The notes: generated from the letters alone by a model not told the origin. A stretch of DNA of 64,000 bases from Salinivirgaceae bacterium (GCA_024405635.1 JAKSOL010000001.1:160001-224000); one strand, 5' to 3'; shown: positions 1 through 64,000, counted from the first letter of the stretch. Program-made: numbers and translations.

Positions 1-796
1 TCCAACTATATCGTCGCCAAATAAAATACCATGGTATGGCGAAATTATTGCAGCTCGATGGGTATATGAGGGCTTGGCCGTATATCAGTTTAAAGAAAAT
101 GCCTACGAACGCGATTTCTTTGAATACGATAAAGTGCTAAGCCAATGCGATTACAAGAAAAACTATTGGCTCAAAACAATCGAAAACAAAGTTGCTTATT
201 GTCGTCGGAATTATAACGATCCTCATTGTCAAGTAAAAGTGAGTAGGGAGATGGAAGTTATTAGAAACGAAATGAACGATGTTGCCGATTTGGTAAACTA
301 TTTTGGTTTCTCAAGTTTGGATAAACTATACCCCGCATTACTTAACGAACTTGTATTTGAAGACTTACTTGACGTTCTTTCTAAAATTAAGAGTTTCTAT
401 ACACGGCAATATAATCATGTAAATTCGCAACGCGATGTAGCTATAAGTTCAAAGCAGCAAACTCCTTATGAGCGCGAAATGTTTTTGCAACTTAAGCGCA
501 ACTGCGCAAACGAAAACCTTGAAGCTTTTGTGAGAAATTCAACTTCGTTTGTTCGCATTGTTGAACAAGACGGACATCTGTATCAAAAGTGCGATCCTAT
601 TTTTATGGACTCAAAGCACTCGTTTATTAAAGCACATTTTTACGCACCTGCTAAAAACCTGTTAGGAGCACCTTTTTCAACCTATTGGGTTAATATGCTT
701 GTATTGTGGTGCTTTACATTAGTGCAATTCTTTGTGCTTAAATTTAGATTGTTGCGAAAACTAATTGATGCAATTCCTTCAAAAGTGCATGCGTAA
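1..796 (+). CDS. C-terminal part of an ABC transporter ATP-binding/ABC-2 permease fusion protein (5' truncated by window edge)
   Basis: Frame is open from base 2 (PTISSPNKIPWYGEIIAARWVYEGLAVYQF), so the TTG at 74 is not the true start. RW.YE.L motif and terminal TM helix resemble Bacteroidota ABC-2 type exporters. Confidence 0.6.
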   Translation, partial: PTISSPNKIPWYGEIIAARWVYEGLAVYQFKENAYERDFFEYDKVLSQCDYKKNYWLKTIENKVAYCRRNYNDPHCQVKVSREMEVIRNEMNDVADLVNYFGFSSLDKLYPALLNELVFEDLLDVLSKIKSFYTRQYNHVNSQRDVAISSKQQTPYEREMFLQLKRNCANENLEAFVRNSTSFVRIVEQDGHLYQKCDPIFMDSKHSFIKAHFYAPAKNLLGAPFSTYWVNMLVLWCFTLVQFFVLKFRLLRKLIDAIPSKVHA

Positions 797-922
797 CAAT
801 TTGCAATGTTGATTTTTGTCAAAAATTAACATTGCCTATTAAACTAGAATCTGACGTTTTATTTATTGTCAACATAATACAATTTATATGAGCAATTCTT
901 ATATTGCATCATTAAACTTTTT

Positions 923-1525
923 ATGGATAGAAGTACAATTAGAATATTGTTGGGCGCTGCCTATTTTGTAGTTGCAGGTTTGGGGTTGATGTTCACAACA
1001 ACCTATACCGACCACTGCGAAATATTCTACTACACATGCTTTAGCAATATGTTTGGCATGATAATGATGACAATTGAATTGTGGCACGAACTCAATAGAA
1101 AAAAGCCATCGTTTTTTGTTGACCAAATGAATGTAAGCGTAGTGGTGATGGTTGTGATGTCGGCTTTAGCTTATGGTTTAATAATCTCAAAATATTCTTC
1201 AGTTGAATTTTGGAGCAATCCAACCGATATACTTTTGCATGTAATAGCGCCCGCCATAACAGTATTATTTGTGTTGTTAAGTGAGAACCGACAAGTTTCG
1301 TTTAAAACACTCAAGTACGTATTTTGGCCATCGGTAGTATATTTAGTCATATTATTATTGCGTTACATTATTGTAGGCGACGGTTGGCGTCCATATAAAT
1401 TCTTTCACTTTGAGCAACCTTGGATGATAGTCCTTTGGATAATAGTGTTTGCAATTGTATTTCTGCAACTTACACTAATGGTTATTTGGTTGCACTATGT
1501 TCGTTACGGAAAAAAGCAACGTTAA
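923..1525 (+). CDS. Pr6Pr/FAR-17a-like integral membrane protein
   Basis: About six hydrophobic segments with YYTCFSN, LLHVIAP and RPYKFF motifs, matching the T..SN / LH...P / YPY.F pattern. Confidence 0.6.
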   Translation: MDRSTIRILLGAAYFVVAGLGLMFTTTYTDHCEIFYYTCFSNMFGMIMMTIELWHELNRKKPSFFVDQMNVSVVVMVVMSALAYGLIISKYSSVEFWSNPTDILLHVIAPAITVLFVLLSENRQVSFKTLKYVFWPSVVYLVILLLRYIIVGDGWRPYKFFHFEQPWMIVLWIIVFAIVFLQLTLMVIWLHYVRYGKKQR

Positions 1526-1573
1526 AGTTGTGTTAATGTACTCTGTTTTTAGAGTATACAACTTTATGTTGAA

Positions 1574-1581
1574 TATATTTG
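1574..1581 (+). promoter_or_regulatory. Bacteroidota -7 promoter box upstream of ECF sigma gene
   Basis: TATATTTG matches TAnnTTTG. Confidence 0.5.
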
Positions 1582-1665
1582 CATCAACAAATTCATGTCA
1601 CACTAATTAATAGGAGGAACTGCTTATAGAAAAATAATTACTCTGAACCTTAAAAAGTAGTAGTT

Positions 1666-2244
1666 ATGGAACGTCATAATCTTGCTGATTATGAGTTAAT
1701 CAAGCAGTACATTAGTGGTGATTCACAATGCCTTGAGGCATTAATTAATCGTCATAAAAATAAAGTTTATTCGTACATAGTAATGAATGTGCGAGATAGA
1801 GAATTGGCCGAAGATTTGTTTCAAGACACCTTTATAAAGGTTGTTAGGTCAATTGATAGCGGAACTTATACCGATGATGGTAAGTTTTTGCCGTGGGTTA
1901 TGCGCATAGCACATAACTTGGTAATAGATTATTACCGCAGAGCTAAACATATGCCAACAATAAGTACCGATGCACAAGAGTATAATCCAATTGATTTGAT
2001 GGGCGCTCGCGAAAGTTCGGCCGAAGACAAATTGGTAAGACGGCAACAAATAGCTGAACTAAAGCAATACATTCGACAGTTGCCATCGGAACAACGCGAC
2101 GTGGTGCTTTATCGTTGCGAGTACGATATGAGTTTTAAAGAAATAGCAGAATACACGGGAGTGAGCATAAATACCGCACTAGGTCGTATGCGCTATGCAA
2201 TAATCAACCTTAGAAAAATGATGAAGGTTGCAGTTGAGTTGTAA
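1666..2244 (+). CDS. ECF sigma-70 family RNA polymerase sigma factor
   Basis: Region 2 (AEDLFQDTFIKV, FLPWVMRIAHNLVIDYYRR) and region 4 (MSFKEIAEYTGVSINTALGRMRYA). Confidence 0.93.
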   Translation: MERHNLADYELIKQYISGDSQCLEALINRHKNKVYSYIVMNVRDRELAEDLFQDTFIKVVRSIDSGTYTDDGKFLPWVMRIAHNLVIDYYRRAKHMPTISTDAQEYNPIDLMGARESSAEDKLVRRQQIAELKQYIRQLPSEQRDVVLYRCEYDMSFKEIAEYTGVSINTALGRMRYAIINLRKMMKVAVEL

Positions 2245-2352
2245 AAATTATTGTTTAGATATTTTGTGTATATACTTCAACTGAACAGTTATTGGCACGC
2301 GGCGGTTGCGAAAAGCCTTGAGAGGGTAGCAAGAAACCATTATTTAGACAAA

Positions 2353-2659
2353 ATGAAACTAGAAAATATTAACAATATTGATGATTAGCAGTGTGTTAGG
2401 TGCTTTTTCATCATGTAAAGAAGATGAACAGTCTGTTCCTTTTAGAGTTGCTTTTCCTCCTAAATATTCTGTAGACATGGAAGGAGACAATAAGGGTAAG
2501 GTTTCAAGAAAAGAATCTTTTACAATTAATAGAATTGTGGATGGCAAAGAGAATGGGAAAGTTGCTGATGTAGTAGTTAACCAAACTGTAAAAAATGTAA
2601 TTCTTGTTAAACTAAAAACGGAGAACTTGATAGTTCTCCGTTTTTGCTTAATACTTTAA
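2353..2659 (+). pseudogene. Degraded lipoprotein gene remnant
   Basis: ATG at 2353 is 1 nt out of frame with KILTILMISSVLGAFSSCKEDE (signal peptide plus lipobox). The ORF then runs through the terminator of the convergent gene. Confidence 0.45.
2614..2645. terminator. Bidirectional intrinsic terminator
   Basis: AAAAACGGAGAACT-tgat-AGTTCTCCGTTTTT perfect inverted repeat just past the DUF3127 stop. Confidence 0.8.
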
Positions 2660-3030
2660 AAAGGAAGGTCGTTTTCGGGTTGTGGTAAATCAGAAGTAGG
2701 CATTGGAGTTGGTTCGGTTGAAGGATTCCATGCGCTTGCATTGTTTTGAGCTTGAGCACCTGCTCGTTCAATCTTCCAAGGGCGTAGCGATGTGTACCAT
2801 TTGTCTTGATACTCGCGCGAGTTAACATCAAAGCTAACCTTAATTTCATCGCCAATTTGGAAGTTGTTTATGTTCACTTTGTCGCCCCAAATGGAGAAAC
2901 AAACATTGGTAGGGTATTGTCCTGCTATTTCAATAACAAAATCTTGGCGAAACCAATTTGTGCCGTTTTTGCCTTGACCAGTTGCCGCTGGCAAAATTTT
3001 TGTTAGTTTGCCTTCAAGTTCTAGTGTCAT
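2656..3030 (-). CDS. DUF3127 family protein (OB-fold, SSB-like)
   Basis: LEGKL..ILP...G, W.RQDFVIE..GQYP, WGDK, SREY..KWYT...W motifs and acidic C-terminal NDLPF. Confidence 0.88.
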   Translation of the reverse strand: MTLELEGKLTKILPAATGQGKNGTNWFRQDFVIEIAGQYPTNVCFSIWGDKVNINNFQIGDEIKVSFDVNSREYQDKWYTSLRPWKIERAGAQAQNNASAWNPSTEPTPMPTSDLPQPENDLPF

Positions 3031-3117
3031 AATGTTTTGATTTATAAATATTTAATAATTTATTGCAATTGCGTTGCTTGTGGTTGAAAGGTATGCAGAA
3101 ATATGATTGTTAAAAAA

Positions 3118-3152
3118 CAAAAAATCCCGGCAGTATTCTGTCGGGATTTTGT
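3118..3152 (-). terminator. Intrinsic terminator of pfp
   Basis: AAAATCCCGGCAG-tatt-CTGTCGGGATTTT hairpin downstream of the stop. Confidence 0.75.
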
Positions 3153-3176
3153 ATTTTAAACTTTATTGGTGTTTAG

Positions 3177-4823
3177 TTATTCACCTTTTTCAAGTTTAAG
3201 AGTTTTTGTTGGTTGGTCGCAAACCTCGGTTGGACCGAAGTATTGGATAGGACCAGGATAAACAAACGCAGTTTCGATTGCCCACTCGTCGCGTTTTGAA
3301 GCAAAGTATTTGAATGGACCACCGTCAAGTTTAACCAAAGCTTTTTGGATAACTGGTTTCATTTTACCATTGCGTTTTTCCATGTTCATCATTGCGGTGA
3401 TTGGAATACCACCAGCTAACCATTGGTCAGCTGGTTTGGTTGTGTTGCGAATGCTTGACATGTAGCCAGTTTTGCCGCTACCAATCAACATTGATGCATT
3501 GTAGCCAAGTGAGTAGCAGTAGTCAGCATCAAAGTTTGAAGGAGCTGCGCAACGACCTTCGTAACCAAAGAAGTGGTGTTGTGTAGCAAATTTGCCAACA
3601 AACTTGCCATCTTTCTTCCATTCAGCAAGTTTTTTAGCAACCATGTCGGCCAAAAGTTGCTCAGTTTCAATAAGCGATACTTGTACGTTTCCGTGTGGGT
3701 CGCGTTCAAGAGCTAATTGGCGAGACACGCCAGTTGGAAGGCTTTTGAAAATTGCAGCGTTTTCTGCTGAAAGTTTTGAAACAACGTAGTCAATTTTTTT
3801 GTCGTCGGCAATGGTGTCAAACTCAGCTTGGTTAGCAGCCAACATGTCGTTAAGTTCAGCAATAAGTTTTTTGATTGCAGGAATGAACTCAATCAAACCT
3901 TCTGGAACCAAAACAATACCAAAGTTCAAGCCTTTTGCTGCGCGGTTTGCAACAGCTTGTGCAATGTAGGTTACAATGTCGTCAAGCGATTGGTTTTTAG
4001 CTTCAACTTCTTCACCAACGATGGTGATGTTTGGTTGTGTTTGCAATGCGCACTCAAGAGTAACGTGGCTTGCTGAGCGGCCCATCAATTTAATGAAGTG
4101 CCAGTATTTTTTAGCTGAGTTAGCATCGCGCTCAATGTTACCAATTACTTCAGAGTAAACTTTTGTAGCGGTATCAAAACCAAACGATGTTTCAATCATT
4201 TCGTTTTTCAAGTCACCGTCAATTGTTTTTGGGCAGCCAATTACTTGAACACCAGCTTTTTTAGCTAAGTAGTATTCGGCCAAAACGCAAGCGTTGGTAT
4301 TTGAGTCGTCACCACCGATAATTACGATAGCGTTGATGTTCAACTTTTTGCAAATTTCAAGGCCTTTGTCAAATTGCTCAACTTCTTCAAGTTTGGTACG
4401 ACCTGAACCGATGATGTCAAAACCACCAGTATTGCGGTATTCGTCAACAATTTCAGCGGTCAATTCTACGTATTTGTGATCAACCAAGCCTGAAGGGCCG
4501 CCCAAGAAACCATATAGTTTGCTGTTTGGGTTAATTTTTTTCAAGCCATCAAACAAACCTGAGATTACGTTGTGACCACCAGGAGCTTGACCACCTGAAA
4601 GGATAACACCAACGTTTACTGCTGGCATATTAACTTTTTCAGCTGAAGCCTCAAATGTTACCATTGGCATTCCGTAGGTGTTTGGGAATAGGTTTTTGAT
4701 GTCGTTTTGGTCGGCAACTGATTGAGTATCAGCTCCGTTTTTCAAAACTACATTACCTTTCAAAGCAGCTGGCAATTTTGGCTCGTAGGCTGCTCTTGCA
4801 ATTTGTAGTGAACTTTTTTTCAT
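3177..4823 (-). CDS. pfp: Pyrophosphate-dependent phosphofructokinase (diphosphate--fructose-6-phosphate 1-phosphotransferase)
   Basis: [19 protein letters not shown] (GGDD typical of PPi-PFK), [15 protein letters not shown]; 548 aa long clade. TACTTTTG -7 box at 4862-4869. Confidence 0.95.
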
Positions 4824-4956
4824 CTTATTTTTATTTAAAAGTGTTCAGTTTTTAGCGATTACAAAAGTAATTTTTTTGGAAGAATTAGCGCGTTGTGCAT
4901 GTCATAAGATATAAGCTGTTTTTCACAATGTGTTAAGCAGGTTTGCTTGGTTTGCA

Positions 4957-5715
4957 TTATATCAGAATGAGTTTTTGTGAAGGCTCGTGGCGGTATGTTG
5001 GAAGAACTTGAAATTGATCAAATTCGGCAAAAGCGGCTAGGGCTTTATCTATGGTATTGTTTTCGGCTGAAATGTGCGACAAAAATAGGTACCGTAATTT
5101 GTTTGTAGCGTTATTTCGCACAAAATCAGATGATTGTGTGTTTGAAAGATGCCCGCGGTGTGATGCAACTCGGTGTTTTAAGAATGCTGGGTAGGGTCCT
5201 TTCCAAAGCATTTCTTCGTCGTAATTTGATTCAAGAAATGCAGCGTTGCATAATGCGAAGTGGGTTGCAAGCGGTTGTTCGGCAATGCCAATGTCGGTCA
5301 TTACGCCAATGTTCATTCCGTTTATTTCAATGCGAAAACTACAAGGGCATGAAGCATCGTGACTTTTACTGAATGGATAAACTATCATGCTACCAATGTT
5401 GACTTCGGTGTCGTTTTCAAAAAACGAAACAATGTCGGGGCGGCGGTTTTTAAGAGTGTTGTTGAAAGTTTTTTTGTTGAAGAAAATTGGCCATTGCATT
5501 TTTTTGCAAGCAGCGTGGGCGCCTTGTACATGGTCGCAGTGCTCGTGTGTTATAAAAACTGCTCTCACTTTGTTTAGGTCAATGCAAGCTTTTTCGGCAC
5601 GTTCTTTAAGTGTGTTGAAATGAATGCCAAGGTCAATAAGAATGGCATCGTTCTCATTACCAATATAGTAGCAGTTTCCGTTGCTGCCTGATGCTAAAGC
5701 ACAAATTTCAACCAT
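4957..5715 (-). CDS. MBL-fold metallo-hydrolase (YycJ/WalJ-like)
   Basis: LASGSNGNC, THEHCDH, SHDA, TDIG, LESNYD, GHLSN, HIS.ENN. Start moved to the ATG at 5715. Confidence 0.88.
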   Translation of the reverse strand: MVEICALASGSNGNCYYIGNENDAILIDLGIHFNTLKERAEKACIDLNKVRAVFITHEHCDHVQGAHAACKKMQWPIFFNKKTFNNTLKNRRPDIVSFFENDTEVNIGSMIVYPFSKSHDASCPCSFRIEINGMNIGVMTDIGIAEQPLATHFALCNAAFLESNYDEEMLWKGPYPAFLKHRVASHRGHLSNTQSSDFVRNNATNKLRYLFLSHISAENNTIDKALAAFAEFDQFQVLPTYRHEPSQKLILI

Positions 5716-5728
5716 AGTGTGTGTTTGT

Positions 5729-7033
5729 TTACCAAAGCCAACCAATGTTTATGTAAAGGCCGTCGGTGCCGTCGCGTTTGTCAAGTGCTCGGCCATAGTC
5801 GATGGCAACTATAAAGTTGTTGTTGAATCCAATGTGCAGACCAATTCCAGCTGTGGTGTGCAGTTTTTCGCGGTCCGATTCAAATCCTGCCAATTTTATT
5901 TCTCGTTTTTTGTAGCACTGGGTTATTTGGCCTGCATCGGCAAAGGCAGAGGCTGCAAGGTATAAGTCTTGTCCTTTTATTTGGGTTACTAAAAATTTGT
6001 ATCGAGTTTCAATGTTTGCAATTGCGTAGCCGCAGCCAACTACTTTGTTGCGTAGCATGCCTCGCATGTTTTTGTTGGCGCCAAGTGCGTTGTACATGCA
6101 AGTTGCATCGTAATGAAATGGAAGCATATAAAACGGCATTTTACCGCCCAATAAAGTGTAGGCCGATGCTCGGTAGGTAAATACCAACCGTTGGTTTTGT
6201 GTGGCAAAGTATTGGCGCACAGTTGTTAACAACGATACGTAACTGCTAGTTCCTTTTGAAAATGAAGGTGCCCCGATTAAATAAAGTTCGTTCCACATAC
6301 CTTTTGTGGGAAAAGCTTCAACGTTGCGAGTGTCGTATATCACACCTGCTTGAAATTGATGAGTTTGGCCTCCGTCTTTTTCATTTTGACTTATGATTCC
6401 TGCATCAACATATTTTAGAAACAAGTTGGTTTGACAGGTTGCGGTTGGTAGGGTGTCGTTGGCATACTTGCCCTTGTTTAGTTTTTTTGTGTCGGGTGCT
6501 GCAATTTTTTGGTTGGTAAAAATGTAACCAGCATACCAATAAACAGGTGAACTGCCTATTTTGTTTCGCAAATTGGTCATCACTTGTAGCATTTTGCGCT
6601 CGTTGCGGTAGAATGCTCTGCTTATGTATAGCTCGTTGTCGTTGCTTTCAAAGTCGGAATTATAATAAGCTTGGTAGCCGTTAAATCCGTAAAAATTCAG
6701 AAGTTTTTCGGTTAGATAGTTGATGTCAACAAAAAAGCGAATGTTGCTGCCAATCAGCTTTTTGTCATCATAAATAAAGTGGTTTATGCCACTACCTTTA
6801 GTGGTGCGCGACATTTCGAGGTAAACCGACTTGGTATAGTCGGGCGAAAAAGAACCATCGCCGTAGTCGTAAATGTTACATAAAGCCCCGTATTTAAAAC
6901 CTTCGTCGGCATTGAAGGCAATGGCAGGCAAGGCTCCTCCAAATTGCCAACCAGTGCGTACCTTGTCGGCAGTTTGCGATGATGCGCAAGTTGTAATAAG
7001 TGTTATTGCGAGAGTAGTTAGTAATCGTTGCAT
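5729..7033 (-). CDS. Omp85/BamA-TamA family outer-membrane beta-barrel protein without POTRA domains
   Basis: Signal peptide, ALPAIAFNADEGFKYG, YDTRN...PTKG, MRG (VRGF-like loop 6), FADAG, aromatic C-terminus INIGWLW. Confidence 0.8.
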   Translation of the reverse strand: MQRLLTTLAITLITTCASSQTADKVRTGWQFGGALPAIAFNADEGFKYGALCNIYDYGDGSFSPDYTKSVYLEMSRTTKGSGINHFIYDDKKLIGSNIRFFVDINYLTEKLLNFYGFNGYQAYYNSDFESNDNELYISRAFYRNERKMLQVMTNLRNKIGSSPVYWYAGYIFTNQKIAAPDTKKLNKGKYANDTLPTATCQTNLFLKYVDAGIISQNEKDGGQTHQFQAGVIYDTRNVEAFPTKGMWNELYLIGAPSFSKGTSSYVSLLTTVRQYFATQNQRLVFTYRASAYTLLGGKMPFYMLPFHYDATCMYNALGANKNMRGMLRNKVVGCGYAIANIETRYKFLVTQIKGQDLYLAASAFADAGQITQCYKKREIKLAGFESDREKLHTTAGIGLHIGFNNNFIVAIDYGRALDKRDGTDGLYINIGWLW

Positions 7034-7043
7034 GACGAGTTGA

Positions 7044-8573
7044 CTATTGCGGTCTGTTATTTAATTTGCTGTGTTTGCGACCGTAACCAAAGTAAATTAT
7101 AAAGCCGACTAACATCCAAATAATCAAACGAATCCATGTTGCTTTGGTCAAAAATAACATTTGCCCAAAACAAATAACGATACCTAAAATTGGAATTGCA
7201 GGAACCCAAGGAACGCGGAAAGGACGAGGAGCATCAGGCTCGGTTTTACGAAGAATGAGAACACCACCGCAAACTATGCAGAATGCAAGCAATGTGCCCA
7301 CTGATATAAGTTCGCTTAACATTCCAATGGAGAATGTTCCTGCAATGATAGCTGCCAATATGCATATTACAATTGTGCTTACGTATGGGGTTTTAAACCT
7401 ATGATGAACTCGGCTTAAAATAGGTGGCAACAATCCGTCTTTTGACATGGTGAAGAAGATGCGAGGTTGAGCCATGAGCATTACCAAAGCGCCAGAAGTG
7501 ATGCCGGCAACGGCTGCCAATTTAATTACAGGTCGTAGCCAAAACATTTTTTCGCCCATAGCATCAACAGCTACTGCAATTGGGTCGGCAACGTTCAAAA
7601 AACGGTAGCTAACAATGCCAGTAAGAACCATAGCCACAAGAATATACAGCACCGTTGCTACTCCTAACGAACCTAAAATACCCACTGGTAAATCTCGACT
7701 AGGTTGACGTGTTTCTTGAGCTGCAGTTGAAACAGCATCAAAACCAATATAGGCAAAGAATATAACAGCAGCACCACGAAATATGCCCGACCAACCATAT
7801 TCGCCAAATGAACCAGTATTTTCGGGGATAAAAGGTTGCCAGTTTTCTACCTTGATGAATGCAAATCCCACAATGGCAAACAACAATATTGCCGAAACTT
7901 TTACAATAACCATTGCGGCATTAAATGTTGCCGATTCGCGAACTCCAATAATCAACATAACCATAAGTATGGTTATAATTGCTACAGCAGGAAGGTTGAC
8001 GATAGCTGTTGTTTGTTCAAATGTATTTATGTCAAGCCCTTGACTTGCAATTAAATCCTCAATGCTTGGAGTGAGTTCGCGCCAACCCTCAACAGGCAAG
8101 TGAATAAGGTGAGTTCCTGTTGATGCGGTTAGTGCAGCTGGAATATCAATTCCAAAATCGTGCAAAAAACTAACCATGTATCCCGACCAACCAACGGAAA
8201 TTGCTGAGCCTGCAAACAAATATTCAAGAGTGATGTCCCAACCAATAATCCACGCAACAAGTTCGCCCAAAGTGGCATAGGCGTATGTGTATGCGCTACC
8301 CGAAATTGGGATCATTGATGCAAATTCGGCATAACACAAACCAGCAAAAGCACAAGCTATTCCACTGATTATGAACGATAAAAGAATGGCGGGGCCAGAA
8401 TACATGGCGGCAACCTGTCCACTTAAAACAAAAATTCCAGCACCAACAATGGCACCCACACCCAACATTACAAGATTTCGTCCAGTTAGTACACGTCGCA
8501 ATTCGCCTTGCCCGTTGCCGTGCACATCGCTAATTAACTGGTCAATAGGTTTTCGTCTGAATAGATTATTCAC
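7044..8573 (-). CDS. APC-family amino acid permease
   Basis: GVGAIVGAGIF, CYAEFASMIP.SGSAY.Y, FFAYIGFDAV; GTG start; TACCTTTG -7 box at 8593-8600. Confidence 0.93.
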   Translation of the reverse strand: MNNLFRRKPIDQLISDVHGNGQGELRRVLTGRNLVMLGVGAIVGAGIFVLSGQVAAMYSGPAILLSFIISGIACAFAGLCYAEFASMIPISGSAYTYAYATLGELVAWIIGWDITLEYLFAGSAISVGWSGYMVSFLHDFGIDIPAALTASTGTHLIHLPVEGWRELTPSIEDLIASQGLDINTFEQTTAIVNLPAVAIITILMVMLIIGVRESATFNAAMVIVKVSAILLFAIVGFAFIKVENWQPFIPENTGSFGEYGWSGIFRGAAVIFFAYIGFDAVSTAAQETRQPSRDLPVGILGSLGVATVLYILVAMVLTGIVSYRFLNVADPIAVAVDAMGEKMFWLRPVIKLAAVAGITSGALVMLMAQPRIFFTMSKDGLLPPILSRVHHRFKTPYVSTIVICILAAIIAGTFSIGMLSELISVGTLLAFCIVCGGVLILRKTEPDAPRPFRVPWVPAIPILGIVICFGQMLFLTKATWIRLIIWMLVGFIIYFGYGRKHSKLNNRPQ

Positions 8574-8694
8574 GTTTTTGATAATTTTTTGCCAAAGGTA
8601 AGATTAGTTAAAGAAGTTGAAAATTGGCCAAGGCTTAAAGTTTATTTTTACGTTCTAAAAAGTAGCAACTAAGCACTTGTTTTAAACTTGACAA

Positions 8695-9315
8695 ATGAAC
8701 ACAGAACTAGTAAAGTATATTCAGCAGAAAATTTTGCCGCAATATGCCAACTATGATGCAGCACACAATTTGTTGCACATTTCAACTGTTATTGATCAAA
8801 GTATGCAAATGTCTCAACACTATAATGTTGATGTCGATATGGTTTATACCATTGCGGCATATCACGATTTGGGGCAGTGCAAGGGGCGAGAATTACACCA
8901 TATATATTCGGCCCAAATGCTGCTTTCTGATACTGAATTACTGCGTTGGTTTACTTTACAACAAATGCAAACCATGGCCGAAGCGATTGAAGATCATAGG
9001 GCATCGAGCAAAAATGCGCCGCGTAGTGTGTATGGAGTTATTGTGGCTGAGGCCGACCGTTTTATTGAATCGGAAACAATAATCCGTCGTACAATTCAAT
9101 ATGGCTTGGCAAATTATCCACAACTCAATAAGACAGGGCATTATGAGCGTATGTTACATCATTTGCACGAAAAGTATGCTGAAGGTGGATATTTGAAATT
9201 ACTGTCGCCATACTCGCCAAATGCTGTGCGGTTGCAACAACTTCGACAAATAATAGCCAATGAGCAACAACTGCAAATTTTGTTTGACAAAATATGGGAC
9301 GAAGAAACAAAGTAA
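8695..9315 (+). CDS. HD-domain phosphohydrolase
   Basis: DAAH..H, AYHDLG, HH, EDHRAS, AEADR motifs. Confidence 0.88.
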   Translation: MNTELVKYIQQKILPQYANYDAAHNLLHISTVIDQSMQMSQHYNVDVDMVYTIAAYHDLGQCKGRELHHIYSAQMLLSDTELLRWFTLQQMQTMAEAIEDHRASSKNAPRSVYGVIVAEADRFIESETIIRRTIQYGLANYPQLNKTGHYERMLHHLHEKYAEGGYLKLLSPYSPNAVRLQQLRQIIANEQQLQILFDKIWDEETK

Positions 9316-9323
9316 TACAAGGC

Positions 9324-9950
9324 TTATAATGCCATGTGGATTATCTTTTTGGTTTCGAAAAAAGGTTCGTCAAAGTAACTTGATATAGGTTCAATAGTTG
9401 CTGTGCGTTTGGTTGCAGCAATTTCATCGTCAAAGTCGCCACCTTTTAAATATAAAATACCATTTGCAATCTGATTGTTTTGCTGACTTGATACGCAATG
9501 GCGAACCATGCGGTAAAAAGCATCAAAACGAGTTACTGCGCGGCTAACTACAAAGTCGTATTTGTCTTTAACTTGTTCAACTCTAATATGTTCGGCTTTA
9601 ACATTTGACAAACCAAGAGAGTTGGCTACAGCTTGAACTACAGATATTTTTTTGCCAATACTGTCAATTAAATGAAAATTGCATTCAGGAAACATAATGG
9701 CCAATGGAATGCCCGGAAAGCCACCACCAGTGCCAACATCAAGAATTTTGCTTTGAGGTGCAAATTGGGTAAATTTTGCCAAGGCCAGCGAGTGCAAAAC
9801 ATGATTGGTGTATAAATTGTCAATGTCTTTGCGCGAAATAACATTTATCTTTTCGTTCCACTCGGCATAAAGTGGTTGTAAATTTGCAAAGGCATGTAAC
9901 TGGTTATCAGTTAATTGTGGAAAGTACTTGCTTATCACTTCAACATTCAT
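9324..9950 (-). CDS. rsmG: 16S rRNA (guanine527-N7)-methyltransferase
   Basis: WNEKINVISRKD, HVLHSL, LDVGTGGGFPGIPLAI, VSRAV, LKGGD. Confidence 0.96.
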   Translation of the reverse strand: MNVEVISKYFPQLTDNQLHAFANLQPLYAEWNEKINVISRKDIDNLYTNHVLHSLALAKFTQFAPQSKILDVGTGGGFPGIPLAIMFPECNFHLIDSIGKKISVVQAVANSLGLSNVKAEHIRVEQVKDKYDFVVSRAVTRFDAFYRMVRHCVSSQQNNQIANGILYLKGGDFDDEIAATKRTATIEPISSYFDEPFFETKKIIHMAL

Positions 9951-9962
9951 AATGTAGGCAGT

Positions 9963-10586
9963 CTATTGTAATTCGGGGTACTTTGCAATCATGGCATTAA
10001 GCATATCGCGAGCACGCGATAATTGTGCCTTTACTGTTCCAAGTGGAAGTTGCAGTTCTTCCGAAATTTCTTCGTACGATAGTTCTTGAAAATATCGCAG
10101 TTCAACCAATTGAGCGTATTTAGGTTTTAGTTTGCTAACCATTTCGCGCAAAGCACGTTTACGTTGTTCGCTCACCAATGTTTCTTCGGGAGTAAGCATA
10201 TCGCCAGCTACATTGGTTACTGGGTCTATGTTTTCGCCATCAATTTCGTCTTTATGAGGTTCGGCAATGTTAAGTTTGCGAACTTTTTGCCTACGTAAAT
10301 AGTCAATAGCATTGTTTGTTGCAATGCGGAACAACCATGTGCTAAATGCATATTCGGGCGAATAAAGATGAATATTACAAAAAGCTCGGCTAATCGACTC
10401 CATTGTCAAATCTTCGGCATCGGTCTCGTTGTGCACAAGTTTCAATGTCATAAAGTGAATGGTGTCTTTATATCGCGACATAAGTTTGGTAAAAGCAGTT
10501 TGGTCGCCACTTTGTGCTTGTTGAACAAGTACAAGGTCTCGGCGTGCCTTTTCCGATAGGTTGGGATTTACTTCCTGTTGCGACAT
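9963..10586 (-). CDS. ECF sigma-70 family RNA polymerase sigma factor
   Basis: DAEDLT, AFSTWLFRIATNNAIDYLR, LSYEEISEELQLPLGTVKAQLSRAR. Confidence 0.93.
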   Translation of the reverse strand: MSQQEVNPNLSEKARRDLVLVQQAQSGDQTAFTKLMSRYKDTIHFMTLKLVHNETDAEDLTMESISRAFCNIHLYSPEYAFSTWLFRIATNNAIDYLRRQKVRKLNIAEPHKDEIDGENIDPVTNVAGDMLTPEETLVSEQRKRALREMVSKLKPKYAQLVELRYFQELSYEEISEELQLPLGTVKAQLSRARDMLNAMIAKYPELQ

Positions 10587-11701
10587 TTGATTTGATAGTT
10601 TGAAAAACTAACTGCTGCGTAAAACAGCGGCATAATGAGGTCAAATATAGGAATAAAAAGCCAAAAACCTTTCTCGCCAAACTTGCGCATATTTATTTTA
10701 TACACAATCATTTGTATCAAAAAACGAACTCCAAAGCCTATCAATGCATATTCATACATTTGCAAAGGCCATATTAGAATTATGATTGAAGCATAAAAAA
10801 CAAATTTGCCAATTGAGTCAACTGCTAACAATATTTTTGAACCAAAACGATAGCGAGGCCATGTGGTTATGTGGCGGCTTTTTTGTTTAAACCAACCAAT
10901 AAATGTTTCTGGTTGATATGAAATGGTTTTGCTTTCTTTTGATGCTACAATTTTGGTGTTTTTGCGAGTGCCATGTTCGTTTACAAACAAATCGTCGTCG
11001 CCTGAAATAATGTTGTAGTGCGATTGAAAGCCCTTGCTGTTAAGAAATAGCGATTTGGTGTACGACATGTTTCGCCCAACTCCCATATAGGGGTGGCGAG
11101 TTCTGGCTAGCCCCAAATAATTCATTGCGATTGACAAAGTATCAAATCGAATAAGTTTATCAAGCAGCCCTTTGCAAGGCTTGTAGCCTCCGTATCCTAA
11201 CACAATTTCGGTGTTGTTTGTGTAGCTTGCTGCAACTTGTTTTAACCATTGGTTTGATGCAGGTTGGCAATCGGCATCAATAAAAACAATGTGCTCATAT
11301 TTTGCCGATTTTACACCAATTGTAATAGCCAATTTTTTTCCATGCATAAACTTGCGGTCGGGGTCAATGTTTGTGTGTCGCAGGTTTGTGTATCTGCGTT
11401 CCATTTCGGCCAACACAATTATGGTTTCGTCTTCAGAACAGTCGTTTACAACAATCACTTCAAATTCGTTGTAATCTTGCTCGCATACTATTGGGAGCAT
11501 TTCCTTAAGGTTGGCATCTTCATTTCGCGCGCAAATAACCACACTTAATGGCTGAAAATTTGCGCTATTGGTTTGAGGAGCGCGAGTTGCTGCCAAAAAA
11601 ATGTATCGTATAAATCGACCAAGTTGTTGTAGCAACGCCAATGTAAGTGCTGCTAAAACTGCAAGTTGAATAGGATTGAAGTAGGTTAAAAGATAATCCA
11701 C
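10568..11701 (-). CDS. Family 2 glycosyltransferase with TM anchors
   Basis: SVVICARNE, VNDCSED, FIDADC, SGDDDL, QKSRH. GTG at 11701 is the more plausible start; overlaps the sigma gene start. Confidence 0.88.
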   Translation of the reverse strand: MDYLLTYFNPIQLAVLAALTLALLQQLGRFIRYIFLAATRAPQTNSANFQPLSVVICARNEDANLKEMLPIVCEQDYNEFEVIVVNDCSEDETIIVLAEMERRYTNLRHTNIDPDRKFMHGKKLAITIGVKSAKYEHIVFIDADCQPASNQWLKQVAASYTNNTEIVLGYGGYKPCKGLLDKLIRFDTLSIAMNYLGLARTRHPYMGVGRNMSYTKSLFLNSKGFQSHYNIISGDDDLFVNEHGTRKNTKIVASKESKTISYQPETFIGWFKQKSRHITTWPRYRFGSKILLAVDSIGKFVFYASIIILIWPLQMYEYALIGFGVRFLIQMIVYKINMRKFGEKGFWLFIPIFDLIMPLFYAAVSFSNYQIKCRNRK

Positions 11702-11897
11702 GAGGTACTTATTTTTTATGTTGCGAATGTATGCGAAAAAATAAAAGTACACTATATAAATATTGTAGTGGTGTGCGTGTAAAAATGATGATATTTGACA
11801 TTTTGCACACATATAATGTACATTTAAGTAGAATTTTCTTTCAAAAAATGGAAAATAGTTGTGTGATTTTTAAACAACTGTTTTAATTTTGCAAACG

Positions 11898-11962
11898 CAA
11901 GTAGTTAGTAATTATTGTTAATAGTTAAGGGTTGGACGCCGTGAGGTTTCCAGCCCTTTTTT
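11898..11962 (+). ncRNA. Candidate small RNA (~65 nt) with its own promoter and terminator
   Basis: TAATTTTG -7 box at 11884-11891, AU-rich 5' part, hairpin AAGGGTTGGA..CC-GTGA-GG..TCCAGCCCTT plus T-run. No ORF. prfB has a separate -7 box at 12032-12039. Confidence 0.55.
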
Positions 11963-12062
11963 ATTTTCTCGTATTTGAAAACATTGTTCATTACTTGTTG
12001 CCCGTAAATTGTGAGCAAAAAGCCTAAAGGTTAACTTTGCCCACACTAAAGTATTTTCGAAA

Positions 12063-13176
12063 ATGGTTTTACCAGAACAACTAAAGGATATTGTAAGACG
12101 CTGTGAGGCGTTGAGGAGGCATCTTTGACATAGATGCTCGTAGAATTGAATTAGAAGAAGAAGAACAAAAAAGTCATGCACCCGACTTTTGGGACGACCC
12201 TAAAAAGGCCGAGTCGCAACTCAAAAAAATAAGCGGAATAAAATCGTGGATAACATCGTATGACGAGGTAAAAACCTTGACCGACGACTTGCAGGTTTTG
12301 ATTGACTTTTTTGAGGCTGGCGAAAGTACCGAGGCTGAGATAGACGAACACTATGCTCAAACTCTTGCAAAAATTGAAACCCTAGAGTCGCGTAACATGT
12401 TGCGTCGCGAAGAGGACCATTTAAGTGCCATAGTTAAGTTGAACGCTGGTGCAGGTGGAACCGAAAGTCAAGATTGGACCGAAATGCTGATGCGAATGTA
12501 TATTCGTTGGGGTGAAAAAAACGGCTACCGAGTTCGCGAAATGAACTACCAACCAGGCGACGACGCTGGAGTGAAGCAAGTTACACTTGAAATAGAAGGC
12601 GATTATGCGTATGGATATTTGAAAGGCGAAAACGGAGTTCACCGTTTGGTACGCATCTCTCCATTCAATGCTCAAGGCAAACGTCAAACTTCGTTTTCAT
12701 CGGTTTTTGTTACACCATCAATCGATGACGACATTGAAATTAACGTAAACACGTCGGCCATTACTTGGGACACATTCCGATCAAGCGGAGCTGGTGGCCA
12801 AAACGTTAACAAAGTTGAATCGGGCGTGCGTTTGCACTACAAATTCATCAATCCATTGACAAACGAAGAAGACGAAATTGTGATTGAAAACACCGAAACG
12901 CGCGACCAACCTAAAAACAAAGAGAACGCCATTCGATTGCTAAAATCACAACTTTATAATTTAGAACTTGAAAAACGCAGAGCCGAAACAGCGAAAATTG
13001 AGGCAGGAAAGAAAAAAATAGAGTGGGGCTCGCAAATAAGATCGTACGTACTGCATCCATATAAACTGATAAAAGATGTGCGCACAAACTACGAAACATC
13101 AAACGTGCAGGCAGTGCTCGATGGTGAGTTAAACGACTTTATTAAAGCCTATTTGATGGAATTTGGCGACGAATAG
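12063..13176 (+). CDS. prfB: Peptide chain release factor 2, programmed +1 frameshift
   Basis: ATG 12063 reads MVLPEQLKDIVRRCEALRRHL then CTT TGA C (12123-12129). The +1 frame continues DIDARRIELEEEE... to the SPF and GGQ motifs. Confidence 0.97.
12114..12129 (+). promoter_or_regulatory. prfB frameshift cassette (internal SD plus slippery stop)
   Basis: AGGAGG-cat-CTT-TGA-C, canonical 3-nt spacing. Confidence 0.95.
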
Positions 13177-13235
13177 AAAATGAGTCTTTCATATAAATTG
13201 TTACTTTTATGCGCTTTTTTTACACACCAATAAAT

Positions 13236-13700
13236 ATGAAAAACAAACAACATCTGATACTAGGTTTGGCAATAACTACAATAGTTTTACTGATGCCTTC
13301 ATTTGCATCGGCACAATGTGGTTTGGCCTTGAAAGATGAGGTGCTTAAAGAAATTGGACAATCAACTTATTTAAAAGATTTTCGTGTAAAACTAGAAAAC
13401 ACTCCAGCCCAAAAGAAAGCAGGAGGAAAAGAAACCTTTCAAATATTGTTAAACAAAGGAACACACTATCGTTTTAATGTTAAAGCCGACTCTAGTTTGA
13501 ACGACCAAGTAATACTCAAATTATACGATTTTACTAAAGACTATGGTAGCAACTACGACCAATCAGATGGTACATCGTATGAATTTTTTGATTTCTTCTG
13601 TGCAAAAACTCAAGTTTACTTCATATCAATCTCATTTGCCGAAGGGCAATTAGGTTGCGCAGCGGCAATTTTGTCGTATGTGCAGAAGTATGAGCAATAA
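13236..13700 (+). CDS. Secreted hypothetical protein
   Basis: Start MKNKQHLILG with Sec signal ending ASAQ; three Cys; no family recognised. Confidence 0.7.
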   Translation: MKNKQHLILGLAITTIVLLMPSFASAQCGLALKDEVLKEIGQSTYLKDFRVKLENTPAQKKAGGKETFQILLNKGTHYRFNVKADSSLNDQVILKLYDFTKDYGSNYDQSDGTSYEFFDFFCAKTQVYFISISFAEGQLGCAAAILSYVQKYEQ

Positions 13701-13711
13701 ATAGTTTGCAT

Positions 13712-13750
13712 AAAAAAAAGCCTTCGTTATTAAGTAACGAAGGCTTTTTT
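13712..13750 (+). terminator. Intrinsic terminator
   Basis: AAAAAAGCCTTCGTTA..TAACGAAGGCTTTTTT inverted repeat. Confidence 0.8.
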
Positions 13751-13843
13751 GTTAAAAAATATGTCAAAAAGCAACTATTGACAATAGTTTTTACATACAT
13801 TTGAGCAAATGACATTCACTAATCATATTTAATAACATCCCTT

Positions 13844-16573
13844 ATGGATCAGAAAAAACGTGTTTACACCTTTGGAAACGGAAAAGCTGAAGGTAATGCC
13901 CAAATGCGCGAGCAATTGGGAGGTAAAGGCGCTAACTGCGCCGAAATGAACTTGATTGGAGTACCAGTGCCTCCTGGTTTCACCATTACAACCGATGTTT
14001 GTAACGAATATTATGAGGTTGGTCAAGACAAAATAATGCAAATCCTTGACAGCGATGTAAAAGCAGCTGTTAAGCATATTGAAAACTTGATGAACTGCAA
14101 GTTTGGCGACCCTCAAAACCCTTTGTTGGTAAGCGTTCGCTCTGGTGCACGTGCATCAATGCCAGGTATGATGGACACCATTCTTAACCTTGGTTTGAAC
14201 GACACAGTTGCCGAGGGTATGGTTAAAAAAACAAACAACCCACACTTTGTTTACGACTCGTATCGTCGTTTTGTACAAATGTATGGCGACGTTGTTCTTG
14301 GTCTTAAACCTGTTAACAAAGAAGATATTGACCCATTTGAGGCCATTATTGAAAAGGTGAAAAAAGAGCAAGGCGTAGTTCTTGACAAAGATCTTTCAGT
14401 TGAAAGTTTGAAGAAACTTGTTGAGTTGTTTAAAAAGGCGATTAAAGATCAAACTGGAAAAGATTTCCCAACCGATCCAATGGAGCAACTTTGGGGAGCC
14501 ATTTGCGCCGTGTTCCGTAGCTGGATGAACGAACGCGCCATTCTTTATCGTAAAATGGAAGGTATTCCTGATGAATGGGGAACAGCCGTATCGGTAATGG
14601 CAATGGTGTTTGGTAACATGGGCGAAACATCGGCAACCGGTGTTTGCTTTAGCCGTGATGCCGGAAATGGCGAAAACATTTTTAACGGTGAGTATTTGAT
14701 TAATGCTCAAGGCGAAGATGTTGTTGCTGGTATTCGTACTCCACAACAAATTACCAAAATAGGTTCGCAACGTTGGGCTGAGCGTGCAGGTATTAGCGAA
14801 GAAGAGCGTGTTGCTAAATATCCATCAATGGAAGAGGCAATGCCAGAGTTGTACAAACAACTTGACGATATTCAAACAAAACTTGAAAACCACTATCGCG
14901 ATATGCAAGATATGGAGTTTACCGTTCAAGAAGGCAAACTTTGGTTCTTGCAAACTCGTAATGGTAAACGTACAGGTACCGCAATGGTAAAAATTGCAAT
15001 GGACCTAGTTCGCGAAGGCTTAATTGACGAAAAAACCGCCATTATGCGTTGCGAACCACAAAAACTCGACGAGTTGCTTCACCCTGTGTTTGACAAAGCT
15101 GCATTGAAAGCAGCTAAAGTAATTACACAAGGTTTGCCAGCTTCGCCAGGTGCAGCGTGTGGTCAAATTGTATTCCACGCCGACGACGCACAAGCTTGGC
15201 ACGAAAACGGACATAAAGTAATTATGGTTCGTATTGAAACTAGCCCAGAGGACCTTGCTGGTATGAGCGCTGCTGAAGGTATTCTTACCGCACGCGGAGG
15301 TATGACTAGCCATGCTGCAGTTGTGGCTCGTGGTATGGGTAAATGCTGCGTTTCTGGTGCCGGTGCTATTAACGTAAACTACAAAACTAAAACCGTTGAA
15401 ATTGAAGGAGTAACCTATAAAGAGGGCGACTATCTTTCACTTAATGGTTCAACCGGTCAAGTTTATGCAGGCGAAATACCAACAAAGGCTGCAGAACTTT
15501 CGGGCGACTTTAAAGCTTTGATGGATTTGTGCGACAAATACACCAAACTACAAGTTCGTACCAATGCAGACACTCCACACGATGCTCAAGTTGCTCGTGC
15601 TTTTGGAGCAAAAGGTATTGGTTTGACTCGTACCGAGCACATGTTCTTCGACGACCAAAAAATTATTGCAATGCGCGAAATGATTCTAGCAAAAGATTCG
15701 GCTGGACGTGAAAAAGCATTGGCAAAATTGTTGCCTTACCAAAAATCCGATTTCAAAGGCATTCTTGAGGCAATGGACGGTTGCCCAGTTAACATCCGAT
15801 TGCTCGACCCACCATTGCATGAGTTTGTTCCTCACGATTTGAAAGGTCAAGAGGTTATGGCAAACGAAATGGGTATTTCGGTTGAGGATATCAAAAAACG
15901 TGTTGCATCGTTGGCAGAAAACAACCCAATGCTAGGACACCGTGGTTGCCGTTTGGGTATTACATTCCCAGAGATTACTGCAATGCAAACCCGTGCAATA
16001 CTTAGCGCAGCTTGCGAGTTGAAAAAAGAAGGCAAAAATCCAGTGCCAGAAATTATGGTTCCATTGGTAGGTATTCTTTACGAGTTGAAACAACAAAAAG
16101 AGATTATTAAGAAAACCGCTGCAGAAGTATTTGCAGAATATGGAATATCTCTTGAATTCGAAATTGGTACAATGATTGAGATTCCTCGTGCAGCATTGAC
16201 TGCCGACCGCATTGCAACCGAGGCTGAATACTTCTCGTTTGGTACTAACGACTTGACTCAAATGACCTTTGGCTACAGCCGCGACGATATTGCTTCGTTT
16301 GTTCCAGTTTATTTGGAAAAGAAAATTTTGAAAGCCGATCCATTTGCTGTGCTTGACCAAAATGGTGTGGGACAACTTATTGAGATGGCAGTAGAGAAAG
16401 GTCGTAACATTCGTCCAAACTTGCGTACAGGTATTTGCGGTGAGCACGGTGGCGAACCAAGTTCAGTTAAATTCTGCGCTCGCGTTGGAATGAACTACGC
16501 ATCTTGCTCGCCATTCCGTGTGCCAATTGCACGTTTGGCTGCTGCTCAAGCTGCTGTTGAAGACGCTGAATAG
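13844..16573 (+). CDS. ppdK: Pyruvate, phosphate dikinase
   Basis: LGGKGAN, SVRSGARASMPGMMDT, GGMTSHAAVVARG (phospho-His), FGTNDLTQMT, GICGEHGG; TACATTTG -7 box at 13796-13803. Confidence 0.98.
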   Translation: MDQKKRVYTFGNGKAEGNAQMREQLGGKGANCAEMNLIGVPVPPGFTITTDVCNEYYEVGQDKIMQILDSDVKAAVKHIENLMNCKFGDPQNPLLVSVRSGARASMPGMMDTILNLGLNDTVAEGMVKKTNNPHFVYDSYRRFVQMYGDVVLGLKPVNKEDIDPFEAIIEKVKKEQGVVLDKDLSVESLKKLVELFKKAIKDQTGKDFPTDPMEQLWGAICAVFRSWMNERAILYRKMEGIPDEWGTAVSVMAMVFGNMGETSATGVCFSRDAGNGENIFNGEYLINAQGEDVVAGIRTPQQITKIGSQRWAERAGISEEERVAKYPSMEEAMPELYKQLDDIQTKLENHYRDMQDMEFTVQEGKLWFLQTRNGKRTGTAMVKIAMDLVREGLIDEKTAIMRCEPQKLDELLHPVFDKAALKAAKVITQGLPASPGAACGQIVFHADDAQAWHENGHKVIMVRIETSPEDLAGMSAAEGILTARGGMTSHAAVVARGMGKCCVSGAGAINVNYKTKTVEIEGVTYKEGDYLSLNGSTGQVYAGEIPTKAAELSGDFKALMDLCDKYTKLQVRTNADTPHDAQVARAFGAKGIGLTRTEHMFFDDQKIIAMREMILAKDSAGREKALAKLLPYQKSDFKGILEAMDGCPVNIRLLDPPLHEFVPHDLKGQEVMANEMGISVEDIKKRVASLAENNPMLGHRGCRLGITFPEITAMQTRAILSAACELKKEGKNPVPEIMVPLVGILYELKQQKEIIKKTAAEVFAEYGISLEFEIGTMIEIPRAALTADRIATEAEYFSFGTNDLTQMTFGYSRDDIASFVPVYLEKKILKADPFAVLDQNGVGQLIEMAVEKGRNIRPNLRTGICGEHGGEPSSVKFCARVGMNYASCSPFRVPIARLAAAQAAVEDAE

Positions 16574-16594
16574 CATTTTAAACTTCAGTATAAT

Positions 16595-16632
16595 AAAAGC
16601 TCCTTTGGCTCTTTGTCAAAGGGGCTTTTTTT
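16595..16632 (+). terminator. Intrinsic terminator of ppdK
   Basis: AAAAGCTCCTTTG..CAAAGGGGCTTTTTT hairpin plus T-run. Confidence 0.75.
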
Positions 16633-16658
16633 GTTTCTTTTACAAAAAATAGAGCAAT

Positions 16659-17471
16659 ATGAACGAGAAAGTAAAAATAATGATGCTTGCGTGTGTGTTG
16701 ATGTTTGCGCAAGGTGTTAAAGCTCAAAACCATGCGTTTGCATCGGGCGAAAACATAAAAATGACAATTAGTTACACGCTAGGCTTTATTGAAGTGCGTG
16801 CTGCCCAAGCCAACATAACAGCAAATTGTTGTATTTACGAGGGCCAAGATGCTATGAATTTGGAACTTGCGGGCAAAACAATAAAGGCATTTAAGGCTTT
16901 CAACATTCGCGATACCTTGCGCGCCAAGGTCGATCCCTTTACTCTAATGCCTAAATTTACTCAAGTTCAGTCGCACGAAGACGATTATTACGCATCGTAT
17001 CAAACAACCTATGGCACTACTGATGACGGTAAAAATTTTGCTCGTGTTAAGAAATACAAACGCGACGGTTTGCGCAAAGACACTACAATTTATTCCGATA
17101 AAATGTATCTTGACGTTATGTCCATTTTGTTTCAGTTGCGTAACGTCGATTTTAATAAACTGACAAAGAATCAGCGAACCCCAATGCCTGCCATTTTTCA
17201 AGACGATTTGTTTGACCTTTATTGGCGTTATGCAGGAAAGGAAAAAATTACAATACGCAAAGGCGAAACATACAATTGCGTTAAAGTGTGCCCGTGTTTT
17301 GTTGAGGGCACGTTGTTTGACAAAGGTGAGGTAATGACCATTTGGCTTACCGACGATAAAAATCACATGCCGGTTCTTATTGAATCGAAACTGAAAATTG
17401 GCAGCATACGAGTGGTTATGGAATCGGTAAAAGGCAATAAATATCCGTTTACATCGCGAGAAACTAATTAG
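16659..17471 (+). CDS. DUF3108 domain-containing secreted protein
   Basis: Signal peptide, AF..GE.I...Y, IWLTDDKNHMPV.IE....GS motifs. Confidence 0.8.
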   Translation: MNEKVKIMMLACVLMFAQGVKAQNHAFASGENIKMTISYTLGFIEVRAAQANITANCCIYEGQDAMNLELAGKTIKAFKAFNIRDTLRAKVDPFTLMPKFTQVQSHEDDYYASYQTTYGTTDDGKNFARVKKYKRDGLRKDTTIYSDKMYLDVMSILFQLRNVDFNKLTKNQRTPMPAIFQDDLFDLYWRYAGKEKITIRKGETYNCVKVCPCFVEGTLFDKGEVMTIWLTDDKNHMPVLIESKLKIGSIRVVMESVKGNKYPFTSRETN

Positions 17472-17505
17472 TTGGGCTTGTGAGTATTGCCAAACAGCAT
17501 AGTTT

Positions 17506-20289
17506 ATGCGGTTAAGATTTTTAGTTGGAATAATTATTCTGCTTTTGTTGCCATGTGCTGTCGATGCTCAGTTTTACGATACTGGGCAAGAGCGTTTTAT
17601 GCGGCTAAACCAAATTAAAACAAACAACTTTCAAATTATATATTCAGCGGCGCACGATTCGGTGGGGCAGTTGTTTGCAAATTATCTAAACTCGGCAAGC
17701 CAACATGCTACACAAACGTTGAACATTTCTCCCAAAAGAATACCCATAACCTTACGTACAACAACCGCAATTGCAAATGGCGAAGTGGCATGGGCTCCGC
17801 GCCGAATGAATGTGTTTGTTGCTGCTCCAACGTCAACATATTCGCAACAATGGTTGCAACAATTGGCATTGCACGAGTATCGGCATGTGGTGCAAATAAG
17901 TAAAGTTGAAACCGGTAAGGTGCAATTCTTTCGTTGTCTGTTTGGCGAGCAGTTTACCGGATTGTTGTTGGGTTTGCACATTCCGTTTTGGTTTGTTGAG
18001 GGCGATGCCGTTGCTTACGAAACCGCCGCATCTGCAACTGGCCGCGGACGGTCGCCAAGGTTTACATCAAAGTTGGCGGCACAAGTTTCCAACAAGGGCA
18101 TTTATAGCTATCAAAAGGCAATGTTTGGTTCGTTTCGCGATTATGTTCCCGATAAATATTGTCTAGGTTATCAAATTGTTGCTGATGCACGAGCGCGTTA
18201 TGGAGAAAATGTTTGGCATGATGCTCTGCAGATGGTGGCCAATCACCCAATTAGTTTGCGGGCTTTTCAGCGCGGTATAAAATCAGTAACTGGACTAAAA
18301 GAAGACGAGTTATACCGCCAAAGTATGCAGCATTTGGCAATTCCAAATTGTGGCAACGTTGCTAAGCCAATTTCAACGCCACAAAGCAAAGAGTATCAAA
18401 GCTATGTTTCGCCAATGTTGAGCAATGGTAAAATAATCGCTTTGCAAAGTCAACTGTCTGATATTTCGGCATTTGTGCAAATCGATACTGCTACTCAAAC
18501 TAAAAAGCTGCTTACTTATATTGGAGCTACCGACAACATGCGATTCTCGCAAAGAGGTAATCTGCTTGTGTGGAATCAGTTTAGGTTTCGTCGTTGGGAC
18601 CACACCAATCACAGCCAAATTTGGCTATACAATATTGACAATGATAAAAAGTACATAGTAGCACGTAAAGGCAGGTATTATGGTTCGGTGTTGTCGCACG
18701 ATGCAACTCAAATAGCATCAATTCAATTGCTTGATAATCTGCAATATGCTATTACTATTTGTGACAAAACTGGCAATGGAAAAATTCAGTTGTCTGTACC
18801 TGATTTGCAACCAACCAATTTGGCTTGGACCGAGCAGGGTGAGCAAATCGCATTCATTGCAGTTGGAAATTCTGGCAAATCAATAAATGTTGTTGACATT
18901 GAAAGCAAAGCAGTTACATGCGTTGTCGATAGTATTCTTGACGATATTGATCACTTGCTTTGCTACAAAGGCCATTTGCTTTTTACTGGAACAATGAACG
19001 GAACGCCCGTTTGGTACAAAATGTCAATCAACGGATGTGATTTTCAAGTAGTTGCGCAAGGGCAATTTGAACTTGGAGCAGGTTCCGTTTGTGGCGATAC
19101 TCTTGTTTTTTCAACCTACACAGCCAATGGTTACAAACCTTGTTTGGTTAATTTAACACATTGCGATACAGTTAGTTGTGTACAATTTGCGGCAAACGAA
19201 ACTGAATTAACAAAAACCATTTCACCCCAAGAGGAACAAGTTAGTTTTAAGACTGATAGCGTTTTTGCCACAAAACCATATCGTAGGTTGGCGCATTTGT
19301 TCAACATTCACAGTTGGGGGCCAATTTCGGTTCGTGTTGATGATGAGCAGATTGGGCCGGGTGTGACATTTATGTCGCAAGATGCACTTTGTACTTCGTT
19401 TTTAACTGCTGGGTATCAACGATATATGGCCGACAAGGTTGACGATTTTTTTGTCGATTACGTATATAAAGGCTTTTTTCCGATAGTGGGAGTGCGCTAC
19501 GATTATATGATGAAACCAATGGCTGTGTCCGATAAAAAAGGTAATAATCATAACATTGATGCTAAACAAAATCAACTTGCTTGTAGGGTTGAGGTCCCTT
19601 TAGTGCTACATACTGGCGCGTATAATGTTGGGGCGCAGTTTTTAGCAGAATATCAATTTTTGAAAACTGATTTATCTGAAAATCAAATAATTAAGACGGG
19701 CATAAGTTCTATGCAAATTGCAAGGTATTCGGCTTTGTTTTATGCTCAACGCCGAATGTCGCACCGCGATTTGCAGCCTCGTTGGGGAGCGATGATGCAA
19801 AGTACGCTTATGCACAATTTGGCAAATAGGAGCAAATACCAACTATCGGCGCAATCTGTGTTTTATGCGCCTGGATTTGTGCGCAATCAAGGTTTAAAAC
19901 TTTATTTGGCGCACCAGTACGAAACGGGGGAGAATAGCTTTTTTATTAATCAAATTCGTTACCCAAATGGTTGCTTTGCTGTTAACAATACAACAATGTC
20001 AATCGTTCAACTTTCTTATGCTTTGCCCATTTGTTATCCCGACTTAAGCGTTGGCAAGTTGTTGTATGTTAAACGATTAGTGGCAGTTCCTTTTGTTGGG
20101 TATTGTGCTACAGAGTATCAACAAAAAACAAGTTGGATGGCGTCGGTTGGTAGCGATTTGACGTTTAATCTGCATGTTTATAGGTTCCCTGTGCCATTTG
20201 AGGTTGGAACGCGCGTGGCTTATAGGTTTGCCACAAACGATTATTATGTGGGACTACTATTCAGCATGAACTTATCGAGCCTTTTTTAG
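17506..20289 (+). CDS. Outer-membrane protein: zincin (peptidase MA-like) domain + TolB-like beta-propeller + C-terminal beta-barrel
   Basis: Signal peptide; ALHEYRH and PFWFVEGDAV; propeller-type repeats (LSHDATQIA, AWTEQGEQIAF); RDLQPRWG and amphipathic strands ending in Phe. Confidence 0.65.
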   Translation: MRLRFLVGIIILLLLPCAVDAQFYDTGQERFMRLNQIKTNNFQIIYSAAHDSVGQLFANYLNSASQHATQTLNISPKRIPITLRTTTAIANGEVAWAPRRMNVFVAAPTSTYSQQWLQQLALHEYRHVVQISKVETGKVQFFRCLFGEQFTGLLLGLHIPFWFVEGDAVAYETAASATGRGRSPRFTSKLAAQVSNKGIYSYQKAMFGSFRDYVPDKYCLGYQIVADARARYGENVWHDALQMVANHPISLRAFQRGIKSVTGLKEDELYRQSMQHLAIPNCGNVAKPISTPQSKEYQSYVSPMLSNGKIIALQSQLSDISAFVQIDTATQTKKLLTYIGATDNMRFSQRGNLLVWNQFRFRRWDHTNHSQIWLYNIDNDKKYIVARKGRYYGSVLSHDATQIASIQLLDNLQYAITICDKTGNGKIQLSVPDLQPTNLAWTEQGEQIAFIAVGNSGKSINVVDIESKAVTCVVDSILDDIDHLLCYKGHLLFTGTMNGTPVWYKMSINGCDFQVVAQGQFELGAGSVCGDTLVFSTYTANGYKPCLVNLTHCDTVSCVQFAANETELTKTISPQEEQVSFKTDSVFATKPYRRLAHLFNIHSWGPISVRVDDEQIGPGVTFMSQDALCTSFLTAGYQRYMADKVDDFFVDYVYKGFFPIVGVRYDYMMKPMAVSDKKGNNHNIDAKQNQLACRVEVPLVLHTGAYNVGAQFLAEYQFLKTDLSENQIIKTGISSMQIARYSALFYAQRRMSHRDLQPRWGAMMQSTLMHNLANRSKYQLSAQSVFYAPGFVRNQGLKLYLAHQYETGENSFFINQIRYPNGCFAVNNTTMSIVQLSYALPICYPDLSVGKLLYVKRLVAVPFVGYCATEYQQKTSWMASVGSDLTFNLHVYRFPVPFEVGTRVAYRFATNDYYVGLLFSMNLSSLF

Positions 20290-20310
20290 GAGAATAACTG
20301 ATAGTTGCAT

Positions 20311-20343
20311 AAAAAAAGCGGCAACCGTTTCCAGTTGCCGCTA
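20311..20343. terminator. Intrinsic terminator between convergent genes
   Basis: AAAAAAAGCGGCAAC..GTTGCCGCT hairpin. Confidence 0.7.
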
Positions 20344-20372
20344 AGCTATGTGTGAGATTTAAATGAAGACGT

Positions 20373-22253
20373 TTATTCAACTGCTACAACGTTAGTTTTT
20401 ACTGAAGTTGCAGCAACATTTGTTTGTTGTTCAACGTTTGTATCGCAAAGAAGCGAGTCGCCACCATGCAATTTCGATTTGTGGTAAAAACGCAATTCGT
20501 GTTCGGTTTGGCGGGCTTTGCTAAAGTTTTTAACGCGTTTTAGGTATCCAATTACGCGAGTTCCGTAATCAATATCGGTTGAACCACATTTGCTGCATTT
20601 TTGCAAAGTGCGTTTGTCAATGTACATGCACTTAGGGTTGTTGCAAATGGTAATTTTAATGTTGAAACAGAAGTAGTTGCATCCAGCTTTAGCGGTAGCC
20701 TCAAGTAATCGAAGGAATCCTTCTTTGGTTGGCGCTTCTTCAAGATTAAGGTGAAGAGCCGAACCGCCATCAAGATATTTTACAATGTCGCGACCATGCA
20801 AACTAATTTTGTCAAGAATGTTAATGCTTTGGTCTTCAACTGGATAGAAGTACGAATTGTAACAATTGCGTGGCGAGAACAAACCAGACTCTTTGTCCCA
20901 TTTTGCGTTTTTAACACCAAGATTTTCGGCAGGAACAAATTCGGTGTTAAACATGTATCCGTATTCTTGTTTAGCCCATTTATTGGTGTCGTAAATCACT
21001 TTCAGGTGTTTTGCAACAAAGTCTTTGTATTCTTTTGTGTTTGCAGGTCTAATGCCTTGGCTTTCAGCAGCCTCAACCATGCCGTTAATGCCAAGAGTTA
21101 GGAATTGTTTGTCAAGTGTGATGAAACCTGCAGTGTAGGCGGGTAGCAATCCGTGATCTTTGTAATGTTCAATTAGTTTGCGATAGGCAACTTGATATTT
21201 GATAATTTTCTTAACCTCAGTTTCCAAATCGCGACCTTCTTGAATCAAGCGGTTAATGTTAAGTGTGATAACATTGATTGAACCAGTTGAAACGCCGCCA
21301 GCACCAAGCGAGTAGCTAAAAGTGTTGTCGGTAAACTCGTTGCGCAAACGGCAGCACGATGCAAGGCTATCGGCATTTTCCGATTGATAAATAAAAAACG
21401 AGTTGCCTTGGCTAAGTTCGTCGGCGCACATTTCGGCAAACTCTTGGTCAACAGGTTTTCCGTCGTTAACAAGCATGGCGGCAGTAACAACAGGGAAAGT
21501 AAGCACGGCTTTTGTGCGTTCTTTGTTGAACCATTTCATAAAGTGTACTTGCAACTTTTTTATGCTGTTCCAATCGGGTTGGGTAAAGTCGGGGAACATA
21601 AACTCGCCAAAAATGCTGTTGAAGTAAACCGAGTCGAAAATTGATATGTTCCAAAACACAGATTGGTAACCGCGAGCTGCTGCTGGTTGGTTTAGTGCAT
21701 AAACAACGTGTTGCAAGTGGTTGTCAATAATGTATCGGTTGGTTTCAAGATAGTTTACACCATAGTCTTTGCGAGCAAAATAGTCAAAGTACATTAAGAA
21801 CTCAACAGTGGCCAATGCTCCTGCAAATTGTGAGCTAACAGCAAATGCAAGGTTTACAAATTCGCCGCAAAAACTCTCTAAGTGGTTTGGTGGCAAACTT
21901 TCGCCGCTCAGTTTCAACAAACCATCAAGTAGGAAAGGATACATGCTTATTGAAACGCAATAAGGTTTCAGCGACGTTTCGTCGTGAACATAAATTTCGT
22001 GCGCTTCAATTTGGCGGACGTATTCTTTTGCCAAATCCTCGCCAAACAATTCGGTAATTTTTTGCGAAACCAAATATCGGTTCACTTGAATGTTAACGTC
22101 CTTGTTCAGTTCAGCTTCAAGTGTAGCAAGGTTTTTCGACGTAACATTGGCGTTCGAGTCGAGTTTCGAGCCAGTAGAAGCGTTTTCGGCCTCTATGTAA
22201 TCGTTTATGAACCTCGCTTTTGAATCAAGCTGTTCTTTTGTTAATCTCATCAT
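20373..22253 (-). CDS. nrdD: Anaerobic (class III) ribonucleoside-triphosphate reductase
   Basis: YVHDE..KPYC, LASCCRL, EFVPAENLG, C-terminal Zn-finger Cys pairs, glycyl radical motif TRVIGYL. Confidence 0.93.
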   Translation of the reverse strand: MMRLTKEQLDSKARFINDYIEAENASTGSKLDSNANVTSKNLATLEAELNKDVNIQVNRYLVSQKITELFGEDLAKEYVRQIEAHEIYVHDETSLKPYCVSISMYPFLLDGLLKLSGESLPPNHLESFCGEFVNLAFAVSSQFAGALATVEFLMYFDYFARKDYGVNYLETNRYIIDNHLQHVVYALNQPAAARGYQSVFWNISIFDSVYFNSIFGEFMFPDFTQPDWNSIKKLQVHFMKWFNKERTKAVLTFPVVTAAMLVNDGKPVDQEFAEMCADELSQGNSFFIYQSENADSLASCCRLRNEFTDNTFSYSLGAGGVSTGSINVITLNINRLIQEGRDLETEVKKIIKYQVAYRKLIEHYKDHGLLPAYTAGFITLDKQFLTLGINGMVEAAESQGIRPANTKEYKDFVAKHLKVIYDTNKWAKQEYGYMFNTEFVPAENLGVKNAKWDKESGLFSPRNCYNSYFYPVEDQSINILDKISLHGRDIVKYLDGGSALHLNLEEAPTKEGFLRLLEATAKAGCNYFCFNIKITICNNPKCMYIDKRTLQKCSKCGSTDIDYGTRVIGYLKRVKNFSKARQTEHELRFYHKSKLHGGDSLLCDTNVEQQTNVAATSVKTNVVAVE

Positions 22254-22256
22254 AGC

Positions 22257-22706
22257 TTATGTAGTTTTTAAGAATAAATGGTTCAGTATTGTGTTGCTTT
22301 TTACTTCTATAAAACGTTGGTTAGTTGTGGGGCTTTCCAGCCCGCCCAACTCTTTAATAAACGGACCGGTTTTTAGCCACGTAAGGTTTTGTGTTATTTG
22401 CTTATCCACTTGTTCAAGCCCAGTGTAAAGGCACGTTTCAAAACCCATTTCGGTTGCTGTTTTTAGTTTGTCGGTCAGTTCGGCTCCGCACCATTCTCCG
22501 CCCATAAACAAAACGCAGTTGGCGTAGCCTTTATATTTGTTTAAAATTTCAATGTATTTGTCGTTTGTCAGCAATAGGCCGTTCTCGTCCCACAAAAAGG
22601 GCGAATGGCAACCTTGGCATCGAATGGGGCAACCCGATATTGAAAAGCAAATGCTTATTTGACCGGGAACCTCTTGCAATACAATATCTATGTCTGAACA
22701 ATACAT
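22257..22706 (-). CDS. nrdG: Class III RNR activating radical-SAM protein
   Basis: QEVPG, GCPIRCQGCHS, FMGGEW, LYTG, KTGP...LGGL.SPTTNQ. Start placed at ATG 22706. Confidence 0.92.
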   Translation of the reverse strand: MYCSDIDIVLQEVPGQISICFSISGCPIRCQGCHSPFLWDENGLLLTNDKYIEILNKYKGYANCVLFMGGEWCGAELTDKLKTATEMGFETCLYTGLEQVDKQITQNLTWLKTGPFIKELGGLESPTTNQRFIEVKSNTILNHLFLKTT

Positions 22707-23223
22707 CTTTTTTTTTGTTAACTTTTGTTCATTGTTGGCACATAACAAGGGTTTGAATTTTGTTTTCAAACTCTTTTTTGCTTTCAATTTTTAAGGTTGT
22801 TGCCAACCGATTGTTTGTTTGGTGTGCCGATTATGAAACCAATCGTCTATCACAAAAATATCAATGTCAAACTGCTATTGAATTTATAAGCTCTATTGTT
22901 ATAAACGCATTATTAACAATATGTAAAATGCAGATAATCAGATTGTTGTAAATGCAACAACTTTTTTTTAACAAAGCGCAAAATCCTATTTTTCAGAGTG
23001 TTTAACCACTATGAATTTAGGTTATTAACAAAGTGTGTTTTGTGAATAAAAGTTCACTTTTTGAACTTTTTTTCTGTTCAAAATTGAATTTTAGAAATAA
23101 CGCAACGTCAATTTTTTTAATTGACTGAAAAATGTTGAATTGAAAAAGTGAGTTTCAATTTGAAAGAAAGAAGTGCTGCCTTTTTTTTGTTGAAACGTAA
23201 AAACAGAAGGTTCTTTTTGGAGC

Positions 23224-23257
23224 AAAAAAAAGCTGCACCCAAAATTGAGTGCAGCCT
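23224..23257 (-). terminator. Intrinsic terminator of DUF975 gene
   Basis: GCTGCAC..GTGCAGC hairpin with adjacent A-run (T-run on the minus strand). Confidence 0.65.
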
Positions 23258-23283
23258 TGTGTATTAAGTTGAATAATAGTGTA

Positions 23284-23862
23284 TTACCCTTTAATTTTGT
23301 TGTAAAAATCAGCGCGAGCAGTGCACTCGTAAGGAATAAGCCACAAAAAGCCGATGCCACATGAAAGTAGGCACAAGATGATCCAACCAATGAAACTCAA
23401 ATCGAGTAGGAACAAGTCCATTTTGTGACCTCGCATCATTTCAATACTCTTGTCGATGCACTCGTTTGCTGACAACTCTGGGCAATCGTTAGCAATGTAA
23501 TATGTCATTGCGTATGCGTAACTTTTAATAATGCCAGGAATGAAAAGCAATAAGCACCAAAGAGCAGTGAAAAGTCCTATTAGCAATGAAACGCCTAACG
23601 AACGACCATAGTTACCAAATGCAATGTTGAATGTACGAGATACTGTGTCGTTTGCTGTTTTGTCTTTTGTCATTTGGTATAATGCTACGTACAAACCAAA
23701 TTGAACAGGTACTACTACCAAAAGAGTTACAATTGGTTGTAGTGGGCCTAAAATACTAGAACAAAGGCTGATAGCAGTAATTACTAATGTTGCTAAAACT
23801 GGTTGAGTCCAGTTGCCTTCCAATGTTGCAAGGGCGCTGTTTTTAATCTCTTGATTAGTCAT
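23284..23862 (-). CDS. DUF975 family membrane protein
   Basis: LW.LLLFIPGIIKSYAYAMT, S..MMRGHKMDLF.LDLSFIGW, GIGFLWL.PY, A.FY. Confidence 0.92.
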   Translation of the reverse strand: MTNQEIKNSALATLEGNWTQPVLATLVITAISLCSSILGPLQPIVTLLVVVPVQFGLYVALYQMTKDKTANDTVSRTFNIAFGNYGRSLGVSLLIGLFTALWCLLLFIPGIIKSYAYAMTYYIANDCPELSANECIDKSIEMMRGHKMDLFLLDLSFIGWIILCLLSCGIGFLWLIPYECTARADFYNKIKG

Positions 23863-24014
23863 GATAAATTGATTTTTTAGTGTTATTTTAATTAATGTGT
23901 AAATATAGACGGTTAAAATAACGAAAGGTTACAGTTTTTGTGATTTTTTTTTTGAGAGAGTAAATAGCTACTGATATTATTTAAGAAATACTTTTGCTCA
24001 TCATTTTCAAAACA

Positions 24015-25316
24015 ATGGACTACAATCAGACAATAGAATTTCTTTTTTCGCAATTAAAAGAATTTCAAGTGGTTGGAGCATCGGCATATAAGTCGGGGCT
24101 CGAAAATTCAATTGACCTTGACAACTATTTTGGGCATCAGCACCGTTTGTTTAAAACCATACACGTGGCAGGTACAAACGGCAAAGGGTCAACATCGCAC
24201 TCAATAGCGTCGGTGTTGCAGCATGCTGGCTATAAAGTAGGGCTTTACACATCGCCACACTTGCGCGATTTTCGCGAGCGCATTAGGGTTAACGGAAAAA
24301 TGGTTGACAAGCAATTTGTGGTCGATTTTGTGGCTAATCACCAAAGTATTATCCAGCAAATTCGTCCTTCGTTTTTTGAGATGACTGTGTTCATGGCATT
24401 CAACTTTTTTGCTCAGCAAAAGGTTGATGTTGCTGTGATTGAGGTTGGTTTGGGTGGCCGACTCGACTCTACAAATGTTATAACTCCAGTGCTGTCGGTT
24501 ATTACCAACATTGCGTTTGACCATGTGCAGATTTTGGGCGACACTTTGCCTAAAATTGCTGCCGAAAAGGCTGGCATTATTAAGCCTGGAGTGCCTGTTG
24601 TGGTGAGCCAAACTCAAGCCGAAACGGCCGAAGTTTTTAAATCAAAAGCTGCCGAATGTGGTTCGCCAATTGTTTTTGCTGACCAAATTTGGAGTGTGCA
24701 AAATGCCGTGCATCAGCAAAATAGGTTAGTACTGTCGGTGGGTAAAAATGAAAAGATTGAGTATGCCGATTTGCAACTTGACCTTTGTGGCAATTATCAG
24801 AAAAAAAACATATTGGGAGTGCTTGCGGCCGTTGAGCAGATGCGCAGCCAATTTGTAATATCGGATAAAGCGGTGGAGCAAGGCTTGTTGTCGGTTGCAA
24901 AAACAACAGGATTGTGTGGCCGTTGGCAAACGCTGCAAACAAACCCAACAATGGTGTGCGATACTGGTCACAACGAGGACGGAATTCGACAAGTGGTGGC
25001 TCAATTGGCTGAGCAGCAATACACTACGTTGCGCATAGTGTTTGGCGTGGTGAGCGACAAAGATCATAGCCATGTGCTTAGTTTGTTGCCCAAAGAAGCT
25101 GTATATTATTTTACTCGCGCCAACATTCCTCGCGCATTGCCTCAAGACGAACTAGCGCAAAAGGCTGCAACGTTTGGTTTACAAGGCAGCACGTATCAAA
25201 CAGTAGCCGATGCCGTGGCTGCTGCGGTTGCCGATTCTCAACCTTCTGATTTTATTTATGTTGGAGGTAGCACATTTGTGGTTGCCGATATTCCCGATAC
25301 TTATTTTGAACTATAA
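24015..25316 (+). CDS. folC: Folylpolyglutamate synthase/dihydrofolate synthase
   Basis: HVAGTNGKGS, YTSPHL, EVGLGGRLDSTN, EKAGIIK, DTGHN. The -7 box at 23989-23996 favours ATG 24015. Confidence 0.95.
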   Translation: MDYNQTIEFLFSQLKEFQVVGASAYKSGLENSIDLDNYFGHQHRLFKTIHVAGTNGKGSTSHSIASVLQHAGYKVGLYTSPHLRDFRERIRVNGKMVDKQFVVDFVANHQSIIQQIRPSFFEMTVFMAFNFFAQQKVDVAVIEVGLGGRLDSTNVITPVLSVITNIAFDHVQILGDTLPKIAAEKAGIIKPGVPVVVSQTQAETAEVFKSKAAECGSPIVFADQIWSVQNAVHQQNRLVLSVGKNEKIEYADLQLDLCGNYQKKNILGVLAAVEQMRSQFVISDKAVEQGLLSVAKTTGLCGRWQTLQTNPTMVCDTGHNEDGIRQVVAQLAEQQYTTLRIVFGVVSDKDHSHVLSLLPKEAVYYFTRANIPRALPQDELAQKAATFGLQGSTYQTVADAVAAAVADSQPSDFIYVGGSTFVVADIPDTYFEL

Positions 25317-25318
25317 AC

Positions 25319-25351
25319 TAAAACAGCCCGACATTTTGCCGGGCTGTTTTG
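25319..25351. terminator. Bidirectional intrinsic terminator
   Basis: AAAACAGCCCG..CGGGCTGTTTT. Confidence 0.75.
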
Positions 25352-25377
25352 TTGTTTGAGTTTTCTCTTAAACCGAA

Positions 25378-27969
25378 CTACATAAGGTTTCGAGCATTAA
25401 TGTTTCGTTTAAGGTGGTTGTTGTCGTAGTCGAGGGTAATGTTGCCTGTGGTTTTGTACAATTTAATTGAGTTGAGCGTTGAAAATGCGTTTTCGTTTTT
25501 CAGTTTTCCGCCCGACATAATGTCAATTTGAACATTACCGCTACCAAACACAGTAACTTTAATTTTGGCATTGTTGCTTATGGTAATGTCGCCAATTTCA
25601 ATATCAGTTCCGCTGTATGTTCTAATAGCAGCAATACGGTTGTCGTTGCAAAGGAACTCGGCATTGCTAAGGTTTTTGAAAGTTTCTTGACCGGTGGTGC
25701 AATTAGAATTTACTAATGTTTCAAAGGCCGATTTGCCGCTTAACGAACCTTGGGTGTTGTGAATTTGGTTGGCCAATTTAAGAGCAGGCAAAATTTCGGG
25801 CGCAGTGTAATCGTCGCTTGCACGGTTTGCGGCAAAAGCGCTACGTTGAGCTTCATAGCTTTTTGTTTCGATGCGCAATCCTGCCGAGGCGAGCAACGAT
25901 GCTGATAGGAATGCGGTTCCGTTTTCGTCAACCATAATGCCGTAGTTGTCGTTGTCTTCGGTTTCGGTGTAAGATCGAGTCCAAAGTTTTTTGCCGCGAT
26001 TGTCAAAACTTGCCACAAAAGCGCTACCCATGCTATCAATTTGAGCAATGTCGGCTTTGTTTATCCATTGAATTTGACCAACAGTTGAGCATTTGGCAAG
26101 AAAAATGTCGCCCTTGGCTCCGGCTTTAAGAACTTTTCCGTTTACTGCAATATCGCTGTTGAAAGCTCCAGAGAAATAGAAACTGTCGTCGGTGCCCATT
26201 ACAATATTGTAGGCAATGTCGTCGCCGTTACCACCAACTTTAAGCACAAATTCAATGTTAAAGTCAGCGCCAAATTTTGCAATAAAGACATCGCTGCTGT
26301 TTTGGTTCGATTTAAGTTTCCAACCAAAAAAGTTTACGTCGCCGTTAAAATAGCCGCAAATGTATGCGTTGCCTTTTTTGTCGAAGGTAATGTTGTTGTT
26401 GTTTGAACCTTGGTACAAACCATATTTGTTTGCAATGCGCCATAGGGTTTCGCTGCGTTTTGCAAGGCATTGGCGCGATTGTGTTTTAACCACAACGGCG
26501 CTCACGTTGGCATACTCGGGCATTGCGCAACCTACAGGAGCGTTAATGTAAGTTGGGTCGCATATTGTGTATTGTTCGCCGTTTATTAATATGTGATCGC
26601 CTGGCACTTGTTTGCTGAATTTTACAGCAGTTGCCATGTGTCCGGGGTAGTTAAGTCCCACAGTTTCAAGCCCAAGTAGTTGTTTTACCAAGTACGAGAA
26701 TAGTACCGAGCGGTCTTCGCAGTCTGAATAGTCGTAGTGAAAAAGTTCGTCGGCGAAGAAGAATTTTTCGTAACCAAATTGGTCGTCGTCGGTTTTGTAT
26801 TTAAACGCGGTTTGAACAAAGTGAAGTAGCAAGTTTGCAGCATCAACTTCGTCAAGATCTTTAATTGCCGAATGCAAAGCGTTGTAAAGCGATATTTGTG
26901 TGCAAGGGCTTATGGCGGCATCAAAGTAAACCTCAATGTTGCCTAATGGATATTGTTTGTAAAAGTCTATTAGGTTTTGGTTGTACTTTACATCAAACTC
27001 CATTTTTTCACCATCGTACTCAAAACTTACTTTTTTCGAAACCTCTTTTTCGCTTATGTTCATTGCTTTGTAAATGTTGAGGTCGAACAAAGTGTGAGCT
27101 TCGGTAAAATCTTTGTCGTAGGTATAAAGTTCGCTATCGTTACTATCAAATAGGTAGTAGCGAGTGTTGTTAAAGGTAAAGAATGGTTTCCCGTAAATGT
27201 TGTTTTTTGATGCCAACAAAAGGTGTAGCGCTTCGTCTTTATAAGCCACACGACAACGGTAGCCCGATTTGGTTAGCAAGAACCAAGTGAGCAATGTGCT
27301 GTTGTTTATTGATGCTGAAATTTGCTCGGCAGTGGCTTTGGTGAGCAAGTAATAGCCCCAGTCGTTAAGGTTTAGCTCGTTGCGAAGAGTGGTTAGTTGT
27401 TCAATTGTTGCTTGGTAATTGGTTCCACAAAGGCGAGTCCACTCGTTGCCAATGTTTTGTTCGTTAATTTTTGAAACTTTTGGCTCAATTTGTGAATCGA
27501 AGAACACACTAATGTTTGTGCCAAAAAACGACAATTCGGCTTGCTTGTTGGCGGCGGTATTGTTGGTTCGGCTGCTAGGGATAAGATGCGGCATTGAACC
27601 ACTTGATTCAATGGTTCTAACCTCGCGAATTTGCAGTTTTTGGGGTTCTTTTTTTTCGGTGTAGGTTGGAGTTTCCTTAGGTTTAGGTTTGCTGGGATTG
27701 TAACTCTCAACAAACGATTGGTAGCTTTTCCATTCGTCTTTCAAGAATTCGGCAAATTCATTTTCGGTTTGAGAAACAAAGGCATTGTATTCGGCTTGCA
27801 TTTGTTTAACCGATGTGTTGTGTTGTTGTGTGAATTGTTTTTGTTGGGCTTTTTCTTGTTTTATCCACTCGTCAAAGTCTTGCGCGTGGCTGTTGCAAAT
27901 GTTTGCTGCCAACATAACACCCAATGCTATTGTGTTTTTACAAATTCTATTCATTTCGATATAAGTCAA
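25378..27969 (-). CDS. Secreted protein with transglutaminase-like domain and SBBP-like beta-propeller repeats
   Basis: SDCEDRS / YPGHMATAV / CDPTY putative Cys-His-Asp triad; D..GN.YI.GYF, DVFIAKF and DIFLAK repeats; signal peptide ending SHAQ (start may be a few codons later). Confidence 0.65.
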   Translation of the reverse strand: MTYIEMNRICKNTIALGVMLAANICNSHAQDFDEWIKQEKAQQKQFTQQHNTSVKQMQAEYNAFVSQTENEFAEFLKDEWKSYQSFVESYNPSKPKPKETPTYTEKKEPQKLQIREVRTIESSGSMPHLIPSSRTNNTAANKQAELSFFGTNISVFFDSQIEPKVSKINEQNIGNEWTRLCGTNYQATIEQLTTLRNELNLNDWGYYLLTKATAEQISASINNSTLLTWFLLTKSGYRCRVAYKDEALHLLLASKNNIYGKPFFTFNNTRYYLFDSNDSELYTYDKDFTEAHTLFDLNIYKAMNISEKEVSKKVSFEYDGEKMEFDVKYNQNLIDFYKQYPLGNIEVYFDAAISPCTQISLYNALHSAIKDLDEVDAANLLLHFVQTAFKYKTDDDQFGYEKFFFADELFHYDYSDCEDRSVLFSYLVKQLLGLETVGLNYPGHMATAVKFSKQVPGDHILINGEQYTICDPTYINAPVGCAMPEYANVSAVVVKTQSRQCLAKRSETLWRIANKYGLYQGSNNNNITFDKKGNAYICGYFNGDVNFFGWKLKSNQNSSDVFIAKFGADFNIEFVLKVGGNGDDIAYNIVMGTDDSFYFSGAFNSDIAVNGKVLKAGAKGDIFLAKCSTVGQIQWINKADIAQIDSMGSAFVASFDNRGKKLWTRSYTETEDNDNYGIMVDENGTAFLSASLLASAGLRIETKSYEAQRSAFAANRASDDYTAPEILPALKLANQIHNTQGSLSGKSAFETLVNSNCTTGQETFKNLSNAEFLCNDNRIAAIRTYSGTDIEIGDITISNNAKIKVTVFGSGNVQIDIMSGGKLKNENAFSTLNSIKLYKTTGNITLDYDNNHLKRNINARNLM

Positions 27970-28058
27970 AATTTATGATTGATTCAACATTAGCATAGAC
28001 TGCTTTTTTATGCGTTTGGTTGCGCTTGGGTATAAATTTTTGTCTAAAAAAAAGATAA

Positions 28059-28087
28059 AGCTACTCAAGTGGGGGACTTAAGTAGCT
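28059..28087 (-). terminator. Possible intrinsic terminator of DUF4494 gene
   Basis: AGCTACT.AAGT..ACTT.AGTAGCT near-perfect inverted repeat. Confidence 0.5.
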
Positions 28088-28115
28088 AATTATCAGTATA
28101 GTTTTTTTTGTTTGA

Positions 28116-28580
28116 TTATTGGTTGTCGCTTGGTTGTTCGGCATCAAAGTTGTGCAAAATGCCAAAAATGTCAAGTATAGGCGATTCTTGTACTGAAGGT
28201 ATTTCAAAGTCGCTTATGGTGCCTTCAAAAGCTTTTTCAAGGTTTTCGTAAGCCTCTTTTACGTTGCTAGCTTGTACAAGCATGGTTGAGGCAGAACGGC
28301 GTTCAACGCCTTTTTCCTCGTCGAGCGAAACAAACACAGCTTTGCATTTGAACCAACGGTCGCCGCTCTCGTTAGGAATTATTTCGGCGTAACGCGCAGT
28401 TTTGATGCTCACTACACTAAACTCACCAAGCGAAGCATAACTCTCCAATTCTTTGGTAATGTTGGCTTCGGCTTCGGTGAACGACAGTGCATCTACCAAG
28501 TATTGTTCTGATGTTGTTTTTTGTGTGCCATCGGCGTTCACTTTCAAGTATTTAACCTTGCATTCGTACCATTTGCTCAT
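28116..28580 (-). CDS. DUF4494 family protein
   Basis: WYECKVKY, E.YLVDALSFTEAEA, DRWFKCK..F..LDE..G.E, LVQA. Confidence 0.92.
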   Translation of the reverse strand: MSKWYECKVKYLKVNADGTQKTTSEQYLVDALSFTEAEANITKELESYASLGEFSVVSIKTARYAEIIPNESGDRWFKCKAVFVSLDEEKGVERRSASTMLVQASNVKEAYENLEKAFEGTISDFEIPSVQESPILDIFGILHNFDAEQPSDNQ

Positions 28581-28731
28581 AATAAGTATGTGTTTAAAAT
28601 TTAATGCTACTAAGATACGCTGATTATTAAATTGTGTCGAAAAATGGCTTGCATTGGCTGTGAATAGTTTTCAACATTGTGAAGTAGGAGAGGGCTACTT
28701 TGCAGTAAATCGTAATTTAATAGCTAAAAAT

Positions 28732-28750
28732 AGCGTGACAAAGCGTGACA
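28732..28750 (+). repeat. Phased direct repeat (candidate operator)
   Basis: AGCGTGACA-A-AGCGTGACA, 10-bp period, upstream of the TACTTTTG -7 box at 28810-28817. Confidence 0.55.
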
Positions 28751-28843
28751 TTTTACCTAAAAAACAGAATGTTCACATTATATCCTTGTCTTTATTATTC
28801 TTACAAACGTACTTTTGCATCGTCACCAAAAAAACGTTGAGTT

Positions 28844-29704
28844 ATGAAAAACAAAACTGTACTTATAACAAATGTTGCTACAGGCTTATGTCTTGCTGCT
28901 ACGCTTATTTTAATCATTTGGAAATATCCAACACTTCCTACATCTATTCCAACTCATTTTAGTTTAGATGGAGTGCCAAACGGATTCAGTAGCCGTAACA
29001 TTGTTTTTGTGTTTTGGGGAGTCAGCATGTTTTTCTATTTGTTGATGCTTTTTGTACAAAAAAAGCCCAAACTGATAAATTTAAGTCATCCTACCGACAA
29101 AAATGGCAACCCTTTAATGCTAACCGAAAGCCAAAGACAACGTTTTGTGCTTTTGAACATTGTAGTTGTTACATTGGCCATTAGCATTTCAGTTATTTTG
29201 CTTTGCTACCTAACACTTGCATTTAGCCAAATATACACTGCCAAACCGATTATTGCAGGACTATTGGTATTTGCTGACGTTTGTGTAATTATTGTTGGAT
29301 GCTATAAAACCGCAAAATTCAAATGCGGCGAGGACGACTACATTAAACAAAAACTTGAATTGAGCCATTCGTTGTTTCTTGAGAAAGTTGACAACGAAAT
29401 ACTTGAGCAACTACGCGTATTAAATGGTTTGGAGTACTTATCGGAGAGCAAGCGATTGCGCATTATAAACGATGTGAGAAGCACGCACAGCGAAGTGGTA
29501 GATTACCTACGAAAAGCAGCCCCGTCAATAAGCGACGACGACATTACATATTGCCTATTGTGCAATGTTGGACTAAACAATAATAGCATATCGGCATGCA
29601 TGGCATCTTCGGAAGAAGCGCTCAGAAAACGCAAGAGCCGCATACGGAAAAAGCTACCAGAATCGTTGGCAATGTGCCTATTTGACGATTGTAAAGGCAT
29701 ATAA
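28844..29704 (+). CDS. DUF1648 membrane protein fused to a C-terminal LuxR-like HTH
   Basis: LP.SIPTHF..DG.PNG (DUF1648), four TM helices, then DDDITYC.L...GL.N..I..CM..SEEALRKRKSRIRKKL. Confidence 0.65.
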   Translation: MKNKTVLITNVATGLCLAATLILIIWKYPTLPTSIPTHFSLDGVPNGFSSRNIVFVFWGVSMFFYLLMLFVQKKPKLINLSHPTDKNGNPLMLTESQRQRFVLLNIVVVTLAISISVILLCYLTLAFSQIYTAKPIIAGLLVFADVCVIIVGCYKTAKFKCGEDDYIKQKLELSHSLFLEKVDNEILEQLRVLNGLEYLSESKRLRIINDVRSTHSEVVDYLRKAAPSISDDDITYCLLCNVGLNNNSISACMASSEEALRKRKSRIRKKLPESLAMCLFDDCKGI

Positions 29705-29761
29705 AAAAGGCGGGGAGGAGGCCTTTTGTTTCGAACTTAAGAGAGTGGTTATGTTGTTAAT

Positions 29762-30823
29762 TTAAATATTGTTGTTGACAATAGATTCAATAAGCTCGTC
29801 CCACTGCGAGAAAATGGTGTTGCGGTCAAATCGGTGGCTTTCTTTTACTGCTCCTGACGAAAGTTTCTCCCTTAATTCGTAGTCATTTATCAGTAAGTTC
29901 ATTTTTTCAGAAAGGTCAGCCACATTGCCATCTTCAACAAGAATACCGCTAACACCATCGGTTATAATCTCTTTTGGGCCTGTGTAGCAGTTAAAGGCAA
30001 TGCATGCGCATCCTTGACTCATAGCTTCAAGTAAACTATTTGGGAACCCTTCGTATCTCGACGAAAGTACATAGATGCTTTTCTGTTTAAGAACAGATGC
30101 AACATCAGTGGATGAACCAAGAAATTCAACACGTTTAGCAATGCCGAGTTTTTCAATTTGACTTTTGATAGGCGATTTGCAAATTCGTCCTAAAATTTCA
30201 AGTTTCCAATCGGGATGATGGCTTTCTATTTTTGCCCAAGCATTTATTAAAAGATCAAACCCTTTTTGGTGCCATTTATGTTGTGACCCTATTGCAATAA
30301 TAGTTTTGCTCCTTTGTTTATAATCGTTAAATGAATCAAAGTTTTTGGGGTTATATATATATGTCTTGTTTTTGATTTTTGATTTACTGCATTCTTCTTG
30401 CGATACATAAACAACCTTGTCGGCAAATGGGTACAGCAATTTTCTGCAAATCACCTTCTTAAACGTTTTGTTGTGTTGTGTTGAATTGCGTTCAGATACT
30501 ATAATTTTCTTTCTTGTTAAAAGGTTGGTAATGATGGTGTCGCCATTCATTTCTACAAGGAACGACAATATTATGTCAGGATTTACCTCTTTTATTGTCC
30601 TATATATGTTCCTGTATTTTAGTATTCTATGCGCGCCTTTTATTTTACATTTTACAATGTTATCTATAACCTTTACTCTTGAGTCAATGGGGTAGGATTC
30701 GTCTTTTTGCGTCAATATAGCAACGTATGTATCATGCTTTTCGCAGAAATGGTTAAGAAGAATTGATGCAACACGTTCTGCTCCTCCGCCACCTAGACTA
30801 TGTATGAAAAATAGAATCTTCAT
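29762..30823 (-). CDS. GT4 glycosyltransferase (AmsD/PglJ-like)
   Basis: SLGGGGAERV, QKGFDLLI, SSRYEGFPNSLLEAM. Confidence 0.92.
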   Translation of the reverse strand: MKILFFIHSLGGGGAERVASILLNHFCEKHDTYVAILTQKDESYPIDSRVKVIDNIVKCKIKGAHRILKYRNIYRTIKEVNPDIILSFLVEMNGDTIITNLLTRKKIIVSERNSTQHNKTFKKVICRKLLYPFADKVVYVSQEECSKSKIKNKTYIYNPKNFDSFNDYKQRSKTIIAIGSQHKWHQKGFDLLINAWAKIESHHPDWKLEILGRICKSPIKSQIEKLGIAKRVEFLGSSTDVASVLKQKSIYVLSSRYEGFPNSLLEAMSQGCACIAFNCYTGPKEIITDGVSGILVEDGNVADLSEKMNLLINDYELREKLSSGAVKESHRFDRNTIFSQWDELIESIVNNNI

Positions 30824-31080
30824 TTCCTACGTTTCTTTTTCCGCAAAACAAACAATAAATCTAATGTTCACGCAAAAAAAACTGCACATGTGTCCGTTTG
30901 TGGGCAATGGTTATTTATGCTTTGTTGTAAATTTCTCATAAACACACTTGTTTCTTGAAAATATGCTTTTATCAAAAAAAAGCAGATTTCTATTTGTTAT
31001 AGATTTATATTCACATTATGAAATGTGAGCAATTATTTTCGCATAAAACAAAGTAGAAGAAACAATAAAAATACAACATT

Positions 31081-34000
31081 ATGAAGAGACTATCATTTTT
31101 AGCAATCGCATGCTTTTTTGCAGTTTCATCTGCATTTGCAGCGTGGGACGGGTCAACTCAAACTGCATGGACAGTCGGTTCAGGTACAGAGGAAGATCCA
31201 TATCTGATTGAATCAGAAGAAAACCTAGCATCACTTGCAGCACAAGTAAATGCAGGACAAAGCTTCAGTGGCAAATACTTTAAACAAACAGCAGACCTTG
31301 ATTTGGGATGCGTTTTTGACGAAGCCGGAATAGTGGATACAGAAGCAAGTGAAAATTTTAGTTGGACTCCAATTGGAAACAAATCTGCATGTTTCTCTGG
31401 TATTTATGATGGCAATGGCTTTGTAATAAGCAACTTGTATTATAACAATATTGAGCAAGAGTATTGCGGATTGTTTGGAGGCATTAATAATGCTAAACTG
31501 AAGAATATAACATTGGTATCTGGTTTTGTGTTTGGATATCAATATGCAGGTGGTATTTGTGGTTATGCTAAAGGTTCGTCACTTGTAGATTGTTGCGCAA
31601 ACAATGCAACAGTTTACGGAAAAATGGAACGTAATGGTGGTGTTGTTGGATATATTGAAGGTACAACTCAAGTAAACAATTGCATTAACTATGGTTTTGT
31701 ATCAGCTTTTAACTTTTCAGGCGGTGTTGTTGGCTTCTGCAACAAAGCAACAACAACCGTAGCAAACTGTGTTAATGTTGGCCAAGTGTTTAGCATGCGA
31801 TGCACAGCTGGTAGCTTATATGGATATAACAAAGATTTTGGAGGCTCAGCAAGTAACAACTACTACGACAAACAAGTAAATCATTCAGAAGGTTGGACTT
31901 CGGTAACAAACATTATTGAGAAAAATGTTGATGTTGTTGGAAAAGTCGAGGGCAAATCAACAGCAGAAATGCTTGGCGATGGTTTGAAAGACGCTCTTGG
32001 CGACACCTATTGGGAATATTCTGATGGTCTTTATCCTCGTTTAAAATTGAGCAAAGACAACGATGCTATTGTTTTGGCAGCAACTCCAGTTGTACTAGAA
32101 CAAGGCGAAGATGTTGATAACGTTAAAACTAATTTTTCAGTCAACACAAGTAACGATGTTGTTTGGGCTAACACAACTGAAAATATAGTTTCAGTATCAG
32201 GCAATAATGTTACAATTAATGGTAATGGTCCTGTTCAATTGATAGCAAAGAAGGGCAACTACACAAAAACATTTGCATTACGTACAAATGCCGAAGAAAC
32301 ATATCCAACACTTAGTGTTGATAATATTAAAGATATGAAGGATTTAATCTTTGCAATGGCATACAGCACAAGTTATAAAGGTTATGCCAATTACAATGGT
32401 TTCAAGGGCGTTAATTTTGTTCTTAATGACGATCTCTCATTTATGGGTTCTTATGATGAGGAGACAGATACTTGGAGTGGCTCTATATTGGGTTATATGG
32501 GCGTTCACAACTCATTTAAAGGTAATTTTGACGGACAAAATCACAATATAGAGAATGTATATGTTGACATGCCAGCAGCAATCAATGGAGGTTTGTTTGG
32601 TTGTGTATCGTATGGTACAATATCGAACCTTAATATTACTAGCGGATATGTTACAACCGGCAAACAACATGCAGGAGGTTTGGCAGGTGCTTCATTCCTT
32701 GAGAATTTCATCAACTGTTCAGTTAATTGTACTGTAACTGCAGGCTCTGCTCAATATGCAGCAGGTATTGTTAGTTACGATAAAGGTTTTTCAACTTTTA
32801 CTAATTGTAAAAACTATGGTAATGTTACTTCTTCGCAATATAGTGGTGGATTTGTTGCAAAAAGCGATTTAGCAACAACTGTTGAAGGTTGTGAAAACTG
32901 GGGCGATATTTACGTTGGTGCAAGTGGTAAAGCTGGAGGCTTTTGTGGAACTAGCAACATTTCAATGACAATTAGCAACTCTCGCAACTATGGCGCAATA
33001 GAAGGTTCATCTCTTGTAGGAGGCTTTATTGGTCAAAGTTTAGCAAATGGTGCCATTATTTCAAACAGCGAAAACCATGGCGCTATTACCGGAACATCAA
33101 GTATTGTGGCAGGCTTTATTGGTCAATCGACAAAAGGTCACATTACTAATTGTATAAACAATGCAAAAGTGACTGGTACGACTTCCATAGGTGGCATTTG
33201 TGGTGAGTCAACAACTGATACTATTCAATTTTGTATTAACAACGATACCATTATGTCATCTTCAAGTGTAGTTGGCGGTATTGCAGGTGTAATTAAAACA
33301 CAATCTTTGATTAATGGCTGCCTTAATAGTAGCTATGTTAAAGGAGCAAGCAACATTGGTGGTATTTGTGGTCAAACTACCGAATCAGTAGTTAAAAACT
33401 GTTTTAACTCTGGATTGGTTAACGCAAATACTAACATAGGCGGAGGTATTGTAGGTTCAAATGGTACACAATCGGAATGTGAATCTTCAATTAACATTGG
33501 ACTAGCAATATCAGGCGGGGCAAACAAAGGTGCCATAGTTGGTAGCAATAGCGGTTCAGTTAACTACTGCTACTCTGACAAGCAAATAAGCACAAATACC
33601 AAAATATGTGAAGGAACTGCTGCTACCAATTCAGAGCTTGCATTTACAAAAGACATCATCTCCGATAATTTGAAAGATGTGCTAGGTGAAGATAATTGGT
33701 CATACGCGAATAGACTATATCCTTGTCCTAAAGGACTTGAAAACAATGAAATTGCACAAGTTGCTACAGCATCAATCTGCTTGTTTGTTGACGAGAATGA
33801 TGAAAATCTATACGACGAATTGGCTAATGTGAGCAACAAGTTCTCTATTGGATTTGCTAATGGTGTGAAATGGAAAAGTTCATCAAACATAATTGGTATT
33901 GTAAATTATGATGCTTACGTTTCGCAAAAAGACAAAGAAAACACCGTTACACTTACAGCCACCAAAGGAACCATTTCAAAAAGCCTTACACTGACCATTC

Positions 34001-35388
34001 CTGCTTCAGTAGGTTTGTTAAGTCCTAATTTGAATTGGGACGGAATCGCAGACTTTGTTTATGGTACTGCCATTGACGCAAGTATGCTAAATGCTACTGT
34101 TGACGAAGGTGTTGATGGAGAATTTGTGTATTCTGTCGAAGAAAATGATGTTCTACCTGCTGGTTCACAAGAAGTTACCGTTACTTTTGCTCCAACCACT
34201 CCAGGATATGCTCGTGAAAACAAAACAATTACAGTAAATGTAGCTAAGGCACAACCTGTAATCACTTGGAATAAACCTTCTGACATTATCTATGGAACAC
34301 GCATTAGTTTAGAGCAACAAAACGCAGTTTGTAATGTCGATGGTGAATTTATCTACACCAACACTGGTGCAGTATTGGATGCAGGAACCCACAAATTGTA
34401 TGTAACATTCAATCCTTCTAGCAACAACTACACTTCTGTAAAAGACTCGGTAGAATTGACCATTAAGAAAGCTACACCTACTATTGTGTGGGCTAATCCG
34501 TCGGATATAACTTACGGAGAAGCTATCTCGTCGCAATTAAATGCCATTTCAACAACAGAAGGTGAGATTACATACTCTGTTAATGTTGGTGATGTGCTTT
34601 CAGCTGGCGACAACACAATCACAGCTACACTTACACCAACTTCAGGCAACTACGAAACAACAAGCGCAACAGTAGTTCTACATGTGCGCAAGGCAGCCTC
34701 GGCAATCACTTGGGCACCTGAAAAAACAACATTTACTTATGGCGAAAGCATAGAGTCGTTGTTTAATGCCTCTGCCGATGCTGAAGGCTCAATAGTTTAC
34801 TCGGTTGATAAAACTGCCACTCCAAACGCTGGAAGTCTTGAGGTTACTGCCACATTTACTCCTACATCGGGCAATTACGAATCGGCAACCAAGGGCGTAA
34901 ATGTTAATATTGAAAAAGCTAAGTTATCGGTATCTGTAGCAGACGTAAAAATTAAACAAGGTGAGAATTTGCCTAGCTTTAATGTTGAATACAATGGATT
35001 TGTGAACAACGACAACGCAGCAAGTCTAAAATCGGAACCAACAGCAACTTGTTCAACCGACGGAAAAACTGCTGGTACATTTGATATTGTAGTAGCAGGT
35101 GGCGAATCTTCAAACTATGACTTTGTTTACCAAAATGGCAAACTAACAGTTGAGAAAACAGATGCAATTGCTGAGACTGAATCAACTATCAACATCTATC
35201 CAAATCCAACAACCGATGTTATAGTAATTGAGAGCGATGCAAACGAAGCTCAAATATTTAATCTCAATGGCGATTTGGTTAAGGTTTGCCCATTGTCGGG
35301 CACAACTCATGTTGATGTAAACGACCTTGCTGAAGGAACTTACATTGTAGTTGTAGGCAATAAAGCAACTCGAATTGTAAAGAAATAG
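31081..35388 (+). CDS. Large T9SS-secreted surface protein with GLUG-type repeats, Ig-like/MBG repeats and type A CTD
   Basis: Signal peptide; GSGT..DPYLI, WTPIG..F.G.YDG.G, many GG..G / NC.N.G repeats; P.ITW..P..I.YG repeats; P.F.V.Y.GFVN.D (MBG); IYPNPT..G.YIV...K..RIVKK CTD. Confidence 0.85.
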   Translation: MKRLSFLAIACFFAVSSAFAAWDGSTQTAWTVGSGTEEDPYLIESEENLASLAAQVNAGQSFSGKYFKQTADLDLGCVFDEAGIVDTEASENFSWTPIGNKSACFSGIYDGNGFVISNLYYNNIEQEYCGLFGGINNAKLKNITLVSGFVFGYQYAGGICGYAKGSSLVDCCANNATVYGKMERNGGVVGYIEGTTQVNNCINYGFVSAFNFSGGVVGFCNKATTTVANCVNVGQVFSMRCTAGSLYGYNKDFGGSASNNYYDKQVNHSEGWTSVTNIIEKNVDVVGKVEGKSTAEMLGDGLKDALGDTYWEYSDGLYPRLKLSKDNDAIVLAATPVVLEQGEDVDNVKTNFSVNTSNDVVWANTTENIVSVSGNNVTINGNGPVQLIAKKGNYTKTFALRTNAEETYPTLSVDNIKDMKDLIFAMAYSTSYKGYANYNGFKGVNFVLNDDLSFMGSYDEETDTWSGSILGYMGVHNSFKGNFDGQNHNIENVYVDMPAAINGGLFGCVSYGTISNLNITSGYVTTGKQHAGGLAGASFLENFINCSVNCTVTAGSAQYAAGIVSYDKGFSTFTNCKNYGNVTSSQYSGGFVAKSDLATTVEGCENWGDIYVGASGKAGGFCGTSNISMTISNSRNYGAIEGSSLVGGFIGQSLANGAIISNSENHGAITGTSSIVAGFIGQSTKGHITNCINNAKVTGTTSIGGICGESTTDTIQFCINNDTIMSSSSVVGGIAGVIKTQSLINGCLNSSYVKGASNIGGICGQTTESVVKNCFNSGLVNANTNIGGGIVGSNGTQSECESSINIGLAISGGANKGAIVGSNSGSVNYCYSDKQISTNTKICEGTAATNSELAFTKDIISDNLKDVLGEDNWSYANRLYPCPKGLENNEIAQVATASICLFVDENDENLYDELANVSNKFSIGFANGVKWKSSSNIIGIVNYDAYVSQKDKENTVTLTATKGTISKSLTLTIPASVGLLSPNLNWDGIADFVYGTAIDASMLNATVDEGVDGEFVYSVEENDVLPAGSQEVTVTFAPTTPGYARENKTITVNVAKAQPVITWNKPSDIIYGTRISLEQQNAVCNVDGEFIYTNTGAVLDAGTHKLYVTFNPSSNNYTSVKDSVELTIKKATPTIVWANPSDITYGEAISSQLNAISTTEGEITYSVNVGDVLSAGDNTITATLTPTSGNYETTSATVVLHVRKAASAITWAPEKTTFTYGESIESLFNASADAEGSIVYSVDKTATPNAGSLEVTATFTPTSGNYESATKGVNVNIEKAKLSVSVADVKIKQGENLPSFNVEYNGFVNNDNAASLKSEPTATCSTDGKTAGTFDIVVAGGESSNYDFVYQNGKLTVEKTDAIAETESTINIYPNPTTDVIVIESDANEAQIFNLNGDLVKVCPLSGTTHVDVNDLAEGTYIVVVGNKATRIVKK

Positions 35389-35410
35389 TTAATTAATTTG
35401 AAAATTGTAG

Positions 35411-35448
35411 AAAAACGGTCAATGACAATGTTCATTGGCCGTTTTTTT
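35411..35448 (+). terminator. Intrinsic terminator
   Basis: AAAAACGGTCAATGA..TCATTGGCCGTTTTTTT. Confidence 0.7.
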
Positions 35449-35467
35449 AGGCAATTAATCCAAAACG

Positions 35468-36928
35468 ATGACTAATCTTGGCAACCAAGTAGCAAGAGCA
35501 ACCAAATGGTCGGTTCTATCAGAACTGATGGCCAAACTAATTACACCAATATCTATGATGGTATTGGCTCGGGTGCTCACACCTGAAGCCTATGGCGCCA
35601 TTGCTACTACAGCAATAGTCATATCATTTGCCGAATTGTTTACCGATAGCGGATTCCCCAAATATCTTATCCAACATAATTTTCAAAGCGATGAAGAAAA
35701 GAGCGAATCTGCTAATGTTGCATTTTGGACTAATTTCTCATTGAGTCTGTTCATTTGGGGAATCATAATCATTTTCCGACATCAAATTGCAATAATTGTA
35801 GGCAGTCCTGAACTTGGCAATGCCATTGCAGTAGCTTGTATTGCAATACCAATAACGACATTTTCTAGTATTCAGATAGCATTATTCAAACGCGACCTCA
35901 ATTTTCAGCCCCTTTTCCACGCGCGAATTGTTGGCATTGTCACACCTTTTCTGTTCACAATACCATTGGCTATGTGGCTGAAGAACTATTGGGCGTTAAT
36001 AGTAGGAACAATTTTTTATCAAGTAGTTACTGCAATTATTCTTGCTATAAACTCGAAATGGCATCCGCGGCGCTATTATAGTTTCGGTAAATTGAAAGAA
36101 ATGTTGGCGTTTTGCTTTTGGATAATTACAAACGATGTGCTAACCTATTTTACTGGATACATTGACCTCTTTCTGATAAGCCAAAAATTTGATCAACATA
36201 AATTAGGCATCTACCGAACCGCAGTATCAACATCAACGCAAATAATAGCATTAGTCTCTGCTATTGTGCTACCAGTACTACTTCCTGTCTACTCCAAAAT
36301 ACAGAGCGACCATAACAAATTGCGAGAAACAATGCTGAAAATACAGAAATACTTGGGGATAATTATTCTGCCTTTGGGCTTTGGCGTTTTCTTGTACAGC
36401 GATTTGGTTACTAACTTATTACTTGGACCACAGTGGGCTGAAGCTGCTCCAATTATTGGTCTTTGGGGAATTTTGCACAGTTTTTCTTTGCTGATAAACC
36501 GCAATTGCTCAAATACTTACATTGCAATAGGGCGGCCTAAAATTTCAGTTTTATTACAAACATTATATGCGGCAGCACTAATCCCAACCATTATTATCTC
36601 ATCTAACATTAGTTTTGAAGCAGTTTACTACACCCGGGCTTTTGCAAAAGGGTGGATGATAGTACTTAACCTAATCACGATTTACATAACAATCAGACAA
36701 TCAACTATAAAAGTCATTACCAACATTTTACCAGAATTGTGGGGTTGCATTGTAATGAGTGGTGCAGCATTGTTGCTTTCGTTTTTGGGGAATAACACGC
36801 AATGGCAACTTGTATCAATATTGATATGTGGCATTGTTTACTTTGCTACAATTTGTATTTTTAAAGAAGATAGGCAAGCGTTGTCAAATATTATCCGTTA
36901 TGCAAAACAGCAAATACAAGTTAAATGA
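35468..36928 (+). CDS. Wzx-type oligosaccharide flippase (WzxC-like)
   Basis: LARVLTPE.YG, F.DSGF...LIQ, LGIY, LLG.QW; about 12 TM helices. Confidence 0.88.
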   Translation: MTNLGNQVARATKWSVLSELMAKLITPISMMVLARVLTPEAYGAIATTAIVISFAELFTDSGFPKYLIQHNFQSDEEKSESANVAFWTNFSLSLFIWGIIIIFRHQIAIIVGSPELGNAIAVACIAIPITTFSSIQIALFKRDLNFQPLFHARIVGIVTPFLFTIPLAMWLKNYWALIVGTIFYQVVTAIILAINSKWHPRRYYSFGKLKEMLAFCFWIITNDVLTYFTGYIDLFLISQKFDQHKLGIYRTAVSTSTQIIALVSAIVLPVLLPVYSKIQSDHNKLRETMLKIQKYLGIIILPLGFGVFLYSDLVTNLLLGPQWAEAAPIIGLWGILHSFSLLINRNCSNTYIAIGRPKISVLLQTLYAAALIPTIIISSNISFEAVYYTRAFAKGWMIVLNLITIYITIRQSTIKVITNILPELWGCIVMSGAALLLSFLGNNTQWQLVSILICGIVYFATICIFKEDRQALSNIIRYAKQQIQVK

Positions 36929-37983
36929 AAATAGCTATACATCATAGAGAAGGTTCGTTTAGTTCGCACTGGATTGATTACTGCCAAAGAAATGGTATCG
37001 ATTTCAAACTTGTCAATGCATACGATAACGATATTGTTAGTCAACTTGCTGACTGCAATATCTTTATGTGGCATCATCATCAATCAATATACAAAGATCA
37101 ATTATTGGCCAATCATCTCCTTCTTTCAATGCAAGGAATGGGACTGATAACATACCCTAATTTAAACACTTCATGGCATTTTGATGACAAGTTGGCTCAG
37201 CATTATCTGTTAAATTCAATTGGGGCACCAATTGTACCTACATACATATTCTTTAACAAACAAGATGCTATTGAGTGGGCTGAACAAACAACCTTTCCAA
37301 AGGTTTTTAAGTTAAAAAATGGGTCATCCTCAGCAAACGTGATGCTTGTAAAGAACTCAAAGCAGGCGCAAAGGTTGATATCAAAAGCCTTTAATAAAGG
37401 AATTCCTACATTTCGATATAAGGATAGAATAAAAGAACGTTATCGCCTATACAAAATAGGAAAAGTATCTCTCCGAAATTTACTAGGACTAGTACGAAGA
37501 GCCTTATTCCGCGTTTGTCCGGGAGAATATTTCAAATTTCACGACAAAGAATGTGGTTATGTTTATTTTCAAGACTTCATGTCATCAAAGAACTTTGACA
37601 TAAGGGTGTTGGTGATTGGCAATAAGGCAATAGCAAAGAAAAGAATAAACCGCCCTAACGATTTTCGGGCATCAGGAGGAAACAACCTGATTTTTGATAA
37701 AGAACAAATTGACGAAAAATTTGTTCAAGCAGCATTCTTGGCCAATAAATCGCTAAAAATGCAAAGTGTAGCTTTCGATTTCTTGTATGGCGAGCACGAC
37801 GAACCGCTAATTTCAGAGATAAGCTATTGCTGTGGTTACGAGTCAAACAAAGACGCACCAGGCTACTGGACTTCAGATATGCAATGGCACAAATGTTCAA
37901 ATATCAACATTTGCGATTGGATAATAGAGGAGGTTATTGCAGAGTACAAGGCAAAAGAGTCGGCAAAAGTTATTGCAGATTAG
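36925..37983 (+). CDS. RimK-like ATP-grasp ligase of polysaccharide loci
   Basis: HFDDK.AQ.Y, FPKVFKL..G.SS.NV, YFQDF...FDIRV, DFRASG, AFDF, ISEISY; 4-nt overlap with wzx. Confidence 0.8.
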   Translation: MKIAIHHREGSFSSHWIDYCQRNGIDFKLVNAYDNDIVSQLADCNIFMWHHHQSIYKDQLLANHLLLSMQGMGLITYPNLNTSWHFDDKLAQHYLLNSIGAPIVPTYIFFNKQDAIEWAEQTTFPKVFKLKNGSSSANVMLVKNSKQAQRLISKAFNKGIPTFRYKDRIKERYRLYKIGKVSLRNLLGLVRRALFRVCPGEYFKFHDKECGYVYFQDFMSSKNFDIRVLVIGNKAIAKKRINRPNDFRASGGNNLIFDKEQIDEKFVQAAFLANKSLKMQSVAFDFLYGEHDEPLISEISYCCGYESNKDAPGYWTSDMQWHKCSNINICDWIIEEVIAEYKAKESAKVIAD

Positions 37984-38184
37984 GCAGAATATAGTGTTGC
38001 TAAGGTTGCCTTTTTCTTTAAAAATGTTGCTAACGATTGCTTAATGAAAGTTACATTTGTCAAATAATTGAGCACACCACAGATAACTAAAAATGAACAA
38101 CTTAAGAATTTGTTTCTGTTTTGATGTTCAACTTAAGAGTCAAATGGCTTCTGTTTTTTTTGATTATAAGTAAAGTGAAGTAGA

Positions 38185-39195
38185 ATGAAGTTTCTAGTTA
38201 CAGGAATAGCAGGTTTTATAGGCTACCATGTCGCACGGCGATTGGTGGAGCAAGGCCATGCTGTAACTGGAATCGACAACCTTTCTGCACCGTCAGATTT
38301 AAAGTTAATGCGTTTGTCGGAATTGGGATTTGCTCAAAATCAGTTTGGTTATGGGCTGATGCATCAAAGTGCAAAGTTTGGCAACTTGAAATTTGTAGCA
38401 CTAAATATCCAAGACAGAGTTCAAATACATAATTTGTTTGCTGCAGAGCAGTTTGACAAGGTTATAAACCTAGCTGCCAAGACAGGTGTCAGAAGTTCAT
38501 TAGATTCTCATTCAGAATACATTGCGAGCAATATTGATGGGTTTTCGTGCATATTGGAAAACTGTGTAACGCATCACATTAGCCACTTTATATATGCATC
38601 GTCGAGTAGCGTTTATGGAAATAACGAAAAGGTGCCTTTTTCGGAGGACGATGCGCTGGCCAATCCTGCAAGTGTGTATGCAGTAACAAAAATTGCAAAC
38701 GAGTTACTTGCAAAAACATACTCCAACACTTATGGCTTAAAATCAACAGGGTTAAGGTTTTTTACCGTTTATGGTCCGTGGGGACGTACCGATATGGCGC
38801 CAATGCTTTTTGCTAAAGCCATTGCCGATGGCAAACCTATCAATGTTTTTAACAATGGTAATTTGTTGCGAGACTTTACTTATATCGACGACATAGTGAA
38901 TGGAGTTTGTCTTGTAGCTAATATGCAACCGCAAGACATTTCGTCACCAAATGTTTACAATATAGGTTGTTCTACTCCAGTTAAGTTGCTCAACTTTATT
39001 TCGGAATTGGAGTTGGCTATGGGACAAAAGGCTGAAATGAACATGATGCCTATGCAAGTTGGTGATGTATATCAAACTTATGCTGACACAACTGCTTTTG
39101 AACGCGATTTTGGCTATCGTCCGAAAACATCGTTAAAAGACGGTATTGCCATATTTGTAAAGTGGTTTCTTGAGTATAACAACAAGTTAGTATAG
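38185..39195 (+). CDS. NAD-dependent epimerase, UDP-glucuronate 4-epimerase-like
   Basis: VTG.AGFIG, YASSSSVYG, Y..TK.ANE, LRFFTVYGPWGR.DMA, RDFTYIDDIV; TACATTTG -7 box at 38052-38059. Confidence 0.88.
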   Translation: MKFLVTGIAGFIGYHVARRLVEQGHAVTGIDNLSAPSDLKLMRLSELGFAQNQFGYGLMHQSAKFGNLKFVALNIQDRVQIHNLFAAEQFDKVINLAAKTGVRSSLDSHSEYIASNIDGFSCILENCVTHHISHFIYASSSSVYGNNEKVPFSEDDALANPASVYAVTKIANELLAKTYSNTYGLKSTGLRFFTVYGPWGRTDMAPMLFAKAIADGKPINVFNNGNLLRDFTYIDDIVNGVCLVANMQPQDISSPNVYNIGCSTPVKLLNFISELELAMGQKAEMNMMPMQVGDVYQTYADTTAFERDFGYRPKTSLKDGIAIFVKWFLEYNNKLV

Positions 39196-39201
39196 TGTGC
39201 A

Positions 39202-40272
39202 ATGGAAGCAATTGGTGGAGCTAAACGCAAAGTCATTTTTTTCATGCCCAATAGCATGGGGGGGGCCGAGCGTGTTTCCATTACCATTGCCAAAAGTCTT
39301 GACTTGGACAAGTATGACGTACAATTTGTAGTGGTAGGTCGAAACCTTGATAAAATAGTAAACTTTATTCCTAACAAATTTAGCGTCAGACTGTTGAAGA
39401 TTCGTAATATATACGATTTTGCAATTAGTCGTTTAGTAGGATTGTTACGCAACGACAGGCCAGCCGTTGTTTTCTGTTCGTTAAATTATCTAAATGTTAG
39501 GATTATTTCGGCCGCTAGAATTGTAGGCGGAATAAAAATTGTGGTTCGTTGTAGCTCATCAATGAGCAGAAACAAATACTTGCGCTTGTTGGCAAGGTTG
39601 ACATACCGAAAGGCTGATATTGTTGTGGCACAAACCAACGAAATGCGCATTGAGATAATAAAAGATCTAAAAACTGAGCCCAATCGTGTTCAAGTGCTAC
39701 ATAATCCTATCGACAAGGAAAATATTGCCCAATTGTTGGCAAATGCGCAAAATCCTTATTCAAGCAGCAATGTTAACATAGTATCTGTAGCTCGATTTGT
39801 TGGCGTTAAGGGCATCGATACTCTAATAAATGCTTTTTCACAATTTTCGGCAGTAATTGATAATGCCAAACTATATGTTGTTGGCAATTATAATACTGAT
39901 TCAAAAGAATATATTTCAATCTTAACCCAGATAAACAAGTTGGGATTACAACAAAAGGTTCAGTTTGTGGGGCTAACAACAAATCCGTATCAGTGGATAA
40001 AATATGCCGATTGTTTTGTGTTGGCCTCGCGGCAAGAAGGGTTGCCAAACGCATTGCTTGAGGCAATATACCTTAAAACGCCAGTAGTTTGTACTTTGAG
40101 TGTTCCTATAATAAGGCAAATTGTTGAAAATGGAGTCAATGGGTACATTGTCCCAATTGACGATGTTGACGCAATGACACAAGCCATGACACAAGCCATT
40201 AAACTTGAGTCAAAAGGTTTAACTTTGTACCAATCGGCAACAACCGAACAGTTTTCGAATTTGTTTATTTGA
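39202..40272 (+). CDS. GT4 glycosyltransferase
   Basis: MGGAERV, ARF..VKG, SRQEGLPNALLEA. Confidence 0.9.
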   Translation: MEAIGGAKRKVIFFMPNSMGGAERVSITIAKSLDLDKYDVQFVVVGRNLDKIVNFIPNKFSVRLLKIRNIYDFAISRLVGLLRNDRPAVVFCSLNYLNVRIISAARIVGGIKIVVRCSSSMSRNKYLRLLARLTYRKADIVVAQTNEMRIEIIKDLKTEPNRVQVLHNPIDKENIAQLLANAQNPYSSSNVNIVSVARFVGVKGIDTLINAFSQFSAVIDNAKLYVVGNYNTDSKEYISILTQINKLGLQQKVQFVGLTTNPYQWIKYADCFVLASRQEGLPNALLEAIYLKTPVVCTLSVPIIRQIVENGVNGYIVPIDDVDAMTQAMTQAIKLESKGLTLYQSATTEQFSNLFI

Positions 40273-40275
40273 CAC

Positions 40276-41382
40276 GTGAATACGGTTTATTTCTACGGTT
40301 CATTTCCATGTAAAAAGTCATCGTTTTGTGGGGGCGGGGAGATTGGCAATTTGCGAACAGTGCAAATGTTGAGGCAATTTGGCTATAAAGTTCGAATTGT
40401 AAAGAAATACCGTTGCGGAGGAAATACAAACTCACACATTATTCGCCTGCTTACATATCCTTTTCGCTTTGCATTGAGTTTACTTCAGTTTGCATGTTTG
40501 CTCATTGTTGGCAATCACAAGGCTATGATTCACATATCAGGTTTTTATGGCAATGTGGTTTATGCTGAATATCTGTTTGTCTTGTTGTCTAAATTGTTGG
40601 GTTATAAAGTCTTATACGAGATGCGCGGAGGTGGAGCAGAGCAATTCTACACAAACGGCAATTCGTTTTATCGCCATTGTTTTAGTTTTATAGTACGTAA
40701 ATCGAGCATTATATTCTCACAAGGCATTGAAAACGAGAAGTTTTTGCGCACTATAACCAATACTCCTATATTTTACTATCCCAACTATTTGAAAACTGAT
40801 TTTTTGCCAAATAGCGTACCTGTTAAACCTGATAGTCCGTTGCATATCATATACTTAGGTCGTTTATCGCCTGAAAAGAACATTCAGTTGATAGTTGATG
40901 CAACTGCAATTCTTCAAAAGCATTTACAAGTAGATTTGACAATAGTTGGGCAAGGTGAAAAGAGATATGTTGATTCTATATGTGAGTTAATGCACAAACG
41001 GTTGAGTATCAATTCATTTACAATAATAAACGGTTCGCCGCATGATGAAGTTGGGCAATTTTTAGCCGATAAGCATTTCATCATTTTCCCATCGAAACTT
41101 GAACGCGAAGGTCAATCAAACACAATAACCGAGGCTATGGGATTTGGTATTGTTCCAATATCTAGTCCGCAAGGTTTTTCAAAAACGCTTATAGGCAACA
41201 GCAACCTTATAGTTGAAGATTTATCAGCAGAGAGTTATGCAAATAAGTTACTTGAGGTGGTTAAGTCGGGCAAGTACGAATTGCTGAGCAAGCAAATGCA
41301 CGAAAGAGTAGTAACCAACTATTCGGAAGATGTTATTAAACCAGAGGTAAAAGAACAATACGATAGACTCTTTAATTGGTGA
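40276..41382 (+). CDS. GT4 glycosyltransferase
   Basis: GTG start; GRLSPEKN, FPS..REGQSNTITEAM. Confidence 0.85.
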   Translation: MNTVYFYGSFPCKKSSFCGGGEIGNLRTVQMLRQFGYKVRIVKKYRCGGNTNSHIIRLLTYPFRFALSLLQFACLLIVGNHKAMIHISGFYGNVVYAEYLFVLLSKLLGYKVLYEMRGGGAEQFYTNGNSFYRHCFSFIVRKSSIIFSQGIENEKFLRTITNTPIFYYPNYLKTDFLPNSVPVKPDSPLHIIYLGRLSPEKNIQLIVDATAILQKHLQVDLTIVGQGEKRYVDSICELMHKRLSINSFTIINGSPHDEVGQFLADKHFIIFPSKLEREGQSNTITEAMGFGIVPISSPQGFSKTLIGNSNLIVEDLSAESYANKLLEVVKSGKYELLSKQMHERVVTNYSEDVIKPEVKEQYDRLFNW

Positions 41383-41433
41383 GCAAGAACCCGTCTTGTT
41401 CCTTTCTTTTGAGAGACACCGAACTTATAAAGC

Positions 41434-41469
41434 AAAAAAAAGAGATGCATTGTTTTGCATCTCTTTTTT
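41434..41469. terminator. Bidirectional intrinsic terminator
   Basis: AAAAAAAGAGATGCA-ttgttt-TGCATCTCTTTTTT. Confidence 0.85.
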
Positions 41470-41497
41470 AGTATAGTATTAATCTTTAATAGTAAAC

Positions 41498-42247
41498 CTA
41501 ACGGCCAAGCAAACTTAGTACGCCATTGATAAAAGCCAAAGGATGCACAGGGTTGCCTGGAATATAAAGGTCCACTTTGTGGTTTGCAAGAAACGAGCGG
41601 TCGAGAGCTGGGCTATCGGCAAAAATACCACCACTAATGGCATCAACGCCAGCTAAAATCAATAGTTTTGGATCGGGTGTTGCATCAAAACATATTTCAA
41701 GAGCTTCGGCCATGTTTTTACTTATTGGGCCCGTAACAACAATGCCATCGGCATGGCGAGGTGAGGCAACAAAATCGATACCAAAACGTCCCATGTCAAA
41801 GTTTACGTTGCTAGTTGCGTTAAGTTCCCACTCGCAGCTGTTGTCGCCAGCGGCTGATACCTCGCGCAATTTTAGCGAGCGACCATAAATGCGGCGAATC
41901 TCGGCACGTACTTTATCGGCATCAACCAAAATTGGGCTGTCGTTGCCTTCGGTTACAATAAGGTTCTCGCGAATGTTTGAGCCCATTTTGTAATCTTTAG
42001 TGAATTTGATTTTTTCGGGGCAAGCAAAAGCGCACTCGCCGCAAAATGTGCAACGGCCAAGGTCGATGCGCAAAGGCGAACCGCTGATGGCGCCGGTTGG
42101 ACACAAATCGATAAGCGATTTTTCGTCGCAAGGAGCATTAGATATGACAGGGCGTCCACGAAAAACGCCAGGAACATCGGTTGTTTTAACATCTGGAATA
42201 AATTGTTTTCCCTGATGTATTAATATCTTCATATTATCGAATATCAT
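41498..42247 (-). CDS. Ehr complex small subunit: ferredoxin domain fused to NuoB/HycG-like domain (degenerate Fe-S ligands)
   Basis: CTFCGECAFACP; RFGIDFVASPRHADG.VVTGP; but GDNSC, GVDAISGG and IPGNPVHP in place of the Cys motifs. Confidence 0.85.
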   Translation of the reverse strand: MIFDNMKILIHQGKQFIPDVKTTDVPGVFRGRPVISNAPCDEKSLIDLCPTGAISGSPLRIDLGRCTFCGECAFACPEKIKFTKDYKMGSNIRENLIVTEGNDSPILVDADKVRAEIRRIYGRSLKLREVSAAGDNSCEWELNATSNVNFDMGRFGIDFVASPRHADGIVVTGPISKNMAEALEICFDATPDPKLLILAGVDAISGGIFADSPALDRSFLANHKVDLYIPGNPVHPLAFINGVLSLLGR

Positions 42248-42284
42248 AACTGGTAGATATTTAGTTGTTTATTCGTCAGTTATA

Positions 42285-43784
42285 TTAAAGGTCGTGACCG
42301 CTATATGATAGGTCGAAACTTTTGTTGCAGATTGGGAAATCGGAAATCTCGTTATTGCGAACAGCTAATGCCAATCCAAGCCAGTTGTGGAACGATGGGT
42401 CTTTAACCTTGTAGTGGGTCAAATCGCCGTCGGGGCCGGTAATTGCGCAATGGCAAATTTCGCCACGCCAACCTTCAACCAACGAAACCACAAACGAGTT
42501 TGGTTCTGCCTTGTCAAGTGTTGTGGCTGGTTTGTGGTCGTATGGCATTGTGCTTAAGATGTCGTTCATCATGTCAATTGAGCGAAGAATTTCGTCGTAA
42601 CGGATGCGAGCGCGGCAATAAACGTCGCCAACAGGTTCTAACACAGGTTTGTAGTCAATGTTAGCATAGTGGCCAAATGGGTGAGATGCTCTAATATCGC
42701 GAACTATGTTGCTTGCGCGAGCAGCCATTCCAACCATACCTATTTGGTGTGCCACAGCAGGCGACACAATGCCAGTGCGTTCAATACGCGACAATACCGA
42801 AGGCAAATCAAATGTTTGCTCGGCCATTTCAACAAAGTGAGGTTTGTAGGCTGATATCATCTCTTTCCATTGTGCTGCAAGGTCGTTGGTGAAAGGGAAG
42901 TTGGTTTTGCCAGGGCGAATAAGACCCTTTGCAAAACGGTTGCCTGCCCAACGTTGGAAATAGTTGATGACTGGTGTGCGCAAGCGTCCAAATACCGAGT
43001 TACCAAGTTGATATGCAATGTCGGTGCAGATGCCGCTCAAATCGCCAGTATGTATTGCAATGCGTTCATTTTCAATAGCAAACGCACGTTCCATTTGCAA
43101 TTGTTTATCGGCAGTGAAACCGCAAAGGCTTTCCCAAGCGTTGGCAAAAGCTACCGAATGACCAACAGTTGTATCGCCTGTAATGTTTTCGGCCAATGTT
43201 GCTCGTTGTAGCAGTTTTTTCTTCTCAATCATCAAGGTCTCAAGTCCGCGGTGCTGATAGCCAAGTTGAATTTCAAGATGCAGAATTTGCTCGCCATTGC
43301 AAATAAAGCGGAAGTGTCCGGGCTCAATTATTCCGGCGTGTATTGGACCTACACCAACTTCGTGAAGTTCTTCGCTATCGATTTGGTAAAATGGGTAATT
43401 AACCATTGTTTGCGACTTGTCGGCAGCATTGTATGGGTAGCGAACAGGTTTTAGCCAAGGGTGCCCATCGAAGTTGATTCCAAAATTCTCGTGAATCTCG
43501 CGCTCAAACAAATGGAACGACATGTATTTAGCCGTTATTGACTGTAGAGTGTCGGTTTTGCTCACAACCGATGAAAGTACATTGATGCTTGCTGAAGCAT
43601 CGTCGGCTATGCAACACAAAAGTTGAACATTGTTTTCTGCAGGAATGCCAAAATAGCTAACGCAATGGGCTTCTGGCTTTTCCATTAGCTGGTTGGTAAC
43701 TACATTGAAGAAGTCGGCGTAAGCCAAAACTGGAATTTCGGCAAACTTAATGCGCTGATTGTTTTTTATGCTAATAAAGTCCAT
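42285..43784 (-). CDS. Ehr complex large subunit (HycE/NuoC+D-like, no NiFe ligands)
   Basis: FEREIHE.FG..F.GHP, VGPIHAGIIEPGHFRF, LGYQHRG.E, VEGWRGE, KDPSF.NW; ENITGD and SFDLSYSGHDL replace the CxxC motifs. Confidence 0.88.
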   Translation of the reverse strand: MDFISIKNNQRIKFAEIPVLAYADFFNVVTNQLMEKPEAHCVSYFGIPAENNVQLLCCIADDASASINVLSSVVSKTDTLQSITAKYMSFHLFEREIHENFGINFDGHPWLKPVRYPYNAADKSQTMVNYPFYQIDSEELHEVGVGPIHAGIIEPGHFRFICNGEQILHLEIQLGYQHRGLETLMIEKKKLLQRATLAENITGDTTVGHSVAFANAWESLCGFTADKQLQMERAFAIENERIAIHTGDLSGICTDIAYQLGNSVFGRLRTPVINYFQRWAGNRFAKGLIRPGKTNFPFTNDLAAQWKEMISAYKPHFVEMAEQTFDLPSVLSRIERTGIVSPAVAHQIGMVGMAARASNIVRDIRASHPFGHYANIDYKPVLEPVGDVYCRARIRYDEILRSIDMMNDILSTMPYDHKPATTLDKAEPNSFVVSLVEGWRGEICHCAITGPDGDLTHYKVKDPSFHNWLGLALAVRNNEISDFPICNKSFDLSYSGHDL

Positions 43785-43788
43785 TGCA

Positions 43789-45216
43789 TTAAAGAGTTAA
43801 TAGTTGAACGGCTTCATTTATCAAGTTCACAAAGAAATCGGGTGGGCAAATGCCAAGGTAAACAGTTAGTAGCAAAAGAATGTATTGCGAAACTGTTTCA
43901 ACACAACTTGGTTTTGTAATGTTGCTTGCGTCAAAGCCATCAACAGGTGTAAAGAGCATTTTGAAGATGTTTTTGCCAAGCGCCCAAATGATAAATGTGA
44001 GCATTATTAGTACTGGTACCAAAACATAAATGTAGTTGGCAGCAAATAGCGATTTAAACACAAGAAACTCGCTGACAAACAAGCCTGAAGGTGGCATGGC
44101 TGTTACACACACAAAGGCGAGCAAAAGAAATACAGCGCCGGGTGTGTTGTATGTGAAATAGTTGCCTATTTGATATATGTCTTTGGTTTTGAAAACCATA
44201 TACAAATGTCCAATTTGCATGAATAGCGATGACTTAGCAAAAGTGTGAAGCACTAAATGAAGAATGGCTGCATAGTAGCCAATTCCACCAGCTGCAAGAC
44301 CAAGTGCCACAACGCCCATGTGCTCAATACTTGAGTAGGCCAACATGCGTTTCACATTCTTAACCTTAAGCAGATAAACGGTTGCTACAAAAATTGATAG
44401 CACTGCCGAAATTATCATTACGTGACTTGCCCACGATTGAACTTGTGTATGAGTAAGAATTTGGTAGAAACGGAATACTCCAACAAATCCCACGTTCATA
44501 AGAACGCTTGAGAATAGTCCAGCTGCTGGAGTTGGTGCCTTGTCTTTGGCATCGATACCTGCTGTGTACATTGGAACTAGACCAAACTTGGCTGTGTAGC
44601 CCGAAAAGATGAACACAAAGGCAAGTTTGAGCCAAAAGGTGTCAAGCTTTGGTGCAATTTGTGTCAACGAATCATAGGTAAGGTTTGTTTCTGCAACACT
44701 GCCTAGTGCAATACTGAGGAACAAAATGCCGATGAACACAAACACAAGGCTTATTGAGCAAACAAAAATGTATTTCCATGTAGCCTCAATTGAACCAGCG
44801 CTACGTCGGTGATAAACCAATGCAGAAGCACTTAAGGTTGTTATCTCAACAAAAATCCAAGTAACTGCAATGTGCGACGATAGGTAAGCCATCGATAGCG
44901 CCATTACCAACAACACCATTGCGCCATAGTATATGCCGCGTGTACGAGGGGTTTCGGTTTCGGCATAAATGTAATCGTAGCGGTGGAATAGGGCAGGAAT
45001 GCTTACAATGGTTAAAACTAACAAAAGCAACAAACCCAGTGAGTCCATTTTGAAATACAACAAGTTTTCGCCTTTTGCCATAAACGACATGTAGGTAAAA
45101 GCGCACTGCAATACCACAAACAAGGCAACCATTGCATTGTTTAGAGACTTGTTTTTGTTGGCAAACAAAAGTAACGCCAACACAAGCGAAATAACGAAAT
45201 ATGCTATTACTGTCAT
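43789..45216 (-). CDS. HyfF-like antiporter-type membrane subunit
   Basis: WIFVE.TTL.SA.LV, EATWKY, K.GLVP, KRMLAYSS.EHMG, PPSG.FVSEF. Confidence 0.88.
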   Translation of the reverse strand: MTVIAYFVISLVLALLLFANKNKSLNNAMVALFVVLQCAFTYMSFMAKGENLLYFKMDSLGLLLLLVLTIVSIPALFHRYDYIYAETETPRTRGIYYGAMVLLVMALSMAYLSSHIAVTWIFVEITTLSASALVYHRRSAGSIEATWKYIFVCSISLVFVFIGILFLSIALGSVAETNLTYDSLTQIAPKLDTFWLKLAFVFIFSGYTAKFGLVPMYTAGIDAKDKAPTPAAGLFSSVLMNVGFVGVFRFYQILTHTQVQSWASHVMIISAVLSIFVATVYLLKVKNVKRMLAYSSIEHMGVVALGLAAGGIGYYAAILHLVLHTFAKSSLFMQIGHLYMVFKTKDIYQIGNYFTYNTPGAVFLLLAFVCVTAMPPSGLFVSEFLVFKSLFAANYIYVLVPVLIMLTFIIWALGKNIFKMLFTPVDGFDASNITKPSCVETVSQYILLLLTVYLGICPPDFFVNLINEAVQLLTL

Positions 45217-45229
45217 AACTTCAATACGT

Positions 45230-45859
45230 TTAATCTTTCAAACTACTCAATTGGTTTACATCGCCATCGTTTATTACGTTACCCACCTTGTTAATGAAGA
45301 TGCCAAGAAGGAATACGCTTACAAACACATCGAGCAATACACCAAGGTTAACCAAAAGTGGCATTTCGTTGCCCACTGCAAGCGACAAGATGAATACACC
45401 GTTCTCAATAAGTACGTAACAAATAACATGGGTAATAATCTTTTTGCGGGTAACTATTAAGAATAGTCCGCAGAAAAGTGCCGACAACGCAGTAACAAAA
45501 TATATCTTGTTTAGATGTACTGCCTCAATCAAGTTCGACAATACGAATGTTAGCACAATAATCATTGTTGTAACAAGCAACGATACAAAGTAAGGTACAA
45601 ATGGTTCGGCCTCACGTTTTATCTTGTTTTTCTTTATTACATAACGAATGAAAAGTGGAAGAACAATGGCTTTTACAATCAAGGTCTCAAGAATGATGAA
45701 CGCAAAGTTGAGCACGTTCATATCGTGTAACTCAAGTAATGCCACAAGCATTAGCAACACACCTTGAAACGATAAAATCGACAAGTACGTCATCAACCTG
45801 TTGGCAATTGAAAAGTACAACAGCGTGATGGCAAAGATTATCAGAAGTATATTGGTCAT
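45230..45859 (-). CDS. HyfE-like membrane subunit
   Basis: QG.LL, K.IVLP, RE.EP, ENG.F, GVLLDV, L..LKD. Confidence 0.85.
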   Translation of the reverse strand: MTNILLIIFAITLLYFSIANRLMTYLSILSFQGVLLMLVALLELHDMNVLNFAFIILETLIVKAIVLPLFIRYVIKKNKIKREAEPFVPYFVSLLVTTMIIVLTFVLSNLIEAVHLNKIYFVTALSALFCGLFLIVTRKKIITHVICYVLIENGVFILSLAVGNEMPLLVNLGVLLDVFVSVFLLGIFINKVGNVINDGDVNQLSSLKD

Positions 45860-45889
45860 CTTAATTAATTTTGATTCGTTTTCAAATAA

Positions 45890-46780
45890 TTAGCTCATTA
45901 GTACTCCAAAGAGCATTAGCAATGCCAACGATGATAGCGCAAGTATGAATTGCGCATTGTTGCCCATGCGGAAGCGAGCCATAAACGACTCGATGATACC
46001 AGCCACAATGGCAAGCAAAAATTGTATGCCGAAGAATACTGGAATTGAAACGTATAGCGGCCAGTTGCCAATAAATAGGTTGGCTATGAGTGCTCCATAC
46101 ATTGCAAACTTGAGGTTGGTGGCTTGCAAAATAAGTCCAAGGTCAAAACCGCTATTGTCCAAAATCATCACCTCGTGAATCATTGTCAACTCAAGGTGAG
46201 TTTTTGGGTCGTCAATAGGCATGCGGCTGTTTTCAATCATACATATCATAATGAGCACAAAACACGCAATGGTAACAAGCGCATACGAAAGGTACGAGCC
46301 AATGTGCAGATTCATAAATATGTCGTGAAACGAGGTGTTGCCTGTTAAAAGACCAAGCGAGCCCATAAGAATGAAGAACGCAGGCTCGGCAAGCATTGAG
46401 AAAAGCGCCTCGCGGCTAGCTCCCATGCCCTCAAAACTGCTGCCAGTGTCGAGCGCTGCTATTATGCTAAAAAACTTGCCCAATGCCAAAACGTAGGCAA
46501 AAAACACAAAGTCGCACGAAAACGACACCAAACCTTTTTGCGATCCTAGCGGAACAACCATCATTGCCGCAAGTATTGATGCAAAATAGATTGATGGTGC
46601 AATTTGGAAAATATCGCTTGATGTGTTGCTATATACAGCACCTTTGCGCAACGACCTCCAAATGTCTTTCATTGGCTGCATTATGCCTGGCCCCTTTCGC
46701 CCCGATGCAAGGCTCTTGGTGCGAACAACAATACCTGTGAAAAACAAGCTTGCAATGAAAATTAGTACAAAACTCAACAT
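45890..46780 (-). CDS. HyfC/HycD (NuoH-like) membrane subunit
   Basis: GRKGP...QP..D, ALDTGSSFEGMGASRE, EN.RMP.DDP.THLELTMIHE.M. Confidence 0.9.
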   Translation of the reverse strand: MLSFVLIFIASLFFTGIVVRTKSLASGRKGPGIMQPMKDIWRSLRKGAVYSNTSSDIFQIAPSIYFASILAAMMVVPLGSQKGLVSFSCDFVFFAYVLALGKFFSIIAALDTGSSFEGMGASREALFSMLAEPAFFILMGSLGLLTGNTSFHDIFMNLHIGSYLSYALVTIACFVLIMICMIENSRMPIDDPKTHLELTMIHEVMILDNSGFDLGLILQATNLKFAMYGALIANLFIGNWPLYVSIPVFFGIQFLLAIVAGIIESFMARFRMGNNAQFILALSSLALLMLFGVLMS

Positions 46781-46782
46781 TA

Positions 46783-48804
46783 CTATAATGTATTTAGATA
46801 ATTGATAAACAATCTGATAAGCTTAAACATAAATGGAACGCCAGCAATGAGTATGATGAAGAACATTCCGTAGAATATGTAGAACTGTAAACGGCCGTTT
46901 TGCATGATTGAAAAATGACTCAAAAGTCGTCTAATCATGCGCAAAGGTTTAATAATTAAACCTGTTTCGGTGCGGTCAAGGGCTTCGGTTGCATACTCGG
47001 CTTTGCCGGGGAATATGCCTTCTACATCAATCTTGCGTTTTTTAACTTGTAAAACCGATTTTGCCAAACGTCGGTAACTTCTTACAAACGAACTTGCTGT
47101 GTATTGAATTTTGGGAGTAGGGGCCAAATAACCACAACCCCATGTTTCGCCTTTCGATTCGGGCAAATGCGATGTAAACCAACGGCGTAGGCCATAAACA
47201 ACTGCAGCAATGCCGATAAACACCAGCATGTAGATGCCAATTGCACTGAGAGTAGTAACCGCCTGAAATGATTCGCCAGTAGCATTATTGCCAACAAACT
47301 GTTGCAATGCGCCATTAAGCGCACCAATAAAGAACTTTGGTGCAATACCTATGGCTACAATCATGCCTCCTGCCATATACATTGGAAACAAACGTACAAA
47401 TCCAAATTCTTTAGGCTCGCTGTGAAGTTTTGCGCGTGGTTGTCCAAGGAAAATTGTTCCAAAGGCTTTGGTGAAGCACATTATGGCCAATCCGCCTATT
47501 AGCGCCAAACCTGCCATTGATAATGCCAAAGCAACTGTTCGGCCCGAACCTTGAATGCTGTTGATGCCATCAAACAAACCATTGTATATCAAGAATTCTG
47601 ATACAAAACCATTGAAAGGTGGCAGTCCGCAAATAGCAAGACTTGCCAAAAGAAAGAGCATTGCAGTTTGTGGCATTTTACGTATAAGTCCGCCAAAGTG
47701 TTCAATGTCCATGCAATGTGTGGCTTGATATACATTGCCAGCACCGTAGAAAAGTAGCGATTTGAATAGTGAGTGGTTGAGAACGTGAAGCAATGCGCCT
47801 GCAAAACCAATTATTGCCAACGAATTATTGTTGCAACCAAGAGCAATACATCCAACTCCAATGCCAATACCAATAATGCCAATGTTTTCAACACTATGGT
47901 AAGCCAAAAGTCGTTTCAAATTATGCTGAATAATGGCAAGCATCACACCATAAATTCCTGTTACAACTGAAATGATAAGGATGAAAAATCCCATAACCAT
48001 ATAGTTGACATTGATAATGAGCAACATGCGCATTATTCCGTATATGCCTATTTTGATTAGTACACCCGACATCATGCCCGAAACGTGCGATGGTGCAGCT
48101 GGATGTGCATGTGGCAACCAAGTGTGGAAGGGTACAAAACCTGCTTTGAAGGCAAAACCAACAAAAAATAAAAGCATCAGCCCTAAACTAGCCAAACGCG
48201 ATTGTTGACTAACAAACTGCATTATGCCATCAAACGAGTAAGTGCCCGATACTATGGCTACCCAAATGAATGCCACTGTAAGTAAAAGAATGGCCAAATG
48301 CGACTGAATTAAATAGTTGATTCCCGCACGAATGGTGCGAACTTTTTCTCGTTCAAAAATCACAAGGAAGAATGCTCCAAGTGCCATAATCTCCCACGAA
48401 ATGAGAAATCCAATGCTGTTGCGCATTGCACAAACCGACATCAGTCCCGCATGAACTAGTAAATAACATATCCAATGCAAACTCAGTTCATTGCGGCTAT
48501 CGGCATAGGCATTCATGTACTGCTGTCCGTAAATAACGCTTGTTATCATTGTGAAACTAATGACAAGCATAAACCACGCCGACAATGGATCTATCTCCAT
48601 GCCGATTGGTCCTGTTACATACGAACCTGCAAAATTGTATGTGTGTGTGTTTCCTATTAGTGCGTCAACCGCTGGTACTGCACTTATTGCCGCCATTGCA
48701 ACTATTCCGTAAATAGCAACAATTCCCTTTGTGCGAGGTGCAACAATGCTCACAACAACTGCTGCGAGCAACAAAACCAACAAGTAAACGCCTACAAGCA
48801 TCAT
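46783..48804 (-). CDS. HyfB/HycC-like antiporter-type subunit (paralogue 2)
   Basis: WEIMAL, KAGFVPFHTWLPHAHPAAPSHVSG, KRLLAYHSVENIGI, PPFNGFVSE, TWGCGY. Confidence 0.9.
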   Translation of the reverse strand: MMLVGVYLLVLLLAAVVVSIVAPRTKGIVAIYGIVAMAAISAVPAVDALIGNTHTYNFAGSYVTGPIGMEIDPLSAWFMLVISFTMITSVIYGQQYMNAYADSRNELSLHWICYLLVHAGLMSVCAMRNSIGFLISWEIMALGAFFLVIFEREKVRTIRAGINYLIQSHLAILLLTVAFIWVAIVSGTYSFDGIMQFVSQQSRLASLGLMLLFFVGFAFKAGFVPFHTWLPHAHPAAPSHVSGMMSGVLIKIGIYGIMRMLLIINVNYMVMGFFILIISVVTGIYGVMLAIIQHNLKRLLAYHSVENIGIIGIGIGVGCIALGCNNNSLAIIGFAGALLHVLNHSLFKSLLFYGAGNVYQATHCMDIEHFGGLIRKMPQTAMLFLLASLAICGLPPFNGFVSEFLIYNGLFDGINSIQGSGRTVALALSMAGLALIGGLAIMCFTKAFGTIFLGQPRAKLHSEPKEFGFVRLFPMYMAGGMIVAIGIAPKFFIGALNGALQQFVGNNATGESFQAVTTLSAIGIYMLVFIGIAAVVYGLRRWFTSHLPESKGETWGCGYLAPTPKIQYTASSFVRSYRRLAKSVLQVKKRKIDVEGIFPGKAEYATEALDRTETGLIIKPLRMIRRLLSHFSIMQNGRLQFYIFYGMFFIILIAGVPFMFKLIRLFINYLNTL

Positions 48805-48805
48805 A

Positions 48806-50788
48806 CTATAGCCAATTGAATAATGAGCAAATTAATACCGCAATAACAAAACCAAGTCCGTACAAAATGTATTGTTGAAGTTGTCCGTTTTGAATAAACT
48901 GAAACTTGTTAAGCAATTCAACCCACTTTGTTAAAATGCCATTGAAAATGCGAATCTCAAAGAAATCGGAGTAGTGCGAAACATATTGGCGTTCTTTTGG
49001 AAATACTTCACCCTCAACAAGTTCGTCATATTCTTTCTTCTCAACCAATACGCCACCCAATAACTTGCCAAGTGTTTTTGAATATGACTTTCCAGTGTAT
49101 TGAATGCTCGATTTAGGTGCAAGGTATCCGCAGCCCCATGTTGGACCAACCGACGATGGTTGACGTGATGTGAGCCAAAAACGAATGGCCAAAACCACTC
49201 CAATTATGCCCAAGAACAACAAAGAGTAACGACCTATTGATGTCATTGCTCCAACAACACCAACTGGAACCGCTGCAACTTGCGCCCCAATTAATGTTGA
49301 CACAACTTGTTGTGCCGCACCAATATAAAACGAAGGTACCAAAGCAACGCTCATCATTACCACTATAATAATATATTGTGGTAAGCGCATCAAAATTGGA
49401 ACTTCAACTGGCTCGCTATGCAGATGCGAACGGCGTTGACCAAGAAATATAACGCCAAAGCACTTTGTGAATGCCATTACCGATGCTCCTCCAATAATTG
49501 AAAGCGTTGCAATGGAAAGAATCATCATTATTGAATGTAGCATTCCTGCGTTGTTCAAACCGTAAAATAGTCCCGAATAAATAACAAATTCCGACACAAA
49601 TCCGTTGAATGGTGGCATGCCGCCAATGGCAAGCGCTCCAATAAGAAATATAAAGGCCGACTTTGGCATTTGCTTAATAAGTCCGCCAAGTTTTTCCATG
49701 TCGCGGGTGTGTGTCTGCTGATAAATTGAGCCCGACGTAAAGAACAAAAGTGATTTGAAAAGCGAGTGGTTTAGTACGTGCAATAATGCGCCCACAAAAC
49801 CAATCATTGTAATAATTGGATTTTGAAGCCCAAGACCAATAAGTCCAAGTCCAAGACCAATGCCTATAATACCAATATTCTCAATAGTGCAATAAGCCAA
49901 CACTCGTTTAAAATCGCGGTGTACAGCCGAGTTTACAATTCCAAAAATGCCAGTGAGCAACGATATTGATAAAAGAACTTTGCCAATTAGCATATAGTCG
50001 GTCTGAAGATACGCTATCACTCTAATTATTCCGTAGATGCCCATCTTGACAATCACACCCGACATAACACCCGAAACGTGCGAAGGGGCAGCAGGGTGAG
50101 CGTGTGGCAACCATGAGTGCAATGGAATAAAACCTGCTTTTATGCCAAAACCGATAAACAAAAGCAAGAATAACCAAACGTTGCTATTGCCTGCAAAGAA
50201 TGTTCCTATTGCAGACATATCAAGCGAACCGGTTTTTAAATACACCCAAATGAAAGCAACAGTTAAAAATGCCACACCCAAGTGCATTTGTATCATATAG
50301 TTCAAACCTACTTTTTGTGTGTCTTCGCGCTCGCTTTCAAACATCACTAGCAACAGCGATGATAAAGACATTAATTCCCAAGCTACAAGAAACGCCAACA
50401 TGTTTTGCAACATGCACACCCACAACATCGACGATTGAAACACCATAAAATAAATCCAATGCAGTGTCAATGCGCTCTTGCGTTCGCTGTATGCACGCAT
50501 GTAACCAATGCCGTAGGCTGCACCTGTCAAGCATGTAAAATTTACAATCAAAATAAACCAAGCCGACAAAGCATCAACACGAACAGCAACATCACCAAAA
50601 ATTGGTAATGTGGCCACGATATTGTCAATTGGATTGCCAAGCAAAACTCCAACTGCTGCCATTGAGCTGAATACGCCAACGGCAAAAACGGCTAACAGAT
50701 TGAGCCACGGCTTGATACGTGATGGCGCTAACGATACAAACAATATGCCTAATACCAACGCTAATGCCGAAAAAATAATGTCTGTCAT
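48806..50788 (-). CDS. HyfB/HycC-like antiporter-type subunit (paralogue 1)
   Basis: WELMSL, KAGFIPLHSWLPHAHPAAPSHVSG, KRVLAYCTIENIGI, PPFNGFVSE, TWGCGY. Confidence 0.9.
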   Translation of the reverse strand: MTDIIFSALALVLGILFVSLAPSRIKPWLNLLAVFAVGVFSSMAAVGVLLGNPIDNIVATLPIFGDVAVRVDALSAWFILIVNFTCLTGAAYGIGYMRAYSERKSALTLHWIYFMVFQSSMLWVCMLQNMLAFLVAWELMSLSSLLLVMFESEREDTQKVGLNYMIQMHLGVAFLTVAFIWVYLKTGSLDMSAIGTFFAGNSNVWLFLLLFIGFGIKAGFIPLHSWLPHAHPAAPSHVSGVMSGVIVKMGIYGIIRVIAYLQTDYMLIGKVLLSISLLTGIFGIVNSAVHRDFKRVLAYCTIENIGIIGIGLGLGLIGLGLQNPIITMIGFVGALLHVLNHSLFKSLLFFTSGSIYQQTHTRDMEKLGGLIKQMPKSAFIFLIGALAIGGMPPFNGFVSEFVIYSGLFYGLNNAGMLHSIMMILSIATLSIIGGASVMAFTKCFGVIFLGQRRSHLHSEPVEVPILMRLPQYIIIVVMMSVALVPSFYIGAAQQVVSTLIGAQVAAVPVGVVGAMTSIGRYSLLFLGIIGVVLAIRFWLTSRQPSSVGPTWGCGYLAPKSSIQYTGKSYSKTLGKLLGGVLVEKKEYDELVEGEVFPKERQYVSHYSDFFEIRIFNGILTKWVELLNKFQFIQNGQLQQYILYGLGFVIAVLICSLFNWL

Positions 50789-50818
50789 AGATACTTATAC
50801 CTCCCGAAAAAGAAAGCG

Positions 50819-50826
50819 CAAAAGTA
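50819..50826 (-). promoter_or_regulatory. -7 promoter box of the Ehr operon
   Basis: TACTTTTG on the minus strand about 30 nt upstream of the first ATG. Confidence 0.55.
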
Positions 50827-51084
50827 TAGATTATGCAGCTAAATTGTACCGAAAATAATGCTAAAAATTTAGGCTTTTTCAACGGCATTTTCAAAGCCCA
50901 AAACTCATTGGCTTTTTGTGACTTCTGAACTTGTATGAACTGCCTTTTTGATACTTTAAATTTATCGCTTAACATGTTCAATTTAATCAAGCTTGCAATT
51001 GTTAAAAAACCGTGAAAAAATGGAACATATTCCTACCGTTGGTCAGCACTTTTAGGCTTTATTTTGCATTAAATGACTAATTGT

Positions 51085-52029
51085 ATGGCAAACGAACAGG
51101 TTAAACTACTTATAATAGGTTCAGGTCCAGCAGGTTATACAGCTGCAATTTATGCGTCACGAGCAAATTTATCGCCAGTTTTGATTGAAGGTTTGCAAGT
51201 GGGCGGACAACTAACCACAACAACCGACATTGAAAACTTTCCTGGTTACCCAAACGGCATCTCGGGTGCCGAAATGATGGAAGACCTTCGTCGTCAAGCT
51301 GAACGCTTTGGTACCGAAATGCGCTTTGGTATGGTTACTAGTGTCGATTTTTCGGGCGATAAAAAACTGGTCACAGTTGATGGCGATAAACTGATTGAGG
51401 CTGAGGCTGTTATTGTTGCTACTGGCGCAACTGCAAAATATCTGGGCTTGCCCTCCGAGGCTAAATTCCGCGGCAGTGGTGTTTCGGCTTGTGCTACTTG
51501 CGATGGCTTTTTTTACCGCAAAAAAGATGTAGCAGTAGTTGGCGGCGGCGATACCGCTTGCGAAGAAGCTACCTATCTGGCCCATTTATGCAACAAAGTA
51601 TATCTTATTGTACGCAAAGATGCATTACGAGCTTCAAAAGCAATGCAACAACGCGTGTTCAACACTCCTAACATCGAAGTGCTGTTTGAGCATAACACAT
51701 TGGAACTAACTGGTACCGATGTGGTTGAGGGCGCCCGTTTGGTATTTCGACAAGGCACTGCCGACGAGCAAATTCGCGACATTAAAATCGACGGCTTTTT
51801 CCTCGCAATTGGCCACAAACCAAACAGCGATGTGTTTGCTAAATACCTTGATACCGACGATGCTGGATACATTAAAACAATAGCAGGTACTTCAAAAACC
51901 AATGTGACAGGCGTGTTCGCTTGTGGCGATGTGCAAGATCCGCGCTACCGTCAAGCTATTACAGCCGCAGGTTCGGGATGCAAGGCTGCTCTCGATGCTG
52001 AACAATATATTCTTTCACGAAACGATTAA
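51085..52029 (+). CDS. trxB: Thioredoxin-disulfide reductase
   Basis: IIGSGPAGYTAA, GGQL..T, SACATCDG, GGGDTACEEA, RQAITAAG.G. Confidence 0.96.
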   Translation: MANEQVKLLIIGSGPAGYTAAIYASRANLSPVLIEGLQVGGQLTTTTDIENFPGYPNGISGAEMMEDLRRQAERFGTEMRFGMVTSVDFSGDKKLVTVDGDKLIEAEAVIVATGATAKYLGLPSEAKFRGSGVSACATCDGFFYRKKDVAVVGGGDTACEEATYLAHLCNKVYLIVRKDALRASKAMQQRVFNTPNIEVLFEHNTLELTGTDVVEGARLVFRQGTADEQIRDIKIDGFFLAIGHKPNSDVFAKYLDTDDAGYIKTIAGTSKTNVTGVFACGDVQDPRYRQAITAAGSGCKAALDAEQYILSRND

Positions 52030-52031
52030 AT

Positions 52032-54740
52032 ATGGATTTGGTAATTGAGTTTGACTGCCGTTGCCAATTACAATGGGGACAACGATTGATGGTAGTTGGA
52101 TCGTCGGAAGTACTTGGCTTTTGGAATGTTGAAAATGCATTGGCACTTGAATGTTACGAGTACGATCGCTGGCATCTTACCATTCATCACGACGAAAATG
52201 AGGCTCCGTTTAGTTATAAATACGCTATTTACGACGAACGAACCGATACTTATATAATTGAAAAACGCCGAGCTAGGTATATTTCAAAATTTAAGCGTTC
52301 GCGCGAATATCGTTTTTGCGATTTTTGGCAAGATGCCGATGCTGAAACATTTGCTCATTTGAGTAATGTGGCTACTAAAATGTTGATGAAGAGCAAAAAA
52401 CGTTCTCGAATCAATCGCAGCCACGCAACCGTTGTTCGGTTTGGATTGTATGCTCCGGCAATTACTGCAACTCAATATATCTGCATCACAGGAGCTTGCG
52501 ATGCTTTAGGTTGGTGGGACGTAAACCGAGCAATTCCTCTAAACCTTGACGAGGGCGGTTTTTGGAACATCAGTCTTGAAGGTGCTGATATGCCACAATG
52601 GCTTGAGTATAAGTATGTTGTAAAAGATTTGAACGATGCTCAATTCTTGCATTGGGAGGAGGGCCCAAACCGAATTTTCCGCAAAACACGCACCGAGGAG
52701 GTCCTTTCAACTTATGTTAACGATGGAATTTTAATCTATGGTGAATGCCAAATGCGAGCGGCTGGCGTAAACATTCCAGTGTTCTCGTTGCGTAGCGAAC
52801 GCAGTTTTGGTGTGGGCGATTTCACCGATTTGAAACTAATGGCCGATTGGGCAGCATTGGTCGGTATTCGCCTTATTCAAATTCTGCCAGTTAACGATAC
52901 TACTGCAACATATTCATTCTTAGATTCTTATCCATATAACTCAATATCGGTTTTTGCCCTTAATCCAATTTATTTGGACGTGTACCGAATGGGCAAACTC
53001 AGCGACGAACAACGCATGGCCAATTATGAGCGTAATAGGCTGCAATTAAATGCGTTGCAAACTGTTGACTACGAAAATGTACTGAAACTGAAATTGCAAT
53101 ATTGCGACGACTATTTTACTGAACAACAGCATTTTATATTAGAAGACGAGGGCTTTGCTGAATTTATTGAAAACAACGCCTCGTGGCTAAAACCGTATGC
53201 TGCGTTTAGCGTTTTGCGCGATGTGTTCCGCACTTGCGATTTTCGACGTTGGGACAGCAAATCACATTTTGCACCTAAGTTGATTGACGACATGTTCAGC
53301 CCAAATTCAATATACTACTTCAAGTGTATGAAATGGTGCTTCATTCAGTATCATTTGGACAAACAGTTGGCTGAAGCAAACGACTACGCAATGCGCAAAG
53401 GCGTGGCCATTAAGGGCGATATTCCAATTGGTGTAAATCGTTGTGGTGTAGATGCTTGGAGCAATCCTCAGCTGTTTAACTTTGGAGGACAAGCAGGTGC
53501 GCCCCCCGACGATTTTGCTGAAGATGGTCAAAACTGGGGATTCCCAACTTACAAGTGGGACGAAATGGCAAAAGACGGCTATGCTTGGTGGCGCAGCCGC
53601 TTGCAGCAAATGAGCAAATACTCGTCGGCTTACCGCATCGACCACATATTGGGCTTTTTCCGCATTTGGGAAATACCAACTAATGCAAAATCGGGATTGT
53701 TGGGCCATTTTTGTCCAGCTAAACCATTGTCGCGCAAAGAATTGCAAGAGTCCGGACTTGAGTTTGATGAGGAGCGACTTTGTTCTCCTTTTATTACAAA
53801 CCAAACCCTTGATGCCATTTTTGGAGATAAGGCAGCAAAAGTTAAATCGCGGTTTTTGAACCAAACCGATGATAATACATATCAGCTAAAACCTGAATTT
53901 GATACCCAAGCCAAAATATATGAGCAGTTGGTGGGGCATAAAAATCCCGAATCGTTAGCCGACCGCACACGAGAATTGCTCAACGGATTGCTAAAACTAG
54001 TAACCGAAGTGCTACTATTGCCCGATACTCAAGACGGATTTTACCATCCCCGTATTTCAATCGATAAATCGTTGTCGTTTAAGCAACTAAACAACGAGCA
54101 ACAAACAGTTTTGTTGAACATTTACAACGACTTTTTCTTCAACCGCCATAACGATTTTTGGGCTAAACAGGCAATAATAAAACTAACGTCGTTGGTCGAA
54201 AGTTCGCGCATGCTAGTTTGTGGCGAAGATTTAGGTATGATTCCAGCCTGTGTGGCGCCAATAATGTCGCAGTTAGGCATTTTAAGTCTTGAAATACAAC
54301 GAATGCCAAAAGATTTTGTTGAGTTTGTAAACCTGCAAAACATACCATACCTATCGGTTTGCGCTACATCATCGCACGACTTGTCAAACATTAGAGCGTG
54401 GTGGCAAGAAAATGCCGAATCGACACAACGCTATTACAATCAACTGCTTCAACATAAAGGAGTTGCACCATCATGTGCCGACGCTTCTATTTGTAAAGAA
54501 GTTATTATGCAGCACCTAAATTCGCCAGCAATGTTGGCTGTGGTTCCTGTGCAAGACTTTTTTGCAGTGATGGGTGATAAATATGTTGTAGCCGATCCAA
54601 CAACCGAGCGCATCAATGTTCCTGCAAACCCACGCAACTATTGGCACTATAGAATGCACGTCAACCTTGAGCAAATGATTCGCGATAAAGTTGCTTTGCG
54701 AGTAGTTCGCGATATGATTACAACTTCAAAACGAAATTGA
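52032..54740 (+). CDS. malQ: 4-alpha-glucanotransferase (GH77) with two N-terminal CBM20 modules
   Basis: Two G...LG.W....A..L CBM20 motifs; KGDIPIGV, GAPPD.F...GQNWGFP, RIDHILGFFRIW, CGEDLG, SSHD. Confidence 0.92.
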   Translation: MDLVIEFDCRCQLQWGQRLMVVGSSEVLGFWNVENALALECYEYDRWHLTIHHDENEAPFSYKYAIYDERTDTYIIEKRRARYISKFKRSREYRFCDFWQDADAETFAHLSNVATKMLMKSKKRSRINRSHATVVRFGLYAPAITATQYICITGACDALGWWDVNRAIPLNLDEGGFWNISLEGADMPQWLEYKYVVKDLNDAQFLHWEEGPNRIFRKTRTEEVLSTYVNDGILIYGECQMRAAGVNIPVFSLRSERSFGVGDFTDLKLMADWAALVGIRLIQILPVNDTTATYSFLDSYPYNSISVFALNPIYLDVYRMGKLSDEQRMANYERNRLQLNALQTVDYENVLKLKLQYCDDYFTEQQHFILEDEGFAEFIENNASWLKPYAAFSVLRDVFRTCDFRRWDSKSHFAPKLIDDMFSPNSIYYFKCMKWCFIQYHLDKQLAEANDYAMRKGVAIKGDIPIGVNRCGVDAWSNPQLFNFGGQAGAPPDDFAEDGQNWGFPTYKWDEMAKDGYAWWRSRLQQMSKYSSAYRIDHILGFFRIWEIPTNAKSGLLGHFCPAKPLSRKELQESGLEFDEERLCSPFITNQTLDAIFGDKAAKVKSRFLNQTDDNTYQLKPEFDTQAKIYEQLVGHKNPESLADRTRELLNGLLKLVTEVLLLPDTQDGFYHPRISIDKSLSFKQLNNEQQTVLLNIYNDFFFNRHNDFWAKQAIIKLTSLVESSRMLVCGEDLGMIPACVAPIMSQLGILSLEIQRMPKDFVEFVNLQNIPYLSVCATSSHDLSNIRAWWQENAESTQRYYNQLLQHKGVAPSCADASICKEVIMQHLNSPAMLAVVPVQDFFAVMGDKYVVADPTTERINVPANPRNYWHYRMHVNLEQMIRDKVALRVVRDMITTSKRN

Positions 54741-54757
54741 CCTATTAAAAAACAAAT

Positions 54758-55771
54758 ATGGCAACCAAATTCAAACGCTATGTTATTCGCCCAATTCGAG
54801 ACCGAATAGTTTATTGGTTTTTTATTTTAATGTACAGCACCTTGTATATTATGCCGCGACGCCCAATTTTGTGGTGGCATGGCAAATTAAGTGGAATGGC
54901 TTTTAAGATAATGGGCAACATTCGTAAACAGGCCATTCAGCATTTAAAATACGCTTATGGCAACGAACTAAGCGATACCCAATGCAAGCAGATAGCGCGC
55001 AAAATGTTTGATAGTCTTGCCAAAACATTAACCGACTACGCTTTTTTTAGCCACATGCATACTCGCGATGAATTTTCACGCTATTTTAAATTTGAAGGCG
55101 AAGAACATTTGCAAGCTGCATACAAACGAGGCAAAGGCGTGTTGTGTATGATACCCCACACACCAGGTTGGGAGTTCTCGGCAATAATGCCACCAATTAT
55201 GGGATATAAATCGTTAGGCGTAAGTAGTAGACTGAAAAACAAAAAGTTAAACGAATTTGCAGTTCGTATGCGCGAGTCGCGAGGAATGCGCGATGTTATT
55301 CGCGAACAATGCTACGACGAACTAGTGCGCAGCCTTAAAGCTGGCGAGTGCTTAATAATTATGATTGACCAAGATAGTATGCGCGTACGCGGTGAGTTTG
55401 TTAATTTCTTTGGCAAACCAGCCTACACACCAATTGGTTGTGCCCGGTTGGCTCAAGAAACTGGGGCCGCAGTGGTGCCAATGGCAACCATTCGAAACGA
55501 CGAAACAAACTCCTACACGTTCAAAATTTGGCCCGAAATTCCTTACGAAGATTATGGCGATACAACCCAAAATTATATTCGCAACACTCAGAAATACAAC
55601 GATATAATTGAAAAAATAATTCGCCAAAATCCAGAACAATGGGTATGGTTGCACAAACGTTGGAATACAACCCCCGAATTGTTGGCGGCATACTTAGAAG
55701 ACAGGAGAGCAACAAAAGCCAAAAAACTATTGCAACAACAAAATACTACAAACAATGGACAAAAACTTTAA
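54758..55771 (+). CDS. Lipid A/lysophospholipid acyltransferase (LpxL/HtrB family)
   Basis: H..GWE, DQD, FFGKPA.T, IRQNPEQW.WLHKRW. Confidence 0.85.
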   Translation: MATKFKRYVIRPIRDRIVYWFFILMYSTLYIMPRRPILWWHGKLSGMAFKIMGNIRKQAIQHLKYAYGNELSDTQCKQIARKMFDSLAKTLTDYAFFSHMHTRDEFSRYFKFEGEEHLQAAYKRGKGVLCMIPHTPGWEFSAIMPPIMGYKSLGVSSRLKNKKLNEFAVRMRESRGMRDVIREQCYDELVRSLKAGECLIIMIDQDSMRVRGEFVNFFGKPAYTPIGCARLAQETGAAVVPMATIRNDETNSYTFKIWPEIPYEDYGDTTQNYIRNTQKYNDIIEKIIRQNPEQWVWLHKRWNTTPELLAAYLEDRRATKAKKLLQQQNTTNNGQKL

Positions 55772-55955
55772 TTACGAAGACGGAATGGCGCAAATACAAG
55801 CCATTGTTGATAAAATTGAAAACGGTCAAGTTTCAGTAACCGAAATGCTTGATTTGGTGAAACAAGCCGCTGAAATTTTGAAAAAATGCCGAGCAAAACT
55901 CACACAAGTAGGCGACGATATTAATAAAATACTAGACGAAGCTAAACAATCATAA
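55755..55955 (+). CDS. xseB: Exodeoxyribonuclease VII small subunit
   Basis: YE.....Q.IV.KIE.G.V....L..V..A..IL..C..KL pattern, 66 aa. Confidence 0.8.
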   Translation: MDKNFNYEDGMAQIQAIVDKIENGQVSVTEMLDLVKQAAEILKKCRAKLTQVGDDINKILDEAKQS

Positions 55956-56019
55956 CAAAATACATAGCCCATTTTGTTGTGTAAAATGTTCGTATAATTT
56001 TGATACCAAATTAATTACC

Positions 56020-57384
56020 ATGGAAAAATCAAATAATATGAATCGCCGCGACTTTTTGAAAGTAATGGGTGCTGGCGCAACCGCAGTTGCAGTGGCTAGT
56101 TGTGGCATGCAAAAAAGTGGCGACAAAAGTGCATCGTTAAACGAAATACCAACCGATGCAATGACCTATCGCGTTAACCCAAACGACGGTAAAAAAGTAT
56201 CTATTTTGGGTTATGGTTGCATGCGTTGGCCCACACGCAAAAAAGCCGACGGCACCGGCGAAGAAATTGATCAAGAAGAAGTTAACCGATTGGTCGATTA
56301 TGCAATTGAACACGGTGTAAATTTGTTCGACACATCGCCACGTTATGTTCAAGGTTTGTCAGAAGAAGCAACAGGCATCGCGTTGAGCCGCCATCCTCGC
56401 GACAAGTATATGGTTTCTACCAAAATGTCAAACTTTACGCCTGATACTCAAACACTTGAAGGCGCAAAAGAAATGTACTACCAGTCAATGAAACGACTAC
56501 GTGTTGATTATTTTGACTACTACTTGCTTCATGCTGTTGGCTCATACTCGGCATATAAACAACGCTATTTGGACAACGGTGTACTCGATTTCCTTTTGAA
56601 AGAACGCGAGGCTGGCCGAATAAAAAATTTGGGTTGGTCGTTTCATGGCGAGCAAAGTTTCTTCGATTACATGTTCTCGCAGAACGAGGTAAAGTGGGAC
56701 TTTGTGCTCATTCAACTTAATTATGTTGACTGGCGTCATGCAAGTGGTAGCAACGTAAATGCTGAATATTTGTGCAGTGTGTTAAGCAGTAAAGGCGTGC
56801 CAGCGCTAGTTATGGAACCTTTGCAAGGCGGGCGACTAAACAAACTTGATTTTAAGAGCCTTGAGCGTTTGAAACAAATGGACCCAGAGGCTAGTGCAGC
56901 ATCGTGGGCATTCCGTTTCGCTGGGTCGCAACAATGCGTGTTGTCGGTTTTGAGCGGAATGACATATATGGAACATTTGCAAGACAATGTAAAATCGTTT
57001 TCGCCACTTAAAACACTCACAACCACCGAGATGGATACTCTTGAAGATGTGGCTCAAATGATATTAAAGTATCAGTTTATACCATGTAACGATTGCAAAT
57101 ATTGCATGCCATGCCAATATGGAATTGATATTCCTAGCATAATTAACCATTACAATAAGTGTTTGCGCGAGGGAAACTATTCAGGCAAACCAACCGATCC
57201 CGATTATCAAAGGGCACGTAAAGCTTTTTTGGTTGGTTACGACCGTTCAGTCCCAAAACTTCGTCAAGCCGACCATTGCATATCATGTGGCGACTGCATG
57301 CCTAAATGTCCACAACGCATCAATATTCCAAAAGAATTAAAGCGAATTGACCAATACGTTGAGGAGTTGAAACGAAACGCATAA
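56020..57384 (+). CDS. Aldo/keto reductase with twin-arginine signal and C-terminal 4Fe-4S dicluster domain
   Basis: RRDFLK, LGYGCMRWP, FDT...Y, DYYLLH, CNDCKYCMPC and CISCGDCMPKCP; -7 box at 55995-56002. Confidence 0.9.
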   Translation: MEKSNNMNRRDFLKVMGAGATAVAVASCGMQKSGDKSASLNEIPTDAMTYRVNPNDGKKVSILGYGCMRWPTRKKADGTGEEIDQEEVNRLVDYAIEHGVNLFDTSPRYVQGLSEEATGIALSRHPRDKYMVSTKMSNFTPDTQTLEGAKEMYYQSMKRLRVDYFDYYLLHAVGSYSAYKQRYLDNGVLDFLLKEREAGRIKNLGWSFHGEQSFFDYMFSQNEVKWDFVLIQLNYVDWRHASGSNVNAEYLCSVLSSKGVPALVMEPLQGGRLNKLDFKSLERLKQMDPEASAASWAFRFAGSQQCVLSVLSGMTYMEHLQDNVKSFSPLKTLTTTEMDTLEDVAQMILKYQFIPCNDCKYCMPCQYGIDIPSIINHYNKCLREGNYSGKPTDPDYQRARKAFLVGYDRSVPKLRQADHCISCGDCMPKCPQRINIPKELKRIDQYVEELKRNA

Positions 57385-57403
57385 GTACTTAAGTAACAAC
57401 AAT

Positions 57404-57439
57404 AAAAAAGCCGGTTATTGTTCAATAACCGGCTTTTTT
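57404..57439. terminator. Bidirectional intrinsic terminator
   Basis: AAAAAAGCCGGTTATTG-tt-CAATAACCGGCTTTTTT between the AKR gene and the tRNA. Confidence 0.85.
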
Positions 57440-57442
57440 GTG

Positions 57443-57516
57443 TCGGGGTGATCCGACTTGAACGGACGACCACTTGCACCCCATGCAAGTACGCTAGCCA
57501 ACTGCGCCACACCCCG
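57443..57516 (-). tRNA. tRNA-Pro (GGG)
   Basis: CGGGGTG acceptor stem, TGGCGCAGTTGGCTAGCG D arm, CTTGC-ATGGGGT-GCAAG anticodon arm, GTTCAAGT T loop; no encoded CCA; -7 box at 57530-57537. Confidence 0.95.
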
Positions 57517-57721
57517 TTGAAAGCGGTGGCAAAAGTAAAAAACTTTGCATAATTACAAACAACGCAGTTGTAATATGGTTTTTTGTGTGGTTTAGTGCAA
57601 AAACTGTGTAAAAAATAGGAGTAAAAGCGTAAAACAAAACGGTTGTGTAACATTGCTATTAGCAAAAACTAAATACCTTTGGAAAGCGAAATTTTTGTTT
57701 AACACTAAATATTTTTAATCA

Positions 57722-58996
57722 ATGCAAACTATTGATAATTACAATTTTGCTGGTAAAAAAGCCATCGTTCGCGTTGACTTTAACGTACCAACTAAAGAAG
57801 GCGTTGTAACCGACGACACTCGTATTAAAGGAGCCCTTCCAACTCTTAAAAAAATTCTTGCTGACGGTGGTGCCGTTATTATGATGAGCCACATGGGTAA
57901 ACCAAAAGGCAAGGTTGATATGAAAAAATCGCTTCAACAAATTGTTCCAGCTGTTTCTGCTGCTCTTGGTGTTGAGGTAAAATTTGCTGCTGACTGCGCA
58001 AACGCTGATGCTGAGGCTTCTGCTTTGAAAATGGGTGAGGCTCTTTTGCTTGAAAACCTTCGTTTCTATGGCGAAGAAGAGGGCAAACCTGTTGGTATTG
58101 AAAAAGAAGATCCAGCTTACGAGGCTGCTAAAAAAGAAATGAAAGGCAAACAAAAAGACTTTGCTAAAAAATTGGCTTCATACGCTGATTGCTATGTTAT
58201 GGATGCTTTCGGAACAGCTCACCGCAAACATGCTTCAACCGCTGTTATTGCTGACTATTTTGATGCAAACAACAAAATGCTAGGCTACTTGATGGAGAAA
58301 GAGGTTAAAGCTGTTGACGCAGTTTTGAGCGACATTAAACGTCCTTTCACCGCTATTATGGGTGGTTCAAAAGTATCTACCAAAATTGGTATTATCGAAA
58401 ACTTGCTTGGCAAAGTTGACAACCTTATCCTTTGCGGTGGTATGACTTATACTTTTGCTAAAGCTTTGGGTGGCAAAGTTGGTAACTCAATTTGCGAAGA
58501 TGACAAACTTCAAGTTGCTCTTGACGTGATTGCAAAAGCTAAAGAAAACGGTGTTAACCTAGTTCTTGGTACTGATGCTGTTATTGCAAAAGACGCTATC
58601 GATTGGGATACAATGAGCTTTAAAGCTGGTGCTTCTGTAAAAGTTTCAGCTGCTGGCGAAATTGAAGAAGGTTGGGAAGGTCTTGATGCTGGTCCAGAGA
58701 GCCAAAAAGCTTTTGCTGCAGCTATTAAAGATGCTAAAACAATTCTTTGGAACGGTCCTGCTGGTGTGTTCGAGATTGACGAATTTACCGCTGGTTCACG
58801 TGCTATTGGTGATGCAGTTGCTGAAGCTACCGCTAAAGGTGCTTTCTCGCTTATCGGTGGTGGCGACTCTGTAGCTTGCGTTAACAAATTCGGTTTGGCT
58901 GACAAAGTATCTTACATCTCAACTGGTGGTGGTGCTTTGCTTGAGGCTATCGAGGGTAAAGTATTGCCAGGTATCGCTGCTATTAAAGGCGAATAA
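57722..58996 (+). CDS. pgk: Phosphoglycerate kinase
   Basis: [50 protein letters not shown]; -7 box at 57674-57681. Confidence 0.98.
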
Positions 58997-59020
58997 TCGA
59001 CTAACGATTAAATAAATAAT

Positions 59021-59057
59021 AAAAGCCATCTTGAGTAATCAAGGTGGCTTTTTTTTC
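59021..59057. terminator. Bidirectional intrinsic terminator
   Basis: AAAAGCCATCTTGA-gtaa-TCAAGGTGGCTTTTTTT. Confidence 0.8.
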
Positions 59058-59078
59058 GTCAATACTGAAAAGGTTAAT

Positions 59079-59882
59079 TTATATTTCTATTTCTTCTAAA
59101 TCGTTGGGAATATGAATGTTGCCGCTGTAGTACAAACTAGCCTCGTTGGTATAAATTTGTTTACGGTTGTTTGCGTGGGCATCGTTTGTATGGTAAATAA
59201 TCAGATTTTTTGCATTTAGTTTTTGGGCAGCTTGGGCGGCATCTTTTACTGTAGAGTGGTGCTTTTCGTATGGTTGATAATCATCGGCTTCAGTAAACAA
59301 ACAAAACGACTCGTGCATAAGCCATGTGCAATTTTGGGCAAATGGTTGACATATTGCGTTGTATGGTTCGTCGCCAAGACAGCATAAATAATTGGGGTTG
59401 CCGTTGTTTTCCATTGCAAACCCCATTTGGTCGCATTTGGTGCTACCAATGTCGAAAAAGCGAAAAGTATGGCCTATTATTTCGTGTTGGTCAGCGTGGC
59501 TAAGGGTAATGAATTGAACGGCTTTTCCAAGTTGACTGGCTTGGCTTTTTGAAAAGGCATTGCTTGTAAAGTTTTGTAAAATGTTCACCACATCGGCATT
59601 GGCGTATATGTGGAATGTATCATTGTATTTGCCTGCAGCTGCGCGTTGGCACACTAAACGAATGAGCCACACAATGCCAAGTATATGATCAATGTGTTTA
59701 TGGGTTACAAACACATGCTTAATATCTTGCCAATCAATGCTTTTGTTTTTAAGTCTATGAAGAAGTTCGTTTCCTCCACCGCCATCAACTAGCATTATTT
59801 GGTTGTTGTGCGATATGGTGAAACATGTGTTGTAGTGTTCGTAGGCAAATGCATTGCCTGTACCAAGCATGGTTATTTTCAT
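59079..59882 (-). CDS. MBL-fold metallo-hydrolase (RNase Z-like)
   Basis: MLGTG.A, THKHIDH, GDEP, HE.FC, HST, YH. Confidence 0.82.
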   Translation of the reverse strand: MKITMLGTGNAFAYEHYNTCFTISHNNQIMLVDGGGGNELLHRLKNKSIDWQDIKHVFVTHKHIDHILGIVWLIRLVCQRAAAGKYNDTFHIYANADVVNILQNFTSNAFSKSQASQLGKAVQFITLSHADQHEIIGHTFRFFDIGSTKCDQMGFAMENNGNPNYLCCLGDEPYNAICQPFAQNCTWLMHESFCLFTEADDYQPYEKHHSTVKDAAQAAQKLNAKNLIIYHTNDAHANNRKQIYTNEASLYYSGNIHIPNDLEEIEI

Positions 59883-59886
59883 CTTT

Positions 59887-61920
59887 TCAAAAATCTTGAC
59901 GGAAGTTGCATCCGTTTTTCCACTCAGAGCAACCGTATGCCGTACGTCCCTTAATTATGTGCCCTTTGCCGCAGTGTGGACAAACATCGCCTTCTTTAAC
60001 AAGTTTGTGTGCGGTTGTTGTTTGCTTTTCTTCTGATGTTGTTTTTTCTGCTTTTTTGCGAGGCTTGCTATCGGTCTTTTTCTTCTCTGTTTTTTCTTTT
60101 TTTTCAGGCTTTGTTTCAGCGTCGGGCAACACAGTAACGCGTCGGTTCGATGTGTCATTTTTTACCGTTTGTACAATTTCCTGTACCATTTGTTTTAGTT
60201 CATCAAGAAATTGTTTTGCGTCGTAAGTGTGGTTTTCAATGCCTCGCAGTTTTTTTTCCCACAAACCAGTTAGCTCTGCGCTTTTTAGTAATTCTTCGCG
60301 AATAAGTCCAATTAATTCAATTCCAGTTGCGGTGGCTACTAGGTTTTTCTTCTCTTTAGTTAAGTATCGGCGTTTGAAAAGAGTTTCAATTATAGCAGCT
60401 CGGGTTGAAGGTCGGCCAATGCCGTTTTCTTTCAAAGCATCGCGCAGTTCTTCGTTGTCAACCATTTTACCGGCGGTTTCCATAGCGCGCAAAAGTGAGG
60501 CCTCGGTGTAAGGTTTGGGAGGGGTGGTTTGCTTTTGTGTTAGTTCGGGTGAGTGCGGTCCACTTTCGCCTTTTTCAAAGTTTGGCAAAATACGTTCTTC
60601 GTCTTCTGTTTTTTTGTCGTCATCATCGCTTTTTTCAAAAACGGAGCGCCAACCTTGTTCAAGTATTTGTTTACCAGTCACTTTGAATTCAACGCCAGCC
60701 GATTCGCCTAATACTGTGGTGGTTGAGAATTTGCAGTCGGGATAAAAAGCGGCAATAAAGCGGCGGGCTACCAAATCGAATACTTTTTCTTCTTGGTCGG
60801 TCATCACACCGCGAGGTAGTACACCAGTAGGTATAATTGCGTGGTGGTCGGTTACTTTGCTCGAGTCGAATACCTTTTTGCTTTTGGGGAGTTTTTTACC
60901 AGCTAATGGTTTTATTACTTGTGAGTAACGTGGATTGATGCCGTTAAAAATCTGCGGGCATTTGTCGTACATGTCGTCGCTCAAAAATGTTGTATCAACG
61001 CGAGGGTAGGTGGTTATTTTTTGCTCGTATAGCCGTTGAATGGTTTGCAAGGTAACTTCGGCCGAAAAACCGAACTTTTTGTTGCAATCGACTTGTAGCG
61101 ATGTTAGGTCGTAAAGTCGAGGAGGGGCTTCGGTTCCTTTTTTTGCGCTTGAATCGGTAATGGTAAAAGGTTGACCTGTAACTTTTGCAAGCGCCTCAGT
61201 TCCATCTTGTTCGCTGTTGTATTTGCCTTTAGTGGCGGTAAATTGCGTTTCGCGGTATATGGTTGTGAGTACCCAATAAGGTGTGGGTTTAAAGTTTTGT
61301 ATTTCAAGTTGTCGGTTTACAATTAAAGCTAAAGTTGGAGTTTGCACTCTACCTATCGATAAAACTTGTTTTTCTTGTCCGTATTTGAGAGTGTAAAGAC
61401 GAGTTGCGTTCATGCCAAGCACCCAATCTCCAATTGCGCGCGCCAATCCAGCTTCGTAAAGCGATTGGTAGTTTTCTTGTGGTTTAAGCGATGCAAATCC
61501 GTTGCGAATCGACTCTTCGGTTAGTGACGAAATCCACAGTCGTTGCACAGGGCATTTAGCTGCGGCCTTTTGCATCACCCAACGTTGAATAAGTTCACCT
61601 TCTTGCCCAGCATCGCCGCAGTTTATTATTCCATCGGCGTTTTGCATCAATTTTTCAATTATGCGGAATTGTTTTTCGTAGCCTTCGTTTTCGATTAGTT
61701 TGATGCCAAATCTTGGCGGAATCATAGGTAACATGCCTAGCCTCCACGATTTCCAATCGGAAGTATAATCGTGAGGTTCTTTTAGTGTGCAAAGATGTCC
61801 AAAGGTCCAAGTTACTTGATATCCGTTGCCTTCAAGGTATCCGTCGTGCGAAGCGGTGGCACCAATCACTTTGGCAATGTCGCGCGCCACGCTGGGTTTC
61901 TCTGCAATGCAAACTATCAT
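59887..61920 (-). CDS. topB: DNA topoisomerase III (type IA)
   Basis: AEKPSVA, DAGQEGELI, SIGRVQTPTL, TYPRVD (catalytic Tyr), DHHAIIPT, GIGRPSTRA, C-terminal Zn ribbon. Confidence 0.93.
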   Translation of the reverse strand: MIVCIAEKPSVARDIAKVIGATASHDGYLEGNGYQVTWTFGHLCTLKEPHDYTSDWKSWRLGMLPMIPPRFGIKLIENEGYEKQFRIIEKLMQNADGIINCGDAGQEGELIQRWVMQKAAAKCPVQRLWISSLTEESIRNGFASLKPQENYQSLYEAGLARAIGDWVLGMNATRLYTLKYGQEKQVLSIGRVQTPTLALIVNRQLEIQNFKPTPYWVLTTIYRETQFTATKGKYNSEQDGTEALAKVTGQPFTITDSSAKKGTEAPPRLYDLTSLQVDCNKKFGFSAEVTLQTIQRLYEQKITTYPRVDTTFLSDDMYDKCPQIFNGINPRYSQVIKPLAGKKLPKSKKVFDSSKVTDHHAIIPTGVLPRGVMTDQEEKVFDLVARRFIAAFYPDCKFSTTTVLGESAGVEFKVTGKQILEQGWRSVFEKSDDDDKKTEDEERILPNFEKGESGPHSPELTQKQTTPPKPYTEASLLRAMETAGKMVDNEELRDALKENGIGRPSTRAAIIETLFKRRYLTKEKKNLVATATGIELIGLIREELLKSAELTGLWEKKLRGIENHTYDAKQFLDELKQMVQEIVQTVKNDTSNRRVTVLPDAETKPEKKEKTEKKKTDSKPRKKAEKTTSEEKQTTTAHKLVKEGDVCPHCGKGHIIKGRTAYGCSEWKNGCNFRQDF

Positions 61921-62033
61921 TTTTTGTTATTCTGAATTTGTATTGCAAGATGCCATTTTGGGGCGGTTTCAACGAATTTTATCAAGTAAAGTTTCTAACA
62001 CATTTTGCTCATCGAAATGTTTGTCTGTTGATA

Positions 62034-62071
62034 AAAAAGCCCCGTTCAACTTTTGTGCTGAACGGGGCTTT
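62034..62071 (-). terminator. Intrinsic terminator of aspS
   Basis: AAAGCCCCGTTCA..TGAACGGGGCTTT inverted repeat. Confidence 0.8.
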
Positions 62072-62096
62072 GTGTGTTATCGAGTAACCAAACCGC

Positions 62097-63863
62097 CTAC
62101 TTTTTGTCTATTGGGCGAAGGTCAAGATACAATTCATCTAACTGAGCTTGGTCAATTGGGCTTGGTGCGTCAAGCATCACATCACGACCTTGGTTGTTTT
62201 TAGGGAATGCAATGCAGTCGCGTATTGAGTCTAGACCAGCAAACAACGACACAAAACGGTCAAGTCCGTATGCCAAACCACCGTGAGGAGGTGCTCCGAA
62301 TTTGAATGCGTTCATTAAGAAACCGAATTGCTCTTGGGCTTTTTCGGGTGTAAAACCAAGTGTTTCAAATATCAAAGCTTGCAATTTGCTGTCGTGAATA
62401 CGAATTGAACCGCCACCAACTTCAACTCCGTTAATTACCATGTCGTATGCGTTGGCACGAACATCGCCAAGTTGTTTTGTCTCAAGCAATGGTACATCTT
62501 CTTGTTTTGGCGAGGTGAAAGGGTGGTGCATTGCGTACCAACGTTGGTCGTCTTCGCTCCACTCGTACATTGGGAAATCAACAACCCAAAGGCAAGCATA
62601 TTTGTTTTTGTCGCGCAAGCCAAGTTGCGAGCCCATTTCAAGCCTAAGTTCGCAAAGTTGTTTGCGGGTTTTGTTTGCATTGTCGCCGCTCAAAATCAAA
62701 ATAAGGTCGCCGGGTTCAGCGTTAAAGGCGGCTTTCATTTGTTGCAACACGTCTTGTGTGTAGAATTTGTCAACGCTTGATTTAACGGTTCCATCGGCTT
62801 CAATACGAGCATAAACTAAACCTTTTGCGCCAATTTGTGGGCGTTTTACAAATTCGGTTAGTTGGTCAAGTTGCTTGCGTGTGTATGTTGCGGCACCTTT
62901 TGCGCAAATACCGCCAATGTATTCAGCAGAATCGAATACGCTGAATCCGTATCCTTTCATCACATCCATCAACTCAACAAATTTCATATCGAAGCGCAAG
63001 TCTGGTTTGTCGCTACCATAATATTTCATGGCATCGTGCCAAGTCATGCGTTGCCAAGGTTCGTTAAATTCAATGCCTTTAATGGTTTTGAACAAGTGTT
63101 TGCTCATGTCTTCAAACAACGAAATAATGTCGTCTTGTTCTACAAACGACATTTCGCAGTCAATTTGAGTAAACTCTGGCTGACGGTCGGCACGAAGGTC
63201 TTCGTCGCGGAAACATTTTACAATTTGGAAATAACGATCAAAACCGCTCACCATTAACAATTGTTTAAGTGTTTGTGGCGATTGTGGTAGCGCGTAAAAC
63301 TGTCCGGGGTTCATTCGGCTTGGAACAACAAAGTCGCGGGCACCTTCAGGAGTTGAACCAATAAGCATTGGTGTTTCAACTTCAAGAAATCCTTTTGAGT
63401 CTAAATAACGGCGAACTTCAAAAGCCATTTTGTGGCGCAGTTCAAGGTTTTGGCGCACGCATGCACGACGAAGGTCAAGGTAACGGTATTTCATGCGAAG
63501 GTCGTCACCTCCATCGGTATTGTCTTCAATGGTAAAAGGTGGTGTTGTGGCTTCGTTTAAAATGTTTAGTTCGCTTACAACTATTTCAATTTCGCCAGTT
63601 GCTATGTTTTTGTTTTTGCTCTCGCGTTCGTTCACTGTGCCTTTAACTTGCACAACAAACTCGCGGCCAAGATGCGATGCTTGTTCGCAAAGTTCGGCAT
63701 TAATACCGTCGTTAAACGCTAATTGAGTGATGCCGTAGCGGTCGCGCAAATCGGCGAAAACCATACCGCCCATTTTGCGGGTACGTTGAATCCATCCTGC
63801 CAATGTAACTTGTTGGCCGGCGTTGTTTAGGCGAAGTTCGCCACAGGTGTGAGTTCTGTACAT
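62097..63863 (-). CDS. aspS: Aspartate--tRNA ligase
   Basis: [66 protein letters not shown]. Confidence 0.98.
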
Positions 63864-64000
63864 ATTTTAATTGTGTATTTGTTTCAATAAAAGCGATGCG
63901 AAAATAACTCATTTAACGGAACGCTGCACGAGCCATGTGCCAAAAAACTGATGCTATATTATTGGTCTTTTTTCTCAATTATTTGCTCATCTTTGTAGCC

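Follow-up and report, generated by a model that had tools for sequence, protein, structure and literature searches.

[quoted passage not shown] The loss of cluster ligands from the small subunit is not mentioned in the Ehr passages of these seven papers. In Geobacter sulfurreducens, the complex is encoded by GSU0739-0745, which include EhrA-1, EhrC, EhrL, and EhrS (Ehr passage of PMC7894505), and a CPR-specific Ehr clade without NiFe cysteines has been described as well (Jaffe et al., 2020, PMC7304191, Ehr passage).

The operon considered here belongs to a Salinivirgaceae bacterium (GCA_024405635.1 JAKSOL010000001.1:160001-224000); the window is the whole stretch of 64,000 nucleotides that was analyzed. 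The small-subunit gene is the last of seven co-directional genes, and all seven ORFs are intact:

41498..42247, minus strand: small-subunit ORF, 249 aa, EhrS-type (Pfam and PDB alignments)
42285..43784, minus strand: EhrL-type large subunit, 499 aa, PF00329 and PF00346, a NuoC-like part fused with a NuoD/HycE-like part
43789..45216, minus strand: HyfF-like antiporter-like subunit, 475 aa (Pfam, NCBIfam)
45230..45859, minus strand: HyfE-like membrane subunit, 209 aa (NF008556 with E 6.7e-16, below the cut-off; PF00420 weak)
45890..46780, minus strand: NuoH/HycD-like membrane subunit, 296 aa (Pfam, PDB alignment, family motif)
46783..48804, minus strand: HyfB-like antiporter-like subunit 2, 673 aa (Pfam, NCBIfam), with the canonical Glu/Lys/His set
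48806..50788, minus strand: HyfB-like antiporter-like subunit 1, 660 aa, with the canonical Glu/Lys/His set; missing from six-gene relatives

Pfam or NCBIfam matches were obtained for all seven ORFs, the gene order is kept in related loci, and by its motifs and the literature definition the operon is assigned to the Ehr complexes. The sequence-only reading had seen here the best candidate for an undescribed system; this does not hold, since the family has already been named in the Ehr passages of PMC6349859, PMC7894505, and PMC3569383. Like the Ehr complex of G. sulfurreducens, as outlined in the passage of PMC7894505 that deals with it, the complex combines antiporter-like, HyfE-like, and NuoH-like subunits with a large subunit lacking the NiFe cysteines and a small one; the CPR-specific clade lacks these cysteines too. 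In contrast to the three-cluster Ehr complexes of the same phylum, the small subunit described here has neither the proximal nor the distal cluster ligands and carries an Asp/Cys/Asp/Asn (D/C/D/N) set at the former proximal site. Its gene product is thus best explained as part of an Ehr complex depleted of clusters, a descendant of the group 4 membrane hydrogenases and a relative of complex I.

Among the complexes of solved structure, four subunits find their closest PDB counterpart in formate hydrogenlyase/Hyf of Escherichia coli (7Z0S: HycC, D, E, F, G), namely the large one (E 9.9e-39), the two HyfB-like ones (5.2e-60 and 2.1e-56), and the NuoH-like one (3.2e-19). Unlike E. coli Hyc/Hyf, the complex has no NiFe cysteines, is predicted to lack the proximal and distal clusters, has its HycF and HycG counterparts fused, and is not accompanied by HypD. 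MbhH and MbsH of the Pyrococcus furiosus complexes MBH (6CFW) and MBS (6U8Y) match the antiporter-like subunits; MBH and MBS retain three [4Fe-4S] clusters, whereas the small subunit described here has ligands for one. With complex I (Nuo; Thermus thermophilus 2FUG/4HEA) it shares the module architecture, the Lys/Glu set of the antiporter-like subunits, and the NuoH-like subunit but, unlike complex I, it has no N2 site, and no NCBIfam Nuo model reaches its cut-off. Finally, the Mrp antiporters (6Z16, 7QRU) give MrpA/MrpD-like matches with E-values of 1e-30 to 1e-36, and the residues typical of MrpA/D (TM5 Glu, TM7 Lys, TM8 Lys, TM12 Lys/Glu) are found in both HyfB-like subunits, not in the HyfF-like one, which has no TM8 Lys. 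Mrp antiporters translocate ions without redox chemistry, the mode proposed below for the one-cluster Ehr; to our knowledge, they possess neither a NuoB/NuoD/NuoC/NuoI-like peripheral arm nor any Fe-S cluster, while the Ehr complex has a peripheral arm of NuoC/D-like and NuoI/B-like parts.

In the large subunit, the positions of the NiFe cysteines are occupied by T202, T205, S493, and G496 (alignment to HycE, 7z0s_E), so that ENITGDT and DLSYSG stand in place of the group 4 motifs RxCGxC and DPCxxC. According to the same alignment, the arginine of RxCGxC is replaced by N200, while EPGHFR is retained. A quinone site of the NuoD type was not found: the positions of His38 and Tyr87 of T. thermophilus Nqo4, which we take to be the quinone ligands, read I153 and G203. 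The segment aligned with Nqo4 His169 to Arg174 contains conserved R283 and K286, as well as R290, present in 71 of 71 sequences of the one-cluster clade and variable in the forms with four proximal cysteines (CCCC); His169 itself is the hydrogen-bond partner of N2. The one-cluster clade has, moreover, gained conserved cysteines C41, C57, C253, C444, and C446 in this subunit (all seven scored cysteine positions are filled in 51 of 68 sequences). The positions of C253, C444, and C446 are taken by Ala, Val, or other residues in the CCCC relatives, and C444-H445-C446 flanks the conserved histidine of an RGxxxH motif. Pfam and NCBIfam recognized no Fe-S or other cofactor motif in the large subunit.

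The membrane arm looks functional, judging from the conservation of residues implicated in ion translocation. In comparison with MbhH and HycC, neither HyfB-like subunit has lost the TM5 Glu, TM8 Lys, or TM12 Glu, and the Lys-Pro-His-Trp motif of TM7 and the His/Lys motif of TM11 are intact as well; all 73 HyfB-like sequences of the family share the motifs of TM7 and TM12, and 71 of the 73 have that of TM11. In the HyfF-like subunit, the Glu of TM5, the Lys of TM7, and the Glu of TM12 remain, and Asn occupies the position of the TM8 Lys. The TM5-6 loop of the NuoH-like subunit reads RMP[VIL]DDPKTHLEL in 55 of 55 sequences.

As to expression, contigs of two metatranscriptome runs from two studies map on the operon at 95-100% identity and cover 23 of 30 bins in one run (X7) and 8 of 30 in the other (X11), uncovered bins carrying no meaning. 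This is only a hint that the operon is transcribed, as DNA carry-over in the libraries is possible. A terminator-like hairpin with a 14-pair stem and a T run follows the small-subunit stop codon by 29 bases, in a region where the counts of terminator-like sites do not exceed those in shuffled sequences:

41436..41469, minus strand: terminator-like hairpin

According to the Pfam and PDB alignments, the EhrS-type small subunit is half of a HycF/NuoI ferredoxin domain fused to a HycG/NuoB domain. Pfam finds Oxidored_q6 (PF01058) at residues 137-245 (E 1.7e-18) and a single 4Fe-4S motif (Fer4, PF00037) at residues 60-78, and the best PDB matches are MbhJ of P. furiosus (6cfw_J, E 2.7e-23, NuoB-like domain) and then HycG of E. 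coli (7z0s_G, E 8e-19). All NCBIfam models stay below their curated cut-offs: that of the NuoB subfamily scores 80.1 bits where 116 are required, and the NuoI model TIGR01971 32 bits where 113 are required. In the HMMER alignment to MbhJ and HycG, the positions of the proximal-cluster ligands fall on the following residues:

41834..41845, minus strand: D135-N-S-C138, replacing the proximal CxxC (HMMER alignment, column counts)
41642..41644, minus strand: D202, replacing the third proximal-cluster cysteine, that of GxCA (HMMER alignment, column counts)
41552..41554, minus strand: N232, replacing the fourth proximal-cluster cysteine, that of PGCP (HMMER alignment, column counts)

D135 and C138 stand opposite the CxxC pair of both structures, D202 opposite the GxC cysteine, and N232 opposite that of PGCP; the tandem Cys-Cys pair of T. 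thermophilus Nqo6 (2fug_6) falls on S137-C138. The four-cysteine set of the NuoB/HycG type (CxxC or CC, GxC, PGCP) is therefore absent. ORF translation and the structure alignments agree with the motifs as they had been read from the sequence, namely DNSC (residues 135-138), GVDA (200-203), and PGNP (230-233), and the flanks, said there to be well conserved, are indeed retained around the replaced ligands as FVASPRHAD, TPDPK, and YIPGxP.

Among the best 120 of 7999 homologues (E<=1e-5; 68-100% identity), a set in which close kin are not independent of each other, D135, D202, and N232 are each conserved in 120/120 sequences and C138 in 119/120. The 81 genomic copies (the window gene and 80 further loci) keep D135 and N232 without exception, D202 in 80 (Glu once), and C138 in 79 (Thr twice). 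Both synonymous codons are used at each site: GAC in 51 and GAT in 30 copies for D135, TGC in 48 and TGT in 31 for C138, GAT in 55 and GAC in 25 for D202, and AAC in 42 and AAT in 39 for N232. The median dN/dS is 0.05 with a range of 0.014-0.19 (Nei-Gojobori), as calculated from the 66 of 3240 pairs with 0.05<dS<1.5, the remaining pairs being saturated or near-identical. The conservation, the use of both codons at each site, and the dN/dS of 0.05 together indicate a selected state rather than decay: strong purifying selection maintains D/C/D/N as a signature of the clade. The alignment of homologues and the dN/dS calculation, which the sequence-only reading had proposed as checks, thus both came out in its favor, and the strain-specific decay that it had named as fatal to its view is contradicted. 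We found no open-access paper on the signature; Marreiros et al. (2013) or Coppi (2005) may bear on it.

A search of one genome per species with two peptide patterns, into which the signature had been built as GD[NG]S[CT]E and GNP, matched at least 602 stretches, and 578 of the 602 listed encode a relative. Among the matches listed, the nearest relatives (82-83% identity) come from rumen "Salinivirgaceae" MAGs, and the labels of others include Prolixibacteraceae, Marinilabiliaceae, Lentimicrobiaceae, Rikenellaceae, Saprospiraceae, and Paludibacter. Labilibaculum antarcticum, a cultivable carrier, has a small subunit of 71% identity. When the phylum was sampled evenly, the fused small subunit turned up in 21 of 401 genomes and 18 of 180 genera (E<=1e-40). 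Related loci have a conserved gene order with one or two HyfB-like genes.

The second group of ligand positions belongs to the ferredoxin-like part of the small subunit:

42008..42142, minus strand: ferredoxin-like remnant, residues 36-80 (column counts, alignment to the second motif of NuoI)
42128-42130, minus strand: codon of C40, a cysteine of the subclade only
42101-42103, minus strand: codon of C49, an invariant ligand
42050-42052, minus strand: codon of C66, an invariant ligand
42041-42043, minus strand: codon of C69, an invariant ligand
42032-42034, minus strand: codon of C72, an invariant ligand
42020-42022, minus strand: codon of C76, a cysteine of the subclade only

In the alignment to E. 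coli NuoI, residues 59-99 correspond to the second CxxCxxCxxxCP motif together with the C-terminal tail. The second motif is CTFCGECAFACP (residues 66-77), while the first is reduced to C40-x8-C49-P50, so the two complete CxxCxxCxxxCP motifs of the NuoI/HycF type are not found together, and most relatives are devoid of C40 and C76 too. C49, C66, C69, and C72 are each present in 120/120 of the best 120 of 7999 homologues and in 78/81 genomic copies, three rows being gapped. C76 is found in 16 of the 120 homologues (Phe in 88) and in 24 of the 81 genomic copies, and C40 in 12 of the 120 (Val in 74) and in 13 of the 81; these two cysteines are leftovers of a lost second cluster, peculiar to the subclade of the window. 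In the 2x[4Fe-4S] ferredoxin fold, one cluster is held by the fourth cysteine of the first motif and the first three cysteines of the second. As the invariant cysteines are exactly these ligands, C49 with C66, C69, and C72 is assigned as the complete, invariant ligand set for one predicted [4Fe-4S] cluster, the distal and proximal ligands being gone. From the structure of T. thermophilus Nqo9, we take the ligand set kept to be that of N6b, the medial cluster adjoining N2. Of the single-cluster proposal made from the sequence, the count of exactly one [4Fe-4S] cluster stands; the ligand set is refined, C40 and the last cysteine of the second motif, C76, being confined to the subclade.

The cluster-depleted state is the end of a graded series. 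Among 19 operons from an even sample of the phylum, three forms can be distinguished:

13/19: three-cluster form, with cysteines at all six scored ferredoxin and four proximal positions
2/19 (loci L099 and L101): two-cluster form, with the distal ligands lost and the proximal (and medial) ones kept
4/19: one-cluster form, with the distal and proximal ligands lost

None of the 19 large subunits has the NiFe cysteines, D204, T/S205, S493, and G496 being common (the last two are unread in L088), so the NiFe site was lost first and the clusters later. The occurrence in one phylum of three-, two-, and one-cluster Ehr forms with the same large-subunit pocket is reported here for the first time. With strict thresholds, only positions 135, 202, and 232 separate 84 one-cluster sequences from 15 CCCC sequences. 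Relaxed thresholds, applied in search of compensating changes, yielded many clade-specific positions indistinguishable from shared ancestry.

Alignment of the best 150 of 3796 representatives at 50% identity (E<=1e-3) gave 106 gapless rows, 67 of which read CCCC. A quick maximum-likelihood tree built from 60 full-length rows places D..D/E forms in two separate regions: the clade of the window together with DTDN and DNDH, and, far from it, a DVDS/DIDD/DDDS group that branches from within the CCCC forms (supports 96 and 99). Forcing the 13 D..D/E rows into a single clade lowers the log-likelihood by 114 units (AU p 0.0003); the tree had already been seen when this group was delimited, and the trait columns were retained, whose only possible effect is to draw the forms together. 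The carboxylate replacement therefore arose at least twice, a result that is also new. Gapless representatives with at most one cysteine at the four positions contain two or three Asp/Glu in 18 of 19 cases (two acidic residues in 14, three in four, one in the remaining HREA), while acidic replacement was seen in 0/20 rows retaining two or three cysteines. In the Bacteroidota operon L088, the four positions read S-D-D-N, with the carboxylate shifted by one ligand position, from number one to number two. The net charge of an [Fe4S4(Cys)4] center, in which four thiolates surround a [4Fe-4S]2+/1+ core, is 2-/3-, and the acidic replacements conserve this charge. We read them either as compensating for the lost cofactor, structurally and electrostatically, or as forming a site for a cation or a proton, two options that the data cannot separate.

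The reading that we prefer, and to which we give about an even chance, is that electrons can no longer pass along the ancestral wire of this Ehr complex, that the carboxylates take the place of the anionic cluster, and that ions are moved without redox drive, in keeping with the conversion to non-redox-driven transport that the sequence-only reading had named among its options. The cluster kept would be the medial, N6b-type one, and it would lie too far from the large-subunit pocket for electron delivery. In complex I, N6b and N2 are spaced at about 10.5 A edge to edge and N2 and the quinone site at about 12 A, while the physiological limit of tunnelling is about 14 A. Both the N6b assignment and the distance argument are drawn from these structures of complex I: since the medial cluster could not reach the pocket, the wire would be cut on both sides. 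The carboxylates of D135 and D202 would replace the anionic cluster structurally and electrostatically. With no coupling of electron transfer to ion movement, the complex would be left as an ion translocator independent of redox chemistry, in which the three antiporter-like subunits, HyfE, and the NuoH-like subunit may be driven by ion gradients or interconvert them in the manner of Mrp. The peripheral arm would cap the complex or be an element of its coupling, and the one remaining cluster would be structural or act as a redox or oxygen gate. Several observations speak against a redox-free function. An invariant lone cluster is odd for a purely structural relic, so redox could still matter. 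As three-cluster Ehr relatives have the same large-subunit pocket, this pocket may catalyze another redox reaction, and the one-cluster forms might be fed otherwise. The cysteines gained by the large subunit, the simple Na+/H+ exchangers present in the genome, and the missing TM8 Lys of the HyfF-like subunit point in the same direction.

Rather unlikely, in our view, is that the Asp/Cys/Asp/Asn pocket is a functional cation site (for Mg2+, Ca2+, Na+, Mn2+, or Fe2+), where ion binding or protonation replaces cluster reduction as the charge trigger or regulates the coupling machinery. Being ligands of one cubane, the four positions meet at a single point in every solved homologue; the two or three carboxylates of 18 of the 19 Cys-poor representatives, with at least two origins, the partner residues typical of metal ligands (Asn, His, Ser, Thr, Cys), and the excess negative charge left by the loss of the RxCGxC arginine (N200) all fit such a site. 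However, the non-carboxylate partners vary widely and include Ile, Val, and Ala, which is unusual for a specific metal site, and the invariant R290, as well as R283 and K286, of the large subunit could simply form salt bridges with the aspartates. In a more specific version, which we consider distinctly improbable, the carboxylate pocket is a charge switch evolved at least twice, with a cation or proton at D135/D202 replacing the reduction of cluster and substrate; if that were true, the complex would be a conformational machine of the complex I type driven or gated by ions, not by electrons.

Another explanation that we regard as rather unlikely is that the complex is still a redox enzyme whose lone cluster exchanges electrons with a soluble partner and feeds a new acceptor or cofactor site, one candidate being a site built from the gained large-subunit cysteines C253, C444, and C446, perhaps with C138. 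The invariant cluster ligands and the appearance of these three cysteines in the one-cluster clade, with C444-H445-C446 next to the RGxxxH histidine, are in line with it. On the other hand, DTDN variants have no C138 and yet keep all the large-subunit cysteines, Pfam and NCBIfam find no cofactor motif in the large subunit, and no partner gene is conserved near the 81 loci: in all-against-all ORF clustering of their flanks, the best family is common to seven of them. A non-canonical Fe-S cluster ligated by Asp, Asn, and Cys at the proximal site, the "unusual cluster" of the sequence-only reading, is very improbable: C138 is kept in 79/81 copies, and single Asp ligands to [4Fe-4S] clusters occur in other proteins, but only one thiolate is left, the sister forms DTDN, DNDH, DVDS, DIDD, and DDDS have no cysteine there at all, and we know of no precedent for ligation of a [4Fe-4S] cluster by two Asp and one Asn. 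Recent decay of a dying gene has a vanishingly small chance in view of the low dN/dS with synonymous turnover at all four codons, the relatives encoded by nearly all listed stretches, the seven intact ORFs, and the metatranscriptome contigs from two libraries.

Ehr complexes are widespread and, should the wire be cut as in the redox-independent reading, their one-cluster form would represent a complex-I-like machine that has remained under strong selection afterwards. It makes testable the question of whether the antiporter-like modules and coupling loops of the complex I superfamily can work without redox chemistry and, if so, what takes over from the last cluster as the source of the charge signal. 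Natural controls for biochemistry and cryo-EM are at hand in the graded three-, two-, and one-cluster series within one phylum.

The genome that contains the window is 2.66 Mb in size and scored as 99.8% complete. The small subunit is its sole PF01058 match, and its three PF00361 genes all belong to the Ehr operon, so Ehr is the only complex-I-like module of this organism. HypD (PF01924), the marker of Hyp maturation looked for, and FeFe hydrogenases were not found in the genome. Five other carriers were checked: in four of them, Ehr is accompanied by one or two ordinary NuoB genes, and in the fifth the Ehr gene stands alone; in some gut Bacteroidales, Ehr is thus the sole complex-I-like machine. 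NhaA was not found in the genome, which has simple Na+/H+ exchangers, namely two PF00999 genes and one NhaC-like gene; with these present, no inference was drawn on Ehr filling the role of a missing Na+/H+ antiporter.

Two candidates for partner genes beside the operon, a divergent Pyr_redox_2 (TrxB/FNR-like) gene at 51073-52029 and the glycosyltransferase neighbors, were discarded as not conserved. In several genomes, the genes of the large and small subunits stand apart from the membrane genes, which are located elsewhere in the genome. Three such loci (L077, L028, and L020), with no membrane genes nearby, had been considered as a soluble two-gene module; this was rejected in favor of a split operon, because an Ehr-type NuoH-like gene of 71-73% identity is present elsewhere in those genomes. 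The genome containing the window also has two PF03116 genes of the Rnf/Nqr type.

In the large subunit (42285-43784), C41, C57, C253, C444 and C446 are conserved cysteines gained in the clade of Ehr forms whose small subunit provides ligands for one [4Fe-4S] cluster only, and the C444-H445-C446 motif adjoins the histidine of RGxxxH. Among sequences of the DCDN type, named, like the other types, after the residues at the four proximal-cluster ligand positions of the small subunit and represented here by the window's operon, 51 of 68 have cysteine at all seven scored large-subunit positions. C162 and C486 are the only scored cysteines retained in most of the CCCC relatives, which keep all four proximal cysteines.

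As to the small subunit, its four ligand positions read SDDN in L088 (G382:C11), an operon from a Bacteroidota sample; here the first carboxylate has shifted from the first ligand position and is now held by the second. In the stretch ...ANH(K/I)VDL..., residue 224 is Lys in the window translation vs Ile in P0001, a cluster representative that is listed as this very subunit of the window; the 100% identity given for this pair is a rounded figure.

Among the membrane subunits, the HyfF-like one (43789-45216) has Asn at the position of the TM8 Lys conserved in antiporter-like subunits, and its TM7 His-x-Trp motif is changed as well; both HyfB-like subunits of the window operon are canonical at these motifs.

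The Ehr operon is split in six related loci of other genomes (L077, L028 and L020, and also L041, L063 and L072), where the genes of the large and small subunits stand by themselves and are followed by a dihydrouridine synthase gene. A search in L077, L028 and L020 revealed an Ehr-type NuoH-like gene (71-73% identity), located on another contig or at a great distance. Bacteroidota-type Ehr genes are also found in contigs whose bins are labelled Pseudobutyrivibrio, Bifidobacteriaceae and 'delta proteobacterium' (L020, L041, L036); these contigs are probably mis-binned or mislabelled.

The window operon is flanked by the following features, the ORFs of the polysaccharide-synthesis block being named by eye:

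35468-41382, + strand, polysaccharide-synthesis block on one flank
within 35468-41382, + strand, block members: ORFs resembling a flippase (486 aa), an epimerase and, in two cases, a glycosyltransferase
51073-52029, + strand, Pyr_redox_2 protein, thioredoxin-reductase/FNR-like, 318 aa, adjoining the operon divergently
52032-55771, + strand, CBM20-GH77 4-alpha-glucanotransferase and lipid A acyltransferase, on the other flank

It is tempting to regard the product of the Pyr_redox_2 gene as an electron partner of the complex, but this gene lies beside the operon in none of the 80 related loci.

The 37-base intergenic spacer that separates the large-subunit gene from the small-subunit gene shows strain variation: at 42279, the sequence from three other runs is longer than the window by four inserted bases, TCGA.
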